Source: a virus
Taxonomy: Duplodnaviria > Caudoviricetes
Virus record (IMG/VR): IMGVR_UViG_3300032309_001984
Location: 1-56,263 of that record
Direction: 5' to 3' (one strand)
DNA length: 56,263 nt
Shown here: piece by piece, positions 1 to 56,263 of the stretch
Position numbering within the stretch: position 1 is the stretch's first letter
How the letters are laid out: the number at the start of each line of letters is the position of its first letter
Made by a program: the position numbers and the translations under genes
Notes under the pieces: model-generated
What the model saw: only the letters and a program-made list of their open reading frames with translations
Database searches by the model: none
Told to the model about the DNA's origin: nothing

Positions 1-50
1 CTCTGGGCAATGGTATACTTGAGTATCACCTATCTGGAGAGGGCTTTGTC

Positions 51-575
51 ATGACCTGTATTGCAGTTGTACGCCATGAAGATAAAATTTACATGGCTGG
101 AGATCGTGGGGCATCAGATGATGGCACCATTCTAGCACTTGAAGCACCAAAGGTTTGGAAGATAGGCCCATACTTAATTGGATATGCTGGATCAATGGAC
201 GGAGAAAGAATCCGTTACAACTTTAAACCAACTGCCCCCAACATTAAAGACACAGATAGGTTTATGCAGACAAGGTTTATTAAAGAACTAAAAGAATTCT
301 ACAATGAGTTTTGGGTTGACACATCAAAAGATGGAGACCTTGGTTTAATTATTGCAGTTCGTGGAAACATCTATGAGCATAGTTCTGCGGACATGTCTTT
401 ATCTAAGTATACACTCCCATACCTTGCTATGGGGTCTGGAGCAGAGTATGCATATGGAGTTTTATATGCAACAGATAAACAAAAAAATGCAAGGAATAGA
501 GTAATCCAAGCAGTAAATGCTGCAATTAAATTTAACCCATCATGCATGGGCCCAGTTGACATCGTCAGTCTATAG
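51..575 (+). CDS. Proteasome beta/HslV-like Ntn-hydrolase peptidase
   Basis: Starts M-T-C-I-A-V (Thr1 after Met removal), then AGD..., PKVWK and AMGSG motifs typical of Ntn threonine proteases; GGAG-like SD upstream. Confidence 0.75.
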   Translation: MTCIAVVRHEDKIYMAGDRGASDDGTILALEAPKVWKIGPYLIGYAGSMDGERIRYNFKPTAPNIKDTDRFMQTRFIKELKEFYNEFWVDTSKDGDLGLIIAVRGNIYEHSSADMSLSKYTLPYLAMGSGAEYAYGVLYATDKQKNARNRVIQAVNAAIKFNPSCMGPVDIVSL

Positions 576-590
576 GAGTATACTTTTAAT

Positions 591-812
591 ATGAGCGAAG
601 AATTTGAAGAGATTCTAAAAGGTATTCAAGCGACTGAATTAGATTATGATGAATTTGAAATCTGGCTAAATAATGGAATTGAGCGTGGATGGATAACAGA
701 GCCTTTCTGTAATACTCATGATGGAGATCCATACATGAGTGATGAAGAGCAAGAAGAGTGGGAGTCTGGCGGAGATCCTTGCCAGGTAGTATTTAAAATA
801 AAGGAGCAGTAA
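591..812 (+). CDS. Hypothetical acidic protein (CNTHDG ... DPC)
   Basis: ORF with leaderless promoter GAGTATACT 6 nt upstream. Confidence 0.7.
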   Translation: MSEEFEEILKGIQATELDYDEFEIWLNNGIERGWITEPFCNTHDGDPYMSDEEQEEWESGGDPCQVVFKIKEQ

Positions 813-817
813 TTTAA

Positions 818-1951
818 ATGTGTATAGTTTGTGTATCTACAGTAACAGTTGCGTCTTTGCTTGCACCAACCCAAGCACCAGTTGAAGTAAAGCCTATTCA
901 AAAAAATATTCAAGAGTATGAGTTTACTAATAAGTCATGCTCTCAGTCTAACTTAAATAAAGTTAAAAACAATACAATATGTTTAAAAAATGGAAAAGTT
1001 TATAGATGGGCTGTAAAAAAATCACCTGTTGTGACACCAACACCAACTCCAACACCAACACCAACGCCCACACCTACACCTAGTGCAAAAACACAACCTG
1101 CAGAAGAAGTTACAACACTTCAAAAAATTTATAAAAAAATTACTGAGCATTACAACAATAAAAGTGATTTCAGACTTACAGTAATCAAAAGTCCTCTTGT
1201 AAATGAAAAAAGAGTATTAGAGATTGTTCAAAAATATGAGACAGCAATAAATGCATACCCTGTTAACACAAATAGAAAAATTACTTGGGTTTTTGTAAGC
1301 GAAGAAGAAAAGCAATGGTATGTAAAAAAATCTTTAGAGATAGATAACTATGACTGGACATCTTGGTGGGATAAGGGTAAATGCTTTATTTCTTCATCTA
1401 CTGTTTGCGCTTATGGAAATTCAGATACTAGAAATCCAATATTTTATATGGTTGTAGGATCAAAGTCTTCTTGGACAGAACAAGATCAAATGAATGCAGA
1501 ACATGAAGCAGCACATATCTATCAAATGATGACATGGTCAAATGGCTACCCATCTTGTTGGGTTGTAGAAGGACAAGCAAATGCATTGGGTATTGCAATG
1601 GCATCTAGATATAAGCAAGTGCTTACAGCAAGAAACGGTCAAATTTTAGAAATGTCAAAGTTTGTTCCAAATTATCAAAAAATGTCTAAAGAGGAATGGA
1701 TTAACCTCTTTAAAAAATATAATAACGACAATGATTCTTGTATAAAAGATTTAGCAGGCTACTCTTTAGGAATGGTGGCTGTAGAGTCTTTGTTTTTAAA
1801 TAGTTCTGCATCAGATGTTGATAAGTTTATAATTAACTACTCACAAACTTTAAATCTTGAAAAATCTTTAAATTCTATTTTAGGCATAACTCTTGATCAG
1901 TTTTATATTAATTTTGCTGACCATATGACTAATGCATTAAAGGGTAGGTAA
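818..1951 (+). CDS. Secreted/surface protein with PT linker and HExxH metallopeptidase-like domain
   Basis: Hydrophobic N-terminus, (PT)n linker at about 1035-1082, HEAAH followed by EGQA. Confidence 0.6.
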   Translation: MCIVCVSTVTVASLLAPTQAPVEVKPIQKNIQEYEFTNKSCSQSNLNKVKNNTICLKNGKVYRWAVKKSPVVTPTPTPTPTPTPTPTPSAKTQPAEEVTTLQKIYKKITEHYNNKSDFRLTVIKSPLVNEKRVLEIVQKYETAINAYPVNTNRKITWVFVSEEEKQWYVKKSLEIDNYDWTSWWDKGKCFISSSTVCAYGNSDTRNPIFYMVVGSKSSWTEQDQMNAEHEAAHIYQMMTWSNGYPSCWVVEGQANALGIAMASRYKQVLTARNGQILEMSKFVPNYQKMSKEEWINLFKKYNNDNDSCIKDLAGYSLGMVAVESLFLNSSASDVDKFIINYSQTLNLEKSLNSILGITLDQFYINFADHMTNALKGR

Positions 1952-1957
1952 TAATTA

Positions 1958-2053
1958 ATGAAAAAAATTAAATCAATTTATCTTGCAGTAAAAAATTATT
2001 TTATTATCAAAAAAATAAAAAAAATACTTAAAAAAAGAAATTTTATTTATTAA
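1958..2053 (+). CDS. Small Lys-rich peptide ending FIY (31 aa)
   Basis: Read by hand: MKKIKSIYLAVKNYFIIKKIKKILKKRNFIY; stop overlaps the next ATG (TAATG). Confidence 0.6.
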   Translation: MKKIKSIYLAVKNYFIIKKIKKILKKRNFIY

Positions 2054-2877
2054 TGAAAAAATTAAAAAATTTTTATATAGTTCCAGACTCTGTATCTGAA
2101 AATAGTTTATCTTTTGACAGTTTGTTTTTAGATATTCCAAAATCAAATATTCCTTTAGATATTGAAAAATGGACAAAACTATTTAAAAAAAATCATTCTG
2201 AAACTTTTATTTCAGAAATTAATAGTCTTGGATTTCGTTCCGATGAATTTAAAACAAAGCATAACGACAAGCATATTCTTTTTTTAGGTTGCTCTTATAC
2301 TTGGGGAACTGGCATGTACCTTGAAGAGGTTTGGTCAAAAATGCTATATGAAAAAATTAAAAAAGAAAGTGGTGCTTCTGGATTTTTTAATCTTGGCGTA
2401 CCAGGAGACTCTATATATTCTTCAGTAACAAACGCTTTTAAATATTTTAAAAATTTTGGTAACCCAGATATTTTATTTTTTAATATACAAGATATAAAAA
2501 GATTTTATGCATACAACAAAGAAGATGATTTTTTTTATAGATCAACAGTTTCAGATAGTCAGGTTTTAGAATTAATGGCTTATCAATATTATTATATGTT
2601 AGAGCAATATTGTGCAGCAAACAAAATTCTTTTAATAGGTTTTACTTGGTGCTTAGGGTATGAAATTCATCCACTGGACAATCTTAAAAGTTTTAGTTAT
2701 CCTAAAATAAAAAATGTTTCAGATTTTGTTTTAAAGTATAAAAATGAAAACTCGAATCAAGAAGAATCTCTTGTCGCAAGAGATGGATCTCATATGGGAA
2801 AGGCTTATCATAAATATTGGTCTGAATATGCATATGCTCAATACAAAAAAACATTAAATGGTATAATAGAAATATGA
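2053..2877 (+). CDS. SGNH/GDSL-like hydrolase-fold protein
   Basis: GFRS, LGCSYTWG (block I), NLGVPG (block II), DGSH (block V). Confidence 0.65.
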   Translation: MKKLKNFYIVPDSVSENSLSFDSLFLDIPKSNIPLDIEKWTKLFKKNHSETFISEINSLGFRSDEFKTKHNDKHILFLGCSYTWGTGMYLEEVWSKMLYEKIKKESGASGFFNLGVPGDSIYSSVTNAFKYFKNFGNPDILFFNIQDIKRFYAYNKEDDFFYRSTVSDSQVLELMAYQYYYMLEQYCAANKILLIGFTWCLGYEIHPLDNLKSFSYPKIKNVSDFVLKYKNENSNQEESLVARDGSHMGKAYHKYWSEYAYAQYKKTLNGIIEI

Positions 2878-2957
2878 TAAAAATTAAATATTATCTTGCA
2901 AAAATTAAAAAATTAATAAAGAAAAAAAATAAAAAATCAAAGGGATTTATTTATTAA
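2874..2957 (+). CDS. Small Lys-rich peptide ending FIY (27 aa)
   Basis: MIKIKYYLAKIKKLIKKKNKKSKGFIY; TGGTATAAT promoter 6 nt upstream; TAATG overlap with the next gene. Confidence 0.6.
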   Translation: MIKIKYYLAKIKKLIKKKNKKSKGFIY

Positions 2958-3886
2958 TGGATATTCTAACTATTTTAACTATGAAAGAGAACACAAGTAG
3001 CCAGTACTCAAAAACAAAAGAAGAGTATGTAGATTTTTTGTTTAAGAACAAACTTGAAACTTTTCAATCTAATAAATCAACAAGAGGCTTTTATAGGGGT
3101 GATGTTCTTGTAGATCAAGAGACTGAATATGAAAACAATTCTTTTGGATATCGTGGTGGTGAATGGTTGGGACAAGCAGATGTGTTAGCGCTAGGATGCT
3201 CAATGACCTATGGAGTTGGTATTCCAATGGATGGAAGTTGGCCAGCAATTTTATCTAAAATTATAAATAAAAATGTAAGAAATTTATCTCAGCCAGGAGC
3301 ATCAATTAATGAGATAGTTGCAAAAGCCTTTAAATATTTTGAAATGTTTGGAAATCCTAAAACAATAGTATGCTTATTCCCAGACCCATACCGAATAACT
3401 ATTTCAAACAATCAAAATTTAATAACCTCTCAAGACAAAGAAGATAGGTTACTTACTACAGTTTTTTTAAATGGTCTTCACGATATTGAAAAACGAGAAA
3501 AATATTTAAAAAAGCCATATTGCTATGAAGATGTTTTACCACAAGAAGTTCCAATATTTTTTTCAACTCAGTATATTCATATGTTAGAACAATATTGCAA
3601 ATCAAATAATATTAATTTGGTATGGTCAACATGGTTTAATGATTTTGGCAAAGCAATAGATTCAGTTGAAGATACAATTTTTAATAATTTTTTTTATAGT
3701 AATGAATTTCCTATTGATTTAAAAGATGTTGAAACTGAATGTCATAAAGAATATGTAAAAGATTTTATAAAATACTTTGATTCAGGGTTAGACATCGAGG
3801 ATAATTATGACTACAGGCACCCTGGAGTTCACAAGCATATACACATTGCAGAAGTATTTTATAATAAAATAAAAGAGATGCTATGA
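2957..3886 (+). CDS. SGNH/GDSL-like hydrolase-fold protein (paralog of 2053-2877)
   Basis: GYRG, LGCSMTYG, NLSQPG, DYRHPG; shares the MLEQYC motif with the upstream paralog. Confidence 0.65.
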   Translation: MDILTILTMKENTSSQYSKTKEEYVDFLFKNKLETFQSNKSTRGFYRGDVLVDQETEYENNSFGYRGGEWLGQADVLALGCSMTYGVGIPMDGSWPAILSKIINKNVRNLSQPGASINEIVAKAFKYFEMFGNPKTIVCLFPDPYRITISNNQNLITSQDKEDRLLTTVFLNGLHDIEKREKYLKKPYCYEDVLPQEVPIFFSTQYIHMLEQYCKSNNINLVWSTWFNDFGKAIDSVEDTIFNNFFYSNEFPIDLKDVETECHKEYVKDFIKYFDSGLDIEDNYDYRHPGVHKHIHIAEVFYNKIKEML

Positions 3887-5313
3887 TAATTTTAGGGGTC
3901 AATGAAACAACCCATGATGCATCTATTTCTTTAATTAAAGATGGAGAGATACTTTTTGCAGGACACGCAGAAAGATACAGTAAGAAAAAAAATGATTGGT
4001 TTACAAACAAAGAACTAATTAAAGATGCATTGCAGTATGGATATCCAGATCAAATTGCATATTACGAAAAGCCTTTGCTCAAAAAACTTAGAATAAATAC
4101 TAGAGGTGGCTTTGGTGGGGGTACACCATGGTTTGAATCCACAGAACTTAGAGACTTACCAAGAAAAAACTTTGGTCATCACTACTCTCATGCAGCAGCA
4201 GGATACTACACAAGCGCATTTAATGATGCCTGTATCGTTGTTTTGGATGCAATTGGTGAGTTTAACACATCAACAATATGGGTTGGTGAGGGCGACAAGA
4301 TTAAACTTAAGTACAAAAAAAATTATCCAGTCAGTTTTGGATTGTTCTATTCTGCATTTACACAACTGGTTGGTCTTATGCCAAACCAAGAAGAATATAT
4401 TATGATGGGTATGGCTGCTTACGGAGATTGGACAAAATATTATAAAAAAGTTGACGAGTATTTTCCAAATTACGATGAGCAAAAATATAATTTTCATAAG
4501 GGAATCACTTACTGGGGATGGGTTTCAGAACAAGATAAGTTTGATATAGCAGCAGCAGTACAAATGGTATACGAGCAAAGGTTAAACCAATTTATGCGTA
4601 TGGCAAAGCATCTTACTGGAAAGAATAATTTAGTATTTATGGGTGGTTGTGCTCTTAATTCTTCAGCCAATACCCTTCTTTGGAATATCTTTAAAGATGT
4701 TTGGATCATGCCAAACCCAGGGGATGCTGGAAGTTCATTGGGTGCTGCAGCAGCATTATACGGTAAGCATATTGACTGGAATACTCCTTATCTTGGTTAT
4801 GATTTAGGTGGTGATTATCCCGTTCAAAAAATTGTTGACGGTATATTAAAAGATGGAATTGTTGCAGTAGCAGCAGGAAGAGCAGAGTATGGACCCAGAG
4901 CATTAGGAAATAGAAGCATTCTTGCAGATCCAAGAGATCCACTAATTAAAGACAAGGTAAATCTAATTAAACAAAGAGAACTATTCAGACCATTTGCTCC
5001 AGTAGTTATGGAAGAGTGTGCCTCTAAATGGTTTGATATGGACTTTACAAGCCCTTACATGCAGTATACAGTCAAGTGCTTACAGCCTGAGAAGATACCA
5101 TCTGTAGTTCATGCTGATGGAACATCAAGGGTACAAACTGTCAATAGAGACCAGCATCGTGGTCTGTATAGGGTTTTAAATAAATTTTATCTTGAAACTG
5201 GTGTTCCAGTATTGCTTAACACTAGTCTTAATATAAAAGGTCAACCACTTCTTAATGATGAGATTGACATTATTAAATGGGAAAAAGAGTATAACTTTAC
5301 AATATTTGGGTAA
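3883..5313 (+). CDS. O-carbamoyltransferase (NodU/CmcH family)
   Basis: HDAS, HHYSHAA, GGCALN, EYGPRALGNRS, RPFAP and LLNTSLN motifs. Confidence 0.95.
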   Translation: MIILGVNETTHDASISLIKDGEILFAGHAERYSKKKNDWFTNKELIKDALQYGYPDQIAYYEKPLLKKLRINTRGGFGGGTPWFESTELRDLPRKNFGHHYSHAAAGYYTSAFNDACIVVLDAIGEFNTSTIWVGEGDKIKLKYKKNYPVSFGLFYSAFTQLVGLMPNQEEYIMMGMAAYGDWTKYYKKVDEYFPNYDEQKYNFHKGITYWGWVSEQDKFDIAAAVQMVYEQRLNQFMRMAKHLTGKNNLVFMGGCALNSSANTLLWNIFKDVWIMPNPGDAGSSLGAAAALYGKHIDWNTPYLGYDLGGDYPVQKIVDGILKDGIVAVAAGRAEYGPRALGNRSILADPRDPLIKDKVNLIKQRELFRPFAPVVMEECASKWFDMDFTSPYMQYTVKCLQPEKIPSVVHADGTSRVQTVNRDQHRGLYRVLNKFYLETGVPVLLNTSLNIKGQPLLNDEIDIIKWEKEYNFTIFG

Positions 5314-5349
5314 GATGGTATAATAGATAAGAGACAAAGGAGGCCAGAT

Positions 5350-6033
5350 ATGGCAGCAAAAGGATCGGTAGAAGCAATCATAGAGGTTGCAAAGAAAGAA
5401 GTGGGCACAATTGAAGGCCCAAAGGATAATGAAACAAAATATGGTGCATGGATTAAGGTAAACTTTCAGCCATGGTGCCAGTCATTCGTTTCTTGGTCAG
5501 CATTTACTGCTGGAGTAAAATCATTTCCAAAGTCTGCATCAACAGTTGCAGCATCAGATTGGTTTAAGAAGGCTGAGCGTTGGTCAGATGCTCGCAATGA
5601 TGATCCACAAGCAGGAGACTGGATCTATTTTGATTTTCCAGATGACGGTGTAAATCGTATTTCACATGTTGGTCTATGCATCAAGAACAATGGAGATGGA
5701 ACCATTCAGGTTATTGAAGGAAATACTTCTGGAACCGCAAAGGGAGATCAAAGAAATGGCGGAATGTGTGTAGAAAAGACTCGTGCTTATGTAAAAAATA
5801 ATAAGAAGAAGTTAGTTAATGCCGTAGTTGGTTGGGGTCGTCCAGTATATACTGGTGAAGAAAATGCTCCACTTTTAAATAAAGTAGCAGCAACAGCAAC
5901 CATAGCATCTCCACCATATTTTCCACCACCATATTTCTCAGCATCATGGGGTGGCGGAGGAACTGCTCCAGCACCGCAAGTAGAAAAGAAAGCACCCGCA
6001 AAGCCTAAAACTAATTCAAAAAAGGCAAAGTAA
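5350..6033 (+). CDS. CHAP-domain amidase (probable endolysin)
   Basis: PWCQSFVSW catalytic Cys, SHVG His, IEGNT; low-complexity tail containing [16 protein letters not shown]. Confidence 0.85.
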   Translation: MAAKGSVEAIIEVAKKEVGTIEGPKDNETKYGAWIKVNFQPWCQSFVSWSAFTAGVKSFPKSASTVAASDWFKKAERWSDARNDDPQAGDWIYFDFPDDGVNRISHVGLCIKNNGDGTIQVIEGNTSGTAKGDQRNGGMCVEKTRAYVKNNKKKLVNAVVGWGRPVYTGEENAPLLNKVAATATIASPPYFPPPYFSASWGGGGTAPAPQVEKKAPAKPKTNSKKAK

Positions 6034-6233
6034 TGGAATCAACAAAAAGAACATTACTAAAAACTGTTAGTTGGGAAACGTTTCATCTAGTTGGAGTTGC
6101 TGGAGTTATCTATCTCTTTACTGGCGAATGGGAATACGCAAGCCTTGGAGCGCTTTTATACATTGGATGGGAAGCACTTGGATACTTTATCCATGAAAGA
6201 GTTTGGGCAAAGTTTGGAAACAAGGTTTCTTAA
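6033..6233 (+). CDS. DUF2061-like small membrane protein
   Basis: RTLLKTVSW ... YFIHERVW signature. Confidence 0.8.
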   Translation: MESTKRTLLKTVSWETFHLVGVAGVIYLFTGEWEYASLGALLYIGWEALGYFIHERVWAKFGNKVS

Positions 6234-6237
6234 TAAT

Positions 6238-6843
6238 ATGAATACTGAGAAAGGGGAAGTCATTAAAAGCATAAACAATAAACTTTTTATAATAGAAGAC
6301 TTCCTCTTTCCAGAAACTTGTGAACTTCTTATTAAAGAGTTTTCAAAAGATTTAAAAAATATTGGAAAGCCTGGAATCTTTGGTGGGCCAGGTGGCGATG
6401 AAAATAAGGACGCAAGGCTGACATCATCTTTAAATAAGATATCAAAGAAGACAGATGATTCTGAGTATAACGTTGCTATTGATTTGTTTACATCAATTTG
6501 TACAAATATTGAAAAAACTGCTTCAATAATATTTAAGAAAGATCTTGTTTTAAGGTCATACTTTTATAGTCATATGAAAGAAGGTGGGAAAAATTCTTTG
6601 CATACAGACAATTACTCTGAAGACTATGCAGAAGATTTTTCAGCAATACTATATCTTTCAGATTCTTATCAGGGTGGATTAATAAGTTTTCCCAAACTAG
6701 AGACAAAATTAAGGCCAAAGCCAGGGACTTTAATTACGTTCATCGGTAATGAAGAGTTAGAGCACGAAGTGGAAGAAGTTTCTGCTGGAGACAGAGTTAA
6801 TATTATATGCTTTTTAAATGAAAGGAGAAATCATGAGAATTAA
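6238..6843 (+). CDS. 2OG-Fe(II) oxygenase (prolyl-hydroxylase-like)
   Basis: HTD, YLSDSYQGG, HEV...R; start moved to ATG 6238. Confidence 0.85.
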   Translation: MNTEKGEVIKSINNKLFIIEDFLFPETCELLIKEFSKDLKNIGKPGIFGGPGGDENKDARLTSSLNKISKKTDDSEYNVAIDLFTSICTNIEKTASIIFKKDLVLRSYFYSHMKEGGKNSLHTDNYSEDYAEDFSAILYLSDSYQGGLISFPKLETKLRPKPGTLITFIGNEELEHEVEEVSAGDRVNIICFLNERRNHEN

Positions 6844-6940
6844 AATAATTAGATTTGTTGTTAAAGCCCTAGGATATGAATGGGGCGGAGATTTGCTTAA
6901 TGCACCAATTTGGACAGTTAAAGAAAAGAAAAAGAAGTAA
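6833..6940 (+). CDS. Small hypothetical protein (35 aa)
   Basis: AAGGAG SD; MRIKIIRFVVKALGYEWGG...; stop overlaps the next ATG. Confidence 0.55.
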   Translation: MRIKIIRFVVKALGYEWGGDLLNAPIWTVKEKKKK

Positions 6941-7122
6941 TGGCTATTTATGAATATAATTGCAATCAGTGCAATGATAATTTTATTAAGCAAAGATCTA
7001 TTTCAGAGGATGATCCAGGGTATAAGTGTGAAACTTGCAATTCAGATCTAACTCGTGTATACTCTAATATAGGAGCAGTTTTCAACGGTAGTGGATTTTA
7101 TTCCACTGATAACAGAAAGTAG
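6940..7122 (+). CDS. FmdB-family zinc-ribbon protein
   Basis: MAIYEYNCNQC ... CETC ... FNGSGFYSTD. Confidence 0.85.
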   Translation: MAIYEYNCNQCNDNFIKQRSISEDDPGYKCETCNSDLTRVYSNIGAVFNGSGFYSTDNRK

Positions 7123-7131
7123 TAGTATACT

Positions 7132-7389
7132 ATGAAGACAATGATTGATAATCCAGTAATAGAAAAAGAATGGACCCTTAGCCCTAAAGATCGGTGTGAC
7201 TCTTGTGCAGCAGAGGCTTTGGTTCAGGTTAATGGAATTTCTGGAGATTTAATGTTTTGTGGACACCACTATAATAAGATTATGGATAGTGCTGAAGGAT
7301 ATAAAAAGATGATGTCTTTTGCACTTACAATCATTGACGAAAGAGAAAAATTGATTCAAAATAAAATAAAGGATAAAGACTATGTATGA
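7132..7389 (+). CDS. Hypothetical Zn-binding protein (DRCDSC ... LMFCGHH)
   Basis: Cys/His pattern seen in small actinobacterial/actinophage proteins. Confidence 0.65.
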   Translation: MKTMIDNPVIEKEWTLSPKDRCDSCAAEALVQVNGISGDLMFCGHHYNKIMDSAEGYKKMMSFALTIIDEREKLIQNKIKDKDYV

Positions 7390-7789
7390 GTATTATGTAA
7401 GAAAAGTAGAGAACGTAGTAGATGGAGACACCATTGATGTTCTTATTGATTTAGGGTTTGATATTCTTTTTGCATCTCGTGTTAGACTGGCTGGTATTGA
7501 TACCCCTGAATCTCGCACAAAGGATCTTGCTGAGAAGGCTCTTGGTCTTGAAGCCAAAGAGTACCTAAAGAAGTCTCTAAAGGATGCCAAGTCTGTTGTA
7601 ATTAAGACTGAGAAGATGGACTCATCTGAAAAGTATGGTCGCATTTTAGGCTGGGTATATGTAGATGGTAACACAGTATCCCTTAATGATATGATGATTA
7701 ATGATGGGTATGCTTGGGGTTATCTTGGAGACACAAAGGTAAAAGATTTTACAGCACTTGCAAAGGCTAGAAAGAAGTCTGGAAAGTGA
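7382..7789 (+). CDS. Thermonuclease (SNase-like)
   Basis: VVDGDT, RLAGIDTPE, KYGRILG. Confidence 0.9.
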   Translation: MYEYYVRKVENVVDGDTIDVLIDLGFDILFASRVRLAGIDTPESRTKDLAEKALGLEAKEYLKKSLKDAKSVVIKTEKMDSSEKYGRILGWVYVDGNTVSLNDMMINDGYAWGYLGDTKVKDFTALAKARKKSGK

Positions 7790-8037
7790 GACATGTCCTA
7801 TACTTTACTGCAGACTGGTGTAACCCATGCAAAAGAACAAAACCTTTTGCAGATGAACTTGTGTCTGAAGGCGAGAACATTAAATTTATTGATGCTGACT
7901 CTGAGCCAGATATGATTAAAAATTTTAAAGTTTTAAGCGTTCCAACATTTATTTTAATTGAAAATGAATCTGAAATTAAAAGAATGAATGGTGCAAAAAC
8001 AAAAGAAGAACTGTACAGGTTCATCCATGAAGAATGA
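7786..8037 (+). CDS. Thioredoxin
   Basis: WCNPC active site, cis-Pro motif SVPTF. Confidence 0.9.
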   Translation: MRHVLYFTADWCNPCKRTKPFADELVSEGENIKFIDADSEPDMIKNFKVLSVPTFILIENESEIKRMNGAKTKEELYRFIHEE

Positions 8038-8221
8038 GATATCTGATATGATCCTTGATGGAAGCCTTGAGTTTGCTGGAGTAGACGATAAGTCTGGAGA
8101 AATTGTTTATAGTTTTCCTAAAGAAAATTCATTGATAGATTCTGAAGATAGTCAAAGTTATTTTTTTTATGATCAAGTAAAAGAGTTTATTGTAAATAAA
8201 GATAACAAAGAAAAGGAATAA
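8027..8221 (+). CDS. Hypothetical protein (short paralog of 10322-10651)
   Basis: ILDGSLEFAGVDDKSGE resembles ILNGGLEFAGIDKETG. Confidence 0.55.
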   Translation: MKNEISDMILDGSLEFAGVDDKSGEIVYSFPKENSLIDSEDSQSYFFYDQVKEFIVNKDNKEKE

Positions 8222-8222
8222 A

Positions 8223-8843
8223 ATGAAAAGAAACATACTTGAAAAAAATATTTACTACTATGAAAATGCAGTAAAAGATCCAGACATTCTTATTCAAAAT
8301 ATAGAAAAACTAGATGAATTCTTAACAGAAAAAACTGGGATATCTAAATGGACTGATTGGACTGCGTATCAGTCTGACTATTCTTTTGGAAAGCAAAAAA
8401 TGATAAGAACAGAGTTTTTTAACTTAAACAATGATATAGATAAAGAATGCAAAAAAATATATCAAACACTTTATGATGCTATAGAGTCTGTTTCAAAAGA
8501 CTACGAGTCTATGCACCCAGGCTTAGATATTGGAATGCTTTGCCCAATGTCAATAAGTAAATATTTTGTTGGCAGTATGATGGGCCCACATGTAGATTGT
8601 CATGATGATGATAAAGGAAAGACAATATCTGTTGTATTGTATCTAAATGATGATTACACTGGAGGAGAGTTAAACTTTAAAAATCAGGAAATTAAGATTA
8701 AGCCATCTGCTGGAAGCATTGCAGTTTTCCCATCAAGGTCTCCATATTTTCATGAATCGCTGCCAGTTTTAAGTGGAGAAAAATATATGACTCCAGGATT
8801 TTGGGAAAATAGAGATATTTATCAAACAATACTTGCAGATTAA
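8223..8843 (+). CDS. 2OG-Fe(II) oxygenase (prolyl 4-hydroxylase-like)
   Basis: HVD, YLNDDYTGGE, HESLPVLSGEKY. Confidence 0.9.
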   Translation: MKRNILEKNIYYYENAVKDPDILIQNIEKLDEFLTEKTGISKWTDWTAYQSDYSFGKQKMIRTEFFNLNNDIDKECKKIYQTLYDAIESVSKDYESMHPGLDIGMLCPMSISKYFVGSMMGPHVDCHDDDKGKTISVVLYLNDDYTGGELNFKNQEIKIKPSAGSIAVFPSRSPYFHESLPVLSGEKYMTPGFWENRDIYQTILAD

Positions 8844-8885
8844 TTGCTTTACTGGTATACTTATTTATAAAGTCTGGAGATAGTT

Positions 8886-9095
8886 ATGTGGTCATGGATA
8901 TTAGCAGTAATTGGTGTAACTGGAATTTTCTTTGTTGGTCGCAAGACCATATGGGGATGGTTTGTTTTACTATTTAATGAATGTCTTTGGATTGCGTATG
9001 CATTAATAACAGATCAATATGGTTTTATTTTTTCTGCATTGGCATATGCAGCAGTATATATTAAATCGTACATACATTGGAAGAGGGAAGAATGA
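8886..9095 (+). CDS. Small membrane protein, PnuC-like
   Basis: Three hydrophobic helices with WGW and W..Y pattern. Confidence 0.55.
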   Translation: MWSWILAVIGVTGIFFVGRKTIWGWFVLLFNECLWIAYALITDQYGFIFSALAYAAVYIKSYIHWKREE

Positions 9096-9853
9096 TTATA
9101 CAAATTATTGGATTGCCAGGATCTGGAAAAACAGAACTTGCAAAGGCACTAAAAGAACGAATTAACGCTATTCATCTTAACGCAGATGAGGTTCGTGCAA
9201 CAGTCAATTCAGATTTAGGGTTTACACCAGAAGATAGACTTGAGCAGGCTCGTCGTATGGGTGAGATGGCTCGCCTAATTGCTAAGCAAGGCGTTGCTCC
9301 AGTAATCGTGGATTTTGTATGTCCAACAGATCTAACTCGTGTAGCATTTGGTAAGCCAGATATTTTGGTATTTATGGACACCATTGCAGAAGGTCGCTTT
9401 GAAGACACTAACAAGATGTTTGAACGACCAACAGAGTTTGATGTATCATTCATTAGCCATAACTTAGATGCAGAAGCAAAAGCATCTCACATTATTAATA
9501 AGTTTAGTCTTCATGATTGGTCTGCACCTACAACACTTATGCTGGGTAGGTACCAGCCATGGCATGAAGGACACCATGCCCTTTACAAAGAGGCAGGGAA
9601 GAGAACAGAGCAAGTACTACTGGGAGTCCGTAATACATACAACACAAGCGAAAAGGACCCACTTACTTTTGATCAGGTAAAGGGTTATATTGCTAAAGAT
9701 GACTTCATGGATGGTGCATTAGTACTAAGACTTCCTAACATTACTAACATTGTTTATGGTCGTGATGTAGGATACAAGATTGAGCAAGTGGACTTGGGGG
9801 CAGACATTCATGCTATTTCGGCTACTGAAAAACGCAAGCAAATGGGTATTTAA
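9092..9853 (+). CDS. Adenylylsulfate kinase-like domain fused to an HxGH nucleotidyltransferase domain
   Basis: GLPGSGKT P-loop and NADEVR; C-terminal GRYQPWHEGH and ISAT. Confidence 0.8.
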   Translation: MIIQIIGLPGSGKTELAKALKERINAIHLNADEVRATVNSDLGFTPEDRLEQARRMGEMARLIAKQGVAPVIVDFVCPTDLTRVAFGKPDILVFMDTIAEGRFEDTNKMFERPTEFDVSFISHNLDAEAKASHIINKFSLHDWSAPTTLMLGRYQPWHEGHHALYKEAGKRTEQVLLGVRNTYNTSEKDPLTFDQVKGYIAKDDFMDGALVLRLPNITNIVYGRDVGYKIEQVDLGADIHAISATEKRKQMGI

Positions 9854-9918
9854 TTACTTAGAAGAGTCTGGTCGCCTAATGAACGAAGCAGAAGAGCGAC
9901 TAATGTTTGGGGACAAAG

Positions 9919-10122
9919 ATGAGCGTAAAGAAAAGTAGATCATTTGTTAAGTCTTTAACATGGAGAGTTGTCGCAATGGTTTCAGGGTTTGTAACTCTTT
10001 ATGCTTTGAGCGAAGATATTAGTCTGGCTACTGTTGCTACACTAATAACCAATGGGGTTAACTTTGTGGCATACTATTATCATGAAAGAATTTGGAATGC
10101 TGTTGGGTGGGGCAAAGAATGA
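9919..10122 (+). CDS. DUF2061-like membrane protein
   Basis: RSFVKSLTWR ... YYHERIW. Confidence 0.8.
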   Translation: MSVKKSRSFVKSLTWRVVAMVSGFVTLYALSEDISLATVATLITNGVNFVAYYYHERIWNAVGWGKE

Positions 10123-10322
10123 CAGTAACCAAGGCTAGATCATTTGCTAAGGCATTAAGTTATCGCATATGGGGAACACTTTCTTCCTTTGTAGTAGCAT
10201 ATGTTATAACAAGAAGCGCAAGTCTATCAGGGGCTATTGCCTTTTGGGAAACGGTAGTTAAAGTATTTATCTACTATGCACATGAGCGTGGATGGAATAA
10301 AGTTAAATGGGGAAGAAAGTGA
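10119..10322 (+). CDS. DUF2061-like membrane protein
   Basis: RSFAKALSYR ... YYAHERGW. Confidence 0.8.
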   Translation: MTVTKARSFAKALSYRIWGTLSSFVVAYVITRSASLSGAIAFWETVVKVFIYYAHERGWNKVKWGRK

Positions 10323-10651
10323 TGGATGAGTTTGACATAGTCGATAGGCTTATTCTTAATGGTGGTCTAGAATTTGCTGGAATAGACAAAGAAACAGGCC
10401 AAGGTCTGTATAGACCAACAGAAAAACTAAAAGATATAGATCCTAACCTTAGTAGCGAAATGTCTATTTACTTTTCTGAAACTACAATGAAATTGTGGGA
10501 AAAAGGCTTTATTGATATGGATGTAACTTCTGAAGATCCATTAGTAAAACTTGCCCCAAGATCTTTTAATGTATCAGATATAAAAACCCTTGATGCCAAC
10601 GAAAGAGTTATTTTGGAAGAAATTATTAGAGTTCTTTCTGGTAAAAAGTGA
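10322..10651 (+). CDS. Hypothetical protein
   Basis: ORF translationally coupled to the upstream gene. Confidence 0.7.
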   Translation: MDEFDIVDRLILNGGLEFAGIDKETGQGLYRPTEKLKDIDPNLSSEMSIYFSETTMKLWEKGFIDMDVTSEDPLVKLAPRSFNVSDIKTLDANERVILEEIIRVLSGKK

Positions 10652-10666
10652 TACAATTGTATAGAG

Positions 10667-11095
10667 GTGATTATTTTGAATAATATCTATGGAGCCATAC
10701 TTGCTACACTTTTATCGATATCTCTTCTAATTATATACTTAATGATTCAAAACAACAAAAATAAAAAAAATACAAATATTATAAGTCAATCAATGTTGCA
10801 CTATAGGTATAATTATTCAAAAAAATATTCAAGAAAACTAAAGACAAAAAGACAGTCTATAAATCAGTATAATGAAAATAATGTAAAAGTTATTATTCTT
10901 GACAATGAGGCTTATTGGATCAAAGGAAATGTTTTTTATAAAGCGCCAATTGTAAACAATAGCATAGATAAAGATAGTACACAGCAAGTTGACACAATAA
11001 GTATGGATAGGGTACAATTAGATAAGATGCTTTTTATAATGGATAAACTAAGAGAAGGGGCAAGCGATGATCATAGGAGTTCAGGGGACGAGTAG
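10667..11095 (+). CDS. Hypothetical membrane-anchored protein
   Basis: N-terminal TM helix; TGATACAAT promoter upstream. Confidence 0.65.
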   Translation: MIILNNIYGAILATLLSISLLIIYLMIQNNKNKKNTNIISQSMLHYRYNYSKKYSRKLKTKRQSINQYNENNVKVIILDNEAYWIKGNVFYKAPIVNNSIDKDSTQQVDTISMDRVQLDKMLFIMDKLREGASDDHRSSGDE

Positions 11096-11417
11096 TTTTG
11101 AAAACTATAACATATTCCTTAGAGCAATGGCTGTTGCGCTTTCTGAGTTATTAGACGAAGACAAAGAGTTTTACATATACTCTGCTGGGCCAAATAACAT
11201 TAACATGATGGCTATGGAGTTTTCAAATTTATCAGAAAGAGGAATGAAGTCTCGTGGAAAAACAATAAAACTTTTTAAGGTTACTCCACAATGGCTAGAA
11301 GAAAATGTTAAAAGTTTAAATCATTTTGCATTTTTATCTAATCCAAAAGAAAGTGTTTCAAAGATTGTACATATATCAAAACTAAATAACATTAATACAA
11401 ATGTTTATACATTTTAA
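11067..11417 (+). CDS. Hypothetical protein (possibly SLOG/YspA-like)
   Basis: MIIGVQGTSSF..Y start resembles YspA-like folds; weak. Confidence 0.55.
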   Translation: MIIGVQGTSSFENYNIFLRAMAVALSELLDEDKEFYIYSAGPNNINMMAMEFSNLSERGMKSRGKTIKLFKVTPQWLEENVKSLNHFAFLSNPKESVSKIVHISKLNNINTNVYTF

Positions 11418-11463
11418 TAAATAGCAACTAACTACGGTTGCTAACAAATAGAACGGAAAAACA

Positions 11464-11676
11464 ATGAAAATAATTAATTCTTTAGATACTATGGAATCAA
11501 TAGTAAAGAATAATCGTCAACTGTCTTGGAATGGCTGGACTGTGGTTGAAACCTTTCCATCAGAAAAAGCATTTTACTCAAAGTTTGGCATATATAAAAA
11601 CAATAAGTGGCAAATGAAAAAAGAATTTGTTCCTTCAAGTCAAGGGTGGGAAATTCCAGATAAGTATGTGATCTAG
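11464..11676 (+). CDS. Hypothetical protein
   Basis: ORF in a co-oriented gene run. Confidence 0.65.
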   Translation: MKIINSLDTMESIVKNNRQLSWNGWTVVETFPSEKAFYSKFGIYKNNKWQMKKEFVPSSQGWEIPDKYVI

Positions 11677-11958
11677 ATGAATAAATATAAATGGAAAGAC
11701 AAAGCAGTATGTTTAGACTACGACACAAATCTATTTTTTGAAAAGTATGAAGATGATGAACTTCTTAGGCCTGCAATAGATGCGCTATGCTCTTCTTGTT
11801 CAGTAAGAAAAGAGTGTTTTTCTGTTGGAATTTCTGGAAAAGAGTGGGGAGTTTGGGGTGGTGTATACTTAGAAAATGGAGAAATATCTAAAGAGTTTTC
11901 AAGTCACAAGAGCAAGAATGACTGGGGATTAACTTGGCAGTCATTAACGATGGAGTAA
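11677..11958 (+). CDS. whiB: WhiB-family Fe-S transcription factor
   Basis: W...A.C ... C..C.V..EC ... GVWGG. Confidence 0.9.
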   Translation: MNKYKWKDKAVCLDYDTNLFFEKYEDDELLRPAIDALCSSCSVRKECFSVGISGKEWGVWGGVYLENGEISKEFSSHKSKNDWGLTWQSLTME

Positions 11959-11959
11959 T

Positions 11960-12199
11960 ATGTATACTGATGCAATGAAACGTGCTTTTAGATCTATTCA
12001 TTGTCCCAAAAATTTTTCTTTAGAAATAGTTGACAATGATAATTTTATTACTGTTAAAGCAAAGGAAAAAGTTTTTATGTCACTTGAAACGGTGGAGTTA
12101 AAAAGACAGGCTATAGAGTATATGATTCGTGTCAAAAAAGCACTAGAGGATAATGGTGCAATTGTTCTTTTAGTAAGAGAAGGTGGGAAAGAATTATGA
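11960..12199 (+). CDS. Hypothetical protein
   Basis: GGAG SD, coupled ORF. Confidence 0.7.
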   Translation: MYTDAMKRAFRSIHCPKNFSLEIVDNDNFITVKAKEKVFMSLETVELKRQAIEYMIRVKKALEDNGAIVLLVREGGKEL

Positions 12200-12594
12200 T
12201 TGAGTCAGTCTTAGTGGGAGTACTTTCATTCTCTACATTGTTTTTTTTGTTATTATATATGATACAAATAAAAAAGAATCGTGCAATTCTTGCAAACACC
12301 ATAAGGCTTTTACTGATGCAAGACTCTATGAATGGCGAAAACAAAACAGATAAAGAAAAAGCAGATGAAGCATTTTTAAAATTTGTTTCAGATTCTAGAG
12401 ATTGGGCATATTCTTATATTGATTCTGTTCAGGAAGAGATTAATAGTTTTATTACTATTGTAGGTCCAGACATAGAATACCTTGAGGCATATAAACCACC
12501 AATTATTTCGGAAGAAGCCACAAATAGGCTTTTTGTTGGGTATAAAAAAATAAAGGCTCTGTTGCCAGACGACTATGGTAAAATAGATACATGA
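12196..12594 (+). CDS. Hypothetical membrane-anchored protein
   Basis: N-terminal TM helix. Confidence 0.65.
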   Translation: MIESVLVGVLSFSTLFFLLLYMIQIKKNRAILANTIRLLLMQDSMNGENKTDKEKADEAFLKFVSDSRDWAYSYIDSVQEEINSFITIVGPDIEYLEAYKPPIISEEATNRLFVGYKKIKALLPDDYGKIDT

Positions 12595-12755
12595 TAAAAT
12601 TCAAGTCATACGAAGACCTAGCATATGATGCTTTCTATTCATGCCATGTAGTTGGGTGTGAACTTGAAGCAGAAAAAATATATGGAGCAGCAACAAAAAT
12701 TGTTGATGTATGTTTAAACCATTACAACGAATTATCAGAAAAGGAATATCAATGA
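12591..12755 (+). CDS. Small hypothetical protein (C...C ... C..H)
   Basis: Read by hand: MIKFKSYEDLAYDAFYSCHVVGC...VCLNHY; ATGA overlaps at both ends. Confidence 0.55.
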   Translation: MIKFKSYEDLAYDAFYSCHVVGCELEAEKIYGAATKIVDVCLNHYNELSEKEYQ

Positions 12756-12910
12756 AAGATGTTATCCTATCAATACTAACAGGTTTTGGGTGTGGCGTAG
12801 TATTTGCTGCATTCAAATTGCCAGTACCAGCACCACCAGTTTTTGCGGGAGTCGCAGGAATTATTGGTTTATGGATTGGTTTTACAGTACTAACTAAATT
12901 CATATCCTAG
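12752..12910 (+). CDS. XapX/DUF1427-like membrane protein
   Basis: G..F....LPVPAPP...G..GI.G signature. Confidence 0.75.
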   Translation: MKDVILSILTGFGCGVVFAAFKLPVPAPPVFAGVAGIIGLWIGFTVLTKFIS

Positions 12911-12920
12911 GAGGAATAAA

Positions 12921-13193
12921 ATGAATACAACACAACTAAAGGCAATGCTTGCATCTTACGGACGATCAGTCCTTGGCGCTGCAATTGCACTATACGCTTC
13001 AGGCGTAACAGATCCAAAGACACTTGCTTACTCATTGCTTGGAGCCATTGTGCCCGTGGCATTGAGAGCAGTCAACCCTAACGATTCGGCATTTGGCAAG
13101 TTGCCATCTGTTGAAGAAGTAGAAAGAGCAGTTAAGACTGCAAAGGTAGTTAAGAAGGCTCCTGCTCGCAAGAAGGCAGCAGCAAAGAAGTAA
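12921..13193 (+). CDS. Holin-like two-TM membrane protein with basic tail
   Basis: AGGAGG SD, two TM helices, NPND..FG, K/A-rich C-terminus. Confidence 0.55.
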   Translation: MNTTQLKAMLASYGRSVLGAAIALYASGVTDPKTLAYSLLGAIVPVALRAVNPNDSAFGKLPSVEEVERAVKTAKVVKKAPARKKAAAKK

Positions 13194-13205
13194 ACAATTA
13201 GATTA

Positions 13206-13236
13206 GCAGGCTAGGGTATTTGACTAGCCTGTTTTT
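13206..13236 (+). terminator. Rho-independent terminator
   Basis: CAGGCTAG/CTAGCCTG stem followed by TTTTT. Confidence 0.75.
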
Positions 13237-13282
13237 CTATGCTATAATATTTATACCTGCCCAAATTTGGGGGGTATATAAC

Positions 13283-13305
13283 TTATTCGCTTGAAAGGGG
13301 AATAA
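13283..13305 (+). promoter_or_regulatory. SD-occluding hairpin, ROSE-like RNA thermometer candidate
   Basis: TTATTC-GCTT-GAA-AGGG-GAATAA contains UCGCU opposite the SD of hsp20. Confidence 0.45.
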
Positions 13306-13306
13306 C

Positions 13307-13708
13307 ATGGTAGAAACAATGCTGGGTCTTTTAGATGATCCATTCTTTAATCGATTCAATCAAACAGTAAGATCAACACAAAATAATTATCCTCCATACA
13401 ACCTAGTTAAGGTTGGCAATGATGTATTTGTTTTGGAGTTTGCGCTTGCAGGGTTTGATAAGAGTCAAATATCAGTTACATTAGACAATAATAAACTCAC
13501 AGTTAATGGACAAAGATCTGATATTGAAGAAGATAATTCAGTAACTTACCTTCACAAGGGTATTGCTGCAAGAAAATTCTCAACAACCTTTAATTTGCCA
13601 GAATATATGGAAATTGTTTCGGCAATTTTTAACAATGGAATTTTAGAAGTTAGTCTTGAGAAGCAGATTCCTGAAGATAAAAAGCCAAAAACTATTGAAA
13701 TTCAATAG
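13307..13708 (+). CDS. Small heat-shock protein (Hsp20/IbpA-like)
   Basis: YPPYN, ALAGF, YLHKGIAARKF, NGIL. Confidence 0.95.
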   Translation: MVETMLGLLDDPFFNRFNQTVRSTQNNYPPYNLVKVGNDVFVLEFALAGFDKSQISVTLDNNKLTVNGQRSDIEEDNSVTYLHKGIAARKFSTTFNLPEYMEIVSAIFNNGILEVSLEKQIPEDKKPKTIEIQ

Positions 13709-13714
13709 TATAAT

Positions 13715-13838
13715 GGATAACATTCCGCTATGAGACTTTAAAAGGTTTTACAACGGATGCTCGATGAAAAGAGAGTCAGCAGGCTGAAACCCGTGGCTGA
13801 TAGACCTGAGCAGTCGTCTATAAACTGCTTTCATTTTT
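13715..13838 (+). ncRNA. Candidate structured small RNA ending in an H-type pseudoknot
   Basis: Follows TAGTATAAT -10 box; stems CATTCCG/CGGATG, TCAGC/GCTGA, TAGAC/GTCTA plus GAGCAG/CTGCTT; ends in a T run. Confidence 0.4.
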
Positions 13839-14417
13839 TGTAAAAGCAAAAATAGTAATAGCGTATCTTGTTCCATTGTAAATATCCCTAACACCATGAG
13901 TATATTCTTCTGTTCCTGGGTGAATTACAAGGTCTCCACATTTAGGTTTATACTCAATTTCTAGTTTTGGATAGTAAAGTTCTCCACCATCATAGTCATC
14001 GTTTAAATAAAGAACCAATCCATAGTGAGTATTTGTTTCTAAATTTTCTGGGCTATCATCAAAGTGTGTTGGCATTCCTTTATCAGCAGAATAAATTAAA
14101 TTTTCAATTCCAGTTAAATAAAGATTTTCTTCAGATATTGTTTTTAAAATATTATTAATTTTATTAACTATATTATTTTTATTTAATAAATAAATCTTTG
14201 CAATATCTTTTATGTCTTCTTTTTCAGAAATTGTTTCAATATTCTGCTCAGTTGGTAGTTGTATAAGCCTATTATTAAAATATTCAGAAGATATTCCTTT
14301 AGGTTTATGCATTTGCTTTTCTTTTTCAATATAATTAAATATTGATTGAATTTCATCTTTAGATAAAAAATTATTTATAACTATTATTTCGTTATTAAAT
14401 GGTTTATTTATTTCCAT
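13818..14417 (-). CDS. 2OG-Fe(II) oxygenase
   Basis: HFD, YLNDDYDGGE, HGV...RY. Confidence 0.9.
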   Translation of the reverse strand: MEINKPFNNEIIVINNFLSKDEIQSIFNYIEKEKQMHKPKGISSEYFNNRLIQLPTEQNIETISEKEDIKDIAKIYLLNKNNIVNKINNILKTISEENLYLTGIENLIYSADKGMPTHFDDSPENLETNTHYGLVLYLNDDYDGGELYYPKLEIEYKPKCGDLVIHPGTEEYTHGVRDIYNGTRYAITIFAFTKNESSL

Positions 14418-14419
14418 TT

Positions 14420-14995
14420 TTATCTTGTCCACCAAGAAAGGCTATACCTAGTAGATCTCCTGACTTCATTAACACCATGCTCATATTCTTTATTTCCAGG
14501 GTGCATTACTAGAGACCTTGCAATGGGTTTAATAGATATATTTTTATTAGGATAAAATATTTCTCCACCATCGTAATCATCATTTATGTATACAACAAAA
14601 CCATGAGTAATTATCTTTTCATTTGGATTGTATTGAGGATGCTCTGGATCTATTTCATCTGTGTGGACGCCAAGGCCAGGACCAATTCTGCGGGATAAAG
14701 AGTTAATAGGAAGGTATTCAAAGTCTGATATACCATAGTATTCAGTAAAGATTGATTCAGATCTTTTCTGTATAGAATCAAGCAAATCCCTATAATACCA
14801 ATAAGAACTTTTTAGGTTATCTGGCTCTATTCTTAGTTGGTTTCCATACCACTCTTTAAGCCCATTTCCATCGTTCGATCCTTCCCATAGGCTTGGATCA
14901 TCTTTGCCAAGTTTATTAAATATCTCTACTTCTTCTTCTGATATAAAATCTTCTACAACTACTATTTCATTTTCATAAGGTCTGTATATCTTCAT
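14420..14995 (-). CDS. 2OG-Fe(II) oxygenase
   Basis: HTD, YINDDYDGGE, HGV...RY. Confidence 0.9.
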   Translation of the reverse strand: MKIYRPYENEIVVVEDFISEEEVEIFNKLGKDDPSLWEGSNDGNGLKEWYGNQLRIEPDNLKSSYWYYRDLLDSIQKRSESIFTEYYGISDFEYLPINSLSRRIGPGLGVHTDEIDPEHPQYNPNEKIITHGFVVYINDDYDGGEIFYPNKNISIKPIARSLVMHPGNKEYEHGVNEVRRSTRYSLSWWTR

Positions 14996-15037
14996 ATATT
15001 CATTATACACTATTAGATATTGTGCTATAATTATAAA

Positions 15038-15586
15038 ATGATAAAAGAAGGCGACTTTGTTATGGGATCAACCTCTGAGGGGGTTGTACATGGCGTTATA
15101 GAGCACATAATGACTGAGGGTGGGATACTTGGTACACCTGGATCAGAATATGCTTTGGTTTCAATGCCACCAGAAAATCCAGCAATGTCAGTTAGAATAC
15201 ACAAAGAAGAAAACGGTACATGGAAGCCAACAGCATACAGTATTGGCATGATGTATAAGGATGCTGAAAAAGCAGATATGGATAATCACTCAATGGATTC
15301 AGAAGTTGCTATGGCAATGTACGACTCATCAATTGGTAAGGCCTACGAAGGTTGTGGCTGTCCAATGTGCAAAGAACTAAATGTAACCTGTGAAGAATGC
15401 CCACAGTGTCAGGCTGGAGAGATGAAGTCGGATTGCTGCGGTAATGTAAATAAGCAAGCACCTTGTTGGGATGGATATGTCCAAAGAGGAATGAAGCCAG
15501 GGGCAGATGGAAAGCCAGTACCTAACTGTATTCCAGTTGCTAAGTCAGACAGTTGGATTGATTCTCCATTTAGGATAGTAAAGTAA
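15038..15586 (+). CDS. Hypothetical protein with Cys-rich segment and CWDGY...VPNC motif
   Basis: TGCTATAAT leaderless promoter; CWxGY...VPNC module common in large phages. Confidence 0.7.
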   Translation: MIKEGDFVMGSTSEGVVHGVIEHIMTEGGILGTPGSEYALVSMPPENPAMSVRIHKEENGTWKPTAYSIGMMYKDAEKADMDNHSMDSEVAMAMYDSSIGKAYEGCGCPMCKELNVTCEECPQCQAGEMKSDCCGNVNKQAPCWDGYVQRGMKPGADGKPVPNCIPVAKSDSWIDSPFRIVK

Positions 15587-15714
15587 TGCCAAAGAAAAAA
15601 GCAGCAGCATTTAATCCTATTCAGATTAAAGATGGATGGATTGTTAGATTATATAAAGATGGTCGCATTAAATCTAAGATTGCACCATACGAACCAAAAC
15701 ATCCTAAAAAGTAA
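15586..15714 (+). CDS. Small basic hypothetical protein (42 aa)
   Basis: MPKKKAAAFNPIQIKDGWIVRLYKDGRIK...; TAATG coupling. Confidence 0.55.
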   Translation: MPKKKAAAFNPIQIKDGWIVRLYKDGRIKSKIAPYEPKHPKK

Positions 15715-15750
15715 TATTGGATAGTTTTAAGTCATACCCAGGACTATTAA

Positions 15751-15885
15751 TTACTTACGTTTAATAAAACTAAACGCTTTTTCTCTTACATTGTTTGTAG
15801 CCTGCTTGAATCCATAAGCATAAGATCCAATCATTAATCCAATGATTGCTGTTGAATGTGCTAAATAAAACATTGCGCTTCTCAT
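15751..15885 (-). CDS. Small membrane peptide (44 aa)
   Basis: AAGGAG SD inside the katG end; MRSAMFYLAHSTAIIGLMIG... Confidence 0.5.
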   Translation of the reverse strand: MRSAMFYLAHSTAIIGLMIGSYAYGFKQATNNVREKAFSFIKRK

Positions 15886-17949
15886 TTACTTGCTCTCCTT
15901 AACAAATAGGTCTGCGTTCATAACCTTTGTCCATGCTGAAACAAAATCATGAACAAACTTTTCCTTCGCATCGTCTGATGCATATACTTCAGCAATCGCT
16001 CTTAATTCCGAGTTAGATGGAATGATAAGATCTACACGAGGGACATTGATTGCATTCTCTGGATTTGTAAAAGATAGAAGTCTGACTAAATAAGTATTAC
16101 TTAACTCGTTATACTTTAACATTCTCATTCCAGATAGCAACAAAACCATTTCTACTGGGTTTAGACCTAAAAGGTTTGCCTTCTCTACCAAAAGAACCTC
16201 TGCTGGAGCAGTGATACTTGGATCAATGTAGTTACGGAAAGCATCAAACTTTGGCTCAAGAACTGAAAATGAATCAACATCTGTCTGCTCTTGTGTTGCA
16301 TCTCCACGACTAAACTTAGCATTAATAATTACACCAATACCAGAATTATGTGCAGCAAGTTGGACACCAACGCTACCAGCAAACACGATAAGGTCTGCAA
16401 GTGATACGCCAAACTCTTCCTTTAATGGATTCAACACAGCAACAACTCTGTCGATTGCGTCTTGATCATTTACTTCCCATGAGTATTGTGGCTCAAGAAC
16501 AATTCTTGCACCGTTTGCACCACCACGCTTGTCTGTCTTGCGGAATGTTGATGCAGAGGCCCAAGCAGTTGTTACTAAATCAGAAATTGAAAGACCAGAA
16601 GAACTTATTCTATCTTTAATTACATCAACTTCCTCTTGTGTTAGATCATCCTTTGTAACATTACCAATTGGATCTTGCCAGATTAGTTCTTCAGAAGGAA
16701 CTTCATTGCCAAGGTATCTTGAGATAGGTCCCATGTCACGGTGGGTTAACTTAAACCAAGCACGAGCAAACTGATCTGAGAAGTAGTCAAAGTCTTCAAG
16801 GAATCTGCGTGAGACCTTCTCGTACTCTGGATCAAAGCGTAATGCAAGGTCGGCAGTTGTCATAACTGGAGCATGGAACTTGCCCTCAACATGTGCATCT
16901 GGAACTAAATTAGCAGCAGACTCATCTGTTGGAATCCATTGTGTTGCACCAGCAGGAGACTTTGTTTGTGTCCAATCATACTTAAATAATAACTTAAGGT
17001 ATGAGTTGTCCCACTTAGTAGGAGTTGCAGTCCATGCACCTTCAATACCACTTGTAATTGTGTCTTCTGCATTACCCTTGCCGAATGAATTCTTCCATCC
17101 AAGACCAAGGTCTTCAAGTGGAGCAGCCTCTGGGTTTGGACCAACGTGTGAAGGATCTCCAGCACCATGTGCCTTACCAAATGCGTGTCCACCTGCAATA
17201 AGGGCAACGGTCTCTTCATCATTCATTGCCATGCGAGCAAAAGTTTCACGGATATCTCGTGCAGAAAGAACTGGATCAGGATTTCCGTTAGGTCCTTCAG
17301 GGTTCACATAAATCAAACCCATTTGTACTGCAGCAAGAGGATTTTCTAACTCACGATCTCCGCTATAACGGTTGTCTGCAAGCCATTCTTTTTCTGCACC
17401 CCAGTATGTATCATCAGACTCCCACACATCTGCACGACCACCAGCAAAACCAAATGTCTTAAATCCCATATTCTCAAGAGCAACATTGCCAGCAAGAATC
17501 ATTAGGTCTGCCCATGAAATCTTCTTACCATACTTCTGCTTGATAGGCCAAAGAAGTCTGCGAGCCTTATCTAAGTTACCATTGTCTGGCCAAGAGTTTT
17601 GTGGAGCAAATCTGTGTAGTCCTTCACCTGCACCCCCACGCCCATCAGTTGTTCTATATGTACCTGCAGAGTGCCATGCCATACGAATAAAGAAAGGACC
17701 ATAGTTGCCATAGTCTGCAGGCCACCAATCTTGCGAGGTAGTTAGAAGTGTATTGATGTCATCCTTAAGAGCATCAAGATCTAAACTATTAAACTCTTCA
17801 GCATAATCAAATCCATCTGACATTGGGTCAGACTTTTCTGAATGCTTTCGTAATCCTGACAGATCTAATTGATTAGGCCACCAGTCTTTGTTTGTATTTA
17901 CTTCTGTTATATAGGTTTGTCCAGTGTAGGGACACTTTGCTTCACTCAT
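15886..17949 (-). CDS. katG: Catalase-peroxidase
   Basis: [48 protein letters not shown]; start set at MSEAKCP. Confidence 0.97.
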
Positions 17950-18066
17950 GAATTTCTCTTTCTGTTGTTTATGTATTACAAAAATTAGGAGGGTGTGGTG
18001 TTGCAACATAGGCTACATATGTTTCCCGACACATATAGGCTAACCACACCCTTACTACTATTATAG

Positions 18067-18139
18067 CACCCCTGGCAAGAATCGAACTTGCGACGCATGG
18101 CTTAGAAGTCCATCGTTCTGTCCACTGAACTACAGAGGT
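18067..18139 (-). tRNA. tRNA-Arg(UCU)
   Basis: Cloverleaf; anticodon loop CTTCTAA; T loop TTCGATT. Confidence 0.9.
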
Positions 18140-18140
18140 G

Positions 18141-18216
18141 TGGCTGGGCTGGCAGGTATCGATCCTGCGACATCCGAATTAACAGTTCGGCACTCTACCA
18201 TCTGAGTTACAACCCA
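18141..18216 (-). tRNA. tRNA-Asn(GUU), encoded CCA
   Basis: CCGAA-CTGTTAA-TTCGG anticodon arm; atypical T loop ATCGATA. Confidence 0.88.
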
Positions 18217-18223
18217 AAACTTA

Positions 18224-19021
18224 TTACTTTTCTTTTTGATATCCCCATATCCCAATAAACTTTCTATCAATTGGATCAAATCCCCCAGTAACAGCGTGTG
18301 CAAGTTTAAACATATCTGGTATAACTAAGTCACCTTTTTGCCATTTATGGACCATACGAATGTCCTCATTATTCATTACTTGATTACTAAACCACCATAC
18401 TATATCTTTAAATTTTTCATCTTGATCTTTTGTTGGTTCTTGTCCATCAAACAAAACTAAATTATTAATACTTTCTCTGTTTTCAGCAATTCTTACTCGT
18501 ACAAGAGGGTTGCCAGTTAGCCAGTGCTTTTGAATTGGCTTAAAATTTGTAAATACATCTTCAAGACCAAAGTCTTTTGCACTTATAATGCATTTATCTA
18601 AAAAATCTTTATTTTCTTGAGACATTGATAAATAAACCTTCTCAGAATCAACAAAATATGTTTTACCATTTTCATTGTCAATATTAAAAACAAGCATATT
18701 CCAAGTACCAGCAAGAATTGGGTTATCATAATAAACATGCTCAATATGCCAAGAAAGCATTACCTCATCTTTAGTTGAAATGCCTACTCTTGTATTCGTT
18801 GCATGATCTTCAATATATTTGCTTAGTTCATCATTACTTTCTTTTGGTGTGAACCAGCCAAATATCTTTCCCAAAGTATTGTGAAGTTCTGACTGTTCAT
18901 CAAAAGAAAGGTTAGCATTTCTAAATACAATAATAGACTCATTAATAAATTTATCTTTGTAAAACTGTGCATTACTTAATATGCTATTAATTCCTGGAAA
19001 ATCAACTGTTTTTATATTCAT
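18224..19021 (-). CDS. TauD/TfdA-family 2OG dioxygenase
   Basis: IVFRN, WHIE, T.FVD, HKWQKGDLVI.D....H. Confidence 0.85.
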   Translation of the reverse strand: MNIKTVDFPGINSILSNAQFYKDKFINESIIVFRNANLSFDEQSELHNTLGKIFGWFTPKESNDELSKYIEDHATNTRVGISTKDEVMLSWHIEHVYYDNPILAGTWNMLVFNIDNENGKTYFVDSEKVYLSMSQENKDFLDKCIISAKDFGLEDVFTNFKPIQKHWLTGNPLVRVRIAENRESINNLVLFDGQEPTKDQDEKFKDIVWWFSNQVMNNEDIRMVHKWQKGDLVIPDMFKLAHAVTGGFDPIDRKFIGIWGYQKEK

Positions 19022-19058
19022 AAATAATTACCCCTTTCTTATAATTATACCACTACGG

Positions 19059-19132
19059 TGCATCTGGAAGGACTTGAACCTTCGGCTCTCCGCATATAAG
19101 GCGGGTACTCTAACCAACTGAGTTACAGATGC
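19059..19132 (-). tRNA. tRNA-Ile(UAU)
   Basis: GCATCTG/CAGATGC acceptor stem; anticodon loop CTTATAT; T loop TTCAAGT. Confidence 0.8.
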
Positions 19133-19140
19133 ATTCTTAG

Positions 19141-19211
19141 AGCGAGTGACCAGAATCGAACTGGCACTACCAACTTGGAAGGATGGTGCACTACCATTAT
19201 GCAACACTCGC
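19141..19211 (-). tRNA. tRNA-Gly(UCC)
   Basis: GCGAGTG/CACTCGC acceptor stem, U73, anticodon loop CTTCCAA. Confidence 0.9.
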
Positions 19212-19215
19212 TTTG

Positions 19216-19289
19216 TACACCAGGTAGGACTTGAACCTACGATAGCCGAATTATGAGTTCGGTGCCTTAACCAACTTGGCTACTGGTGC
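19216..19289 (-). tRNA. tRNA-CAU (elongator Met or Ile2)
   Basis: CCGAA-CTCATAA-TTCGG; lacks the initiator's three G-C pairs. Confidence 0.85.
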
Positions 19290-19328
19290 ATATTATAAGT
19301 ATACATGTTATGTGCTATACTGTCAACT

Positions 19329-19907
19329 ATGGAAATACTAGCAGATAAAATTGTTAAATTTAAAACTGATATTAACTCACAGGAATGGATTGATTTAATT
19401 GAAAAAATAAATCAAGAAGCATTTCATTTTCAAGATATTTCTGATATAGCAAGACCACACCTGACAATGTTTGTACCTATGGTTTTTACAAAAGATGATA
19501 CTTATAGTTCAATTAAACTTAAGAATATGTTTTATAGCCTTGTTTTTGATAAAATATTAGAGTACATGCAGCACTACAATAACTTTGGAATTGTTACAAG
19601 GCAAGACGCTTTTGTTGTTTCTAAACTGAGAGATGGAAATTTTATGTCATATCATTCTGATAGTCCAGATGAAAAACATATAATGGTTAATCTTCACATT
19701 AATGATGATTTTGAAGGCGCAGAAATTAAATTTAAAGATTTAGGCATTACTTACAAAGCAAAGGCTGGAGACATTTTTATTTTTCCCGCATCACATCCAC
19801 ACTCTTTGAGCATGCTAAAAGGAAATCCAAGATATACAGTAAGTATAGGGCTTGTTAGTCCTAAGTTTTCAGGAAAACATAAAGAATATTTAAAAGATTC
19901 TAACTAG
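19329..19907 (+). CDS. 2OG-Fe(II) oxygenase
   Basis: HSD, INDDFEGAE, HSL...RY. Confidence 0.85.
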   Translation: MEILADKIVKFKTDINSQEWIDLIEKINQEAFHFQDISDIARPHLTMFVPMVFTKDDTYSSIKLKNMFYSLVFDKILEYMQHYNNFGIVTRQDAFVVSKLRDGNFMSYHSDSPDEKHIMVNLHINDDFEGAEIKFKDLGITYKAKAGDIFIFPASHPHSLSMLKGNPRYTVSIGLVSPKFSGKHKEYLKDSN

Positions 19908-20201
19908 AAGATTCCTCTTGCTCTTTATCTAATTCTTTCTTATCCTGCATTTCTTTTGCTTTTATTTTATGTGTATTGTCACAGTATGGATAGGTTTGTG
20001 ATCTACCACATGTGCATTGTCTCATTTAGTTTTCTTCCCTTACAAGTGGCTTTAATTTATCCCAATAACCTTTTGGGCTACCCTGGTATATTTGACCAGT
20101 CTCTCTATCTATTAGCAACCATTTTTCGGGGCATAAGGTTTTGACCGTAAGAATTACATCTTCTTCTGTCTCATCAAAAGGATATTGATGTCTCACAAAA
20201 A

Positions 20202-20411
20202 CTATTCCTCAATTATTTCAAAATCAAAAGGAAAGCCCTCTTGCTGAGTAAAATTTGAGGAATAGCCTGGATTTATAGACCATCTATCCATTACAGCATG
20301 CTGCTCTATCTGATCAACATAATGAAGATAGGTAATAGAGCATTTCCTACAAAGTACATTATCTTGGCTATCTATGTCAAAAATATGCTTATTTACTTGG
20401 CAAACTCTCAT
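20202..20411 (-). CDS. Hypothetical protein
   Basis: TGCTATAAT leaderless promoter; CxxC. Confidence 0.55.
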   Translation of the reverse strand: MRVCQVNKHIFDIDSQDNVLCRKCSITYLHYVDQIEQHAVMDRWSINPGYSSNFTQQEGFPFDFEIIEE

Positions 20412-20494
20412 ATCTCAATTATAGCATACCTAAATTTTTAAAATATTGGGGTATAATATAACTATATACAGTATGTATATAACTAGGAGGAAAT

Positions 20495-21130
20495 ATGTCA
20501 ATTTATGATGTTAAAATTAAATCATCAGATGAAAGTACAGATGATCTGCTTTCACAATACAAAGGCAAAGTAACACTTATTGCTAATGTTACTGGAGATT
20601 GTGGAAACGCACCACAGTATGCAGTATTAGAGACCCTATATCAAAAGTATAAGGACCAAGGGTTTGAGGTTGTAGCAGTTCCAACAAATGACTACTGCGG
20701 GGCTAATTTAACCTATGGAGACCACATAGAGGGTACCTCTTGTGCAACAGACAACGAAGAGTTTGGCAAAAGAGTCTGGGGAGTTACATATAATTTTACA
20801 GAACTAGTTCCTTCAAAACCACAAAAAGAAGATGTAATTCCAGGATTGCCATCTAAGTATGGCAAAGCAGATCCACACCCACTATTTACTGCAATCCTAG
20901 GAGATGATGATTTTATGGGTGGAAATTTTGAAAAATATTTAATTGATAGAGATGGAAACCTTATTAGACACTTTAAAAATGGTGCCACACTTAATCATAA
21001 CTATATTAATCAAAATTCTGATCCTGAGACAGATGGTCGACCAATAGAAAGACTAAAAACTGGTTCTAGACGTGCAGATATTGAGTTTAAAGAGTTAATG
21101 GAAGCAATTGAAACTGCTTTGGTAGCATAA
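20495..21130 (+). CDS. Divergent glutathione peroxidase-like protein
   Basis: GKV.LIANV..DCG..PQY, VPTNDY, GNFEKYLIDRDG. Confidence 0.8.
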   Translation: MSIYDVKIKSSDESTDDLLSQYKGKVTLIANVTGDCGNAPQYAVLETLYQKYKDQGFEVVAVPTNDYCGANLTYGDHIEGTSCATDNEEFGKRVWGVTYNFTELVPSKPQKEDVIPGLPSKYGKADPHPLFTAILGDDDFMGGNFEKYLIDRDGNLIRHFKNGATLNHNYINQNSDPETDGRPIERLKTGSRRADIEFKELMEAIETALVA

Positions 21131-21167
21131 TTTTTATTTAAAATAGAATCTATGATACAATAACTAT

Positions 21168-21866
21168 ATGATAAACGAAACCGCAGGCGTTCAGCAGTTA
21201 GCAGAAAAACTTTGGTATATACCTAACTTTCTTACAAAAGAAGAAGTCGATAAGTTTAATAAAATACTTGAGAGCAAAACAAATGAATCTCTTGCTCATC
21301 CATTTGATGTAGCAGATCATGGAATAATTAATGAAGTACCAGAATTATTTGAGGTATGGGAAAAACTATCTGATGTATTATATCCAACACACGTTATGCA
21401 TCCACAATTGCAGATACTTCATTTTAAAGAAGGTGGAAGCATGCAGCCACATTGGGATAGTCCAGGAGAAGGACATCATGATGACTTAACTCTTCCAGAC
21501 AGATGGTCAACATGCTGTGTTCTTGATTATGGTGTTTGTGTATACTTTGGTGACTTTACTGGTGGAGAAGTTTACTATCCAAAACTTGAACTTGAAGTAG
21601 TGGTAGAGCCAGGAGATCTAGTTATTCATGGTGCATTGCAAGACTACGAACACGGAGTAAATACTGTAACATCTGGAACAAGATATACATATTCTAACTT
21701 TGCATTAAAAGCAGAAAAAAATCCAGGAACATTTCCAAACTATAAAACTGAAGAATATCAAGCATGCACAATGACACCAGAAGATAGAAAAAATGTCTGG
21801 TCAGTTCCTAAGTTTAATGATCCAGTAACATCTGGATATCCAGAAGCAGTAGATCGTTACCTATAG
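21168..21866 (+). CDS. 2OG-Fe(II) oxygenase
   Basis: HWD, DFTGGEVYYP, HGV...GTRY. Confidence 0.88.
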   Translation: MINETAGVQQLAEKLWYIPNFLTKEEVDKFNKILESKTNESLAHPFDVADHGIINEVPELFEVWEKLSDVLYPTHVMHPQLQILHFKEGGSMQPHWDSPGEGHHDDLTLPDRWSTCCVLDYGVCVYFGDFTGGEVYYPKLELEVVVEPGDLVIHGALQDYEHGVNTVTSGTRYTYSNFALKAEKNPGTFPNYKTEEYQACTMTPEDRKNVWSVPKFNDPVTSGYPEAVDRYL

Positions 21867-21949
21867 TTATTGCTCTACTTTGTAAGTCATGATAATGTAA
21901 CAGGCAATGTAGCCAACAATAAATGCTGGAATTAAAAATAGTGCACTAA

Positions 21950-22774
21950 TCATTCTTCCTCCAATTTTATTATTTCTTCATTTTGTGTGTATAAAACTTT
22001 TCCAGATTCATCTCTTATTTCATTCATAGAAAAAGATCTTTCATTGTCCGAAGAATATTCATCTAAACCTTCTTTATTACCTAGGCTTGATGATAATTCT
22101 CTAATCCTACCATTTTTTATATGTTCTTTACAGACAAGTACTGATTTAAAGTCTATATGAACCTTGCTCATGTCATCAATAAAAATCCAGTCTGTTGCAT
22201 TTTCTTTACAATAATAACATTCTATCTTTTTAAGTTGATTCAAAGTAATCTGCCAATTATTTTTTTCACCATTTATAAAATTGATTTTATCATTTACTAC
22301 ATATTGTGATTCATCATCTACATGTTTTGTTAAAGGACTTTCTGATAGTTTGATTCTTTTTGTAGAGTATGTATAGTCAAAGATGCCAAACCCATCGTTT
22401 GGAACTGGTGGGGCACATAGGTGATCTATAATTAGATCTGGATCTTTTAAGTCATCTTCTAAAAATAAATCAAATTGAATTTTAGAAGGATGAGTGTTGT
22501 TCCAAATTCTTATTGTATAGTATCCATTATCGAGAATGCAATGACCTACCAGCCCTATATTCTCAATATTCTCAATCATTGTTGCAATTGGACCTAAAAG
22601 AATATCTCCTAAATAATTTTTATGAACGACACCCTTGCTATAATCACATAAATGATTGCCTCTATACTCTGCAAGACCCCTCATGATATTAACTAAAATA
22701 TGTTTTTCTGTTACTGGATTAATGGTAAAACCATTTAGAGTAAATCTAGTAACAACTTTATTTCTATGAAACAT
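21950..22774 (-). CDS. Hypothetical protein (C-terminal CxxC...CxxH)
   Basis: 274 aa ORF. Confidence 0.65.
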   Translation of the reverse strand: MFHRNKVVTRFTLNGFTINPVTEKHILVNIMRGLAEYRGNHLCDYSKGVVHKNYLGDILLGPIATMIENIENIGLVGHCILDNGYYTIRIWNNTHPSKIQFDLFLEDDLKDPDLIIDHLCAPPVPNDGFGIFDYTYSTKRIKLSESPLTKHVDDESQYVVNDKINFINGEKNNWQITLNQLKKIECYYCKENATDWIFIDDMSKVHIDFKSVLVCKEHIKNGRIRELSSSLGNKEGLDEYSSDNERSFSMNEIRDESGKVLYTQNEEIIKLEEE

Positions 22775-22928
22775 CTGTTGTTCCTAAAAAGTTTAAGACA
22801 AGAGCCTGTCTTATTGCTTCTTCACGCCTTTGTTGTTTAGAAAGTTTGGGCTTATTCTTTAACCTTTTAATTTTTTTATTAGCCCTCTTTGCTTTAATTT
22901 GAGAAGATTTATTATTAACTTTTTTCAC
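22764..22928 (-). CDS. Small basic hypothetical protein
   Basis: GTG start overlapping the upstream stop; KKVNNKSSQIKAKRANKK... Confidence 0.45.
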   Translation of the reverse strand: MKKVNNKSSQIKAKRANKKIKRLKNKPKLSKQQRREEAIRQALVLNFLGTTDVS

Positions 22929-23110
22929 TTTTGATTCCTTGCAACCTTGGCTGCCATAATTTGCATGCCTAAAGCATTTGTTACTGAGTCCTGTATCTCT
23001 ATTGCCTCAATTTCTTTTGCAATATGATCTCTGACAGCCTTAACAATCTTGTGCGTTCCATCACAATTTCCACCAGCATCGCTAGAAAATTTACATACAC
23101 ATTTTCCCAT
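22925..23110 (-). CDS. CDGSH-type iron-sulfur protein
   Basis: C-V-C-xx-S-...-C-D-G-T-H. Confidence 0.7.
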   Translation of the reverse strand: MGKCVCKFSSDAGGNCDGTHKIVKAVRDHIAKEIEAIEIQDSVTNALGMQIMAAKVARNQK

Positions 23111-23556
23111 TATTTTACTCCATCCCAATTTCCTATTTTTGTTGTAGCAATTTCATTTTCTTCCCAAAGTTTTATGACGTTAGGATTGTCGTCAACTGCA
23201 TGTACAACAACCCAAAATTCATTTATTTTATTTAATATATCTTTTTTAACTTCATAGTCTGGCCTATCATCGTGATCATCTCGCATAAATAAAGCATGAC
23301 ATCTTGCATTGTTTTTTGCAAGCCACATAGAAGTTAAACCACGCCACTTTTCTTTTCTTGAAGTAACAACCATTATTGAATGTCCTTTAGACAAAGCATT
23401 GTCTAGCATACTAAATACATCCTTATTTGGCTTTGCATCAATTGAAGATTTATGAAATGACTCATAGTCTTTGTTTTGTCCACGCACATAGTGCAAGAAT
23501 GGATCAACATTTGCCAATGTGCCATCAACATCAAATATGTATGCAGTAGGCTTCAT
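23110..23556 (-). CDS. HAD phosphatase (PNKP 3'-phosphatase-like)
   Basis: FDVDGTLA, VTSR, LFMR...D.RPD..VK, VDD. Confidence 0.85.
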   Translation of the reverse strand: MKPTAYIFDVDGTLANVDPFLHYVRGQNKDYESFHKSSIDAKPNKDVFSMLDNALSKGHSIMVVTSRKEKWRGLTSMWLAKNNARCHALFMRDDHDDRPDYEVKKDILNKINEFWVVVHAVDDNPNVIKLWEENEIATTKIGNWDGVK

Positions 23557-23563
23557 CTTAAGG

Positions 23564-24007
23564 TTAAACCAATTTTGCAATATCTATTGGAGAAAAATCA
23601 GAAGGAAAATAAGAAATGCTTTCATCAGGCTTAATTAAAAACTTTTCAAAATTCCAGCCAATGTCTTGACCATTCTTAGCAACAGCCTTTAGGTGAGTGT
23701 ACAGAGGGTGCTCAAGTTCTCCATTAACATCAATTTTTTCAGCAATCTGAAAGTCTACTCCATAAGTTGTTGAACAAAATTCTTTAATTTCTTCGTTAGA
23801 ACCTGGCTCCTGCTGTCCAAACTGGTTGCAAGGAAAAGCAATAACCTTTATATTGTCATTTGTTGAAATTTCTTGAAGATCGGCATATTGTTTTGTGAAT
23901 CCACATTTACTTGCTGTGTTTACAATTAAAATATTCTTGTCTTTAAATTCAGACAAAACGACATCATTTCCTTCATTATCTCTAAATACATATTCATAAA
24001 CGTTCAT
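23564..24007 (-). CDS. Glutathione peroxidase (Cys-type)
   Basis: NTASKCGFT, FPCNQFGQQEPG, WNFEKFL. Confidence 0.95.
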   Translation of the reverse strand: MNVYEYVFRDNEGNDVVLSEFKDKNILIVNTASKCGFTKQYADLQEISTNDNIKVIAFPCNQFGQQEPGSNEEIKEFCSTTYGVDFQIAEKIDVNGELEHPLYTHLKAVAKNGQDIGWNFEKFLIKPDESISYFPSDFSPIDIAKLV

Positions 24008-24326
24008 AAATAATCCTTTTCTCTAGACTTCTATTATACTACATGCAAAACTTAAGCACCTATAGATGGCATTGTTGCTTCACATGGACAAATTATTGAC
24101 TCAGGCATCTCATGGACATTAGTTTCAACAGTTATAGTTGTGCTACATTCTTCACATTTATATATATTCTTCATTGTATAATCATACCACAAAACTAAGA
24201 GGATTGATAGTTTGTAAGATGTCTTTTACAAACACCGACAATAGAAACACCAGCAACGTCATTATAGAGGGCCTCATTAGAGCAATAAAAACATTTTTGT
24301 TTTTCCATAATAAAATTATATCACAT

Positions 24327-24545
24327 CTATGACTTAAGAACTACCTCATAGTAAGTACCCCACCATTTGTATGGTTTATTTAAAATTACCCACATTTTTG
24401 CGTGGTATTTATAACGAAACCCTAAGTTACTATCTAATTCCTCATCTAAGTTAATAGCCTTAACAAGGTGATTGCCAGCAAACTCCCCACAAAAATTACC
24501 TATCCATCGTAATGGAAGTATGTTAGTCTTTTGAATCTTTTTCAT
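24327..24545 (-). CDS. Hypothetical protein
   Basis: ORF in a minus-strand gene run. Confidence 0.5.
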   Translation of the reverse strand: MKKIQKTNILPLRWIGNFCGEFAGNHLVKAINLDEELDSNLGFRYKYHAKMWVILNKPYKWWGTYYEVVLKS

Positions 24546-24713
24546 CTTGTGGCACCCATACTTTCTTTCCATCTTTCCACACAGGCCAATAACCAAGGCT
24601 ACGCCAATCCATCTGTGCGATCTTAGGCTCTTTCATCCATGCTCCTGTCCCATAAAACTAAACACTTAGTACATTGTATACCATCTTCACGCATATACCA
24701 AGTATGGCTACAC

Positions 24714-24920
24714 TTAATATCCACCTAAGCACTCATTTCTTGTATGATATAGGCGAATCTTTGTCAAGATTTTGCGGGATGGACCAGACAGATCTTCCTT
24801 ACAAGTGCTACACCTATAAGACCATTCCCCAGTAAAGAAATCATGCACATATCCCTTAGCGTTGGCATACTTCTTGGCTACAAATGTAGTAAATGGATCA
24901 GGTATTTCCATGTTTATCAT
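24714..24920 (-). CDS. Hypothetical protein (CxxC...H..C)
   Basis: ORF with promoter-like TGATATGAT upstream. Confidence 0.55.
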   Translation of the reverse strand: MINMEIPDPFTTFVAKKYANAKGYVHDFFTGEWSYRCSTCKEDLSGPSRKILTKIRLYHTRNECLGGY

Positions 24921-25130
24921 ATTCTAATCATATCACTTTTAGCCTGGGATTGCAAGATGCTCATCGTAATCATTAGTATAAACTAATCAGATAAGCATGT
25001 AAGGCAGACAAAAGGCTGATCATCTTGTTTAAAATATAGTTGATCACATTGAGTGCAGGCTACTTTGTAGCCCATAAACTTACTATAGGATGATTCTAGT
25101 CTATGCATTGGATTATTGTATCATAAATTA

Positions 25131-25973
25131 TTAACAGATTGGCAGGTTATGCTTTATCAGATAGTCATCATATTTTATTTTTGTTCCATAGTCATTGATC
25201 CAAAAATCTGAATCAAATCCTGTCTTATAAAGGTCGTCATGATGGAATGGGTTAAAGTCAAAGGAAACAGATGGGTCATTTTCTAATCCATGGATCACAT
25301 TTAGAAATGGAACGTATAGCATAACTCTGGGTATGTTCTTGCTAATGCTTTCTGTAAAGTGTGTCTCAGACTCCCTTATAACCTGTTCCATTATTTTGGA
25401 TCCTTTTTTAACAGCATAGTTAGAACTTTTTGTAGTTGATGACCTGATCATCATACCATTTTCTGACTCATATACCTCTACACCATTTCTATTTGCCTGC
25501 ACCTTTAACCGAAACTGAATGTGCTCTTCATTAAAATTGTTTGCTCTCATCATATCTATTTTATCCTGAATTGGTGCATCTGATTTGATGGGGGTAGAAA
25601 CAAATATCTCAGCATCTTCAAGACCATTAAGGCAATAGGTAATAGACTGAGTACATACAGAGTCCATATCAGCATATACACCACCATGCTCGTATGTAAC
25701 CACATATCTCCAGATGTCTGCTTGGCACACACCATCTTGAGTGGCATAATACTTCCAAAGTATTGGATACTTTTTAATTATTTCTTCTCTTTCAGTATGG
25801 CTTACATATCTATAGTCCCAGTCTGGGTTAAGGTTTTTCCATGTCTGTGCTATTTTTTTAAAATGGATTGGCAGATCAGAATATTCGTAATTATGTGTTT
25901 GCCAGATGATCTTTGGGATATCCACAGGATTACTCAAAAGATTCATTCCTGTATAAAGAGATCTGTTTTCCAT
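25131..25973 (-). CDS. Glycosyltransferase, DXD sugar-binding (GT32-like)
   Basis: IPKIIWQT, ADIWRY, GGVYADMD. Confidence 0.85.
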   Translation of the reverse strand: MENRSLYTGMNLLSNPVDIPKIIWQTHNYEYSDLPIHFKKIAQTWKNLNPDWDYRYVSHTEREEIIKKYPILWKYYATQDGVCQADIWRYVVTYEHGGVYADMDSVCTQSITYCLNGLEDAEIFVSTPIKSDAPIQDKIDMMRANNFNEEHIQFRLKVQANRNGVEVYESENGMMIRSSTTKSSNYAVKKGSKIMEQVIRESETHFTESISKNIPRVMLYVPFLNVIHGLENDPSVSFDFNPFHHDDLYKTGFDSDFWINDYGTKIKYDDYLIKHNLPIC

Positions 25974-26505
25974 TATATCTCTCTATCTTCTCAAAATCAA
26001 AAGAAAATGGTTTTTCTGATAAATCTATAGGTCTGGCTCTTCCCATAGGTATATCGCTATTTAGTTCTCTATCATTGACTTTGATATACATGTCGCAAAA
26101 TAGGGCATACCTTGCGTTGGTTTTAATTTTATCTATTATGCTGACTATCTTTGAGTTAGGCAAGTGTTGAAGAACATCTTTAATTATAATTAAGTCAACT
26201 GGCTCAATTTCAAGGGAATCAAAATCTCCATGGATAAACTTAACATTATCTGTAGCATGGGCCATTGTTTCATCTAGTATAACTGAACTAATATCAATGC
26301 CTGTATAAACCTTATCCTCTAGGTTATAGTTTTGACCCAGCCTCCAGTCACCACACCCAACATCAATTATTGTCTTAATATCTTCTTGTTTTAGAAAAGA
26401 GTTGACTATGTCTATCCAGACCTTGGCCTGTTCTGGCTCTGATCCTGGGCCACTCTTATAGCCCCATCTATTTTCTAAATATATAATATCGAATTCGTTT
26501 GACAC
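25930..26505 (-). CDS. Class I SAM-dependent methyltransferase
   Basis: SGPGS, IDVGCGD, YTGIDIS, KDVLQHL. Confidence 0.9.
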   Translation of the reverse strand: MSNEFDIIYLENRWGYKSGPGSEPEQAKVWIDIVNSFLKQEDIKTIIDVGCGDWRLGQNYNLEDKVYTGIDISSVILDETMAHATDNVKFIHGDFDSLEIEPVDLIIIKDVLQHLPNSKIVSIIDKIKTNARYALFCDMYIKVNDRELNSDIPMGRARPIDLSEKPFSFDFEKIERYNGKQISLYRNESFE

Positions 26506-26615
26506 TATTTGATTGTATCATATATAGCGTATATATTCAATTTTTTGGTTTTAAAGTTCGGCGACAAGTAGAGGTTAACAAACCATTCTATGCCCTACAC
26601 GGGCAATAGTGGTTA

Positions 26616-27065
26616 CTATCCCTGATTTGCCCATTTCCTCAAATTACATAGCCCATGTGCTGGTCTGACATTCTGCAAGGTATCTGAGCCACCTTTTGCA
26701 ATAGGAACAACATGATCAATATGCAAACCTTGCTCCCAGCCCTTGACCCCACATTTTCGGGGAGCCAGAAGATCAATGCCTAATCCACATAAGTAACATA
26801 CATCCCCATAGTTAGAGATAACCTGGGATTCTTTATACTCGTTCGTAATACTTGCCCTACGTCGCCGATTCTTAGATCTTTCTCGTTCTCTTACCAGATC
26901 AAGGTTTGAGGCACGATACTTGGCTGTCACAGAACGGCGATTATTATTGGCATATCGTAATCTATTGTAGAGACTTGATGCAGCCAAACACTCAACACAT
27001 GGTTTAGTCTTATGGTTATGGTGTTTGCGATATCCAGCATAGGTTCCGCAGTTAGAATACATCAT
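26616..27065 (-). CDS. HNH endonuclease
   Basis: CYLCG, HIDHVVPIAKGG, NVRPAH..CN. Confidence 0.9.
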   Translation of the reverse strand: MMYSNCGTYAGYRKHHNHKTKPCVECLAASSLYNRLRYANNNRRSVTAKYRASNLDLVRERERSKNRRRRASITNEYKESQVISNYGDVCYLCGLGIDLLAPRKCGVKGWEQGLHIDHVVPIAKGGSDTLQNVRPAHGLCNLRKWANQG

Positions 27066-27200
27066 CTTTAAAAAAATCTATACCGAGATACCACTTAAAG
27101 AGATATAGGCCTATCTCCCATTGGTGTCTGATTGGATAGCCCCAGTTATGCAGATATACCCCAATAGAGTAATTAGAGGTCATGGTGCCATAGTGGAGTT

Positions 27201-27389
27201 TCATTTGCACATCAAACAGTAGTATGGGGCACGAAAGTTATCCTTATTGGTGTAGATGGTTTGAGCACATTTGGAACATTTAATATGCCCCATAGATGGA
27301 TCTTTGTCTGCCGTTTGAATTGTCAAACTTTTTGTATAGTATACCTTTGTGGCATACCAGGTGATTAGTATTGCGATTATTGTTAGCAT
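27201..27389 (-). CDS. Small membrane protein with Zn finger
   Basis: TM helix followed by CxxC...CxxC; GAGG SD. Confidence 0.55.
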   Translation of the reverse strand: MLTIIAILITWYATKVYYTKSLTIQTADKDPSMGHIKCSKCAQTIYTNKDNFRAPYYCLMCK

Positions 27390-27554
27390 GTTATTCCTCA
27401 AAACTCATTTGTGATGACCAGAAGTCGTTATCGTATGTTTCAATTTCATCTACTACATCATGACAATTAGAGCAAGTTACCTTGCCATCTAAGTCAATTT
27501 CATAGTAGTGTTTACATTCCATAACTCTATAGTACCACATGAAGGTTAACAAAG

Positions 27555-27727
27555 TTATCCACAGGTTTAGCAGTTATGGCTACAGCCACATATTGTACAA
27601 ACACTGTCTTGAACAGTGCAATCATCACACCAATCAGGAGGGATTTGCTTATATCCTGGGATCTTTTCTTCGGTTTGTTCTGTCATATACTAATTATATC
27701 AAATAGTTATCCACAGGTTTATCCACA
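27555..27727 (+). promoter_or_regulatory. Three perfect DnaA boxes (TTATCCACA)
   Basis: 27555-27563, 27707-27715, 27719-27727. Confidence 0.6.
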
Positions 27728-27809
27728 TAATAATCTTACTGATTATATATTTAGACATTCTAGAAGTGGAGTGATGTGGAGGATAGTGGAGAATAGAGCG
27801 CTTTTATAG

Positions 27810-28505
27810 AAGGCGTTCGTAATGCCAAACCTCAAACCTTCTTTCCCCCAAACCTTCGAAGCGGGATTGTATCACAAACCTTCATATCTGTCAAACCATC
27901 ATATGCAGGGTTTGGGCATTATATCCTAGTTTTTAAGGTTTGTCAAGCCCATTTGCTGCATAAAAAAATCTCCCAAAACCAGGGAGAAATTGTCGATAAT
28001 CGTAATGTTTTTTAAACAAACCTTTATGAAATATTTAGAAACCAGGACATAATGGTTTGTTATTTACCATAGGGTTAGTTGTGTATACTTTAGGTCCCCG
28101 CCTTCGGCGTCCTTAACAGGATTATGATTCATTTCTGGGGCGGGGGACTTAGGAAAGAAAGCCTTAAGAGTAACAATAGAATACAACATACCAGTAAGAG
28201 TACCCATGAATTTATCAAACCCTACAGAGTCATGAGGTTGATCATGTCTATGGGATTTGTTCTGATACATCTGTGAAAAATGATCTCTGGCCATAATATA
28301 ATTATAACATGGTTTGACAAACCTGGTTTGATATGATATAAGGTTTGGGGAAATAAGGTTTGGATCGTAATGTTCTGCTGGGGGAAAGTTTTTGAGGTTC
28401 GTAATGTCTAGGTTTGGGGATTTTTTGGTTTGGATCGTAATAAGGTTTGAAGGTTTGAAATAGACACCGCCCCGTCCCAGCCCCGCAGGGCTAGAACAGA
28501 AGGTT
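27810..28505. repeat. Field of short CAAACC/GGTTTG and TCGTAAT repeats (iteron-like)
   Basis: More than 15 AAACC/GGTTT copies, mainly AAACC on the left and GGTTT on the right; TCGTAAT five times. Confidence 0.65.
28064..28294 (-). CDS. Hypothetical protein
   Basis: Leaderless promoter TGTTATAAT; lies inside the repeat field. Confidence 0.5.
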   Translation of the reverse strand: MARDHFSQMYQNKSHRHDQPHDSVGFDKFMGTLTGMLYSIVTLKAFFPKSPAPEMNHNPVKDAEGGDLKYTQLTLW

Positions 28506-28765
28506 TAGTCTCCGTCTAATAAATCTGCAATGTCCTCAAACCCTGTATCCTCAGTATCTAAACCTTCAATAAATAAATCCCATGTTTCATTTATGTATTG
28601 CTCTAGTGTTGTAGTATGATTGATGATACCCTCGGCAAATGCAAAAGCAAGTGGCAAACCTAAATCATTGTATTCAAAGAAATCTGCCCATTCGTCCTCA
28701 CCCTTGAATTGAATCCAAAGTTGTCCTAAGATTAGTGCCTTGTTCTCAAAGGTTGTTGTAAGCAT
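28505..28765 (-). CDS. Hypothetical acidic protein
   Basis: GAAGG SD before MLTTTFENK. Confidence 0.65.
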   Translation of the reverse strand: MLTTTFENKALILGQLWIQFKGEDEWADFFEYNDLGLPLAFAFAEGIINHTTTLEQYINETWDLFIEGLDTEDTGFEDIADLLDGD

Positions 28766-28952
28766 AGTTAGTACCTTCCTTAGTTTCTTTTGCTGACTCT
28801 GCGATTGTCTGTACTCTATTGTACACGACATGGGGCTGAGATTTTGCTAGGTATTCCCCGACTAATTCCAAATCAACTCTGAGGTCAGAAACCATGTTGC
28901 CCAATTTCATGGCAACCTTTTCTTCCTCTGTGACTCGCCTGCTTATACGCAT
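28746..28952 (-). CDS. Hypothetical protein
   Basis: GGGAG SD before MRISRR. Confidence 0.6.
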   Translation of the reverse strand: MRISRRVTEEEKVAMKLGNMVSDLRVDLELVGEYLAKSQPHVVYNRVQTIAESAKETKEGTNYAYNNL

Positions 28953-29044
28953 AGTTCTCCCTTGTATCCATTGTATCAAAAAGTGGGGGAAAGAGCAAGC
29001 CCCACGCCTGCCCCTTCCACCCTATAATCTAGAGGACCCACTCC

Positions 29045-29401
29045 CTAGATCTGCGACAGTAAAACTGGTCGATATGCTGCGATGAATAGGTCCCATTTGA
29101 CTGGAACGTTATCAGTGACAGTCTGATTAGTAAAGTCAATAACCACTGTCTGCTCGCCTAGGTCATAGTTAGTACCATTAATTGCATAGATTCCAAAGCC
29201 TGTCTCTTCTAGCACGGAATGCTGCATAAGATAACTAATAACCATACGGGTGCCATATGCTGCATCACTCCAACGTGGCTTGGCATGCATTAAGGCTTGG
29301 GCAATGTCCTGCTCCCAGCCGTCCTGTCCCCAGTGGCTGTAGAGTACAACGCTAGGGCCCTCATCCGAATCCTTGAATACAAAATTAATACGTGCTCCCA
29401 T
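29045..29401 (-). CDS. Hypothetical protein (MGAR ... YSHWG phage family)
   Basis: ORF in the early-type gene array. Confidence 0.7.
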   Translation of the reverse strand: MGARINFVFKDSDEGPSVVLYSHWGQDGWEQDIAQALMHAKPRWSDAAYGTRMVISYLMQHSVLEETGFGIYAINGTNYDLGEQTVVIDFTNQTVTDNVPVKWDLFIAAYRPVLLSQI

Positions 29402-29543
29402 TAGTTCTCTTCCTTCCAAGATACAATTGATAGTTGGCTTAAAATTTCATTGCATAGGGCTTCTTCATCTTCTGACTCAGCCTCGTATCTAAACGTCATG
29501 TAGTCGCCTGTTGGCTCAAAGATTACTTCTACTTTATATTCGC

Positions 29544-30014
29544 TCATTTAGTTTCCAATCCTACTAGGGTCATTTCTTCAATGGTAGCACAATTAGGGCA
29601 TTTTTCCAAATCCTGCTCTTGGAAGGCATCTCTAATAAGATTATCAGGGTCTTCCCATTCTGAGTCACAGGCCTCACAGTAGTACCATGGAATTCCTACC
29701 TGAACCTGAATGGTCGTGTCAGGTGGGCAAGGTACCTCAGTGACAAAGTATCCTATTCTATTTACAAATCCCCAGCCGTTCCAGATATACATGCCACCGT
29801 CGTCACCGTCGCCAAGCATCCATATACGGTCTTCAGGGATAGACTTAACAAACTCTACCTCTGAGCCATATGTCTCAAACATATGTCCGTCAAATGAGGA
29901 GGTGGTTTCAAGGTGATTCTTGATAGGCTTATAAGTGTTAAACCAATCCTCTTCAGTCATTTCGATAAAGCGTTCGTTAGTTGACATCTTTACCTGCAGG
30001 CTCGTATTGCTCAT
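29544..30014 (-). CDS. Hypothetical protein (FETYG ... VNRIGY, C-terminal Zn ribbon)
   Basis: ORF; start uncertain. Confidence 0.7.
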   Translation of the reverse strand: MSNTSLQVKMSTNERFIEMTEEDWFNTYKPIKNHLETTSSFDGHMFETYGSEVEFVKSIPEDRIWMLGDGDDGGMYIWNGWGFVNRIGYFVTEVPCPPDTTIQVQVGIPWYYCEACDSEWEDPDNLIRDAFQEQDLEKCPNCATIEEMTLVGLETK

Positions 30015-30186
30015 CGTAGATTAGGAAGTAGGCAACTGACAATGCTTCTGCATAGCCTTCTGCATAAGTGCGTTCCATAGATACCATAGCGTCACTATAG
30101 TCATCTTCTTCTTCCTCTTTAGCAATCTCGCTAAATTCTTTCCAAGCATCGTCAATCATGTCACGAAGCATTTCTTGTGGGGTCAT
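29977..30186 (-). CDS. Hypothetical acidic protein
   Basis: GAGGAG SD. Confidence 0.6.
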   Translation of the reverse strand: MTPQEMLRDMIDDAWKEFSEIAKEEEEDDYSDAMVSMERTYAEGYAEALSVAYFLIYDEQYEPAGKDVN

Positions 30187-30425
30187 ACTAGGCTCTCCTC
30201 TATGTGTTTTCTGTCTATAGATAAATTATACGTCAAGACGTAGCAGTTTGTCAAGGCCTGCAGATACCCTTGCAAAAATCTGTCGTCATTGTCTCCGTCA
30301 AGGAGTTGCTCTACATCAAGCATTTCGTTTTTAAGGTAGCCGTGCATTAGATCGATTAATGGGATAGTTACATCCTCTAATCCTTTTTCTAAATAGTCGG
30401 GGAGAAAGGGATACTTATCACTCAT
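30183..30425 (-). CDS. Hypothetical protein
   Basis: Coupled ORF. Confidence 0.6.
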   Translation of the reverse strand: MSDKYPFLPDYLEKGLEDVTIPLIDLMHGYLKNEMLDVEQLLDGDNDDRFLQGYLQALTNCYVLTYNLSIDRKHIEESLV

Positions 30426-30570
30426 TGATTACCTCGATTAAATGTTTAACAGCGTAGATTTGTCCCTCGATATCTACCACATGAATAGAAGCAGGGTTTT
30501 CTTCAAGGTCTTGTTCAAGACTTATAAGGTGCAGGCTTAGGTATTGCTTAAAGGTTTCTAGGTCCATATA

Positions 30571-30810
30571 TTAATTATACGGGTTGGTGTTGATTTTTAC
30601 AAGCCGAGAGGGTGTGACCTTGATCACAGGTTCATAGTCAGGGGTGGGATCTTCATCCACATGGGTAGCAGTGGCATCCCACTTGCTTAATAGGATTACA
30701 TGTGATGTGGCATGGCAAATGCATGCGGGATCAATCTGAGGCTCAACAGATGCAGTAATCTCTATAAGAGCATCACAGTCAGTACAAAGATAGGTAAACT
30801 TAGTCCACAT
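30571..30810 (-). CDS. Hypothetical Cys-containing protein
   Basis: GAGG SD; CxxC...CxC. Confidence 0.55.
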   Translation of the reverse strand: MWTKFTYLCTDCDALIEITASVEPQIDPACICHATSHVILLSKWDATATHVDEDPTPDYEPVIKVTPSRLVKINTNPYN

Positions 30811-31359
30811 TAGCAGTCCTCACAAGTAGTATCACCGTAGGTAATAGAGACTCCACATTCAGAGCACCAAGACTCATCATACATTCCCATTAGTCAAAGT
30901 ACCCTTCTGCCCATAGGCCTTGTAAGAAATCTTGTGCCATAACTAAATAATTATGAATGGCAGGGTTTTGGTCTGCATCAAGCATGAAGTCAGCAGTTTT
31001 AACTCCGTAAACCATGTTATCTAAATCTTCCAATGTATAGCCTAACATTAGTTCTCCTCATCCCACCAGTATTTGACTATTGTATTCAAGGTAGTGTGGA
31101 TGTTACAATCACAATCCCCACCGTTCATATTTTCCATGTATTCGAGATGTTGTTCATTGTCCATATACATCTCATTGACTAGTTCGTCAATTGTTCTCAT
31201 TGTTTGGGTCATGTCTTAATTATGACAGGATTTTGGGGAAATGTCAAGTCTATCGTAAAGATTTTTAAGTTTGACATTTTTTGGGGGATTTCTATTTATC
31301 TTCGTAAAGATTTTTAAAGTTGACATTTTTTGAAAGTTGTGACCGCCCCATTTTCTTTG

Positions 31360-31433
31360 CGATTCCAACGGGACTTGAACCCGTAGCCTCTACCGTGACA
31401 GGGTAGCGATCTAACCAATTGATCTATGGAACC
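31360..31433 (-). tRNA. tRNA-Asp(GUC)
   Basis: CTACC-CTGTCAC-GGTAG; T loop TTCAAGT; G73. Confidence 0.9.
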
Positions 31434-31437
31434 TTGC

Positions 31438-31464
31438 GAGCAGTTTTTATTCTTGCTCAGGAAT
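31438..31464 (-). ncRNA. H-type pseudoknot repeat element (one of seven copies)
   Basis: ATTC-CT-GAGCA-A-GAAT-AAAAAC-TGCTC; other copies at 13801(+), 15719, 32646, 33194, 33833, 36899(-). Confidence 0.65.
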
Positions 31465-31472
31465 TTTTTTAT

Positions 31473-32489
31473 TTATGCAATCTGCATTGTGCTTTGCACA
31501 ATTTTTAGCAAACGATTTTTTTCTGCGTTGATAGCAGGGTCAAATCCTGATGCTGATGCAAGAATGGATTCGTTAGAACCACCACGAGCAGAACGGTACC
31601 AATCAAGGCGTTCAGTTAGTGCATTGAAAGCACCCCACGCATTACCAGCAATCATTCCGTTAAACTCGCCTGTGTAAATGTCGTTAATAACATCTACCTT
31701 GTTTTCCCATTTCTTGAAAGCACCCTTAGCATCTGCTTCTGGCTTTGGGTATGCAGCAAGAATGATGTCGTTGAATTGCTTAGCAGAAACTTCCTTCTCA
31801 ATCATAGCCTTAGCCATGAGGTCAAAAGAATCCATGTACTTATGAGCCATGCCAAGAGTCTCACGAGCAACGGCAACCTTACCTGATGCTGTTTGCGTGT
31901 GACGAATCTTGAATGATTGCTTAACGCCATTTTTCTTTTTGGTTGTGTTAAGTGCAAGATTGAGAGTATTAGCACACACTACACGAACAGGTGTAATACT
32001 TGCTTGAATAGCAATCGAGCCATCGTGTGATGTGTTGATGAGCAAATAAGTTTTTACCTTGTCTGCAACTCCGTTAGGGTCAAGAATTGTTTCACGCTCT
32101 AATGCCAATGCACCGAACACGACACGTCCACCCTTGATTGAGCCAGCCGTCTCCCAACGTCCACCACCATCAAGAATGTTATCACCGAATGAGAATAAAT
32201 CTTCATTTTGCATAACATGATAACGTTCACCAACGACACCAAGAATGTCTGTCTGTGTTGTATCTGTAGGGTTAGTACGCAATACGTACTGATAGTTTTT
32301 ATCGCTTGTTAAATGTGATGGGGTTTCCAAATCTTCCAGACGAACATTCCAATTATTTAGATTGGCAGCAGCAAGCATTTCGCTTGTTGTTTTTTCTTCT
32401 GTAAATACGGTACCCAATCCATGCCAAGCAGGTTCACGAAATGATGCGAATGAAACTTTACCATTTTGTGATTCTAGTTCATGTGCCAT
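31473..32489 (-). CDS. DUF932-family phage/plasmid protein
   Basis: MAHE ... PAWHGLG, Y..MQNE, ETAGS..GG, NTSHDGS, TPVRVVCANTL. Confidence 0.9.
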   Translation of the reverse strand: MAHELESQNGKVSFASFREPAWHGLGTVFTEEKTTSEMLAAANLNNWNVRLEDLETPSHLTSDKNYQYVLRTNPTDTTQTDILGVVGERYHVMQNEDLFSFGDNILDGGGRWETAGSIKGGRVVFGALALERETILDPNGVADKVKTYLLINTSHDGSIAIQASITPVRVVCANTLNLALNTTKKKNGVKQSFKIRHTQTASGKVAVARETLGMAHKYMDSFDLMAKAMIEKEVSAKQFNDIILAAYPKPEADAKGAFKKWENKVDVINDIYTGEFNGMIAGNAWGAFNALTERLDWYRSARGGSNESILASASGFDPAINAEKNRLLKIVQSTMQIA

Positions 32490-32690
32490 GAGTTTTCTCC
32501 TTTTTGTTTTGTTGATAGTTTAAGTATAACAGGACAGGCTGACAAATGCAAATCGGGATAGTTAGACATGGGGCAATTCGGACATATCGTAACCTCTATG
32601 TGATATTGATCACACGGGGCGGTCCGCATTTTGCAGGGAACAGAGGAGCAGTTTTAAAACATGCTCAGGTTTATTATTAGTAGCCCCCTA

Positions 32691-33119
32691 CTAAATATCT
32701 ATTCTGTCAACACTGGATGACAACCAAGAAATATTATCTGAGTTGTATTGAACGGTATCAAAATCAATATCGTGAATTTCATTCTGTGCACTCTCTTCAT
32801 CACGAGCATTAACGGTTACCGAATAAAGAACTGTAACTTCTAATTCGAATTCTTTTGTTAATTCAAATCCACATATGTCTGCAATCTCTTGTGCAGTGCT
32901 CTCATCGAACGTACCATTTTCAAGCGCTTCCAAGGTCCACTCTTGCATTTCATTACGCATACGGGTGCGTTCTGCTGATTCTGTGTATGAACGCTGAGTT
33001 ACTTTTTGAATGTGGTCTTCAAGTTGAGTAATACGCTCATCCTTGATTTTAATCTGAGACTGAAGGAATTCTTGCGTTGTGTTTGGTATTACTGTTACTG
33101 ATGTTTCTGTTTGGTCCAT
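32691..33119 (-). CDS. Hypothetical coiled-coil protein
   Basis: GAGG SD; TTGACA-N18-TACAAT promoter. Confidence 0.7.
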   Translation of the reverse strand: MDQTETSVTVIPNTTQEFLQSQIKIKDERITQLEDHIQKVTQRSYTESAERTRMRNEMQEWTLEALENGTFDESTAQEIADICGFELTKEFELEVTVLYSVTVNARDEESAQNEIHDIDFDTVQYNSDNISWLSSSVDRIDI

Positions 33120-33374
33120 GGGGGCCTCTTTCTGTTTGTTGGTTAATTCAATTGTATTGGGTACCACTGACATTTGTCAAGGACCCTTGCGGGAAGCCTT
33201 TTTGGATCATGCTTAGGATGTCTGCTTCTTTAGGCCTGCAGGAGCCTTGCTCTATAGTATTTCTATTATCGCCCTAATCAGCCTGGCGAAGGATCCCCAG
33301 GGGACGCTTGCTATAAATAGCGTGGAACGCAGGGGATAATGAGTGGGGCTTTTACACCCCACCCAATTATCTAA

Positions 33375-33797
33375 TTAGAGATAACGAGAAACTGCTTGAT
33401 AAGTTGATGTGGAAACTACTTCCTCATCTGTCATCTTTAGAATACGAATAGCATTAGAGATTTCCTCTTTCTGCTCACGATAGTTATACAAAGATACTGA
33501 CTCGAAATCCTTTTCAGGCTCTTTAGGGAAATCCTTTTCGCTAACTGTTAAGTCATAGTCAATGTTGAGTGAGTTGTTCCATGAACGATAATTGGTGCGA
33601 AAGTTCTCAGCCTTTGAGATGTTAGCAACGGCAAACTCGCTAACTTCTTTCTGCCATGCTTTGCGTAGCAGTTCGTATTTTGCTTCGTTGGCTTCTTGTG
33701 ATGTGTAGTCAAGTTCTAGTTTATCTAGTGACTTTTGTAGTGCTTCGATTACTCGTTGAGTAGGTATCTTTACGCTAATTGCTTTCTGTCGTGCCAT
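33375..33797 (-). CDS. Hypothetical protein
   Basis: AAGGA SD; hairpin GTGGGG/CCCCAC downstream. Confidence 0.75.
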   Translation of the reverse strand: MARQKAISVKIPTQRVIEALQKSLDKLELDYTSQEANEAKYELLRKAWQKEVSEFAVANISKAENFRTNYRSWNNSLNIDYDLTVSEKDFPKEPEKDFESVSLYNYREQKEEISNAIRILKMTDEEVVSTSTYQAVSRYL

Positions 33798-33870
33798 TGG
33801 GTCTGTTTCCTTTTCTGTTAGTTGGGGGTGGTGAGCCTTTTGTATTCATGCTCAGGAATTAGTAATTAGA

Positions 33871-34038
33871 TTACTTAGCCGTCCATGTAGTGTAACGAGT
33901 GTTACCATCTACATCTAACTTTACACGAACACTCTGACCATTTGGGTTAGGTGTGATTTCTTGGATAACTCCTGTTACCTTTGACTTCTGTGTTGTGTAG
34001 AGGTCTCCGACTTTGTATGTTGCTGTTGCTACTGACAT
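33871..34038 (-). CDS. Small beta-rich protein (55 aa)
   Basis: MSVATATYKVGDLYTTQKSKVTGVI...; own promoter upstream. Confidence 0.65.
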   Translation of the reverse strand: MSVATATYKVGDLYTTQKSKVTGVIQEITPNPNGQSVRVKLDVDGNTRYTTWTAK

Positions 34039-34143
34039 TATTTTCTCTTTTCTGTTTAGGGGTTGTTATTTGGTTATACCTAAGTATAACATTTTGCAGA
34101 TTAAAATGTCAAATCCATTTCTGACATTTCTCACATTTTGAGA

Positions 34144-34314
34144 TTACTTAGAGGTCTTAACCATAGCCAAACGGCGTGAGCCATTTGCTAGGACTAGAGA
34201 AACTCTAGTAACCTTATTAGACATTGGTTCGAAACCTGCGATACGACCTGTAACGCCTGTCTTGCTTGTTGTGAATAAATCACCAATTTGGTAAGTGTAT
34301 CCTGATAGTGTCAT
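34144..34314 (-). CDS. Small beta-rich protein, paralog of 33871-34038 (56 aa)
   Basis: MTLSGYTYQIGDLFTTSKTGVTGRI... Confidence 0.65.
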   Translation of the reverse strand: MTLSGYTYQIGDLFTTSKTGVTGRIAGFEPMSNKVTRVSLVLANGSRRLAMVKTSK

Positions 34315-34557
34315 TTGGGTCTTGCCTTTCTGTTGTGGGGGTTAATTGCTTATAGTATAATTTTAGCAGAAAAATGTCATAAATACCAATTTTGGGGGGG
34401 TTCTAGGGTGTGTGCTTAATCACATCTTAAAGGCGTGTCGTAACTTGACAAACCCAAAGTTGGGGGCCGCCCCATTTCTGCAGGGGATTTACTGATAAAA
34501 AAATAACATTAACAACATCCACACAAGGAATATGATTTGTGTTTTACTCACAGTGTC

Positions 34558-35280
34558 TCATTTCTTAGTAGCAGAAAAAATTATGTCACTCTTAGAGTAT
34601 ACACACAATGAGCAAGAAACGCAAGCCGAGCCATTAGTTGAGATAAGTGGAATCTGTTTATTATTCTCAGGACACTTAGCAGCAGGTCGTCCGATCATTT
34701 CTTTTACATCGGCTTGACCAATAGCAAAATTCTTAGCAAGGTATGCCATGCGTACACCACTGTTAATTTTTAGGTCAACGGCAGTTTTAACATTTTCACT
34801 GTCTGCAGAAAAGTACAATGATAAATTAGATACATCCTTAAGAATAAGTGCTGCACTCTTCACACGTGTGTATACCCAAAATTGAATCTCAGGATTATCA
34901 AGGATAATAGTCTTCCATGCATTGGTGTAAGTATCATTGAAGAAATCTCCGTCCCAGTGGATACGGAATAGCATAGGGGCGTCTTTCTTGACACAGTCAT
35001 TCTTGAATTCTGTGATCATCTCAGAAAGCAATGCTTCCATGGTATCTTGCTCAGCGTCTTTAAGCAATTCCCAATTGTGAAGAAGGTTAGCCTTTACTCC
35101 CTTGAATAACTTTTCGAGTTTTCCCGCATAGCATACTGACTCACATACACTCGTGGCACCAGGACACGAGAAAGCCTTTCCAGCAGGTAAACCAAAGGTA
35201 TTTGCGATTGCTGCTTGCTTTCCATTTTTTGTGACAAGGTTAGCCACCTTTCTATCATTAGAGCGTTTTAGTTTAGTCAT
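34558..35280 (-). CDS. GP88-like protein (radical-SAM-like Cys motif)
   Basis: FGLPAG...CPGAT..C...CYA, FRIHWDGDF, WVYTR, C-terminal CP...C..C..C. Confidence 0.75.
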   Translation of the reverse strand: MTKLKRSNDRKVANLVTKNGKQAAIANTFGLPAGKAFSCPGATSVCESVCYAGKLEKLFKGVKANLLHNWELLKDAEQDTMEALLSEMITEFKNDCVKKDAPMLFRIHWDGDFFNDTYTNAWKTIILDNPEIQFWVYTRVKSAALILKDVSNLSLYFSADSENVKTAVDLKINSGVRMAYLAKNFAIGQADVKEMIGRPAAKCPENNKQIPLISTNGSACVSCSLCVYSKSDIIFSATKK

Positions 35281-35531
35281 GAGGGCCTCTTTCTTTCTTT
35301 AATTCTATCATCAAGGACTGACATTTTTTACGGTCATACTTTTTCTTATTAGGTACGGCAGAGGCTGCATTGCTACGGCGTAATTCCATAAGCCTGCGTA
35401 ATTCCTCTTTACTTTTCTTCATAAACTAATCTTAGCAGACAGGGGGAAAAATGTCAACTAACGTAATTGGGATATTCTGTACAAAACGGACATTGGCACC
35501 GCCCCGCATTTTTATGCAGGGGATTGATTAT

Positions 35532-35771
35532 TTATTCTTCATCAATAAAAACATACAACGGAATTAAATCAGTATAAGCATACTGACTAACTTCCTTTTC
35601 ACCAAATTCATTTTGAGTTTGTATGTCATAGTTATCGCCTGTTGAATCAGACTCAATAAAAAGAACTTCAACAATGTCATCATTGACTCTAATTAAATCA
35701 CCAAGCATAACTTGGTCTGGTGTTAAATCATCAGCGTGGATCAATTTCATGTTTACCATTGTATCAGACAT
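35532..35771 (-). CDS. Hypothetical protein
   Basis: Coupled ORF. Confidence 0.6.
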   Translation of the reverse strand: MSDTMVNMKLIHADDLTPDQVMLGDLIRVNDDIVEVLFIESDSTGDNYDIQTQNEFGEKEVSQYAYTDLIPLYVFIDEE

Positions 35772-36094
35772 TATTCTAATCCTAACCCTAACTCATAACC
35801 TGCATCTTCACCATAGTATTCGTTTTCATCTTGTGGTAACCATGCATCTAAGTGGTGTTGCTCAATGATAGCCCATGCTGGTGCATGACTCATGCCCTTA
35901 TAGAATACGCCTTCAGGCATTGCAATGTATCTCATTGCGTCCATTTCTCGTGCAGCGTCTAACGCATCAATGCAAGGTTGTACCATGCTTAGAGGTACTG
36001 GTGGATAGTGATTACCTTGTAAGTGATAACCAATAGCCTGTTCAAGGCTTATGTCTAGGTTTGTTGCTAAGTCTATTGCTGTATTGTTTCCCAT
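35771..36094 (-). CDS. Hypothetical protein (HLQGNHYPPVP)
   Basis: Coupled ORF. Confidence 0.7.
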   Translation of the reverse strand: MGNNTAIDLATNLDISLEQAIGYHLQGNHYPPVPLSMVQPCIDALDAAREMDAMRYIAMPEGVFYKGMSHAPAWAIIEQHHLDAWLPQDENEYYGEDAGYELGLGLE

Positions 36095-36312
36095 TATCGT
36101 GTTACCACCATTCCTGTTTTGTAGAAAGTTTTTGTGTGCATCTTACCTGAAGGCTCAGATAAGTTAATTGTTGCGTACTCATTAGCAAATCCATGGTCAA
36201 TGAATTTTTGAAAAGTTTCAACGGCAGATAAAGCATCACTATAACGACCAACCCACTTAGGGGTAGGCTCAGAGTCATAGGTGCAAGTTACAGAGTATAG
36301 ATAGTCATTCAT
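36094..36312 (-). CDS. Hypothetical protein
   Basis: AAGGAG SD. Confidence 0.65.
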   Translation of the reverse strand: MNDYLYSVTCTYDSEPTPKWVGRYSDALSAVETFQKFIDHGFANEYATINLSEPSGKMHTKTFYKTGMVVTR

Positions 36313-36503
36313 TATTCATTCTCCTTATAGAATTCGTTCATTACTGTACTAGCGTACCATTCAGCGTATTCACTTTCAAGTGACACGCCCTTGTTGCACT
36401 CACAAAATTCTGAGTCGTATTCGCCTCCTGAGTTTCCCCAAAAGAGTACGCCTTCATCATGGCAATCAACACAATCTACCAAAAATTCAATTAAGTTACC
36501 CAT
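36312..36503 (-). CDS. Hypothetical protein (CxxC...CxC)
   Basis: AGGAG SD. Confidence 0.6.
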   Translation of the reverse strand: MGNLIEFLVDCVDCHDEGVLFWGNSGGEYDSEFCECNKGVSLESEYAEWYASTVMNEFYKENE

Positions 36504-36507
36504 TTAT

Positions 36508-36717
36508 TTATTCTCCTGTTTCTATTGCTACTGTTGCCCAAAAATCATTTATGCCACGAGTGGGGCTTACTCGTATTGCATAGGCTTGCAGGTTTTCACC
36601 ATACCAAATTGCATCACGCTTTTCTGCGTAGTTAATAATTCCCTCATCATGACGAGAAATTGAACGATAGTATTTTCCTACTAATAGATTATCTACTGAG
36701 TATTTTCTTGCTGACAT
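36508..36717 (-). CDS. Hypothetical protein
   Basis: AAGGA SD; TGTCAG-type promoter. Confidence 0.65.
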   Translation of the reverse strand: MSARKYSVDNLLVGKYYRSISRHDEGIINYAEKRDAIWYGENLQAYAIRVSPTRGINDFWATVAIETGE

Positions 36718-36930
36718 AGTGTCACTTCCTTTTCTTTAATTACTTTATTACTCTGTAATCCTATCATGGGGGGCTGACAAAAATCTAATTACTAGCCAGT
36801 AATTCCAAATAATGAGACGCTCAAAGCCTGTGATTAATCTCACATACTTAATCCACATCTTATCCACAGACACGCCCGAACGGGGCGGTCCCAAAATTGA
36901 GCAGTTTTAGATCTTGCTCAGGATTTCTTT

Positions 36931-37287
36931 TTATTTTTTAAGTAGTTGCCACTCTAGATAAGCAGGGTTAGAAGTTTCTAAACATTTAACCTTTACCTTT
37001 TTTAAATCTGCAAGTTTTGTAAGTATTCCAGTTTTATTTTCTTGTGCTAATGAACACTCTCCAAAATATCCAGATTTTTCTTTTGCTTTTAAAATAAAAA
37101 ACATTGAACTGCATGTGCTATCGCATTGTCTTAGTTTTACCTGTTGTCTTAGGTCTAGTCTTGCCTGCTCTAATCTAATTAAAGATTTTGGACCTGTCTC
37201 AAATAAATAGTTGTAAGATTCACCTGCACTAGCAGAAGAGATTGGAAGAATTAAAATAGTTAAAACAATTGCAATTAGTTTTTTCAT
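36931..37287 (-). CDS. Secreted hypothetical protein
   Basis: MKKLIAIVLTILILPISSASA signal peptide; more AT-rich than its neighbours. Confidence 0.65.
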   Translation of the reverse strand: MKKLIAIVLTILILPISSASAGESYNYLFETGPKSLIRLEQARLDLRQQVKLRQCDSTCSSMFFILKAKEKSGYFGECSLAQENKTGILTKLADLKKVKVKCLETSNPAYLEWQLLKK

Positions 37288-37469
37288 TATGCCATTTCCA
37301 TTTCTTTTACGCAGGCATCCCAAAATTTATTTTCATCAAATCTTGGATTGTCTGAAGCGAACCATTCGCTAAATTCAAAAATTAAATCTTGAAAGGTGTG
37401 TGAGTCGATTGTCTCTGCAAATTTATTTAGAATGTTTGCAGTTTCTACATAGTCTTTACGAGTCATCAT
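37287..37469 (-). CDS. Hypothetical protein (MTRKDY ... DNPRFD..KF..AC)
   Basis: Small phage protein pattern. Confidence 0.7.
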   Translation of the reverse strand: MMTRKDYVETANILNKFAETIDSHTFQDLIFEFSEWFASDNPRFDENKFWDACVKEMEMA

Positions 37470-37675
37470 TATTCGGCCACCTTAAGAATTGCGTATGAAC
37501 CTCGTGCATTTATTTCTTCAAGTGTTGAAGCAATTGCAGGCACTAACAATTCTTTTAGCATTCCTTCAAGCATTTCTACTAAAACTGAGTGAGGCATAGA
37601 AAGTGCTTGTAGTGCTACTGGATGAGTTTCATCAAATTCGGTTACGAATTTTAGAGAGTGTTCTATTTTAGTCAT
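37469..37675 (-). CDS. Hypothetical protein
   Basis: Coupled ORF. Confidence 0.6.
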   Translation of the reverse strand: MTKIEHSLKFVTEFDETHPVALQALSMPHSVLVEMLEGMLKELLVPAIASTLEEINARGSYAILKVAE

Positions 37676-37870
37676 TTATAGACCTCGGCTTCCTCGTAGT
37701 GTACCTGTAACGCCTAGTGCGTCACATGATACTTTAACAGATACGCCAACAGGTAATTGTGTTGGGTAGGTTGAGATGAATTGTGCAACGGCACCTTTAG
37801 AGGCTAGGTTGATTTTTTTAGTAGAACCTGAAAAGGTTTCTAGTGTTACAGTGTATGACATGGATGTCAT
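37676..37870 (-). CDS. Hypothetical protein
   Basis: GAAAGG SD; TGTCAG-type promoter. Confidence 0.6.
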   Translation of the reverse strand: MTSMSYTVTLETFSGSTKKINLASKGAVAQFISTYPTQLPVGVSVKVSCDALGVTGTLRGSRGL

Positions 37871-38257
37871 CCTTTCGTTAAGTTGATAAGACTATCTTAT
37901 CTTAGGGGGCTGACAAATTGGGCACTTATTTGCTTAGGCTCGCTGTGATTTAGGTCACATTTATTTGCTAAGGCTCATTGCTTAATTAGTCATTATTTAA
38001 TTGTTATACTAGAAGTATAGCAAAGAAATGTCAAAAAGTCAAATCTTAACACGGCGTGTCGCATGTGATGTCCGTCACAGGGGGCGGTCCCACTTTTTGC
38101 GGGATCTATTTAATTAAAGCGAATAAAGAAAACCAAATACCATCATTGCAATACATACAACTAACAATTTATTTCTCCTCAATCTCATCTAGTAATTCCC
38201 ATAGTACTGGTTCTAGTACTAGGGCTACTGCATCAAGTTTATCTTGTAGTGTTGTCA

Positions 38258-38419
38258 TTACTTAACTCCCTTGTATAGGTAGTCCCATGCACTACGGCAC
38301 ATGAGAATAGATTTACAATTATCGCAACACACGACATTGTTATTTAACTCTAAGTCATACATGTCAATACTAGTGCTAGATGCACCACATACTGATTTTA
38401 CATTAACGAAGGTACTCAT
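38258..38419 (-). CDS. Hypothetical Cys-rich protein
   Basis: ATGA overlap with the upstream gene. Confidence 0.5.
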   Translation of the reverse strand: MSTFVNVKSVCGASSTSIDMYDLELNNNVVCCDNCKSILMCRSAWDYLYKGVK

Positions 38420-38592
38420 TGAGACACCTTCCAATCTGTCCACTCAGGTAGACGCTCAGGGTCAGTATCGTTATACCAACGCTCAATGTTATTTTCACAC
38501 ATCTCACAGAAAGTGAATTGTGTATCCTGCACATCAGAGATAGCAGATTTATTAGGTGTATGCTCTTTGCATACTGTTATTAGTATAGTCAT
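38416..38592 (-). CDS. Hypothetical protein (C..H ... C..C)
   Basis: AAAGGTGG SD. Confidence 0.55.
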   Translation of the reverse strand: MTILITVCKEHTPNKSAISDVQDTQFTFCEMCENNIERWYNDTDPERLPEWTDWKVSQ

Positions 38593-38779
38593 TATTTGAC
38601 CACCTTTCTTGAACAATTTTCTTTATGTACGAAACAAGCGTATTCGCACTCTGGGCAGATACTGTCTGCAAGACGCTCACGGATTTGTGAGTAACTCTCT
38701 AAGGAGTTTCTATTTTCATGTAGTGAATTCATTGTGAATTCCTTTCTTTATCAAGAACCTTTCTTGATTTTCTTTATAC

Positions 38780-39065
38780 TGTAAGTCTAACACAGACCAC
38801 TGACATTTTAGGGTGTTTTTCGGGCGTGTCGGAAAAGTATTTTTGTGATAAGCATCACATAGGTTATACACAGGTTATCCACAGGGGGCGGTCAATGTGT
38901 CGCACATCACATCCCCTACACGGCGTGTCGGCTTGACTTTTGGCAGGGTATGTGATAGGATACTCCTATACAATTAAATAACAGGCTAAGTAAATGTGGT
39001 GCAAATCACATAGACACACCCCCTAAAAAGGGTAAAAATGTCAGTCCCCTATGGTAGTATTACTA
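38780..39065. promoter_or_regulatory. Divergent promoter hub
   Basis: Strand switch; two TGTCAG-N10 promoters, three CRP-type boxes, two DnaA boxes, two GGCGTGTC and one GGGGCGG motif. Confidence 0.65.
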
Positions 39066-39171
39066 CTATAAGAATTAAATAGAAAATCCTAGTGAGCCCT
39101 ACATAGTAGGCAAATAACCTAGGTCAGCAAAAGACTAGATAGTCTAGTCGCATTAAACGAAAGGTAGTCAA

Positions 39172-39369
39172 ATGATTACACTAGAAACATTCAGAGCAGA
39201 GCAACAGGCTCGCTATGCAGTAGAGCGAGAGTATCGCTTAGCACAGGATAAGTTAAACAATCCTAAGAAATTGACAATCCGTCAAACACAGGTACTTATG
39301 AATAAGTACGGTTTCGATAAGGCTTTAGTTATTGCTAAACGCTATAACACAATTATGAAAGGTATCTAA
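39172..39369 (+). CDS. Hypothetical protein
   Basis: GAAAGG SD; first gene after the divergent hub. Confidence 0.65.
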   Translation: MITLETFRAEQQARYAVEREYRLAQDKLNNPKKLTIRQTQVLMNKYGFDKALVIAKRYNTIMKGI

Positions 39370-39672
39370 TTAAATGACAATCACATACTCACTATGGGAC
39401 GGCGCACAATTACTAGGCGCAGGACTTACTGCTAACTCAGCAGATGAAATGAATAAGGTAGTAGCAGACCTACAAAAGGTTTCTGTCAATGTAGTAGCCC
39501 ACATGCGAAAGGTATCACAATGAACGGAATGTATGCACACACATGCGAGACATGTGGAGACACAGGTATCATTATTTTTAGTGACAACGAGACCCGCATA
39601 GACCCTTGCAAGTGTTAAGAGTTTGACTGGGTACTAGTCTCAAAAGAGATCCACGCACCAGTGCAAGAGATA

Positions 39673-39702
39673 GTGTGTCTATTATGGGCGCACTATTTTT
39701 TT
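39673..39702 (+). terminator. Rho-independent terminator
   Basis: AGTGTGTCT/GGGCGCACT stem followed by a T run. Confidence 0.55.
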
Positions 39703-39994
39703 GTGTGTATTTTCTGTATAGTATGTATCATACATCTGAACAAAATATTCAGATTTTAGGCTATTTGGGTTTTACAAAATTTTTCAGATTTTGACGGAAT
39801 AGTGTATAATAATCTCTATGGGAATACTAGATAACTTAGAAAACGCCTGGGATGATGAATTCAACTTTGAGAGTTCAATATACAAACCAGAGATAGAAAG
39901 CCTTGCTGTAAAATTATTTTCAGAAATTTGTTGTAACGGGTGTTCTTGTAAAACATCCAGTGATCACAGCAAAGAAGCAGAAATTTAAACTGAT

Positions 39995-40543
39995 ATGGCT
40001 GTAACAACGATTGATGGTTTTATATCTCCAGAAAATGTAAAAAAATTAGTTGATCACTTTAAAACCTATGAACCAGTAACATCTGATGTAGATCCAAATA
40101 ATGACTTTAACTGGGGATCAGGAACTATGGAGTTATCTTCTTTAAAAAAATATCCAGAAGAATATTTAATAGTAAAATCAATTTTAGATCGAATTGAAAA
40201 AATATTTTTAGATAACTATCCTATAGAAGGAACCTTTGGTTTTAAAAGAGTTTTTGTTCAAACTTTAAAAAAGGGTGCATCTACTACAAATCATCACGAC
40301 GATAATGACTTAAACTACGACGGTAAATTTAAAAATGAAAAACACTATAGCGCAATCCTAATGCTTAATGACAATTATGGCGGGGGAGAACTATATTTTG
40401 AAAATGAAGGTTTGGAACTAAAGACTCCTCCAGGATCATTAATATACTTTAGAGGAGATAGACAAACCTTGCATGGTGTTAGAGAAATCACTTCTGGAGA
40501 AAGAATCAATATGGTAATATTCTTCAGAGATTATGATAAATAA
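39995..40543 (+). CDS. 2OG-Fe(II) oxygenase
   Basis: HDD, LNDNYGGGELYF, HGVREITSGER. Confidence 0.9.
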   Translation: MAVTTIDGFISPENVKKLVDHFKTYEPVTSDVDPNNDFNWGSGTMELSSLKKYPEEYLIVKSILDRIEKIFLDNYPIEGTFGFKRVFVQTLKKGASTTNHHDDNDLNYDGKFKNEKHYSAILMLNDNYGGGELYFENEGLELKTPPGSLIYFRGDRQTLHGVREITSGERINMVIFFRDYDK

Positions 40544-40714
40544 TTTACCAACGTTTAGGATGTTTTTCTGTTGGCAGTGGACGGTATATCTCGTAAACAT
40601 TTAAATAATGAACAATGGTTTGGTGATCGACCTTACACTCTTCAGCAATCTTTCTAGCAGATTTTCGCTGGGATATATATTGATCGATCAACCAATCCTT
40701 GTTTTTATAACTCA

Positions 40715-40930
40715 TTACTCAGTACGATTAAGTTCCCACATGCGAGTATCTGTCATACCAACACGAATTCTTTCGGCCTGTGCTTCAGTTTCGGCATTGA
40801 TAACTAGTTCTGCGTTAAAAGCATTACGTTCTTCATCTGTGAAAAAAAACGGTACTTGGGCGTTATCAAGATAAGTCTTTTCCATAACATCCAAAATTAC
40901 AGTGTATATATATTTAGGCAATTGCTCCAC
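40715..40930 (-). CDS. Hypothetical protein
   Basis: AAGGAG SD. Confidence 0.6.
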   Translation of the reverse strand: MEQLPKYIYTVILDVMEKTYLDNAQVPFFFTDEERNAFNAELVINAETEAQAERIRVGMTDTRMWELNRTE

Positions 40931-41105
40931 TCTCCTTTAGTTTTTGATACATATTTGAAACAATAAAAACAAGACTCTGTTGCGACTCGGCAATTTGTTT
41001 TTCAGCCTCGGCATCAGTCATTCCAGATTGCTTGCACATATCACGATTATCAGAGTTAATGCTCTCTAGCATCAAATCAATAGTTTCTTCTTTGTTCATA
41101 CCCAT
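40914..41105 (-). CDS. Hypothetical protein
   Basis: Coupled ORF. Confidence 0.6.
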   Translation of the reverse strand: MGMNKEETIDLMLESINSDNRDMCKQSGMTDAEAEKQIAESQQSLVFIVSNMYQKLKESGAIA

Positions 41106-41866
41106 TCCTTTTCCTGGTCGTAAGTTACAGAGTACTCCCCTGTAAATATCTCTGCATAAGAGATGATATCTCTATTATACCGTATAAGGGTTTCTATACC
41201 AACTTTGTCGCATATGTACTTCTTACCCTTGGTAAGTGGTTTAAACTTCATCCCCTGGCCTTGTAGGGCGTTATTAAGGGTATCTATATAACGTGTCTTG
41301 CCATAACGTTTTGATGTAAATGATTGATCAACATAGTCAAACCTTGCTTGTGCATCATCTCTTTTTGCAATGTCCGAATTGTCCATTATGTACTTAACTG
41401 CAGGATGATCCATCCTATCAGACCAGTTTCGCATGTTGTTGCTGTATTTCTCCATGTTCTTGAGAGTTGAATCAGCAAAAGCCATGCGTATGAGGTCTGC
41501 AGGAGATGTTTCAACCTCTGTTGCGAAACTTATCAAAAAGGCGGTTGCGAAAGGAAACTTGTCGCTATATGTCGAAACGCCGAAGTGAACATTCGGATTA
41601 AACGACTCGACGGACATATTATCTTCTAAGAGGCGCATATGATTGCCGAGAGATACAAACTCTTGTCGATTCATATCACAATCGACGAACAAGCATTCCG
41701 ACGGATCTATATCATCGGCGAGACATAAAATATTTTTGTCGTAAGAACCTACTATTTGCGAACCGTTAAAACGCTCTAATAATTTTGCGGTCATAAAGCC
41801 ATCCATGTCAGGGGATATAATAAGATTTTTAGAATACTCCAGTGTGTTGAGTATGTCTGTTTTCAT
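41096..41866 (-). CDS. Putative DHH-like phosphoesterase
   Basis: SPDMDG (DxDG), FVDCD and GNH motifs; degenerate. Confidence 0.5.
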   Translation of the reverse strand: MKTDILNTLEYSKNLIISPDMDGFMTAKLLERFNGSQIVGSYDKNILCLADDIDPSECLFVDCDMNRQEFVSLGNHMRLLEDNMSVESFNPNVHFGVSTYSDKFPFATAFLISFATEVETSPADLIRMAFADSTLKNMEKYSNNMRNWSDRMDHPAVKYIMDNSDIAKRDDAQARFDYVDQSFTSKRYGKTRYIDTLNNALQGQGMKFKPLTKGKKYICDKVGIETLIRYNRDIISYAEIFTGEYSVTYDQEKEWV

Positions 41867-41898
41867 TTTTTAAATATACCCCTTATAATAATCTAGTT

Positions 41899-42165
41899 AT
41901 GACAATCCAAGACTGGGCTTCTCTTATAGTAGCCGTACTTACAATTGTATCATCAATCGGTCTAAGCATCAAGTGGCTTGTCAAACATTATCTGAGCGAA
42001 CTTAAAACCAATGGTGGCTCAAGCGTCAAGGATCAAATTAATAGACTTGAAGATTCTGTAGAAGAACAAAGAATAGATTCAATAAGATCTAGAGATCGCC
42101 AGGAAAAGAAACTTGACGAAATGTATCAAATTCTAATTAAGCACATTGCTTCTAACGATAAATAA
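41899..42165 (+). CDS. Single-TM protein (holin/lysis-associated type, NGGSS.KD motif)
   Basis: TM helix followed by ELKTNGGSSVKDQINRLE coiled coil. Confidence 0.6.
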   Translation: MTIQDWASLIVAVLTIVSSIGLSIKWLVKHYLSELKTNGGSSVKDQINRLEDSVEEQRIDSIRSRDRQEKKLDEMYQILIKHIASNDK

Positions 42166-42432
42166 TTTGCTATATACTATATATAAAGATAGTTTTTAAA
42201 ACTATAAAGATAGTTCTTTTTTCTTATATATATTTAGTATACACCATCGCATACATGGTCAAAATAGACTTATGGTAACAAATCGGACATTCTCTATTAT
42301 AACAATTTGATAACTTTAAATGTTATGTCCATATTGTCCTATTATGGTATAATTTTATTACTGGCTAATACCTTGGTTTGTCCTATACCCACCAATCAAG
42401 GTATTAGTCTTTATTTATGGTATAATCTGAGT

Positions 42433-42828
42433 ATGCCTATTCACTCTTCTCTTGCATTTGGTGCTGACCCAGTCAGTATGCAATGGAGCGTTGTTAGAGG
42501 AGATACTGGAACTCTAAGAGTTGAGTTTTTAGAAGATAATGAAGTAGATTATTACGATACTACCAACTGGTCCTTTAGGGCAACTGCTTATGATCAATCT
42601 GGTAACGTTTTGGATGCCCTCGAATGTGAGCCTGGCGTAGGATTTGTTGATATTACAGCCTACCCATCGGTTACAAAAAATTGGGGATTAAAATACTCAT
42701 CAGTTGTGGCTCAACTACCATTTGATCTACAGGTAACAATTCCAGAACTAATCGAAGACACTGTTTGGACTCCAGTAATTGGAACCATACAAGTATTAGG
42801 CGATATTACACCAGGGGGTACACTATAA
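42433..42828 (+). CDS. Virion structural protein (BppU-like Ig fold)
   Basis: W.VVRGDT ... FDLQ ... WTPVIG.I.V..DIT; paralogous to 45174 and 52794. Confidence 0.6.
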   Translation: MPIHSSLAFGADPVSMQWSVVRGDTGTLRVEFLEDNEVDYYDTTNWSFRATAYDQSGNVLDALECEPGVGFVDITAYPSVTKNWGLKYSSVVAQLPFDLQVTIPELIEDTVWTPVIGTIQVLGDITPGGTL

Positions 42829-44414
42829 TGGCAGTTATTAAGATTGTTCCAATGCCAGGCGCAGTTGGAGACAAGGGAGACGATGGAGCACCAGGTGCTA
42901 GAGGTCCTCAAGGCGAAAGAGGTTTGCAAGGAGTACCAGGTGTAAATGCAGTATGGTCATATCAGGGTGCATACAACCCTGCTGCTGCTTATGCAGTTGG
43001 AGATTTAGTAACATACCAAGGACAACTTTATTATACAAAGTCAGTTACAACTGCTGGAACACTTCCAACCGTTACTGCAAAATTTGATTTAATTGCATCA
43101 AAGGGTGCAGATGGACAAGCAGGTGCTAACGGTGCAAATGGTATAAACGGAACTAACGGAACTAATGGTGCAGACTTTGGAATTTACTATTTAGGAAACT
43201 ATAATCCAAACAGTGGATATGTTCCAAACATTGCAGTAGTAAGAGGTTCAGACGGACAACTCTATCTTGCTAAAGCAAGTGGACAACTTGGAGATCCAGT
43301 TGGAAACACTGCACAATGGGAGGTTTGGATTCCTAAAGGTGCAGATGGTACAAACGGGACAAATGGGACAAATGGTACAAATGGTGCAGATGCACTTTGG
43401 AATTACACAGGAGAATACAATGGCGGAGCATCATATGCCGTTGGAGATATAGCAACATATGACGGACAACTTTGGTATCGCTACAACGCTAATGGTGGAA
43501 ATGTTGGAGACACTCCTTCCCCAGGACTTTGGAATTTATTAGCAGCAAAGGGTGCAGATGGTTCTGGTGGAACAGCAAACACTGGAGATATAACTTTTGA
43601 TGGTGTAAAAATTATTGGTGCAGGAACAGCATCTGGTGATGGATCTAATAGAGGAACAATAGACTTAGTTCCAGATGCAGATTTGCTTACAAATCAATAT
43701 CATGAAGATCAGTATTTGATTATTGATCCAACAGCACCAAACCATATTCATATTCGTGGAGGAGGAACACAAGATGAATCTACAGCAGATCTATTTGTTG
43801 GAGGAGAAAGAAATCATGTTCGTGTTTCTGATGGCGGAAGAAGTGTAAGCATTAGTTCAAAGCCAGCAACTGTTATTAATACTTATACAAACGACAACCC
43901 AATAAGCAATACCTACTTTATAACAAGTAATTCAGCAAACGTTTATGTAGGGGATACATTGTTTTATCCAGGCGGAGACATAGTAACTATTGATTCAATT
44001 ACGCAAGACTCACCAAGTGCTGGTTTAATAACTATTACAGCAAACCTAAATGGAGCCCCAGCATCATTTGTTGCAGGACAGGCTCATGTATTTAGTCATG
44101 AAGAATCTTGGAATAATTACTGGCAGTTTGGAGCAGATGGTGTTCTGGCTGGTCCAGCAATGGGTGGTCTTCGTGTGCATGGAATTGAAGGCTATTCAGA
44201 ATCAGGGAATCCATTGTGGGTTTATTCAGGCGACAGCGTTGTTATTAATGGTGGTTCAGATGGAGAATTTCTAAATGATCCTACAGTTCCAGCAAACCAA
44301 ATTGCAACACTTGGAGATTTACCAACGGGAGCAACAGGAACATTCCAAACATCAGACTCTAAAATTGTTACAGTTACTAATGGAATCATTACATCCATTG
44401 AGTCACTTACTTAA
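42828..44414 (+). CDS. Tail fibre-like protein with collagen repeats and carbohydrate-binding-like modules
   Basis: Gly-X-Y runs, (GTN)n, repeated W.Y.G.YN....YAVGD..TY.GQL modules. Confidence 0.75.
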   Translation: MAVIKIVPMPGAVGDKGDDGAPGARGPQGERGLQGVPGVNAVWSYQGAYNPAAAYAVGDLVTYQGQLYYTKSVTTAGTLPTVTAKFDLIASKGADGQAGANGANGINGTNGTNGADFGIYYLGNYNPNSGYVPNIAVVRGSDGQLYLAKASGQLGDPVGNTAQWEVWIPKGADGTNGTNGTNGTNGADALWNYTGEYNGGASYAVGDIATYDGQLWYRYNANGGNVGDTPSPGLWNLLAAKGADGSGGTANTGDITFDGVKIIGAGTASGDGSNRGTIDLVPDADLLTNQYHEDQYLIIDPTAPNHIHIRGGGTQDESTADLFVGGERNHVRVSDGGRSVSISSKPATVINTYTNDNPISNTYFITSNSANVYVGDTLFYPGGDIVTIDSITQDSPSAGLITITANLNGAPASFVAGQAHVFSHEESWNNYWQFGADGVLAGPAMGGLRVHGIEGYSESGNPLWVYSGDSVVINGGSDGEFLNDPTVPANQIATLGDLPTGATGTFQTSDSKIVTVTNGIITSIESLT

Positions 44415-44434
44415 TATCGTGAGATAATAACTCC

Positions 44435-45166
44435 ATGACTGTTTCTAAATCTATGGACTTTCCAGGTGCAAAAAAGTCTTCCTATGCTGCACAAGTAGAA
44501 CAAAGTCAAGCATCTCCTACTGTAGATAATGCTCTTTCTTTTCTTCCAGTCCCTGGCCCAGTAGGACCACAGGGACCAGCAGGAAGAGACGGCAGAGATG
44601 GAAATCAAGGACCTGAAGGGCCAGAAGGAAAACAAGGACCAAAAGGTGATCAAGGTACAGCAGGTAAAGATGGATTAAGTTCTTTATCATCTTCAGGTCA
44701 ACAAGCAGGATGGGCCTCATACACAAACACCATTGACAAACCAACAAAACTTGGTATATCTCAAGGAGACGATGGTTGGGTAACTATACTATTAGATACA
44801 AAAGACAAGTCCCAAAATGAAAAGTACCTTCCTAAAGACTGTACCAGTCTTTGGAATAGCCACCAGAGAGCACTAAACTTTCACGGTATAAAAGAAGGCT
44901 CCCAAGTATCAGTAACATACAACTTTGAACTAACCACATATACCTCAAATACAGAGGTTTGGCTAAGAACTTATTTTGCAAGCAATGATCAAGAATTTGT
45001 TCAGTTGGTAGGATCTTTTAAGTACCAGGGAACATATAATCTTTCTACTACACAGCAAATCTTTATAGAAAATACTGCGATGTGGGGTAATGGAGCAGTT
45101 CCACAGATTAGAACAGACTTTGATGCATCAGTAATCTTCAATTCTGTATATGTCAGCGTGGTATAA
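44435..45166 (+). CDS. Collagen-like virion protein
   Basis: GPVGPQGPAGRDG... Gly-X-Y tract. Confidence 0.75.
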   Translation: MTVSKSMDFPGAKKSSYAAQVEQSQASPTVDNALSFLPVPGPVGPQGPAGRDGRDGNQGPEGPEGKQGPKGDQGTAGKDGLSSLSSSGQQAGWASYTNTIDKPTKLGISQGDDGWVTILLDTKDKSQNEKYLPKDCTSLWNSHQRALNFHGIKEGSQVSVTYNFELTTYTSNTEVWLRTYFASNDQEFVQLVGSFKYQGTYNLSTTQQIFIENTAMWGNGAVPQIRTDFDASVIFNSVYVSVV

Positions 45167-45173
45167 TAAAACC

Positions 45174-45626
45174 ATGGCATTTCCATCAATATATGACTTT
45201 AACTACTACAAGGGTGATACCTTTGAGTTTCGTATATACCCGAAAAAGAACGATGGAACGGTTTTTGATTTAAGTGCATTTTATGTGCCAACAAACTATG
45301 CCAATACGCCAGATGATGTAACAGATTCATCTGCACCATATGACAGTGCACAGTTTACTATCGCAACTGTTCGTGGATCTGCAGGAGTTCCTATAAAATG
45401 TTTTGCTAGAGTCTCAGATGACAATACCTTTGTTCAATGTGCAATTAGACCAGCAGAAGGAAATCAACTTGTTGCTGGTACGGAGTATGTTTATGACGTT
45501 GAGGTTAAAAAGCCAGCAGGAGCATCAGGAAGCGGACAGTATGAAGTCGTACAAACCCTTTTGACAGGTAAAATAACAATTACAGATCAGGTTACAGGCG
45601 CAACGTCTGCAACATCAGGTGCTTAA
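45174..45626 (+). CDS. Virion structural protein (BppU-like)
   Basis: YKGDTF ... YVYDVEV ... LLTGKITITDQVT. Confidence 0.65.
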   Translation: MAFPSIYDFNYYKGDTFEFRIYPKKNDGTVFDLSAFYVPTNYANTPDDVTDSSAPYDSAQFTIATVRGSAGVPIKCFARVSDDNTFVQCAIRPAEGNQLVAGTEYVYDVEVKKPAGASGSGQYEVVQTLLTGKITITDQVTGATSATSGA

Positions 45627-46219
45627 TGGCAGATATACTTTTATCTAATGATGACCTTACAGTTTTTGGTGGACCAGAAAGTATAAGTCTTGATTTAGAC
45701 ATAGGACCACAAGGAGATCGTGGAAGTATTATTATTGGAGTTCTTGGAGATCCAAGAGATTCTAATGTAGCATCAACAATTGTTCAAGATGTCCAGGCAT
45801 TAGATATTGCAATAGACTATCAATCAGCATCTCCTTATTTTAAAACTATGTTTCAGTTAGTATCTACTGGTGGGTCACTTCAATGGACACCTTTGGTAAG
45901 TTTGAAAGCAAATTCTTATTCTGCTATAAAACAGATAACTGCTTCAGGAGGTAAACTTGTAATACCTCCAATCAATGTAACAGAAATATACGATTTATCA
46001 GAAAATGAAGTTACATCAGCAAATTTTAAGGTTAACTATTCAATATCTGCTCCAGACACAGCAGGACCACTAGCAACAACTCTTGTGGTTAAAGATTTAA
46101 TAACTAGTCAAGGATTTTTAGCATTACCACTTGAAATAAAGGGTGTAGAATATGATGGAACAACCTGGGGACCTATTTCTGGCCCTAAAGTAGTCCACCT
46201 ATTTATTACGGTGGTATAA
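45626..46219 (+). CDS. Virion structural protein
   Basis: Tail module context; GPQGDRGS. Confidence 0.6.
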   Translation: MADILLSNDDLTVFGGPESISLDLDIGPQGDRGSIIIGVLGDPRDSNVASTIVQDVQALDIAIDYQSASPYFKTMFQLVSTGGSLQWTPLVSLKANSYSAIKQITASGGKLVIPPINVTEIYDLSENEVTSANFKVNYSISAPDTAGPLATTLVVKDLITSQGFLALPLEIKGVEYDGTTWGPISGPKVVHLFITVV

Positions 46220-46238
46220 TGAAAAAGGGTGATTTATA

Positions 46239-47930
46239 GTGGCAGAAGAGAATATTGACAATACCGTTAGTGGTAGTGGGCTCTTTAATACCAAAATTCC
46301 AGGTCTCGGAGACGCAGCCGACATTCAGGCAGCGCTCAGACTTTATCATTATGGATCATATACTTATGATGGTGCAAATACTAATACAGCAAGTCTTGTA
46401 AACCCATCAATTGCAAAGCACCTTCAAAACCTTGTAGATGCCGATGCTGCAGAAGTAATAAACAGAAATGCAGCAATTGCAGTAGAAACAACAAACAGAA
46501 ATGCAGCAATTACAGCCCACAATGCAACAACATTAAATGTTCATGGTATAGCAAATACAGCACTTCTTACAACAAAAAGTTATGTAGATACAGCAGATTC
46601 AACTTTACAAACACAAATAAATACTCTTTCTTCAACCATTGGACTTCAAACAACACTAATATCTAAAAATTCTAGTTTTACGCTAGAGGCTACAGATGCT
46701 GGTAAAACTATATTGCTTGATACGTCTTCTTCTATGAATTTAACTATCCCAACAAATTTATCGGTGTCAATTCCTGTTGGGTATCAATATTTTGTCATAG
46801 AGGCAGGATCTGGAAGAACAACATTTACACCAGCAGCAGGAGTAACGCTAAATAGTAAAAATTCACAAATGTATATTGACACACAGTATGGTAAAGCAAC
46901 ACTTTTGAAAGTTGCAACAAATTCTTGGATTATCTATGGAGATATTTATGAAAATGTCTCTACACCAACACCAGTTTTCCCAACACCTACACCTGTAGCA
47001 CCAGTGGCACCTACACCTGTACACGTAGATCCAGCACCTACACCAGTTGCCCCTACACCAGTCGCACCTACACCCGTAGCACCAGTCGCACCTACACCAG
47101 TTGCCCCTACACCCGTAGCACCAGTCGCACCTACACCAGTAGCACCAGTCGCACCTACACCAGTAGCACCAGTCGCACCTACACCAGTCGCACCAGTCGC
47201 ACCTACACCCGTAGCACCAGTCGCACCAGTCGCACCAGTTGCACCCGTTGCTCCAACATCAACACCTTACTTCCCACCTCCATACTTCTCATCACTATGG
47301 GGCGGAGGACCTACAGCACCCGTAGCACCTGTTGCTCCTACACCAACCCCACCACCTTACTTCCCACCACCTTATTTCTCTGCTAACTGGGGTGGAGGAC
47401 CTACACCTGTTGCTCCCGTAGCACCTACACCTACACCCGTAGCACCAGTCGCACCTACACCTACACCAGTTGCACCTGTAGCACCCGTTGCGCCAGTCGC
47501 ACCTGTTGCTCCTGTTGCTCCAACATCAACACCTTACTTCCCACCACCTTATTTCTCTGCTAACTGGGGCGGAGGACCTACACCTACACCTGTTGCTCCC
47601 GTAGCACCTACACCTACGCCCGTTGCTCCCGTAGCACCTACACCTACACCCGTAGCACCAGTCGCACCTACACCTACACCTGTTGCACCTGTTGCACCAA
47701 CAGCACCAAATCCATTTTTCCCACCATTCTTCCCACCAGCATTCCCGTTCTTCCCACCGTTCTTCCCACCATCATTCCCGTTCTTCCCACCAACATTTGG
47801 AGGACCAGCCCCTGTTGCTCCAACAGCACCACCATTCTTCCCACCTTACTTCCCACCACCATATTTCTCTGCTAACTGGGGTGGAAGAGTGAATCCAGAT
47901 ATTATTGATCAAACAAAAAATAAGGCATAA
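46239..47930 (+). CDS. Tail-associated protein with extensin/AGP-like Pro-rich C-terminal half
   Basis: Fibre-like N-terminal 240 aa, then about 310 aa of PVAP/PTP repeats, four [14 protein letters not shown] copies and an FFPP block. Confidence 0.8.
46962..47886 (+). repeat. Coding tandem repeats (PVAPVAPT units and [12 protein letters not shown] units)
   Basis: Repeated CCAGTCGCACCTACA-type units. Confidence 0.9.
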
Positions 47931-47931
47931 A

Positions 47932-48519
47932 ATGAAAAAAGCATACATGCTAAATAATGTATTAGAAATTCATGAATTAAAAAATTTACAAAACTATGCA
48001 TTGCACATGTGGGCAAATGATAAGAGCACGTATAGTGAAGCATTTGGAAGGCACCAATGGACAGTGTGGGGTGAAAATATTCCAGAACACATGAAGCCTT
48101 TACAAAGATTTCATGATATGCTTTTGCCACTTGCAAAAAAAGAATTTGAATCTGAAACTTTAAAACCATCTTGGTGTCTTTTAAGTATTTATGAAGGAGA
48201 AAAAGCAAATTTGTGGAAGCATGTAGATGATAATGCTTGTACATATCATATAAATCTTACAGTTTTTCATAAAACTGCCTGGGATTTTTATGTAGAAGGA
48301 GAAAAGTTTAGTCCACAAGAAAATGATGCAGTTATATCTTATGGAAATGATCAAGAGCATTGGAGAGAAGATTTTACAGATCCAGAGCATAACCTAGTTG
48401 TTAATGCATTTTTCTTTTATTGTGAACCAGATCATTGGTATTTTACAGAAGGCCCAAACTATTTATTTAATACAATTAGAAAAAAAGAAGATCCAAATAA
48501 AGACATTATGAGCATGTAA
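47932..48519 (+). CDS. 2OG-Fe(II) oxygenase (phage type)
   Basis: L.KHVDDNAC, YG....HWRE, FF.Y. Confidence 0.75.
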   Translation: MKKAYMLNNVLEIHELKNLQNYALHMWANDKSTYSEAFGRHQWTVWGENIPEHMKPLQRFHDMLLPLAKKEFESETLKPSWCLLSIYEGEKANLWKHVDDNACTYHINLTVFHKTAWDFYVEGEKFSPQENDAVISYGNDQEHWREDFTDPEHNLVVNAFFFYCEPDHWYFTEGPNYLFNTIRKKEDPNKDIMSM

Positions 48520-48520
48520 A

Positions 48521-49543
48521 ATGAAAAAGATTTTTTTTCAACTTTATAACCCATGCGGATTATTTAATCAGGTAACAAGCATTGAGTTAGGAGTAGGATT
48601 GTCAACAATAACTGGAAGGCAAATGGTTTGGCACAATATAAACAATCCACCAGATGGAAACTATGGCCACAAAAGAGTTCCAATATATTCTGCAAATTAT
48701 CAATTTAATAATAGAAGCGAAAAGGTTGATACAAATGTTTTTCCAAAAATAACAGATTTCCTTAATTGGAAAAATAAAGAAAATGAAATCTTTATTGATG
48801 ATACTGTAGAGGTATTTTCTTCAGAAACTCAAAATATTAAAAATTTAATGACATATTATTATTCAAAAGAAGAAGATAGCGATTTTTCTGAAGGAAGAGA
48901 GTTGTTTAATCTTGACGAAAATAAAGACTGGGACATAAGGAAAACGCTTGGGTACTACAGTAGATTTTTTAATAATAGAACAAAAGATTTAGACTCTTCT
49001 CTTTCTTCTGTAAGATTTAAAGAGGAATATTATCAACTATCAGAAAATATTGCAAAATCACTTGGAGATTTTAATGGCGCACACTTAAGATTAGCAGACC
49101 ATAAGCCAATGATCAATATATCTTCAAACTCTTTTAGCGAAGGTCTTTCAAGTTTAAATAAAGAAAGGTTAATTGTTTTATCAACAGATGAACCAAAAAG
49201 CGATGTCATAAAAAATTCTGATTATAGAGTTCTTTTGCTTGATAGATATATATTAAAAAATTTTTATAAAGAATTTAGAGATTTGCCTTTTAAAGAAGAA
49301 GTTTCTTTTGGAATAATAAATAATCTTGTTTTGCATCATAGTAAAGATTTTATTGGAACACCTGGAAGTACATATACAGGTTATATTCATAGGAATATAA
49401 ATCAAAAAACAGAAATTGGGTTTAAATTGTTTGAAGAAAAAAATCATCAGCCAACTGGTAAATATTCTTGGAATGGTTATAATAATAAAGATAGTTTTAC
49501 AAAGCAGTGGTGGAGAGAGTGGAAAGAGTCAAAATATGCATAG
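48521..49543 (+). CDS. O-fucosyltransferase-like (GT-B) glycosyltransferase
   Basis: GLFNQ, AHLRLAD, LSTDE, FIGTPGSTYT. Confidence 0.75.
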   Translation: MKKIFFQLYNPCGLFNQVTSIELGVGLSTITGRQMVWHNINNPPDGNYGHKRVPIYSANYQFNNRSEKVDTNVFPKITDFLNWKNKENEIFIDDTVEVFSSETQNIKNLMTYYYSKEEDSDFSEGRELFNLDENKDWDIRKTLGYYSRFFNNRTKDLDSSLSSVRFKEEYYQLSENIAKSLGDFNGAHLRLADHKPMINISSNSFSEGLSSLNKERLIVLSTDEPKSDVIKNSDYRVLLLDRYILKNFYKEFRDLPFKEEVSFGIINNLVLHHSKDFIGTPGSTYTGYIHRNINQKTEIGFKLFEEKNHQPTGKYSWNGYNNKDSFTKQWWREWKESKYA

Positions 49544-50177
49544 TCTAAATCATATTTTAGGAATTCACGGCCTAAAACCAAAAACAGTTTTACATGTTGG
49601 TGCACATATGGCACAAGAATTACAAATGTATAAAGATTTTGGTGCAGAATCTGGAGTTTTTATTGAGGCTGATCCAACAATATATCCTAGGCTCTCTGAT
49701 TCTCTTATAGATGAAGAAAATTGGAATACAATCGAGGCTTTAATTTCAGATGTTGATGACATTGAAGTTGATTTTTGGATATCAGATAATGATAGAATGA
49801 GTTCTAGTTTATTAAAACCAGGTCTTCATCTAACAGAACATCCAAACGTTAGGTTTAGACCTATTCCAATAAAAATTAAAACAAAAACTCTAGACTCTTT
49901 AAATCTAGGAAAATTTGATCTTGTTGTTATGGATGTTCAGGGGGCAGAATTAAAAGTTTTAAAGGGTGGTGTAGAAACATTTAAAAATGCAGATGCTTTG
50001 TGGCTTGAAGTTGCACTTGGAGGACTCTATGAAGGTGACTGTAGCATTAATGATCTTGTAGAATTTTTATCTAAGTTTGATTTTTATCCAGCATATGTTT
50101 TAATTGGTAGTACACTATGGGGAGATGCATTTTTTGTTAAAAGGAATACATTAATATCAAGAAGATTGGAACAATAA
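49536..50177 (+). CDS. FkbM-family methyltransferase
   Basis: LHVGAH, IEADP, SSSLL, MDVQGAELKVLKG, WGDA. Confidence 0.9.
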   Translation: MHSLNHILGIHGLKPKTVLHVGAHMAQELQMYKDFGAESGVFIEADPTIYPRLSDSLIDEENWNTIEALISDVDDIEVDFWISDNDRMSSSLLKPGLHLTEHPNVRFRPIPIKIKTKTLDSLNLGKFDLVVMDVQGAELKVLKGGVETFKNADALWLEVALGGLYEGDCSINDLVEFLSKFDFYPAYVLIGSTLWGDAFFVKRNTLISRRLEQ

Positions 50178-50178
50178 A

Positions 50179-51210
50179 ATGAAGACAGCATTAGTTTTAG
50201 GAGCAGGTGGTTTTATAGGAAGCCACATGGTAAAAAGATTAAAATCAGAAGGATATTGGGTTAGAGGTGTTGATTTAAAACATCCAGACTTTTCAAATAC
50301 AGAAGCAGATGAGTTTATTGAAAGAGATTTGTCCGTGTATGAAAATGTTGAAAAAGTAATTCAATTTAAAGGATATCAAGGAAACTTTTATCACGAAGTT
50401 CCATATAAATCAATAACTTCTTTTGATGAAATATATCAATTTGCAGCCGATATGGGTGGCGCAGGATATATCTTCACTGGTTTAAATGATTCTCAGATTA
50501 TGGAAAACTCTGCACTAATAAACCTTAATCTTTTAAGAGCACAGTCAAGATTAAACGCAAAATATGATATTAACAAAACAAAAATATTTTATTCAAGTTC
50601 TGCTTGTATGTATCCAGATTACAAACAGTTAGATGTTAACAATCCTGGACTTAAGGAGTCTGATGCATACCCTGCAGATCCTGACAGTGAGTATGGTTGG
50701 GAGAAACTGTTTAGTGAAAGAATGTTCTTGGCCTTTAATAGAAACAATAAGATTCCAGTAGCCATCGCCAGATATCATAATATTTATGGACCAGAAGGAA
50801 CTTGGGATGGTGGAAAAGAAAAGGCACCTGCTGCGATGTGTCGAAAAGTTATACAAGCAGATGGCTTTATAGAAATTTGGGGGGATGGAGAACAAACTCG
50901 ATCATTCCTATATATAGACGAATGCATAGAAGCAACAAGAAGGCTTATGCAGTCAGACTTTACGGGCCCAGTTAATATTGGGTCTGAAGAGATGGTTACA
51001 ATTAATCAACTGGTAGACATTGCCTGCAGTATTGAGGGTAAAGTTTTAAGTAAGATGCATGTTCCTGGTCCTCTTGGAGTTAGAGGTAGAAATTCTAATA
51101 ATGACTTAGTTAGGGAAAAGTTAAATTGGGATTACTCAATGTCTCTTAAAGATGGAATTCAAAAAACTTATAACTGGATACTTCAAGAAACAAAAAAGAA
51201 CCCCTCCTAA
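50179..51210 (+). CDS. GDP-mannose 3,5-epimerase-like SDR
   Basis: GAGGFIG, AADMGGAG, SSSACMYP, YGWEK, EKAPAA.CRK, GVRGRNS. Confidence 0.9.
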   Translation: MKTALVLGAGGFIGSHMVKRLKSEGYWVRGVDLKHPDFSNTEADEFIERDLSVYENVEKVIQFKGYQGNFYHEVPYKSITSFDEIYQFAADMGGAGYIFTGLNDSQIMENSALINLNLLRAQSRLNAKYDINKTKIFYSSSACMYPDYKQLDVNNPGLKESDAYPADPDSEYGWEKLFSERMFLAFNRNNKIPVAIARYHNIYGPEGTWDGGKEKAPAAMCRKVIQADGFIEIWGDGEQTRSFLYIDECIEATRRLMQSDFTGPVNIGSEEMVTINQLVDIACSIEGKVLSKMHVPGPLGVRGRNSNNDLVREKLNWDYSMSLKDGIQKTYNWILQETKKNPS

Positions 51211-51217
51211 GAGGGGT
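51193..51217. terminator. Terminator between convergent genes
   Basis: ACCCCTC-CTAA-GAGGGGT with an A run on the left (U tail on the minus strand). Confidence 0.6.
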
Positions 51218-51231
51218 CCTAATTTGATATA

Positions 51232-51795
51232 TTATTTAGGAAATTTACTCATCCACATTTTGGTCTTTGGGGTAATGCCCTTCCAAGAAGACCAATCATC
51301 TCCACCCTTTGTCATGTAGTATACAATTTCTGCATTCTTCACGGGATTGAATAATTCAGCATTAGAGTCCAAGTCAAACTTATCCCTACGATCAGGACCA
51401 AGTGTATCAATCATATTAATTTGGAACATTCCATAAGAGGAGTCCCCAGTCTTGTGGTTGCCATTAAATGCCAAAGGCCTACCATTAGATTCTTTCTTGG
51501 CAATGGCCCAAGCCACTACAAGATCTTGCCCCTTAAACCCTACAAGGGAAAGGAGTTGCTTTAGTTCAATATCGGTCAGAGATGTCTTATTCTCAAAACT
51601 CTCTAGCCTTTTTGCCTTAGAAACCAAAAAAACCTCTTTCGAGGCGGTTTCCGATGTTTGAGCCTGTTTCAGGCTAAGGTTGTTCTTAGTATCAAGATCT
51701 GAAATAGCATTAGCAGAGTTAGACATAACCGTTACTAATGCTACAATACTGAGTGTGCTAATGATCTCTTTGTTTCTTTCGATAAATTTAATCAT
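51232..51795 (-). CDS. Secreted lytic transglycosylase/lysozyme-like protein
   Basis: Signal/TM segment; AWAIAKKES catalytic Glu, GMFQIN, LFNPVKNA, W..W. Confidence 0.8.
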   Translation of the reverse strand: MIKFIERNKEIISTLSIVALVTVMSNSANAISDLDTKNNLSLKQAQTSETASKEVFLVSKAKRLESFENKTSLTDIELKQLLSLVGFKGQDLVVAWAIAKKESNGRPLAFNGNHKTGDSSYGMFQINMIDTLGPDRRDKFDLDSNAELFNPVKNAEIVYYMTKGGDDWSSWKGITPKTKMWMSKFPK

Positions 51796-51937
51796 AGTTT
51801 CCTCCTTAGAAAACAATAACACCTTGGTAGGTGTTACTACCTAGTATAACATAATTTTACCCCAAAAGTCAAATTTAGCGTATATTTTTTATTTTAATAT
51901 TTTGGTATGATAAACTTATATTGTAGATGGAGAAATA

Positions 51938-52165
51938 ATGTCTAAATGGGACGAATGGAAAATTGCAAGTGGGGCTACAAAGCCATGGCACCTTTTAAAT
52001 CCAAATCAGTATTCAGAAGAAGAGGGTTTGGCTAGAAAAAGGCTCTTAATTTGTCAAGGGTGTCCACAATTAATTAAACTAACAACTCAGTGCAAAAAAT
52101 GTGGGTGCATAATGAGCCTAAAAACTAAACTAGAGGCTGCAACATGCCCATTGGGTAAGTGGTAA
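51938..52165 (+). CDS. Small Cys-rich protein (C..C ... CKKCGC ... CPLGKW)
   Basis: Common phage Cys-rich family. Confidence 0.75.
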   Translation: MSKWDEWKIASGATKPWHLLNPNQYSEEEGLARKRLLICQGCPQLIKLTTQCKKCGCIMSLKTKLEAATCPLGKW

Positions 52166-52229
52166 TTTTAAATGTTACTTGTGTAAATTATCAGACAACT
52201 AAATTCTATAGAGTGGTATAATAAAGATT

Positions 52230-52781
52230 ATGGCTACAGGCGTATCATCTAATTATCCTACTATGAAGTTTCCTCTTGCTTCAGATCCCGTGAATGTACA
52301 CGGAGACATTAAAGTGCTTGTTGATGCCCTTAATGATATTTTGCCACCACTAGGAATGACCAGTGTTTCTTCACCAGTTAGAAATAATACCAATTTTGTC
52401 TTGTCTGCTGGAACTCCAGTTTATATTACAGGAAATGTTTCTCATAGTGGACAGATGAAAACAACGGTAGAAAGATATAATCCATCAAGTCTAACTCATA
52501 ATCCAGATGCACCAATACTTGGATTAATACAAACAGGAATTTCTGCATTAAGTGATGGTGTTGCTGTTGTGTCTGGAGTTTTACAGATGAATACTTCTGG
52601 TATAGGTGCTCCAGGAACTAAGGTTTATATTAACTCAAGTGGAGAACTTGTTGGAGGAAGACCTTTAACTGGTCCAGCAAGATATGTTGCAGTAGTTGCC
52701 GTTCAAGGAACACAAGGTTTGCTTGTTGTTCAGACAAAAGGCAATGGTACTTGGGGAGCACTCAAAGACGGATTGTCGTGA
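52230..52781 (+). CDS. Virion structural protein
   Basis: Tail module context; leaderless promoter. Confidence 0.65.
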   Translation: MATGVSSNYPTMKFPLASDPVNVHGDIKVLVDALNDILPPLGMTSVSSPVRNNTNFVLSAGTPVYITGNVSHSGQMKTTVERYNPSSLTHNPDAPILGLIQTGISALSDGVAVVSGVLQMNTSGIGAPGTKVYINSSGELVGGRPLTGPARYVAVVAVQGTQGLLVVQTKGNGTWGALKDGLS

Positions 52782-52793
52782 TATAATAACATT

Positions 52794-53177
52794 ATGGCTA
52801 CCTTTAGAAATCAACCAACAGACTCTTATGCACTAGGTGCAGCACCACCAGAAATTCGTTGGACAGTTGTTCGTGGCGATTCAGCAGCCTTTCGTGTTTA
52901 TGTAACCAACGATGCAAGAGAGCCACTTCTTCTTGAAGACTGGCAAGTTAAAATGGACATTCGTCGTAATGCAAGCCTTGTTCTTTCTTTGTCCCCTCAG
53001 CCAATTGAGTTTCAAGATACAGAGGGAAGTTTTACTGTAAACCTTACGTCCTCACAATCTGAACTTCTTCAGACAGGAGACATCTTCGATATTCAACTCA
53101 CAGAACTTCTATCAGAAGGCAGAGTTTGGACGGTAGCCAAAGGGTCAATGGTTATTATTGAAGATGTAACACAGTAA
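52794..53177 (+). CDS. Virion structural protein (BppU-like)
   Basis: WTVVRGDS ... FDIQ ... WTVAKG....EDVT; paralog of 42433. Confidence 0.65.
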   Translation: MATFRNQPTDSYALGAAPPEIRWTVVRGDSAAFRVYVTNDAREPLLLEDWQVKMDIRRNASLVLSLSPQPIEFQDTEGSFTVNLTSSQSELLQTGDIFDIQLTELLSEGRVWTVAKGSMVIIEDVTQ

Positions 53178-53383
53178 TGCCAACACACCAATTAGCACAT
53201 GCACAGGTACAAGAACTTGATTTAAGAAGAGTTCGTATAGATCACATACAACCAAAAGCAAGAGTTCAAGAGGTTTTGCCTTTTAGGGTACAGTTTATCA
53301 ATGTAAGTGTGTTTGGGTATTCAAAAACAAACCCTGCCCCAATTCCACTTCAGGTTATTGGATACAGCAACTATATTCTTTAA
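53177..53383 (+). CDS. Hypothetical virion-associated protein
   Basis: TAATG coupling. Confidence 0.6.
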   Translation: MPTHQLAHAQVQELDLRRVRIDHIQPKARVQEVLPFRVQFINVSVFGYSKTNPAPIPLQVIGYSNYIL

Positions 53384-53415
53384 TTAGATAGTTAAAAGGG
53401 TGATATAATTACCAC

Positions 53416-53862
53416 ATGGCTAAAATATCAATCTCAAACGTAAAGGCCCTGTTTCAAACAGGAGACAGACCTACTCAAGAAAATTATGTAGATCTAATTG
53501 ATACCGCAGCAGCCCAAGCAACAGATTTGGGTTCTTCAGGTAACAATGAAAATACAATAAGTGGAATTGAAAACTTAACTGTTATTGATTCTTTTGATGC
53601 CACAGTTTGGCGTATGGTCAAGTATATTATTTCAATATCAAAGACTACTGCAGGGGACAATAAGTTCTATGCAACCGAATTAACAATTCTTGCTGATGGT
53701 ACAAATGTATCTGTTAGTGAGTATGGAACAATCGACAATGATGGGAATATTGGCACCATTAATGTCTCTCGCACTGGAAATACCGTGGCTATTACAGTCA
53801 CTCCAGATAATGCGATCAAGCCAGTCACCGTACGATATGCTCGTTTGGGACTTAAGGCGTAA
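53416..53862 (+). CDS. Virion structural protein
   Basis: FQTGDRPTQ..Y.DLID N-terminus; EYG-containing C-terminal domain similar to the end of 53881. Confidence 0.7.
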   Translation: MAKISISNVKALFQTGDRPTQENYVDLIDTAAAQATDLGSSGNNENTISGIENLTVIDSFDATVWRMVKYIISISKTTAGDNKFYATELTILADGTNVSVSEYGTIDNDGNIGTINVSRTGNTVAITVTPDNAIKPVTVRYARLGLKA

Positions 53863-53880
53863 TAAAAGGAGATATAAAAA

Positions 53881-55641
53881 ATGGCAACAGTAAATAAAGA
53901 TTTTAAAATTAAGAGTGGTTTAGTCGTTGAAGGTTCATCAGCAACAGTTGGCGGATTTGACGTTCTTACAAAGAAGCAAGCAGATCAAGATTACATCGTT
54001 GGTCTTATTGGTGGTACAGCAACATCTGCTAATACTGCAAATACAGTTGTAAAGCGTGATGCATCAGGTAACTTTGCTGCAGGAACAATTACAGCAGCAT
54101 TAACTGGTAATGCAAGTACAGCAACAACACTTGCCACAGCAAGAACTATTGCTGGTCAATCATTTGACGGTAGTGCTAATGTTAGCATTGCACCAACAGA
54201 CTTAACAGGAGTAACTGCAACAGCAGCAGAAATTAATATTCTTGATGGAGCAACACTTTCAACAGCAGAATTAAACATCCTTGACGGTGTAACTGCAAGT
54301 GCATCAGAACTTAATATTCTTGATGGAGTTACAGCATCTACAGCAGAACTTAACTTTGTTGACGGAGTAACTTCAGCAATTCAGGATCAGATTAATGCTA
54401 AGGCACCATCTGCTTCACCAACATTTACAGGTACAGTTTCTGGTATTGACAAGACTATGGTTGGTCTTGGAAACGTAGACAATACTTCTGATGCTAACAA
54501 GCCAGTTTCAACTGCTACACAAACAGCACTTGACCTAAAGGCTCCTCTTGCATCACCAGCCCTAACAGGCACACCTACTGCTCCTACAGCAACTGCAGGA
54601 ACAAGTACAACACAGGTTGCTACAACAGCATTCGTAGGAACAGCAGTAGCAAACCTTGTAGGAACAGCAGCAGAAGCATTAAATACACTTGGAGAATTGT
54701 CAGATGCACTTGCAGATGATCCAAACTTTGCTACAAGTATTGCTACATCAATAGGAACAAAGGTTTCAAAGTCTGGAGATACAATGACTGGACTTCTTGT
54801 CCTTTCAGCAGATCCATCAGCAAACCTTGGAGCAGCAACAAAGCAGTATGTTGATACAGCAGAATCAGATGCAGTGAACGCAGCAGGAACTGCAGCAGAC
54901 ACAAAGATTGCAACTGCAGTAGGAGCATTGACAAAGTCTTCAGTAGGACTTGGAAATGTTGACAATACTTCAGACGCAAACAAACCAGTTTCAACTGCAC
55001 AGGCTGCAGCAATTGCAACAGCAAAGACTGAAGCACAAGCATACGCAGATGCACTTACAACATCTGATGTAGCAGAAGGAACAGCACAGTACTTCACAGA
55101 TGCTCGTGCTAAGTCTTCAGCAGCATCACTTTTGACTGGTGCAACACTTTCAAACATCACAATCACAGGAACAGGTGCAGGACTTACTATCACCGCAGAA
55201 AACGGTGTGGCAGACTCTACAACATCTGATCTTGCAGAAGGTACAAATAAGTACTTCACAGATGCTCGTGCTCGCACTGCGGTAGATGGAACAGATCGTT
55301 CATTTACATCAGTTGCAATTAACTCAGTTGCTAAGCAGGTTGCAGCAACTCTATCAGCACCAACAGCAGGAGTTCAGACAGCCCACGCTTTTGCAAAGGC
55401 TGATTATCGTTCAGCAGAATACCTTGTAAAGATTGCCAATGGAAGTCACACAGATATTTCAAAGGTACTATTAACACTTGATTCTTCAGATAACATTGCA
55501 ATCACTGAATACGGAATGGTCTCAACAGGATCATCTCTTGGATCAGTTTCAGCATCAATCTCAGGAGCAAATGTACAACTTCAAGTAACAACTGCCAACA
55601 ACACTTCAACAGTGACTGTTGTCGGAACATTGCTTGCGTAA
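53881..55641 (+). CDS. Tail fibre protein
   Basis: Repeats ELNILDGVTAS (x4), VGLGNVDNTSDANKPVSTA (x2), TTSD.AEGT..YFTDARA (x2), PALTGTPTAPT. Confidence 0.85.
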   Translation: MATVNKDFKIKSGLVVEGSSATVGGFDVLTKKQADQDYIVGLIGGTATSANTANTVVKRDASGNFAAGTITAALTGNASTATTLATARTIAGQSFDGSANVSIAPTDLTGVTATAAEINILDGATLSTAELNILDGVTASASELNILDGVTASTAELNFVDGVTSAIQDQINAKAPSASPTFTGTVSGIDKTMVGLGNVDNTSDANKPVSTATQTALDLKAPLASPALTGTPTAPTATAGTSTTQVATTAFVGTAVANLVGTAAEALNTLGELSDALADDPNFATSIATSIGTKVSKSGDTMTGLLVLSADPSANLGAATKQYVDTAESDAVNAAGTAADTKIATAVGALTKSSVGLGNVDNTSDANKPVSTAQAAAIATAKTEAQAYADALTTSDVAEGTAQYFTDARAKSSAASLLTGATLSNITITGTGAGLTITAENGVADSTTSDLAEGTNKYFTDARARTAVDGTDRSFTSVAINSVAKQVAATLSAPTAGVQTAHAFAKADYRSAEYLVKIANGSHTDISKVLLTLDSSDNIAITEYGMVSTGSSLGSVSASISGANVQLQVTTANNTSTVTVVGTLLA

Positions 55642-55676
55642 TAAAAAATAAAAATAGTTGGAAGAGGGAGTAATAA

Positions 55677-56129
55677 ATGGCAACAGTCGATAAAGACTTT
55701 AAGGTCAAGAATGGACTACAGGTCGCAGGATCTGGTAGTTTTGGAGGAACCTTAACAGTAGCAAGCCCAACAGAGAATTCACATGTAGCAACAAAGGCAT
55801 ATGTAGATTCTTTAACAGGTATGACTGTATCATCAACGGCTCCCTCTTCACCAACAAACGGTAAGCAGTGGTTAGACACAACAACAAATAGAGTTAATTT
55901 TTATTATGATGGAACTTGGTATACTCAAGCAACTATTGATGATACAAATAACTTACCACAACATATTCACGATACCGCAATTGATGGAACTGGTTTCATT
56001 GTATCTCAGTTCTATGAAGGTGGATCATTCAACAGCCCATTGGGTGTAGGTTTGGATGCAGGTGGACCAGACTCAACAGTTTGGACAGTTGTATTCGATG
56101 GCGGTAGTGTAGTAGATAACTTCAATTAA
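55677..56129 (+). CDS. Tail fibre-associated protein
   Basis: MATVDKDFKVKNGL shared with 53881; ATKAYVD, APSSPTNG..W.D. Confidence 0.75.
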   Translation: MATVDKDFKVKNGLQVAGSGSFGGTLTVASPTENSHVATKAYVDSLTGMTVSSTAPSSPTNGKQWLDTTTNRVNFYYDGTWYTQATIDDTNNLPQHIHDTAIDGTGFIVSQFYEGGSFNSPLGVGLDAGGPDSTVWTVVFDGGSVVDNFN

Positions 56130-56186
56130 AACAGGGGTTATAATAAGATAAGTTAATGGGCAGCCCCCATAAAGGAGAAATAAAAT

Positions 56187-56263
56187 ATGGCAACAAGAAT
56201 GCAACAGCGCAGAGGTACTGCAGCACAATGGACGGCTGCAAACCCAATTCTAGCAGCAGGTGA
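56187..56263 (+). CDS. Mtd/hyaluronidase N-terminal-like tail fibre (truncated by window end)
   Basis: AAGGAG SD; MATRMQQRRGTAAQWTAANPILAAG. Confidence 0.75.
   Translation, partial: MATRMQQRRGTAAQWTAANPILAAG

Follow-up and report, generated by a model that had tools for sequence, protein, structure and literature searches.

A short aromatic-proline motif shared by the endolysin and a tail-fibre-like protein of a predicted actinobacteriophage is a candidate portable envelope-binding module

Analysis of a 56,263-nucleotide stretch of viral DNA (Duplodnaviria; Caudoviricetes; positions 1 to 56,263 of IMG/VR record IMGVR_UViG_3300032309_001984, hereafter the window) revealed a 14-residue aromatic-proline motif that occurs once in the C-terminal tail of a CHAP endolysin and four times in a Pro-rich tail-fibre-like protein encoded ~41 kb away. 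The motif is portable between proteins, constrained in sequence and rare in lysins. We posit that it may be an envelope-binding bead that has been shuffled between fibre and lysin, a reading that we favour tentatively, at slightly under an even chance. Of the four functions offered in the initial annotation, which had been made from the letters alone (a modification signal, an assembly motif, a cell-envelope binder or an excised peptide), envelope binding appears to fit best, by position and by analogy with known modules.

The gene at 5350..6033 (+ strand) encodes a 227-residue protein that is predicted to be a CHAP-domain endolysin by its domain score and catalytic Cys/His pair: it scores 41.7 bits against Pfam CHAP (PF05257, cut-off 26) over residues 40-125, matches PHROG endolysin families at E 1e-23 and, across 42 sequences, shows an invariant H106 and a C43 conserved in at least 90%. 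The catalytic part (residues 1-178) is conserved, with cores ~80-97% identical across 1705 homologues, and is followed by a hypervariable, Lys-rich tail (5884..6030, +; residues 179-227). The tails of the 120 best homologues part ways directly after a conserved APLLNK, and contigs of other runs depart from the window sequence at 5873-5907. CHAP and NlpC/P60 are the only Pfam families matched by the 227 residues at E ≤1e-2, with no curated cell-wall-binding family (PG_binding_1, LysM, SH3b) found by Pfam in the C-terminal part; in relatives, PG_binding_1 or other cassettes lie in this tail, and many close ones have PG_binding_1 (PF01471) exactly at the position of the motif. An AlphaFold2 model built from the 42-sequence alignment was poor (mean pLDDT 42.7, ~30 in the tail) and gave the tail no secondary structure. 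A carbamoyltransferase gene lies upstream, and directly 3' is a gene for a small DUF2061 membrane protein (6033..6233, +; 43.5 bits), a possible holin-like partner of the lysin whose synteny is kept in the complete relative G001.

Within the lysin tail, the motif lies in a 17-residue cassette (5911..5961, +; residues 188-204). The suggestion that it might be an insertion was borne out, as the DNA of the G001 lysin tail, when aligned, shows a gap of ~50-60 nt at the cassette. The second carrier, encoded at 46239..47930 (+), is a 563-residue protein with a conserved N-terminal domain (~1-240) followed by a Pro-rich, 'beads-on-a-string' extension. Homology and location indicate that it is probably a tail fibre or minor tail protein, since it matches phrog_8780 (minor tail protein, E 2.6e-14) and phrog_16053 (tail fibre, E 1.1e-7), is 32-37% identical by tblastn to Gordonia phage minor tail proteins over residues 98-236, and is flanked by collagen-like fibre genes. 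Its extension carries four PYFPPPYFS(SL/AN)WGG copies of 14 residues, all on the + strand: copy 1 at 47265..47306 (opening a 15-residue stretch), copy 2 at 47355..47396, copy 3 at 47532..47573 and the C-terminal copy 4 at 47844..47885, which runs on into RVNP. The first two starts had been placed correctly in the initial annotation, while the last two move by one nucleotide from 47533 and 47845. Between copies 3 and 4 lies a 31-residue FFPP block (47712..47804, +), a degenerate relative of the motif that is kept in orthologues. The WG(G)RVNP ending of copy 4 is also found in an FN3 protein of relatives.

A six-frame pattern scan of the whole window found aromatic-Pro motifs in the lysin (one) and the tail protein (seven) and in no other open reading frame, with zero matches for the reversed pattern. 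BLASTP between the two proteins returned E 2e-8 and 3e-7 over the motif and nothing else significant. The shared 14-residue peptide of the initial annotation is confirmed. Exact PYFPPPYF-coding matches numbered 31 in 185,579 species genomes; none of the 31 continues with [ST]xxW, whereas all 30 copies from the phage clade do, which further excludes chance.

Several features point to the type of phage and host. The window contains a WhiB gene (11692-11865; PF02467, 42.6 bits, above cut-off), a family matched among 14 control genomes in Corynebacterium only, and the consulted part of PMC10202952 gives whiB as an actinophage indicator. The CHAP and tail domains find their closest counterparts in proteins from phages of Streptomyces and Gordonia. 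The window is thus classed, by its WhiB-like regulator gene, as a predicted actinobacteriophage, and the same gene together with this kinship makes a Gram-positive-type host wall likely. Lysins acting on such hosts typically need targeting modules. Megablast of window positions 1-20000 against the phage collection gave no match, and hence no cultured close relative.

The idea of a portable tag in unrelated proteins held up and could be extended, as five or more protein contexts were found for the motif within a clade of whiB-bearing freshwater phages. Full motifs were found in tail-fibre orthologues (G001, G002, L133, L124, L180), at the C-terminus of the FN3 protein (L019, L021, L122, L153, L140), in a 695-residue multidomain protein (L022), in L149 and, as two copies, in a recurrent 85-residue, Lys-rich, stand-alone mini-protein (L171). 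No two of the 30 clade copies have the same DNA; beyond the core used for the search, [ST] is present in 30/30, W in 30/30 and G in 29/30, and both TCN and AGC codons are used for the motif serine. When the mini-proteins P0129 and L171 are compared, both motifs are kept while flanks and linker have diverged, and an alignment of orthologous tail proteins shows unchanging motif columns, linkers of varying length and FFPP blocks that keep their positions. These patterns suggest that selection acts on the motif peptide. The pairing of motif and Lys-rich stretch seen in the lysin tail recurs in the mini-protein. An unrelated mini-module follows the same pattern of one copy in a lysin and four in a fibre: the Cys-loop CPSLGxNVPxSGxPxNCPG occurs once in lysin P0010 and four times in the L047 tail protein (E 4e-11 to 2e-8).

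At the DNA level, 31-33 of 42 nt are identical between the lysin copy and each of the four tail copies, against 40-41 of 42 among tail copies 2-4. The synonymous codon differences described in the initial annotation are therefore real, and its conclusion of selection on the peptide agrees with the 30 DNA-distinct copies; its argument against a recent DNA copy did not stand, because a G001 tail-gene copy is identical to the window's lysin core at 25 of 26 nt, which leaves DNA transfer from a related phage compatible with those differences.

Searches beyond the clade returned little. The motif matches no Pfam family, and tail-protein residues 335-563 gave no usable match in the ESM Atlas. A HMMER profile of three mini-proteins retrieved only P0128 itself and P0130 from 1.84 billion representatives, a library clustered at 50%, in which a representative without the motif may stand for fibres that have it. 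P0130 (1262 residues, repeat-rich, E 1e-4) shows no motif by eye and was regarded as spurious.

The surroundings of the motif in the fibre are themselves variable. The tail-protein gene has 68 orthologous loci. In a set of 64 orthologous proteins, which leaves out the window's own, the N-domain is shared and the extensions differ. Only the two with the full motif are Cys-free, as is the window's protein; the remainder have Cys-rich modules, one of them with a PASTA domain (28.6 bits, cut-off 23.2), and CBM_5_12 is present in the fibre gene upstream of the tail-protein gene. In some relatives the motif is followed by SDYRLK[DN]DI, which we take to resemble the start of the endosialidase-type intramolecular chaperone (Peptidase_S74) signature; L025 residues 659-684 align with positions 1-25 of the 58 of PF13884 at E 0.17 and 12.6 bits, below the cut-off of 22. 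The window's protein ends, over its last 17 residues, without such a stretch. A complex prediction for three copies of residues 425-563, run without controls, scored 0.00 and left the partner fold uncertain. Two further candidates were set aside: a Hint/intein-like C-terminus seen by eye in L026 was unsupported by Pfam, and the P0055/P0056 tails matched a module of L023 only weakly (E 0.004 in a small database).

The lysin cassette is not an artefact of assembly. A lysin on another contig, P0121, has a tail 96% identical to that of the window and carries the motif unchanged between altered flanks (I185T, A186V). The cassette junction is also bridged by a 1575-bp contig covering 5614-6400 (X1) and by a 336-bp contig from a different study covering 5766-6101 (X5), and contig comparison reported no joints. 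Taken together, these contigs rule out the assembly chimera that the initial annotation had named as a danger. Among the differences listed for X5, a reading of the codons by eye gives silent changes within the motif (5955, 5961) and amino-acid replacements at 5906, 5965/5967 and 5971. The CHAP part has a far greater summed contig depth than the stretch after 5892, although such depth is no guide to ranking the parts of one gene.

Motif-bearing lysins are rare. The motif is present in one of the 120 best lysin homologues, in none of the six other members of the lysin's own 90% cluster and in none of the 80 closest viral-contig lysins (the 80 top-ranking out of at least 598 relatives); these 80 have 66 different tails, none of which matches a fibre extension at E ≤1e-4. 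A search of 5.8 billion clusters with the motif-bearing lysin region returned only P0001 and P0121. When 30 records were checked for paired lysin and fibre, a lysin was found in six, all with plain Lys-rich tails. The expectation that a lysin would carry the motif only when the tail protein does holds in the single testable case, the window; the converse fails in G001, whose fibre has the motif and whose lysin lacks it, and lysin and fibre are therefore not obligately coupled.

How might these observations be joined? PYFPPPYF-[ST]-x-x-W-G-[G] is a short portable module in a clade of abundant freshwater, whiB-encoding actinobacterial phages, and we propose as its home the hypervariable, outward-facing C-terminal extension of the tail-fibre-like protein. 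There its copies recur as 'beads' set apart by Pro-rich linkers, at sites where relatives have small Cys-rich modules or PASTA. In one minor sublineage, recombination would have put a single copy into the hypervariable Lys-rich endolysin tail, at the position occupied by PG_binding_1 in many relatives. Its most likely function would be adhesion to a host-envelope component, wall glycan or peptidoglycan, with the aromatic residues and flanking poly-lysine acting jointly, such that fibre and lysin would be directed to one surface. Envelope binding, which we infer from position and analogy, is suggested by the portability and constraint of the motif, by its position equivalent to that of binding modules (Cys-rich, PASTA, CBM_5_12, PG_binding_1), by the P0010/L047 case, by the recurring motif-Lys pairing, by host type and by the documented mosaicism of receptor-binding proteins and endolysins. 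Counted against it are the rarity in lysins, G001, the six plain-tailed lysins, the poor prospect that 14 residues in one copy would fold by themselves, the oxygenase neighbours and the failure to find the motif described in Pfam, the ESM Atlas or open-access papers.

Those neighbours bear on a reading compatible with the envelope bead, in which the motif or the Pro-rich tails would be substrates of prolyl-hydroxylase-like oxygenases and a glycosyltransferase, acquiring hydroxyproline and possibly glycans as in extensins, with binding or stability dependent on the modification; we consider this unlikely. The second gene 3' of the lysin, beside the lysis genes, encodes a 2OG-Fe(II) oxygenase of a prolyl-hydroxylase-type Pfam family (6238..6843, +; PF13640, 42.1 bits) with weak prolyl hydroxylase matches among PDB sequences (E 0.03-0.4). 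Directly 3' of the tail-protein gene, the product of 47932..48519 (+) has no Pfam match by sequence, and its assignment hence rests on its fold: the AlphaFold2 model (pLDDT 84.6) matched the PDB with prolyl hydroxylases in all 43 matches listed (E 3e-8 to 6e-7, TM 0.53-0.62; best PHD2, the PBCV-1 viral collagen prolyl hydroxylase vCPH, 5c5t, and Pseudomonas P4H), and the HxD...H triad (H97, D99, H143) is invariant in 17/17 sequences, which suggests a prolyl-hydroxylase-like 2OG oxygenase. The PBCV-1 enzyme acts on Pro-Ala-Pro-Lys substrates, which resemble the lysin tails. A putative glycosyltransferase follows (48521..49543, +; O-FucT-like PF10250 at E 0.0023, below cut-off), part of the gene set 3' of the tail protein in many relatives, and then FkbM methyltransferase and NAD-dependent sugar epimerase genes; the carbamoyltransferase 5' of the lysin could belong to the same picture. 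That two prolyl-hydroxylase-like genes adjoin the two motif-bearing genes may give modification more weight than assumed. The neighbour genes to which the initial annotation had pointed are thus present, one with a prolyl-hydroxylase-like fold, but a link specific to the motif was not found. Within the flank at hand, an oxygenase-like gene is present in 33/64 orthologous loci (with the GT-like gene in 29/64), and the full motif is missing from 31 of the 33. Such a gene also accompanies 29 of the 53 loci devoid of FFPP-like motifs, and the motif-less G001 lysin has the PF13640 neighbour too. A bolder version, which we regard as highly doubtful, would make the motif the core of an 'extensin-like' adhesive system: two prolyl-hydroxylase-like enzymes and sugar-modifying genes would mature beads and Pro-Lys tails into hydroxyproline-glycosylated polyproline-II peptides that bind the actinobacterial wall, one tag on fibres, decoration proteins, mini-protein and endolysin tuning adsorption and lysis to a single ligand.

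The rarity among lysins raises the possibility that the motif, though functional in fibres, is an idle by-product of frequent illegitimate recombination in the lysin tail. Extreme tail variability, even inside the 90% cluster, would fit, as would an insertion whose similarity to any tail gene seen spans only 20-28 nt without extended flanking homology, and the near-identity to the G001 tail-gene copy, which is consistent with fairly recent DNA transfer. Yet the variant persists with divergence in independent assemblies, where the P0121 flanks and the X5 residues outside the motif have changed and the motif peptide has not, the unrelated second module shows the same one-to-four sharing, and the motif-plus-lysine arrangement recurs in the mini-protein; we judge neutrality rather unlikely. 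An ordered structural or assembly element, for example trimeric or polyproline-II, could stiffen or cap fibres or act as a docking or cross-linking site, with the lysin copy tethering the enzyme to virions or motif-bearing proteins. Consistent with this are several fibre-like proteins that carry the motif at their very C-terminal end, behind long FFPP runs, the sub-threshold Peptidase_S74-like stretch after it in some relatives (L025) and the conserved positions of FFPP blocks. Long, length-variable linkers between internal copies are better explained by independent beads than by one folded unit, however, only one or two copies occur in the lysin and the 85-residue protein, and the lysin lies in a lysis cassette far from the fibre genes; we judge a structural role distinctly unlikely. 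Finally, the WGG(G) ending superficially resembles double-glycine sites, and the two-copy 85-residue protein of a relative could recall a RiPP precursor, but the motif hosts in the window are a 227-residue enzyme and a 563-residue structural protein, and the two enzyme families searched, Peptidase_C39 (PF03412) and Radical_SAM (PF04055), matched neither the window nor G001 (0/2 each) while control genomes were matched. A peptide core released at Gly-Gly was rejected on these grounds, and, taken with an assembly chimera, is barely credible.

The proposed bead has partial precedents. Domain mosaicism between receptor-binding proteins and endolysins is documented in the consulted parts of Smug et al. 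2023 (PMC10684548) and Oechslin et al. 2022 (PMC9371310), while the consulted part of PMC6115969 holds nothing relevant to sharing between the two. As in that mosaicism, exchangeable host-facing parts are attached here to a conserved part, be it catalytic or anchoring, near-identical CHAP cores having unrelated tails and near-identical fibre N-domains unrelated extensions. Unlike the cases in those parts of the two papers, the exchanged unit is a 14-residue linear motif (in P0010, a ~20-residue Cys loop) rather than a recognised folded domain, and it is common to lysin and fibre of one genome, in one and four copies. The finding adds a variant to this known mosaicism. Architecture and position also equal those of modular Gram-positive endolysins with a C-terminal PG_binding_1 (PF01471) domain, from which the present tail differs in being ~49 residues long, Lys-rich, without Pfam match and structureless in a poor model.

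Actinobacterial glycoside hydrolases contain carbohydrate-binding modules strung as beads on Pro/Thr linkers. The fibre resembles them in its PT/PVA linkers between small repeats and in the CBM_5_12 and PASTA domains of its gene set and orthologues; it differs in that its bead, a putative binder, is an aromatic-proline peptide without Cys and of a size well below that of any CBM family known to us. The PBCV-1 prolyl 4-hydroxylase (5c5t/5c5u), whose substrates are proline-rich repeats, likewise places a virus-encoded prolyl-hydroxylase-like enzyme beside Pro-rich repeat proteins, and plant extensins share the composition of Ser, Pro-run and Tyr. Extensin motifs are SPPPP repeats and YxY, both of which the present motif lacks, and the predicted enzyme here is also found beside motif-less fibres. 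Mycobacteriophage virion proteins bear glycosylated C-terminal extensions; the similarity lies in actinophage GT-like genes beside structural genes with Ser/Thr/Pro-rich extensions, whereas the motif here is Ser/Thr-poor and the GT-like gene, below the Pfam cut-off, is putative.

Were the motif to prove a minimal tag for envelope binding, few known targeting modules of phage lysins and fibres would be smaller; its fluorescent fusions could fish out the hosts of an abundant, uncultured group of freshwater actinophages, and lysin targeting and receptor recognition would draw on one pool of mini-modules per genome. A neutral lysin copy would leave the locus as a record of rapid tail exchange in nature, with near-identical cores joined to dozens of tails. 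Whether phages hydroxylate prolines of their structural proteins could be tested on the adjoining prolyl-hydroxylase-like genes. In the open-access literature (PMC, bioRxiv), YFPPPYF and FFPPFFPP were not found, and the shorter string PYFPPP appears in nine papers, on human AP-2/WWOX/KCTD and cytomegalovirus proteins.

The CHAP endolysin of this phage (227 aa; 5350-6033, + strand; Pfam CHAP 41.7 bits, cut-off 26; PHROG endolysin families, E 1e-23) carries, in a cassette translated as residues 188-204 (5911-5961, +), one copy of the peptide motif PYFPPPYF[ST]xxWG[G], and a sequence scan locates four more in the tail-fibre-like protein at 46239-47930 (+; starts at 47265, 47355, 47532 and 47844), together with a degenerate relative, the FFPP block (47712-47804, +). 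No motif of this type was found outside these two ORFs in a six-frame scan of the window, and BLASTP of lysin against fibre aligned the motif alone (E 2e-8). As a control for chance, we looked for DNA coding exactly for PYFPPPYF in the genomes of 185,579 prokaryote species, one genome per species, and recovered 31 stretches, mostly in short frames and scattered taxa. None of these 31 continued with [ST]xxW, and the motif was absent from all genomes scanned, whereas all 30 copies collected from the phage clade had this continuation. Past the searched core (motif positions 0-7, which the search pattern itself dictated and which do not count as evidence of conservation), [ST] and W were each present in 30/30 copies, G in 29/30 and the next G in 22/30. 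The BLASTP match and this difference in continuation therefore bear out the initial annotation in that the motif common to lysin and fibre is more than chance.

We placed on 5300-6400 the Logan contigs from four runs, each described as a lake-water or freshwater metagenome; being contig-based, this approach gives no frequencies. Contigs from run X1, which may be the source sample of the window (1575 bp, spanning 5614-6400), and from run X5 of another study (336 bp, spanning 5766-6101, 17 differences) both bridge the lysin-tail junction, and no joints were reported among the contigs of the four runs; contigs of other runs part from the window sequence at 5873-5907. A protein on another contig, P0121, has a 96% identical lysin tail and also differs from the window inside its CHAP part. 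The junction thus passes the check for an assembly chimera that the initial annotation had set, and both such a chimera and a RiPP, the latter also suggested by the initial annotation, are extremely improbable.

The lysin family is very abundant: the protein collection contains 1705 homologues, and viral contigs contain at least 598 loci. Among the best 120 of the 1705, the CHAP core is 77-97% identical and sequences are unrelated downstream of a conserved APLLNK, with PG_binding_1 (PF01471) tails in many, short Lys-rich tails ending ...KKSSGGGGKGxVAL in many, and other duplicated cassettes in some. These alignments mark the tail of the lysin as a hot spot. The motif occurs in one of these 120 proteins, the window's own, in none of the six other members of its 90% cluster, and in none of another 80 lysins from viral contigs (the best 80 of at least 598 loci), among which there are 66 different tails, while a region search with residues 182-227 matched P0001 and P0121 alone. 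Alignment with the lysin of the complete relative G001, 95% identical over residues 1-189, shows an otherwise ordinary Lys-rich tail into which ~50-60 nt carrying the motif appear to have been inserted. Five lysin relatives (P0041, P0042, P0056, P0070 and P0079) have tails with internally duplicated cassettes of ~9-23 residues, such as a Q/G/H/Y/P-rich or a T/N/L/E-rich unit, each present twice.

The fibre protein (563 aa) matches PHROG minor-tail and tail-fibre families (E 2.6e-14) and Gordonia phage minor tail proteins over residues ~90-240, lies downstream of collagen-like fibre genes, one with CBM_5_12, and continues past residue ~240 as a Pro-rich string (PTPVAPVAP...). Orthologues of its N-terminal domain, 46-81% identical, were found at 68 viral loci, 64 of which encode proteins longer than 300 aa (51 distinct sequences). 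In these 64, PT, PVA or T-rich linkers separate small Cys-rich modules, with 4-42 Cys per Cys-rich extension and FFPP-like motifs additionally at 11 loci; the only two without Cys are the full-motif loci G001 and G002, and the window's own fibre likewise lacks Cys. One orthologue (L034, residues 341-393) carries among its beads a PASTA domain (28.6 bits, cut-off 23.2), a peptidoglycan-binding type of domain; a PASTA-like stretch in L073 was judged by eye only. An alignment of the four motif-type orthologues shows no change in the columns of the motif and of the FFPP block, and linkers of varying length. By these comparisons, the extension is built like a string of interchangeable beads.

Scanning the DNA of viral and metagenome contigs revealed further contexts: the C-terminus of an FN3-domain protein (fn3 E 1e-9 to 1e-13; L019, which lies in G001, L021, L122, L153 and L140), a 695-aa multidomain protein (L022), L149, and a Lys-rich protein of 85 aa that stands alone, contains two copies and is encoded between the fibre and oxygenase-like genes of another locus (L171 3403-3660, - strand). 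This mini-protein has two other occurrences, P0128 (94% identical) and P0129; in P0129 the N-terminus and inter-motif linker have diverged and both motifs are retained. The initial annotation had read synonymous codon differences as a sign against a recent DNA copy; this argument falls, as a fibre copy in G001 is identical to the window's lysin core at 25/26 nt, which leaves room for DNA transfer from a related phage. Selection on the peptide is upheld on other grounds, namely the mini-protein comparison and the 30 copies, which represent 30 different DNA versions with Ser codons of both TCN and AGC type. The motif is a constrained, portable peptide native to the host-facing fibre extension and inserted once in a lysin tail.

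In five proteins (L025 at its C-terminus, L022, L124, L149 and L180) the last motif copy is directly followed by SDYRLK[DN]DI.EY..., a short ending with weak similarity to the first part of the Peptidase_S74 intramolecular chaperone (25/58 positions, E 0.17, below cut-off), suggesting possible self-cleavage directly after the motif's WG in these relatives. Another small protein family (L137, L158, L160, L165, L167, L169, L176, L190, L017 and L020) has long (F/Y)FPP runs and a Cys-rich end, ...VVTYSCESCGVFADGLCQGPGLCIS; aromatic-proline runs are thus also fused to Cys-knot ends.

Comparing all lysin tails with all fibre extensions by BLAST gave two clear matches, the motif and an independent Cys-loop module (CPSLGxNVPxSGxPxNCPG). 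The latter is present as one CPSLGRNVPTSGFPENCPG loop in the lysin tail of P0010 and as four loops in the fibre protein L047 (4001-5881 of its locus; E 4e-11 to 2e-8, with 80% of 25 aligned residues identical), with loops of this type also in the L077 fibre. P0010 and L047 belong to different phages, and their 1:4 copy ratio means that the pattern of one copy in the lysin and four in the fibre is not unique to the motif. Both cases of module sharing are rare. That receptor-binding proteins and endolysins are mosaic is well established (PMC10684548), and the window locus is an instance of this; compared with the mosaicism described there, the unit here is a 14-residue, Cys-free, proline-aromatic motif common to the lysin and fibre of one genome. 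It is this shared unit, not the mosaicism, that is new. The motif has no Pfam family, and no paper containing its core strings was found in the literature searched.

The window, an entire IMG/VR record estimated as ~52% complete (36.7% G+C), has relatives of up to 118-119 kb with terminal repeats (G001, G003 and G004). It encodes six tRNAs (Arg-tct, Asn, Ile-tat, Gly-tcc, Met and Asp; 18066-19289 and 31359-31433, -), five in one cluster, and a WhiB-family protein (11692-11865, +; PF02467, 42.6 bits, above cut-off), also present in G001. Among 14 control genomes, Corynebacterium alone matched this family. In PMC10202952 whiB is described as an actinophage indicator, and this gene marks the phage as an actinophage.

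The finding is real, clean and testable, and its lysin copy is a rare variant; as to function, we infer that the motif may be a small envelope-binding element that steers both the fibre and the lysin towards one surface, the reading we favour over its rivals, if short of probable. Its aromatic side chains would stack on sugars and lysines would contact anionic wall polymers. Pointing this way are its occupation of bead positions otherwise held by Cys-knots or PASTA and of a lysin slot otherwise held by PG_binding_1, its recurrence beside poly-lysine, and a probable actinobacterial host whose wall is exposed. In the lysin the motif may instead be a neutral passenger, which is unlikely; that it serves as a structural, capping or docking element is distinctly so.

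A function dependent on modification, compatible with envelope binding, is unlikely. Directly 3' of the fibre gene lies a prolyl-hydroxylase-like 2OG oxygenase (47932-48519, +) with no Pfam match, whose predicted fold (pLDDT 84.6) was matched in the PDB by prolyl hydroxylases (43/43 matches shown; E 3e-8 to 6e-7, TM 0.53-0.62), the viral enzyme of PBCV-1 among them, and in whose family H97, D99 and H143 are invariant; against this confident fold, the PHROG label 'ferrochelatase' (phrog_2954, E 1.6e-10) looks wrong. Downstream, within 48521-51210, are an O-FucT-like gene (weak, below cut-off), an FkbM methyltransferase and an NAD-dependent epimerase/dehydratase (sugar epimerase). A carbamoyltransferase gene precedes the lysin (within 3883-5313), and a second 2OG oxygenase (6238-6843; PF13640, weak sequence matches to prolyl hydroxylases) follows the lysis cassette. 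The carbamoyltransferase and the genes within 48521-51210, related to sugars and modification and flanking both motif-bearing genes, suggest virion or host-glycan modification. The neighbours to which the initial annotation tied the motif, an oxygenase or glycosyltransferase, are therefore real, but the tie is not motif-specific: within the 4-kb flanks that limit these counts, the fibre-side oxygenase-like gene accompanies 33/64 fibre-orthologue loci, 31 of them without the motif, and 29/53 loci without any FFPP-like motif. G001, whose lysin lacks the motif, has the same synteny of carbamoyltransferase, lysin, DUF2061 and oxygenase. If the neighbouring enzymes act on fibre or lysin tail, the universal Pro-rich linkers would be likelier targets. 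The DUF2061 small membrane proteins 3' of the lysin, one in the window (6033-6233, +) and two in G001 (L008 1046-1446), are candidates for the holin role.
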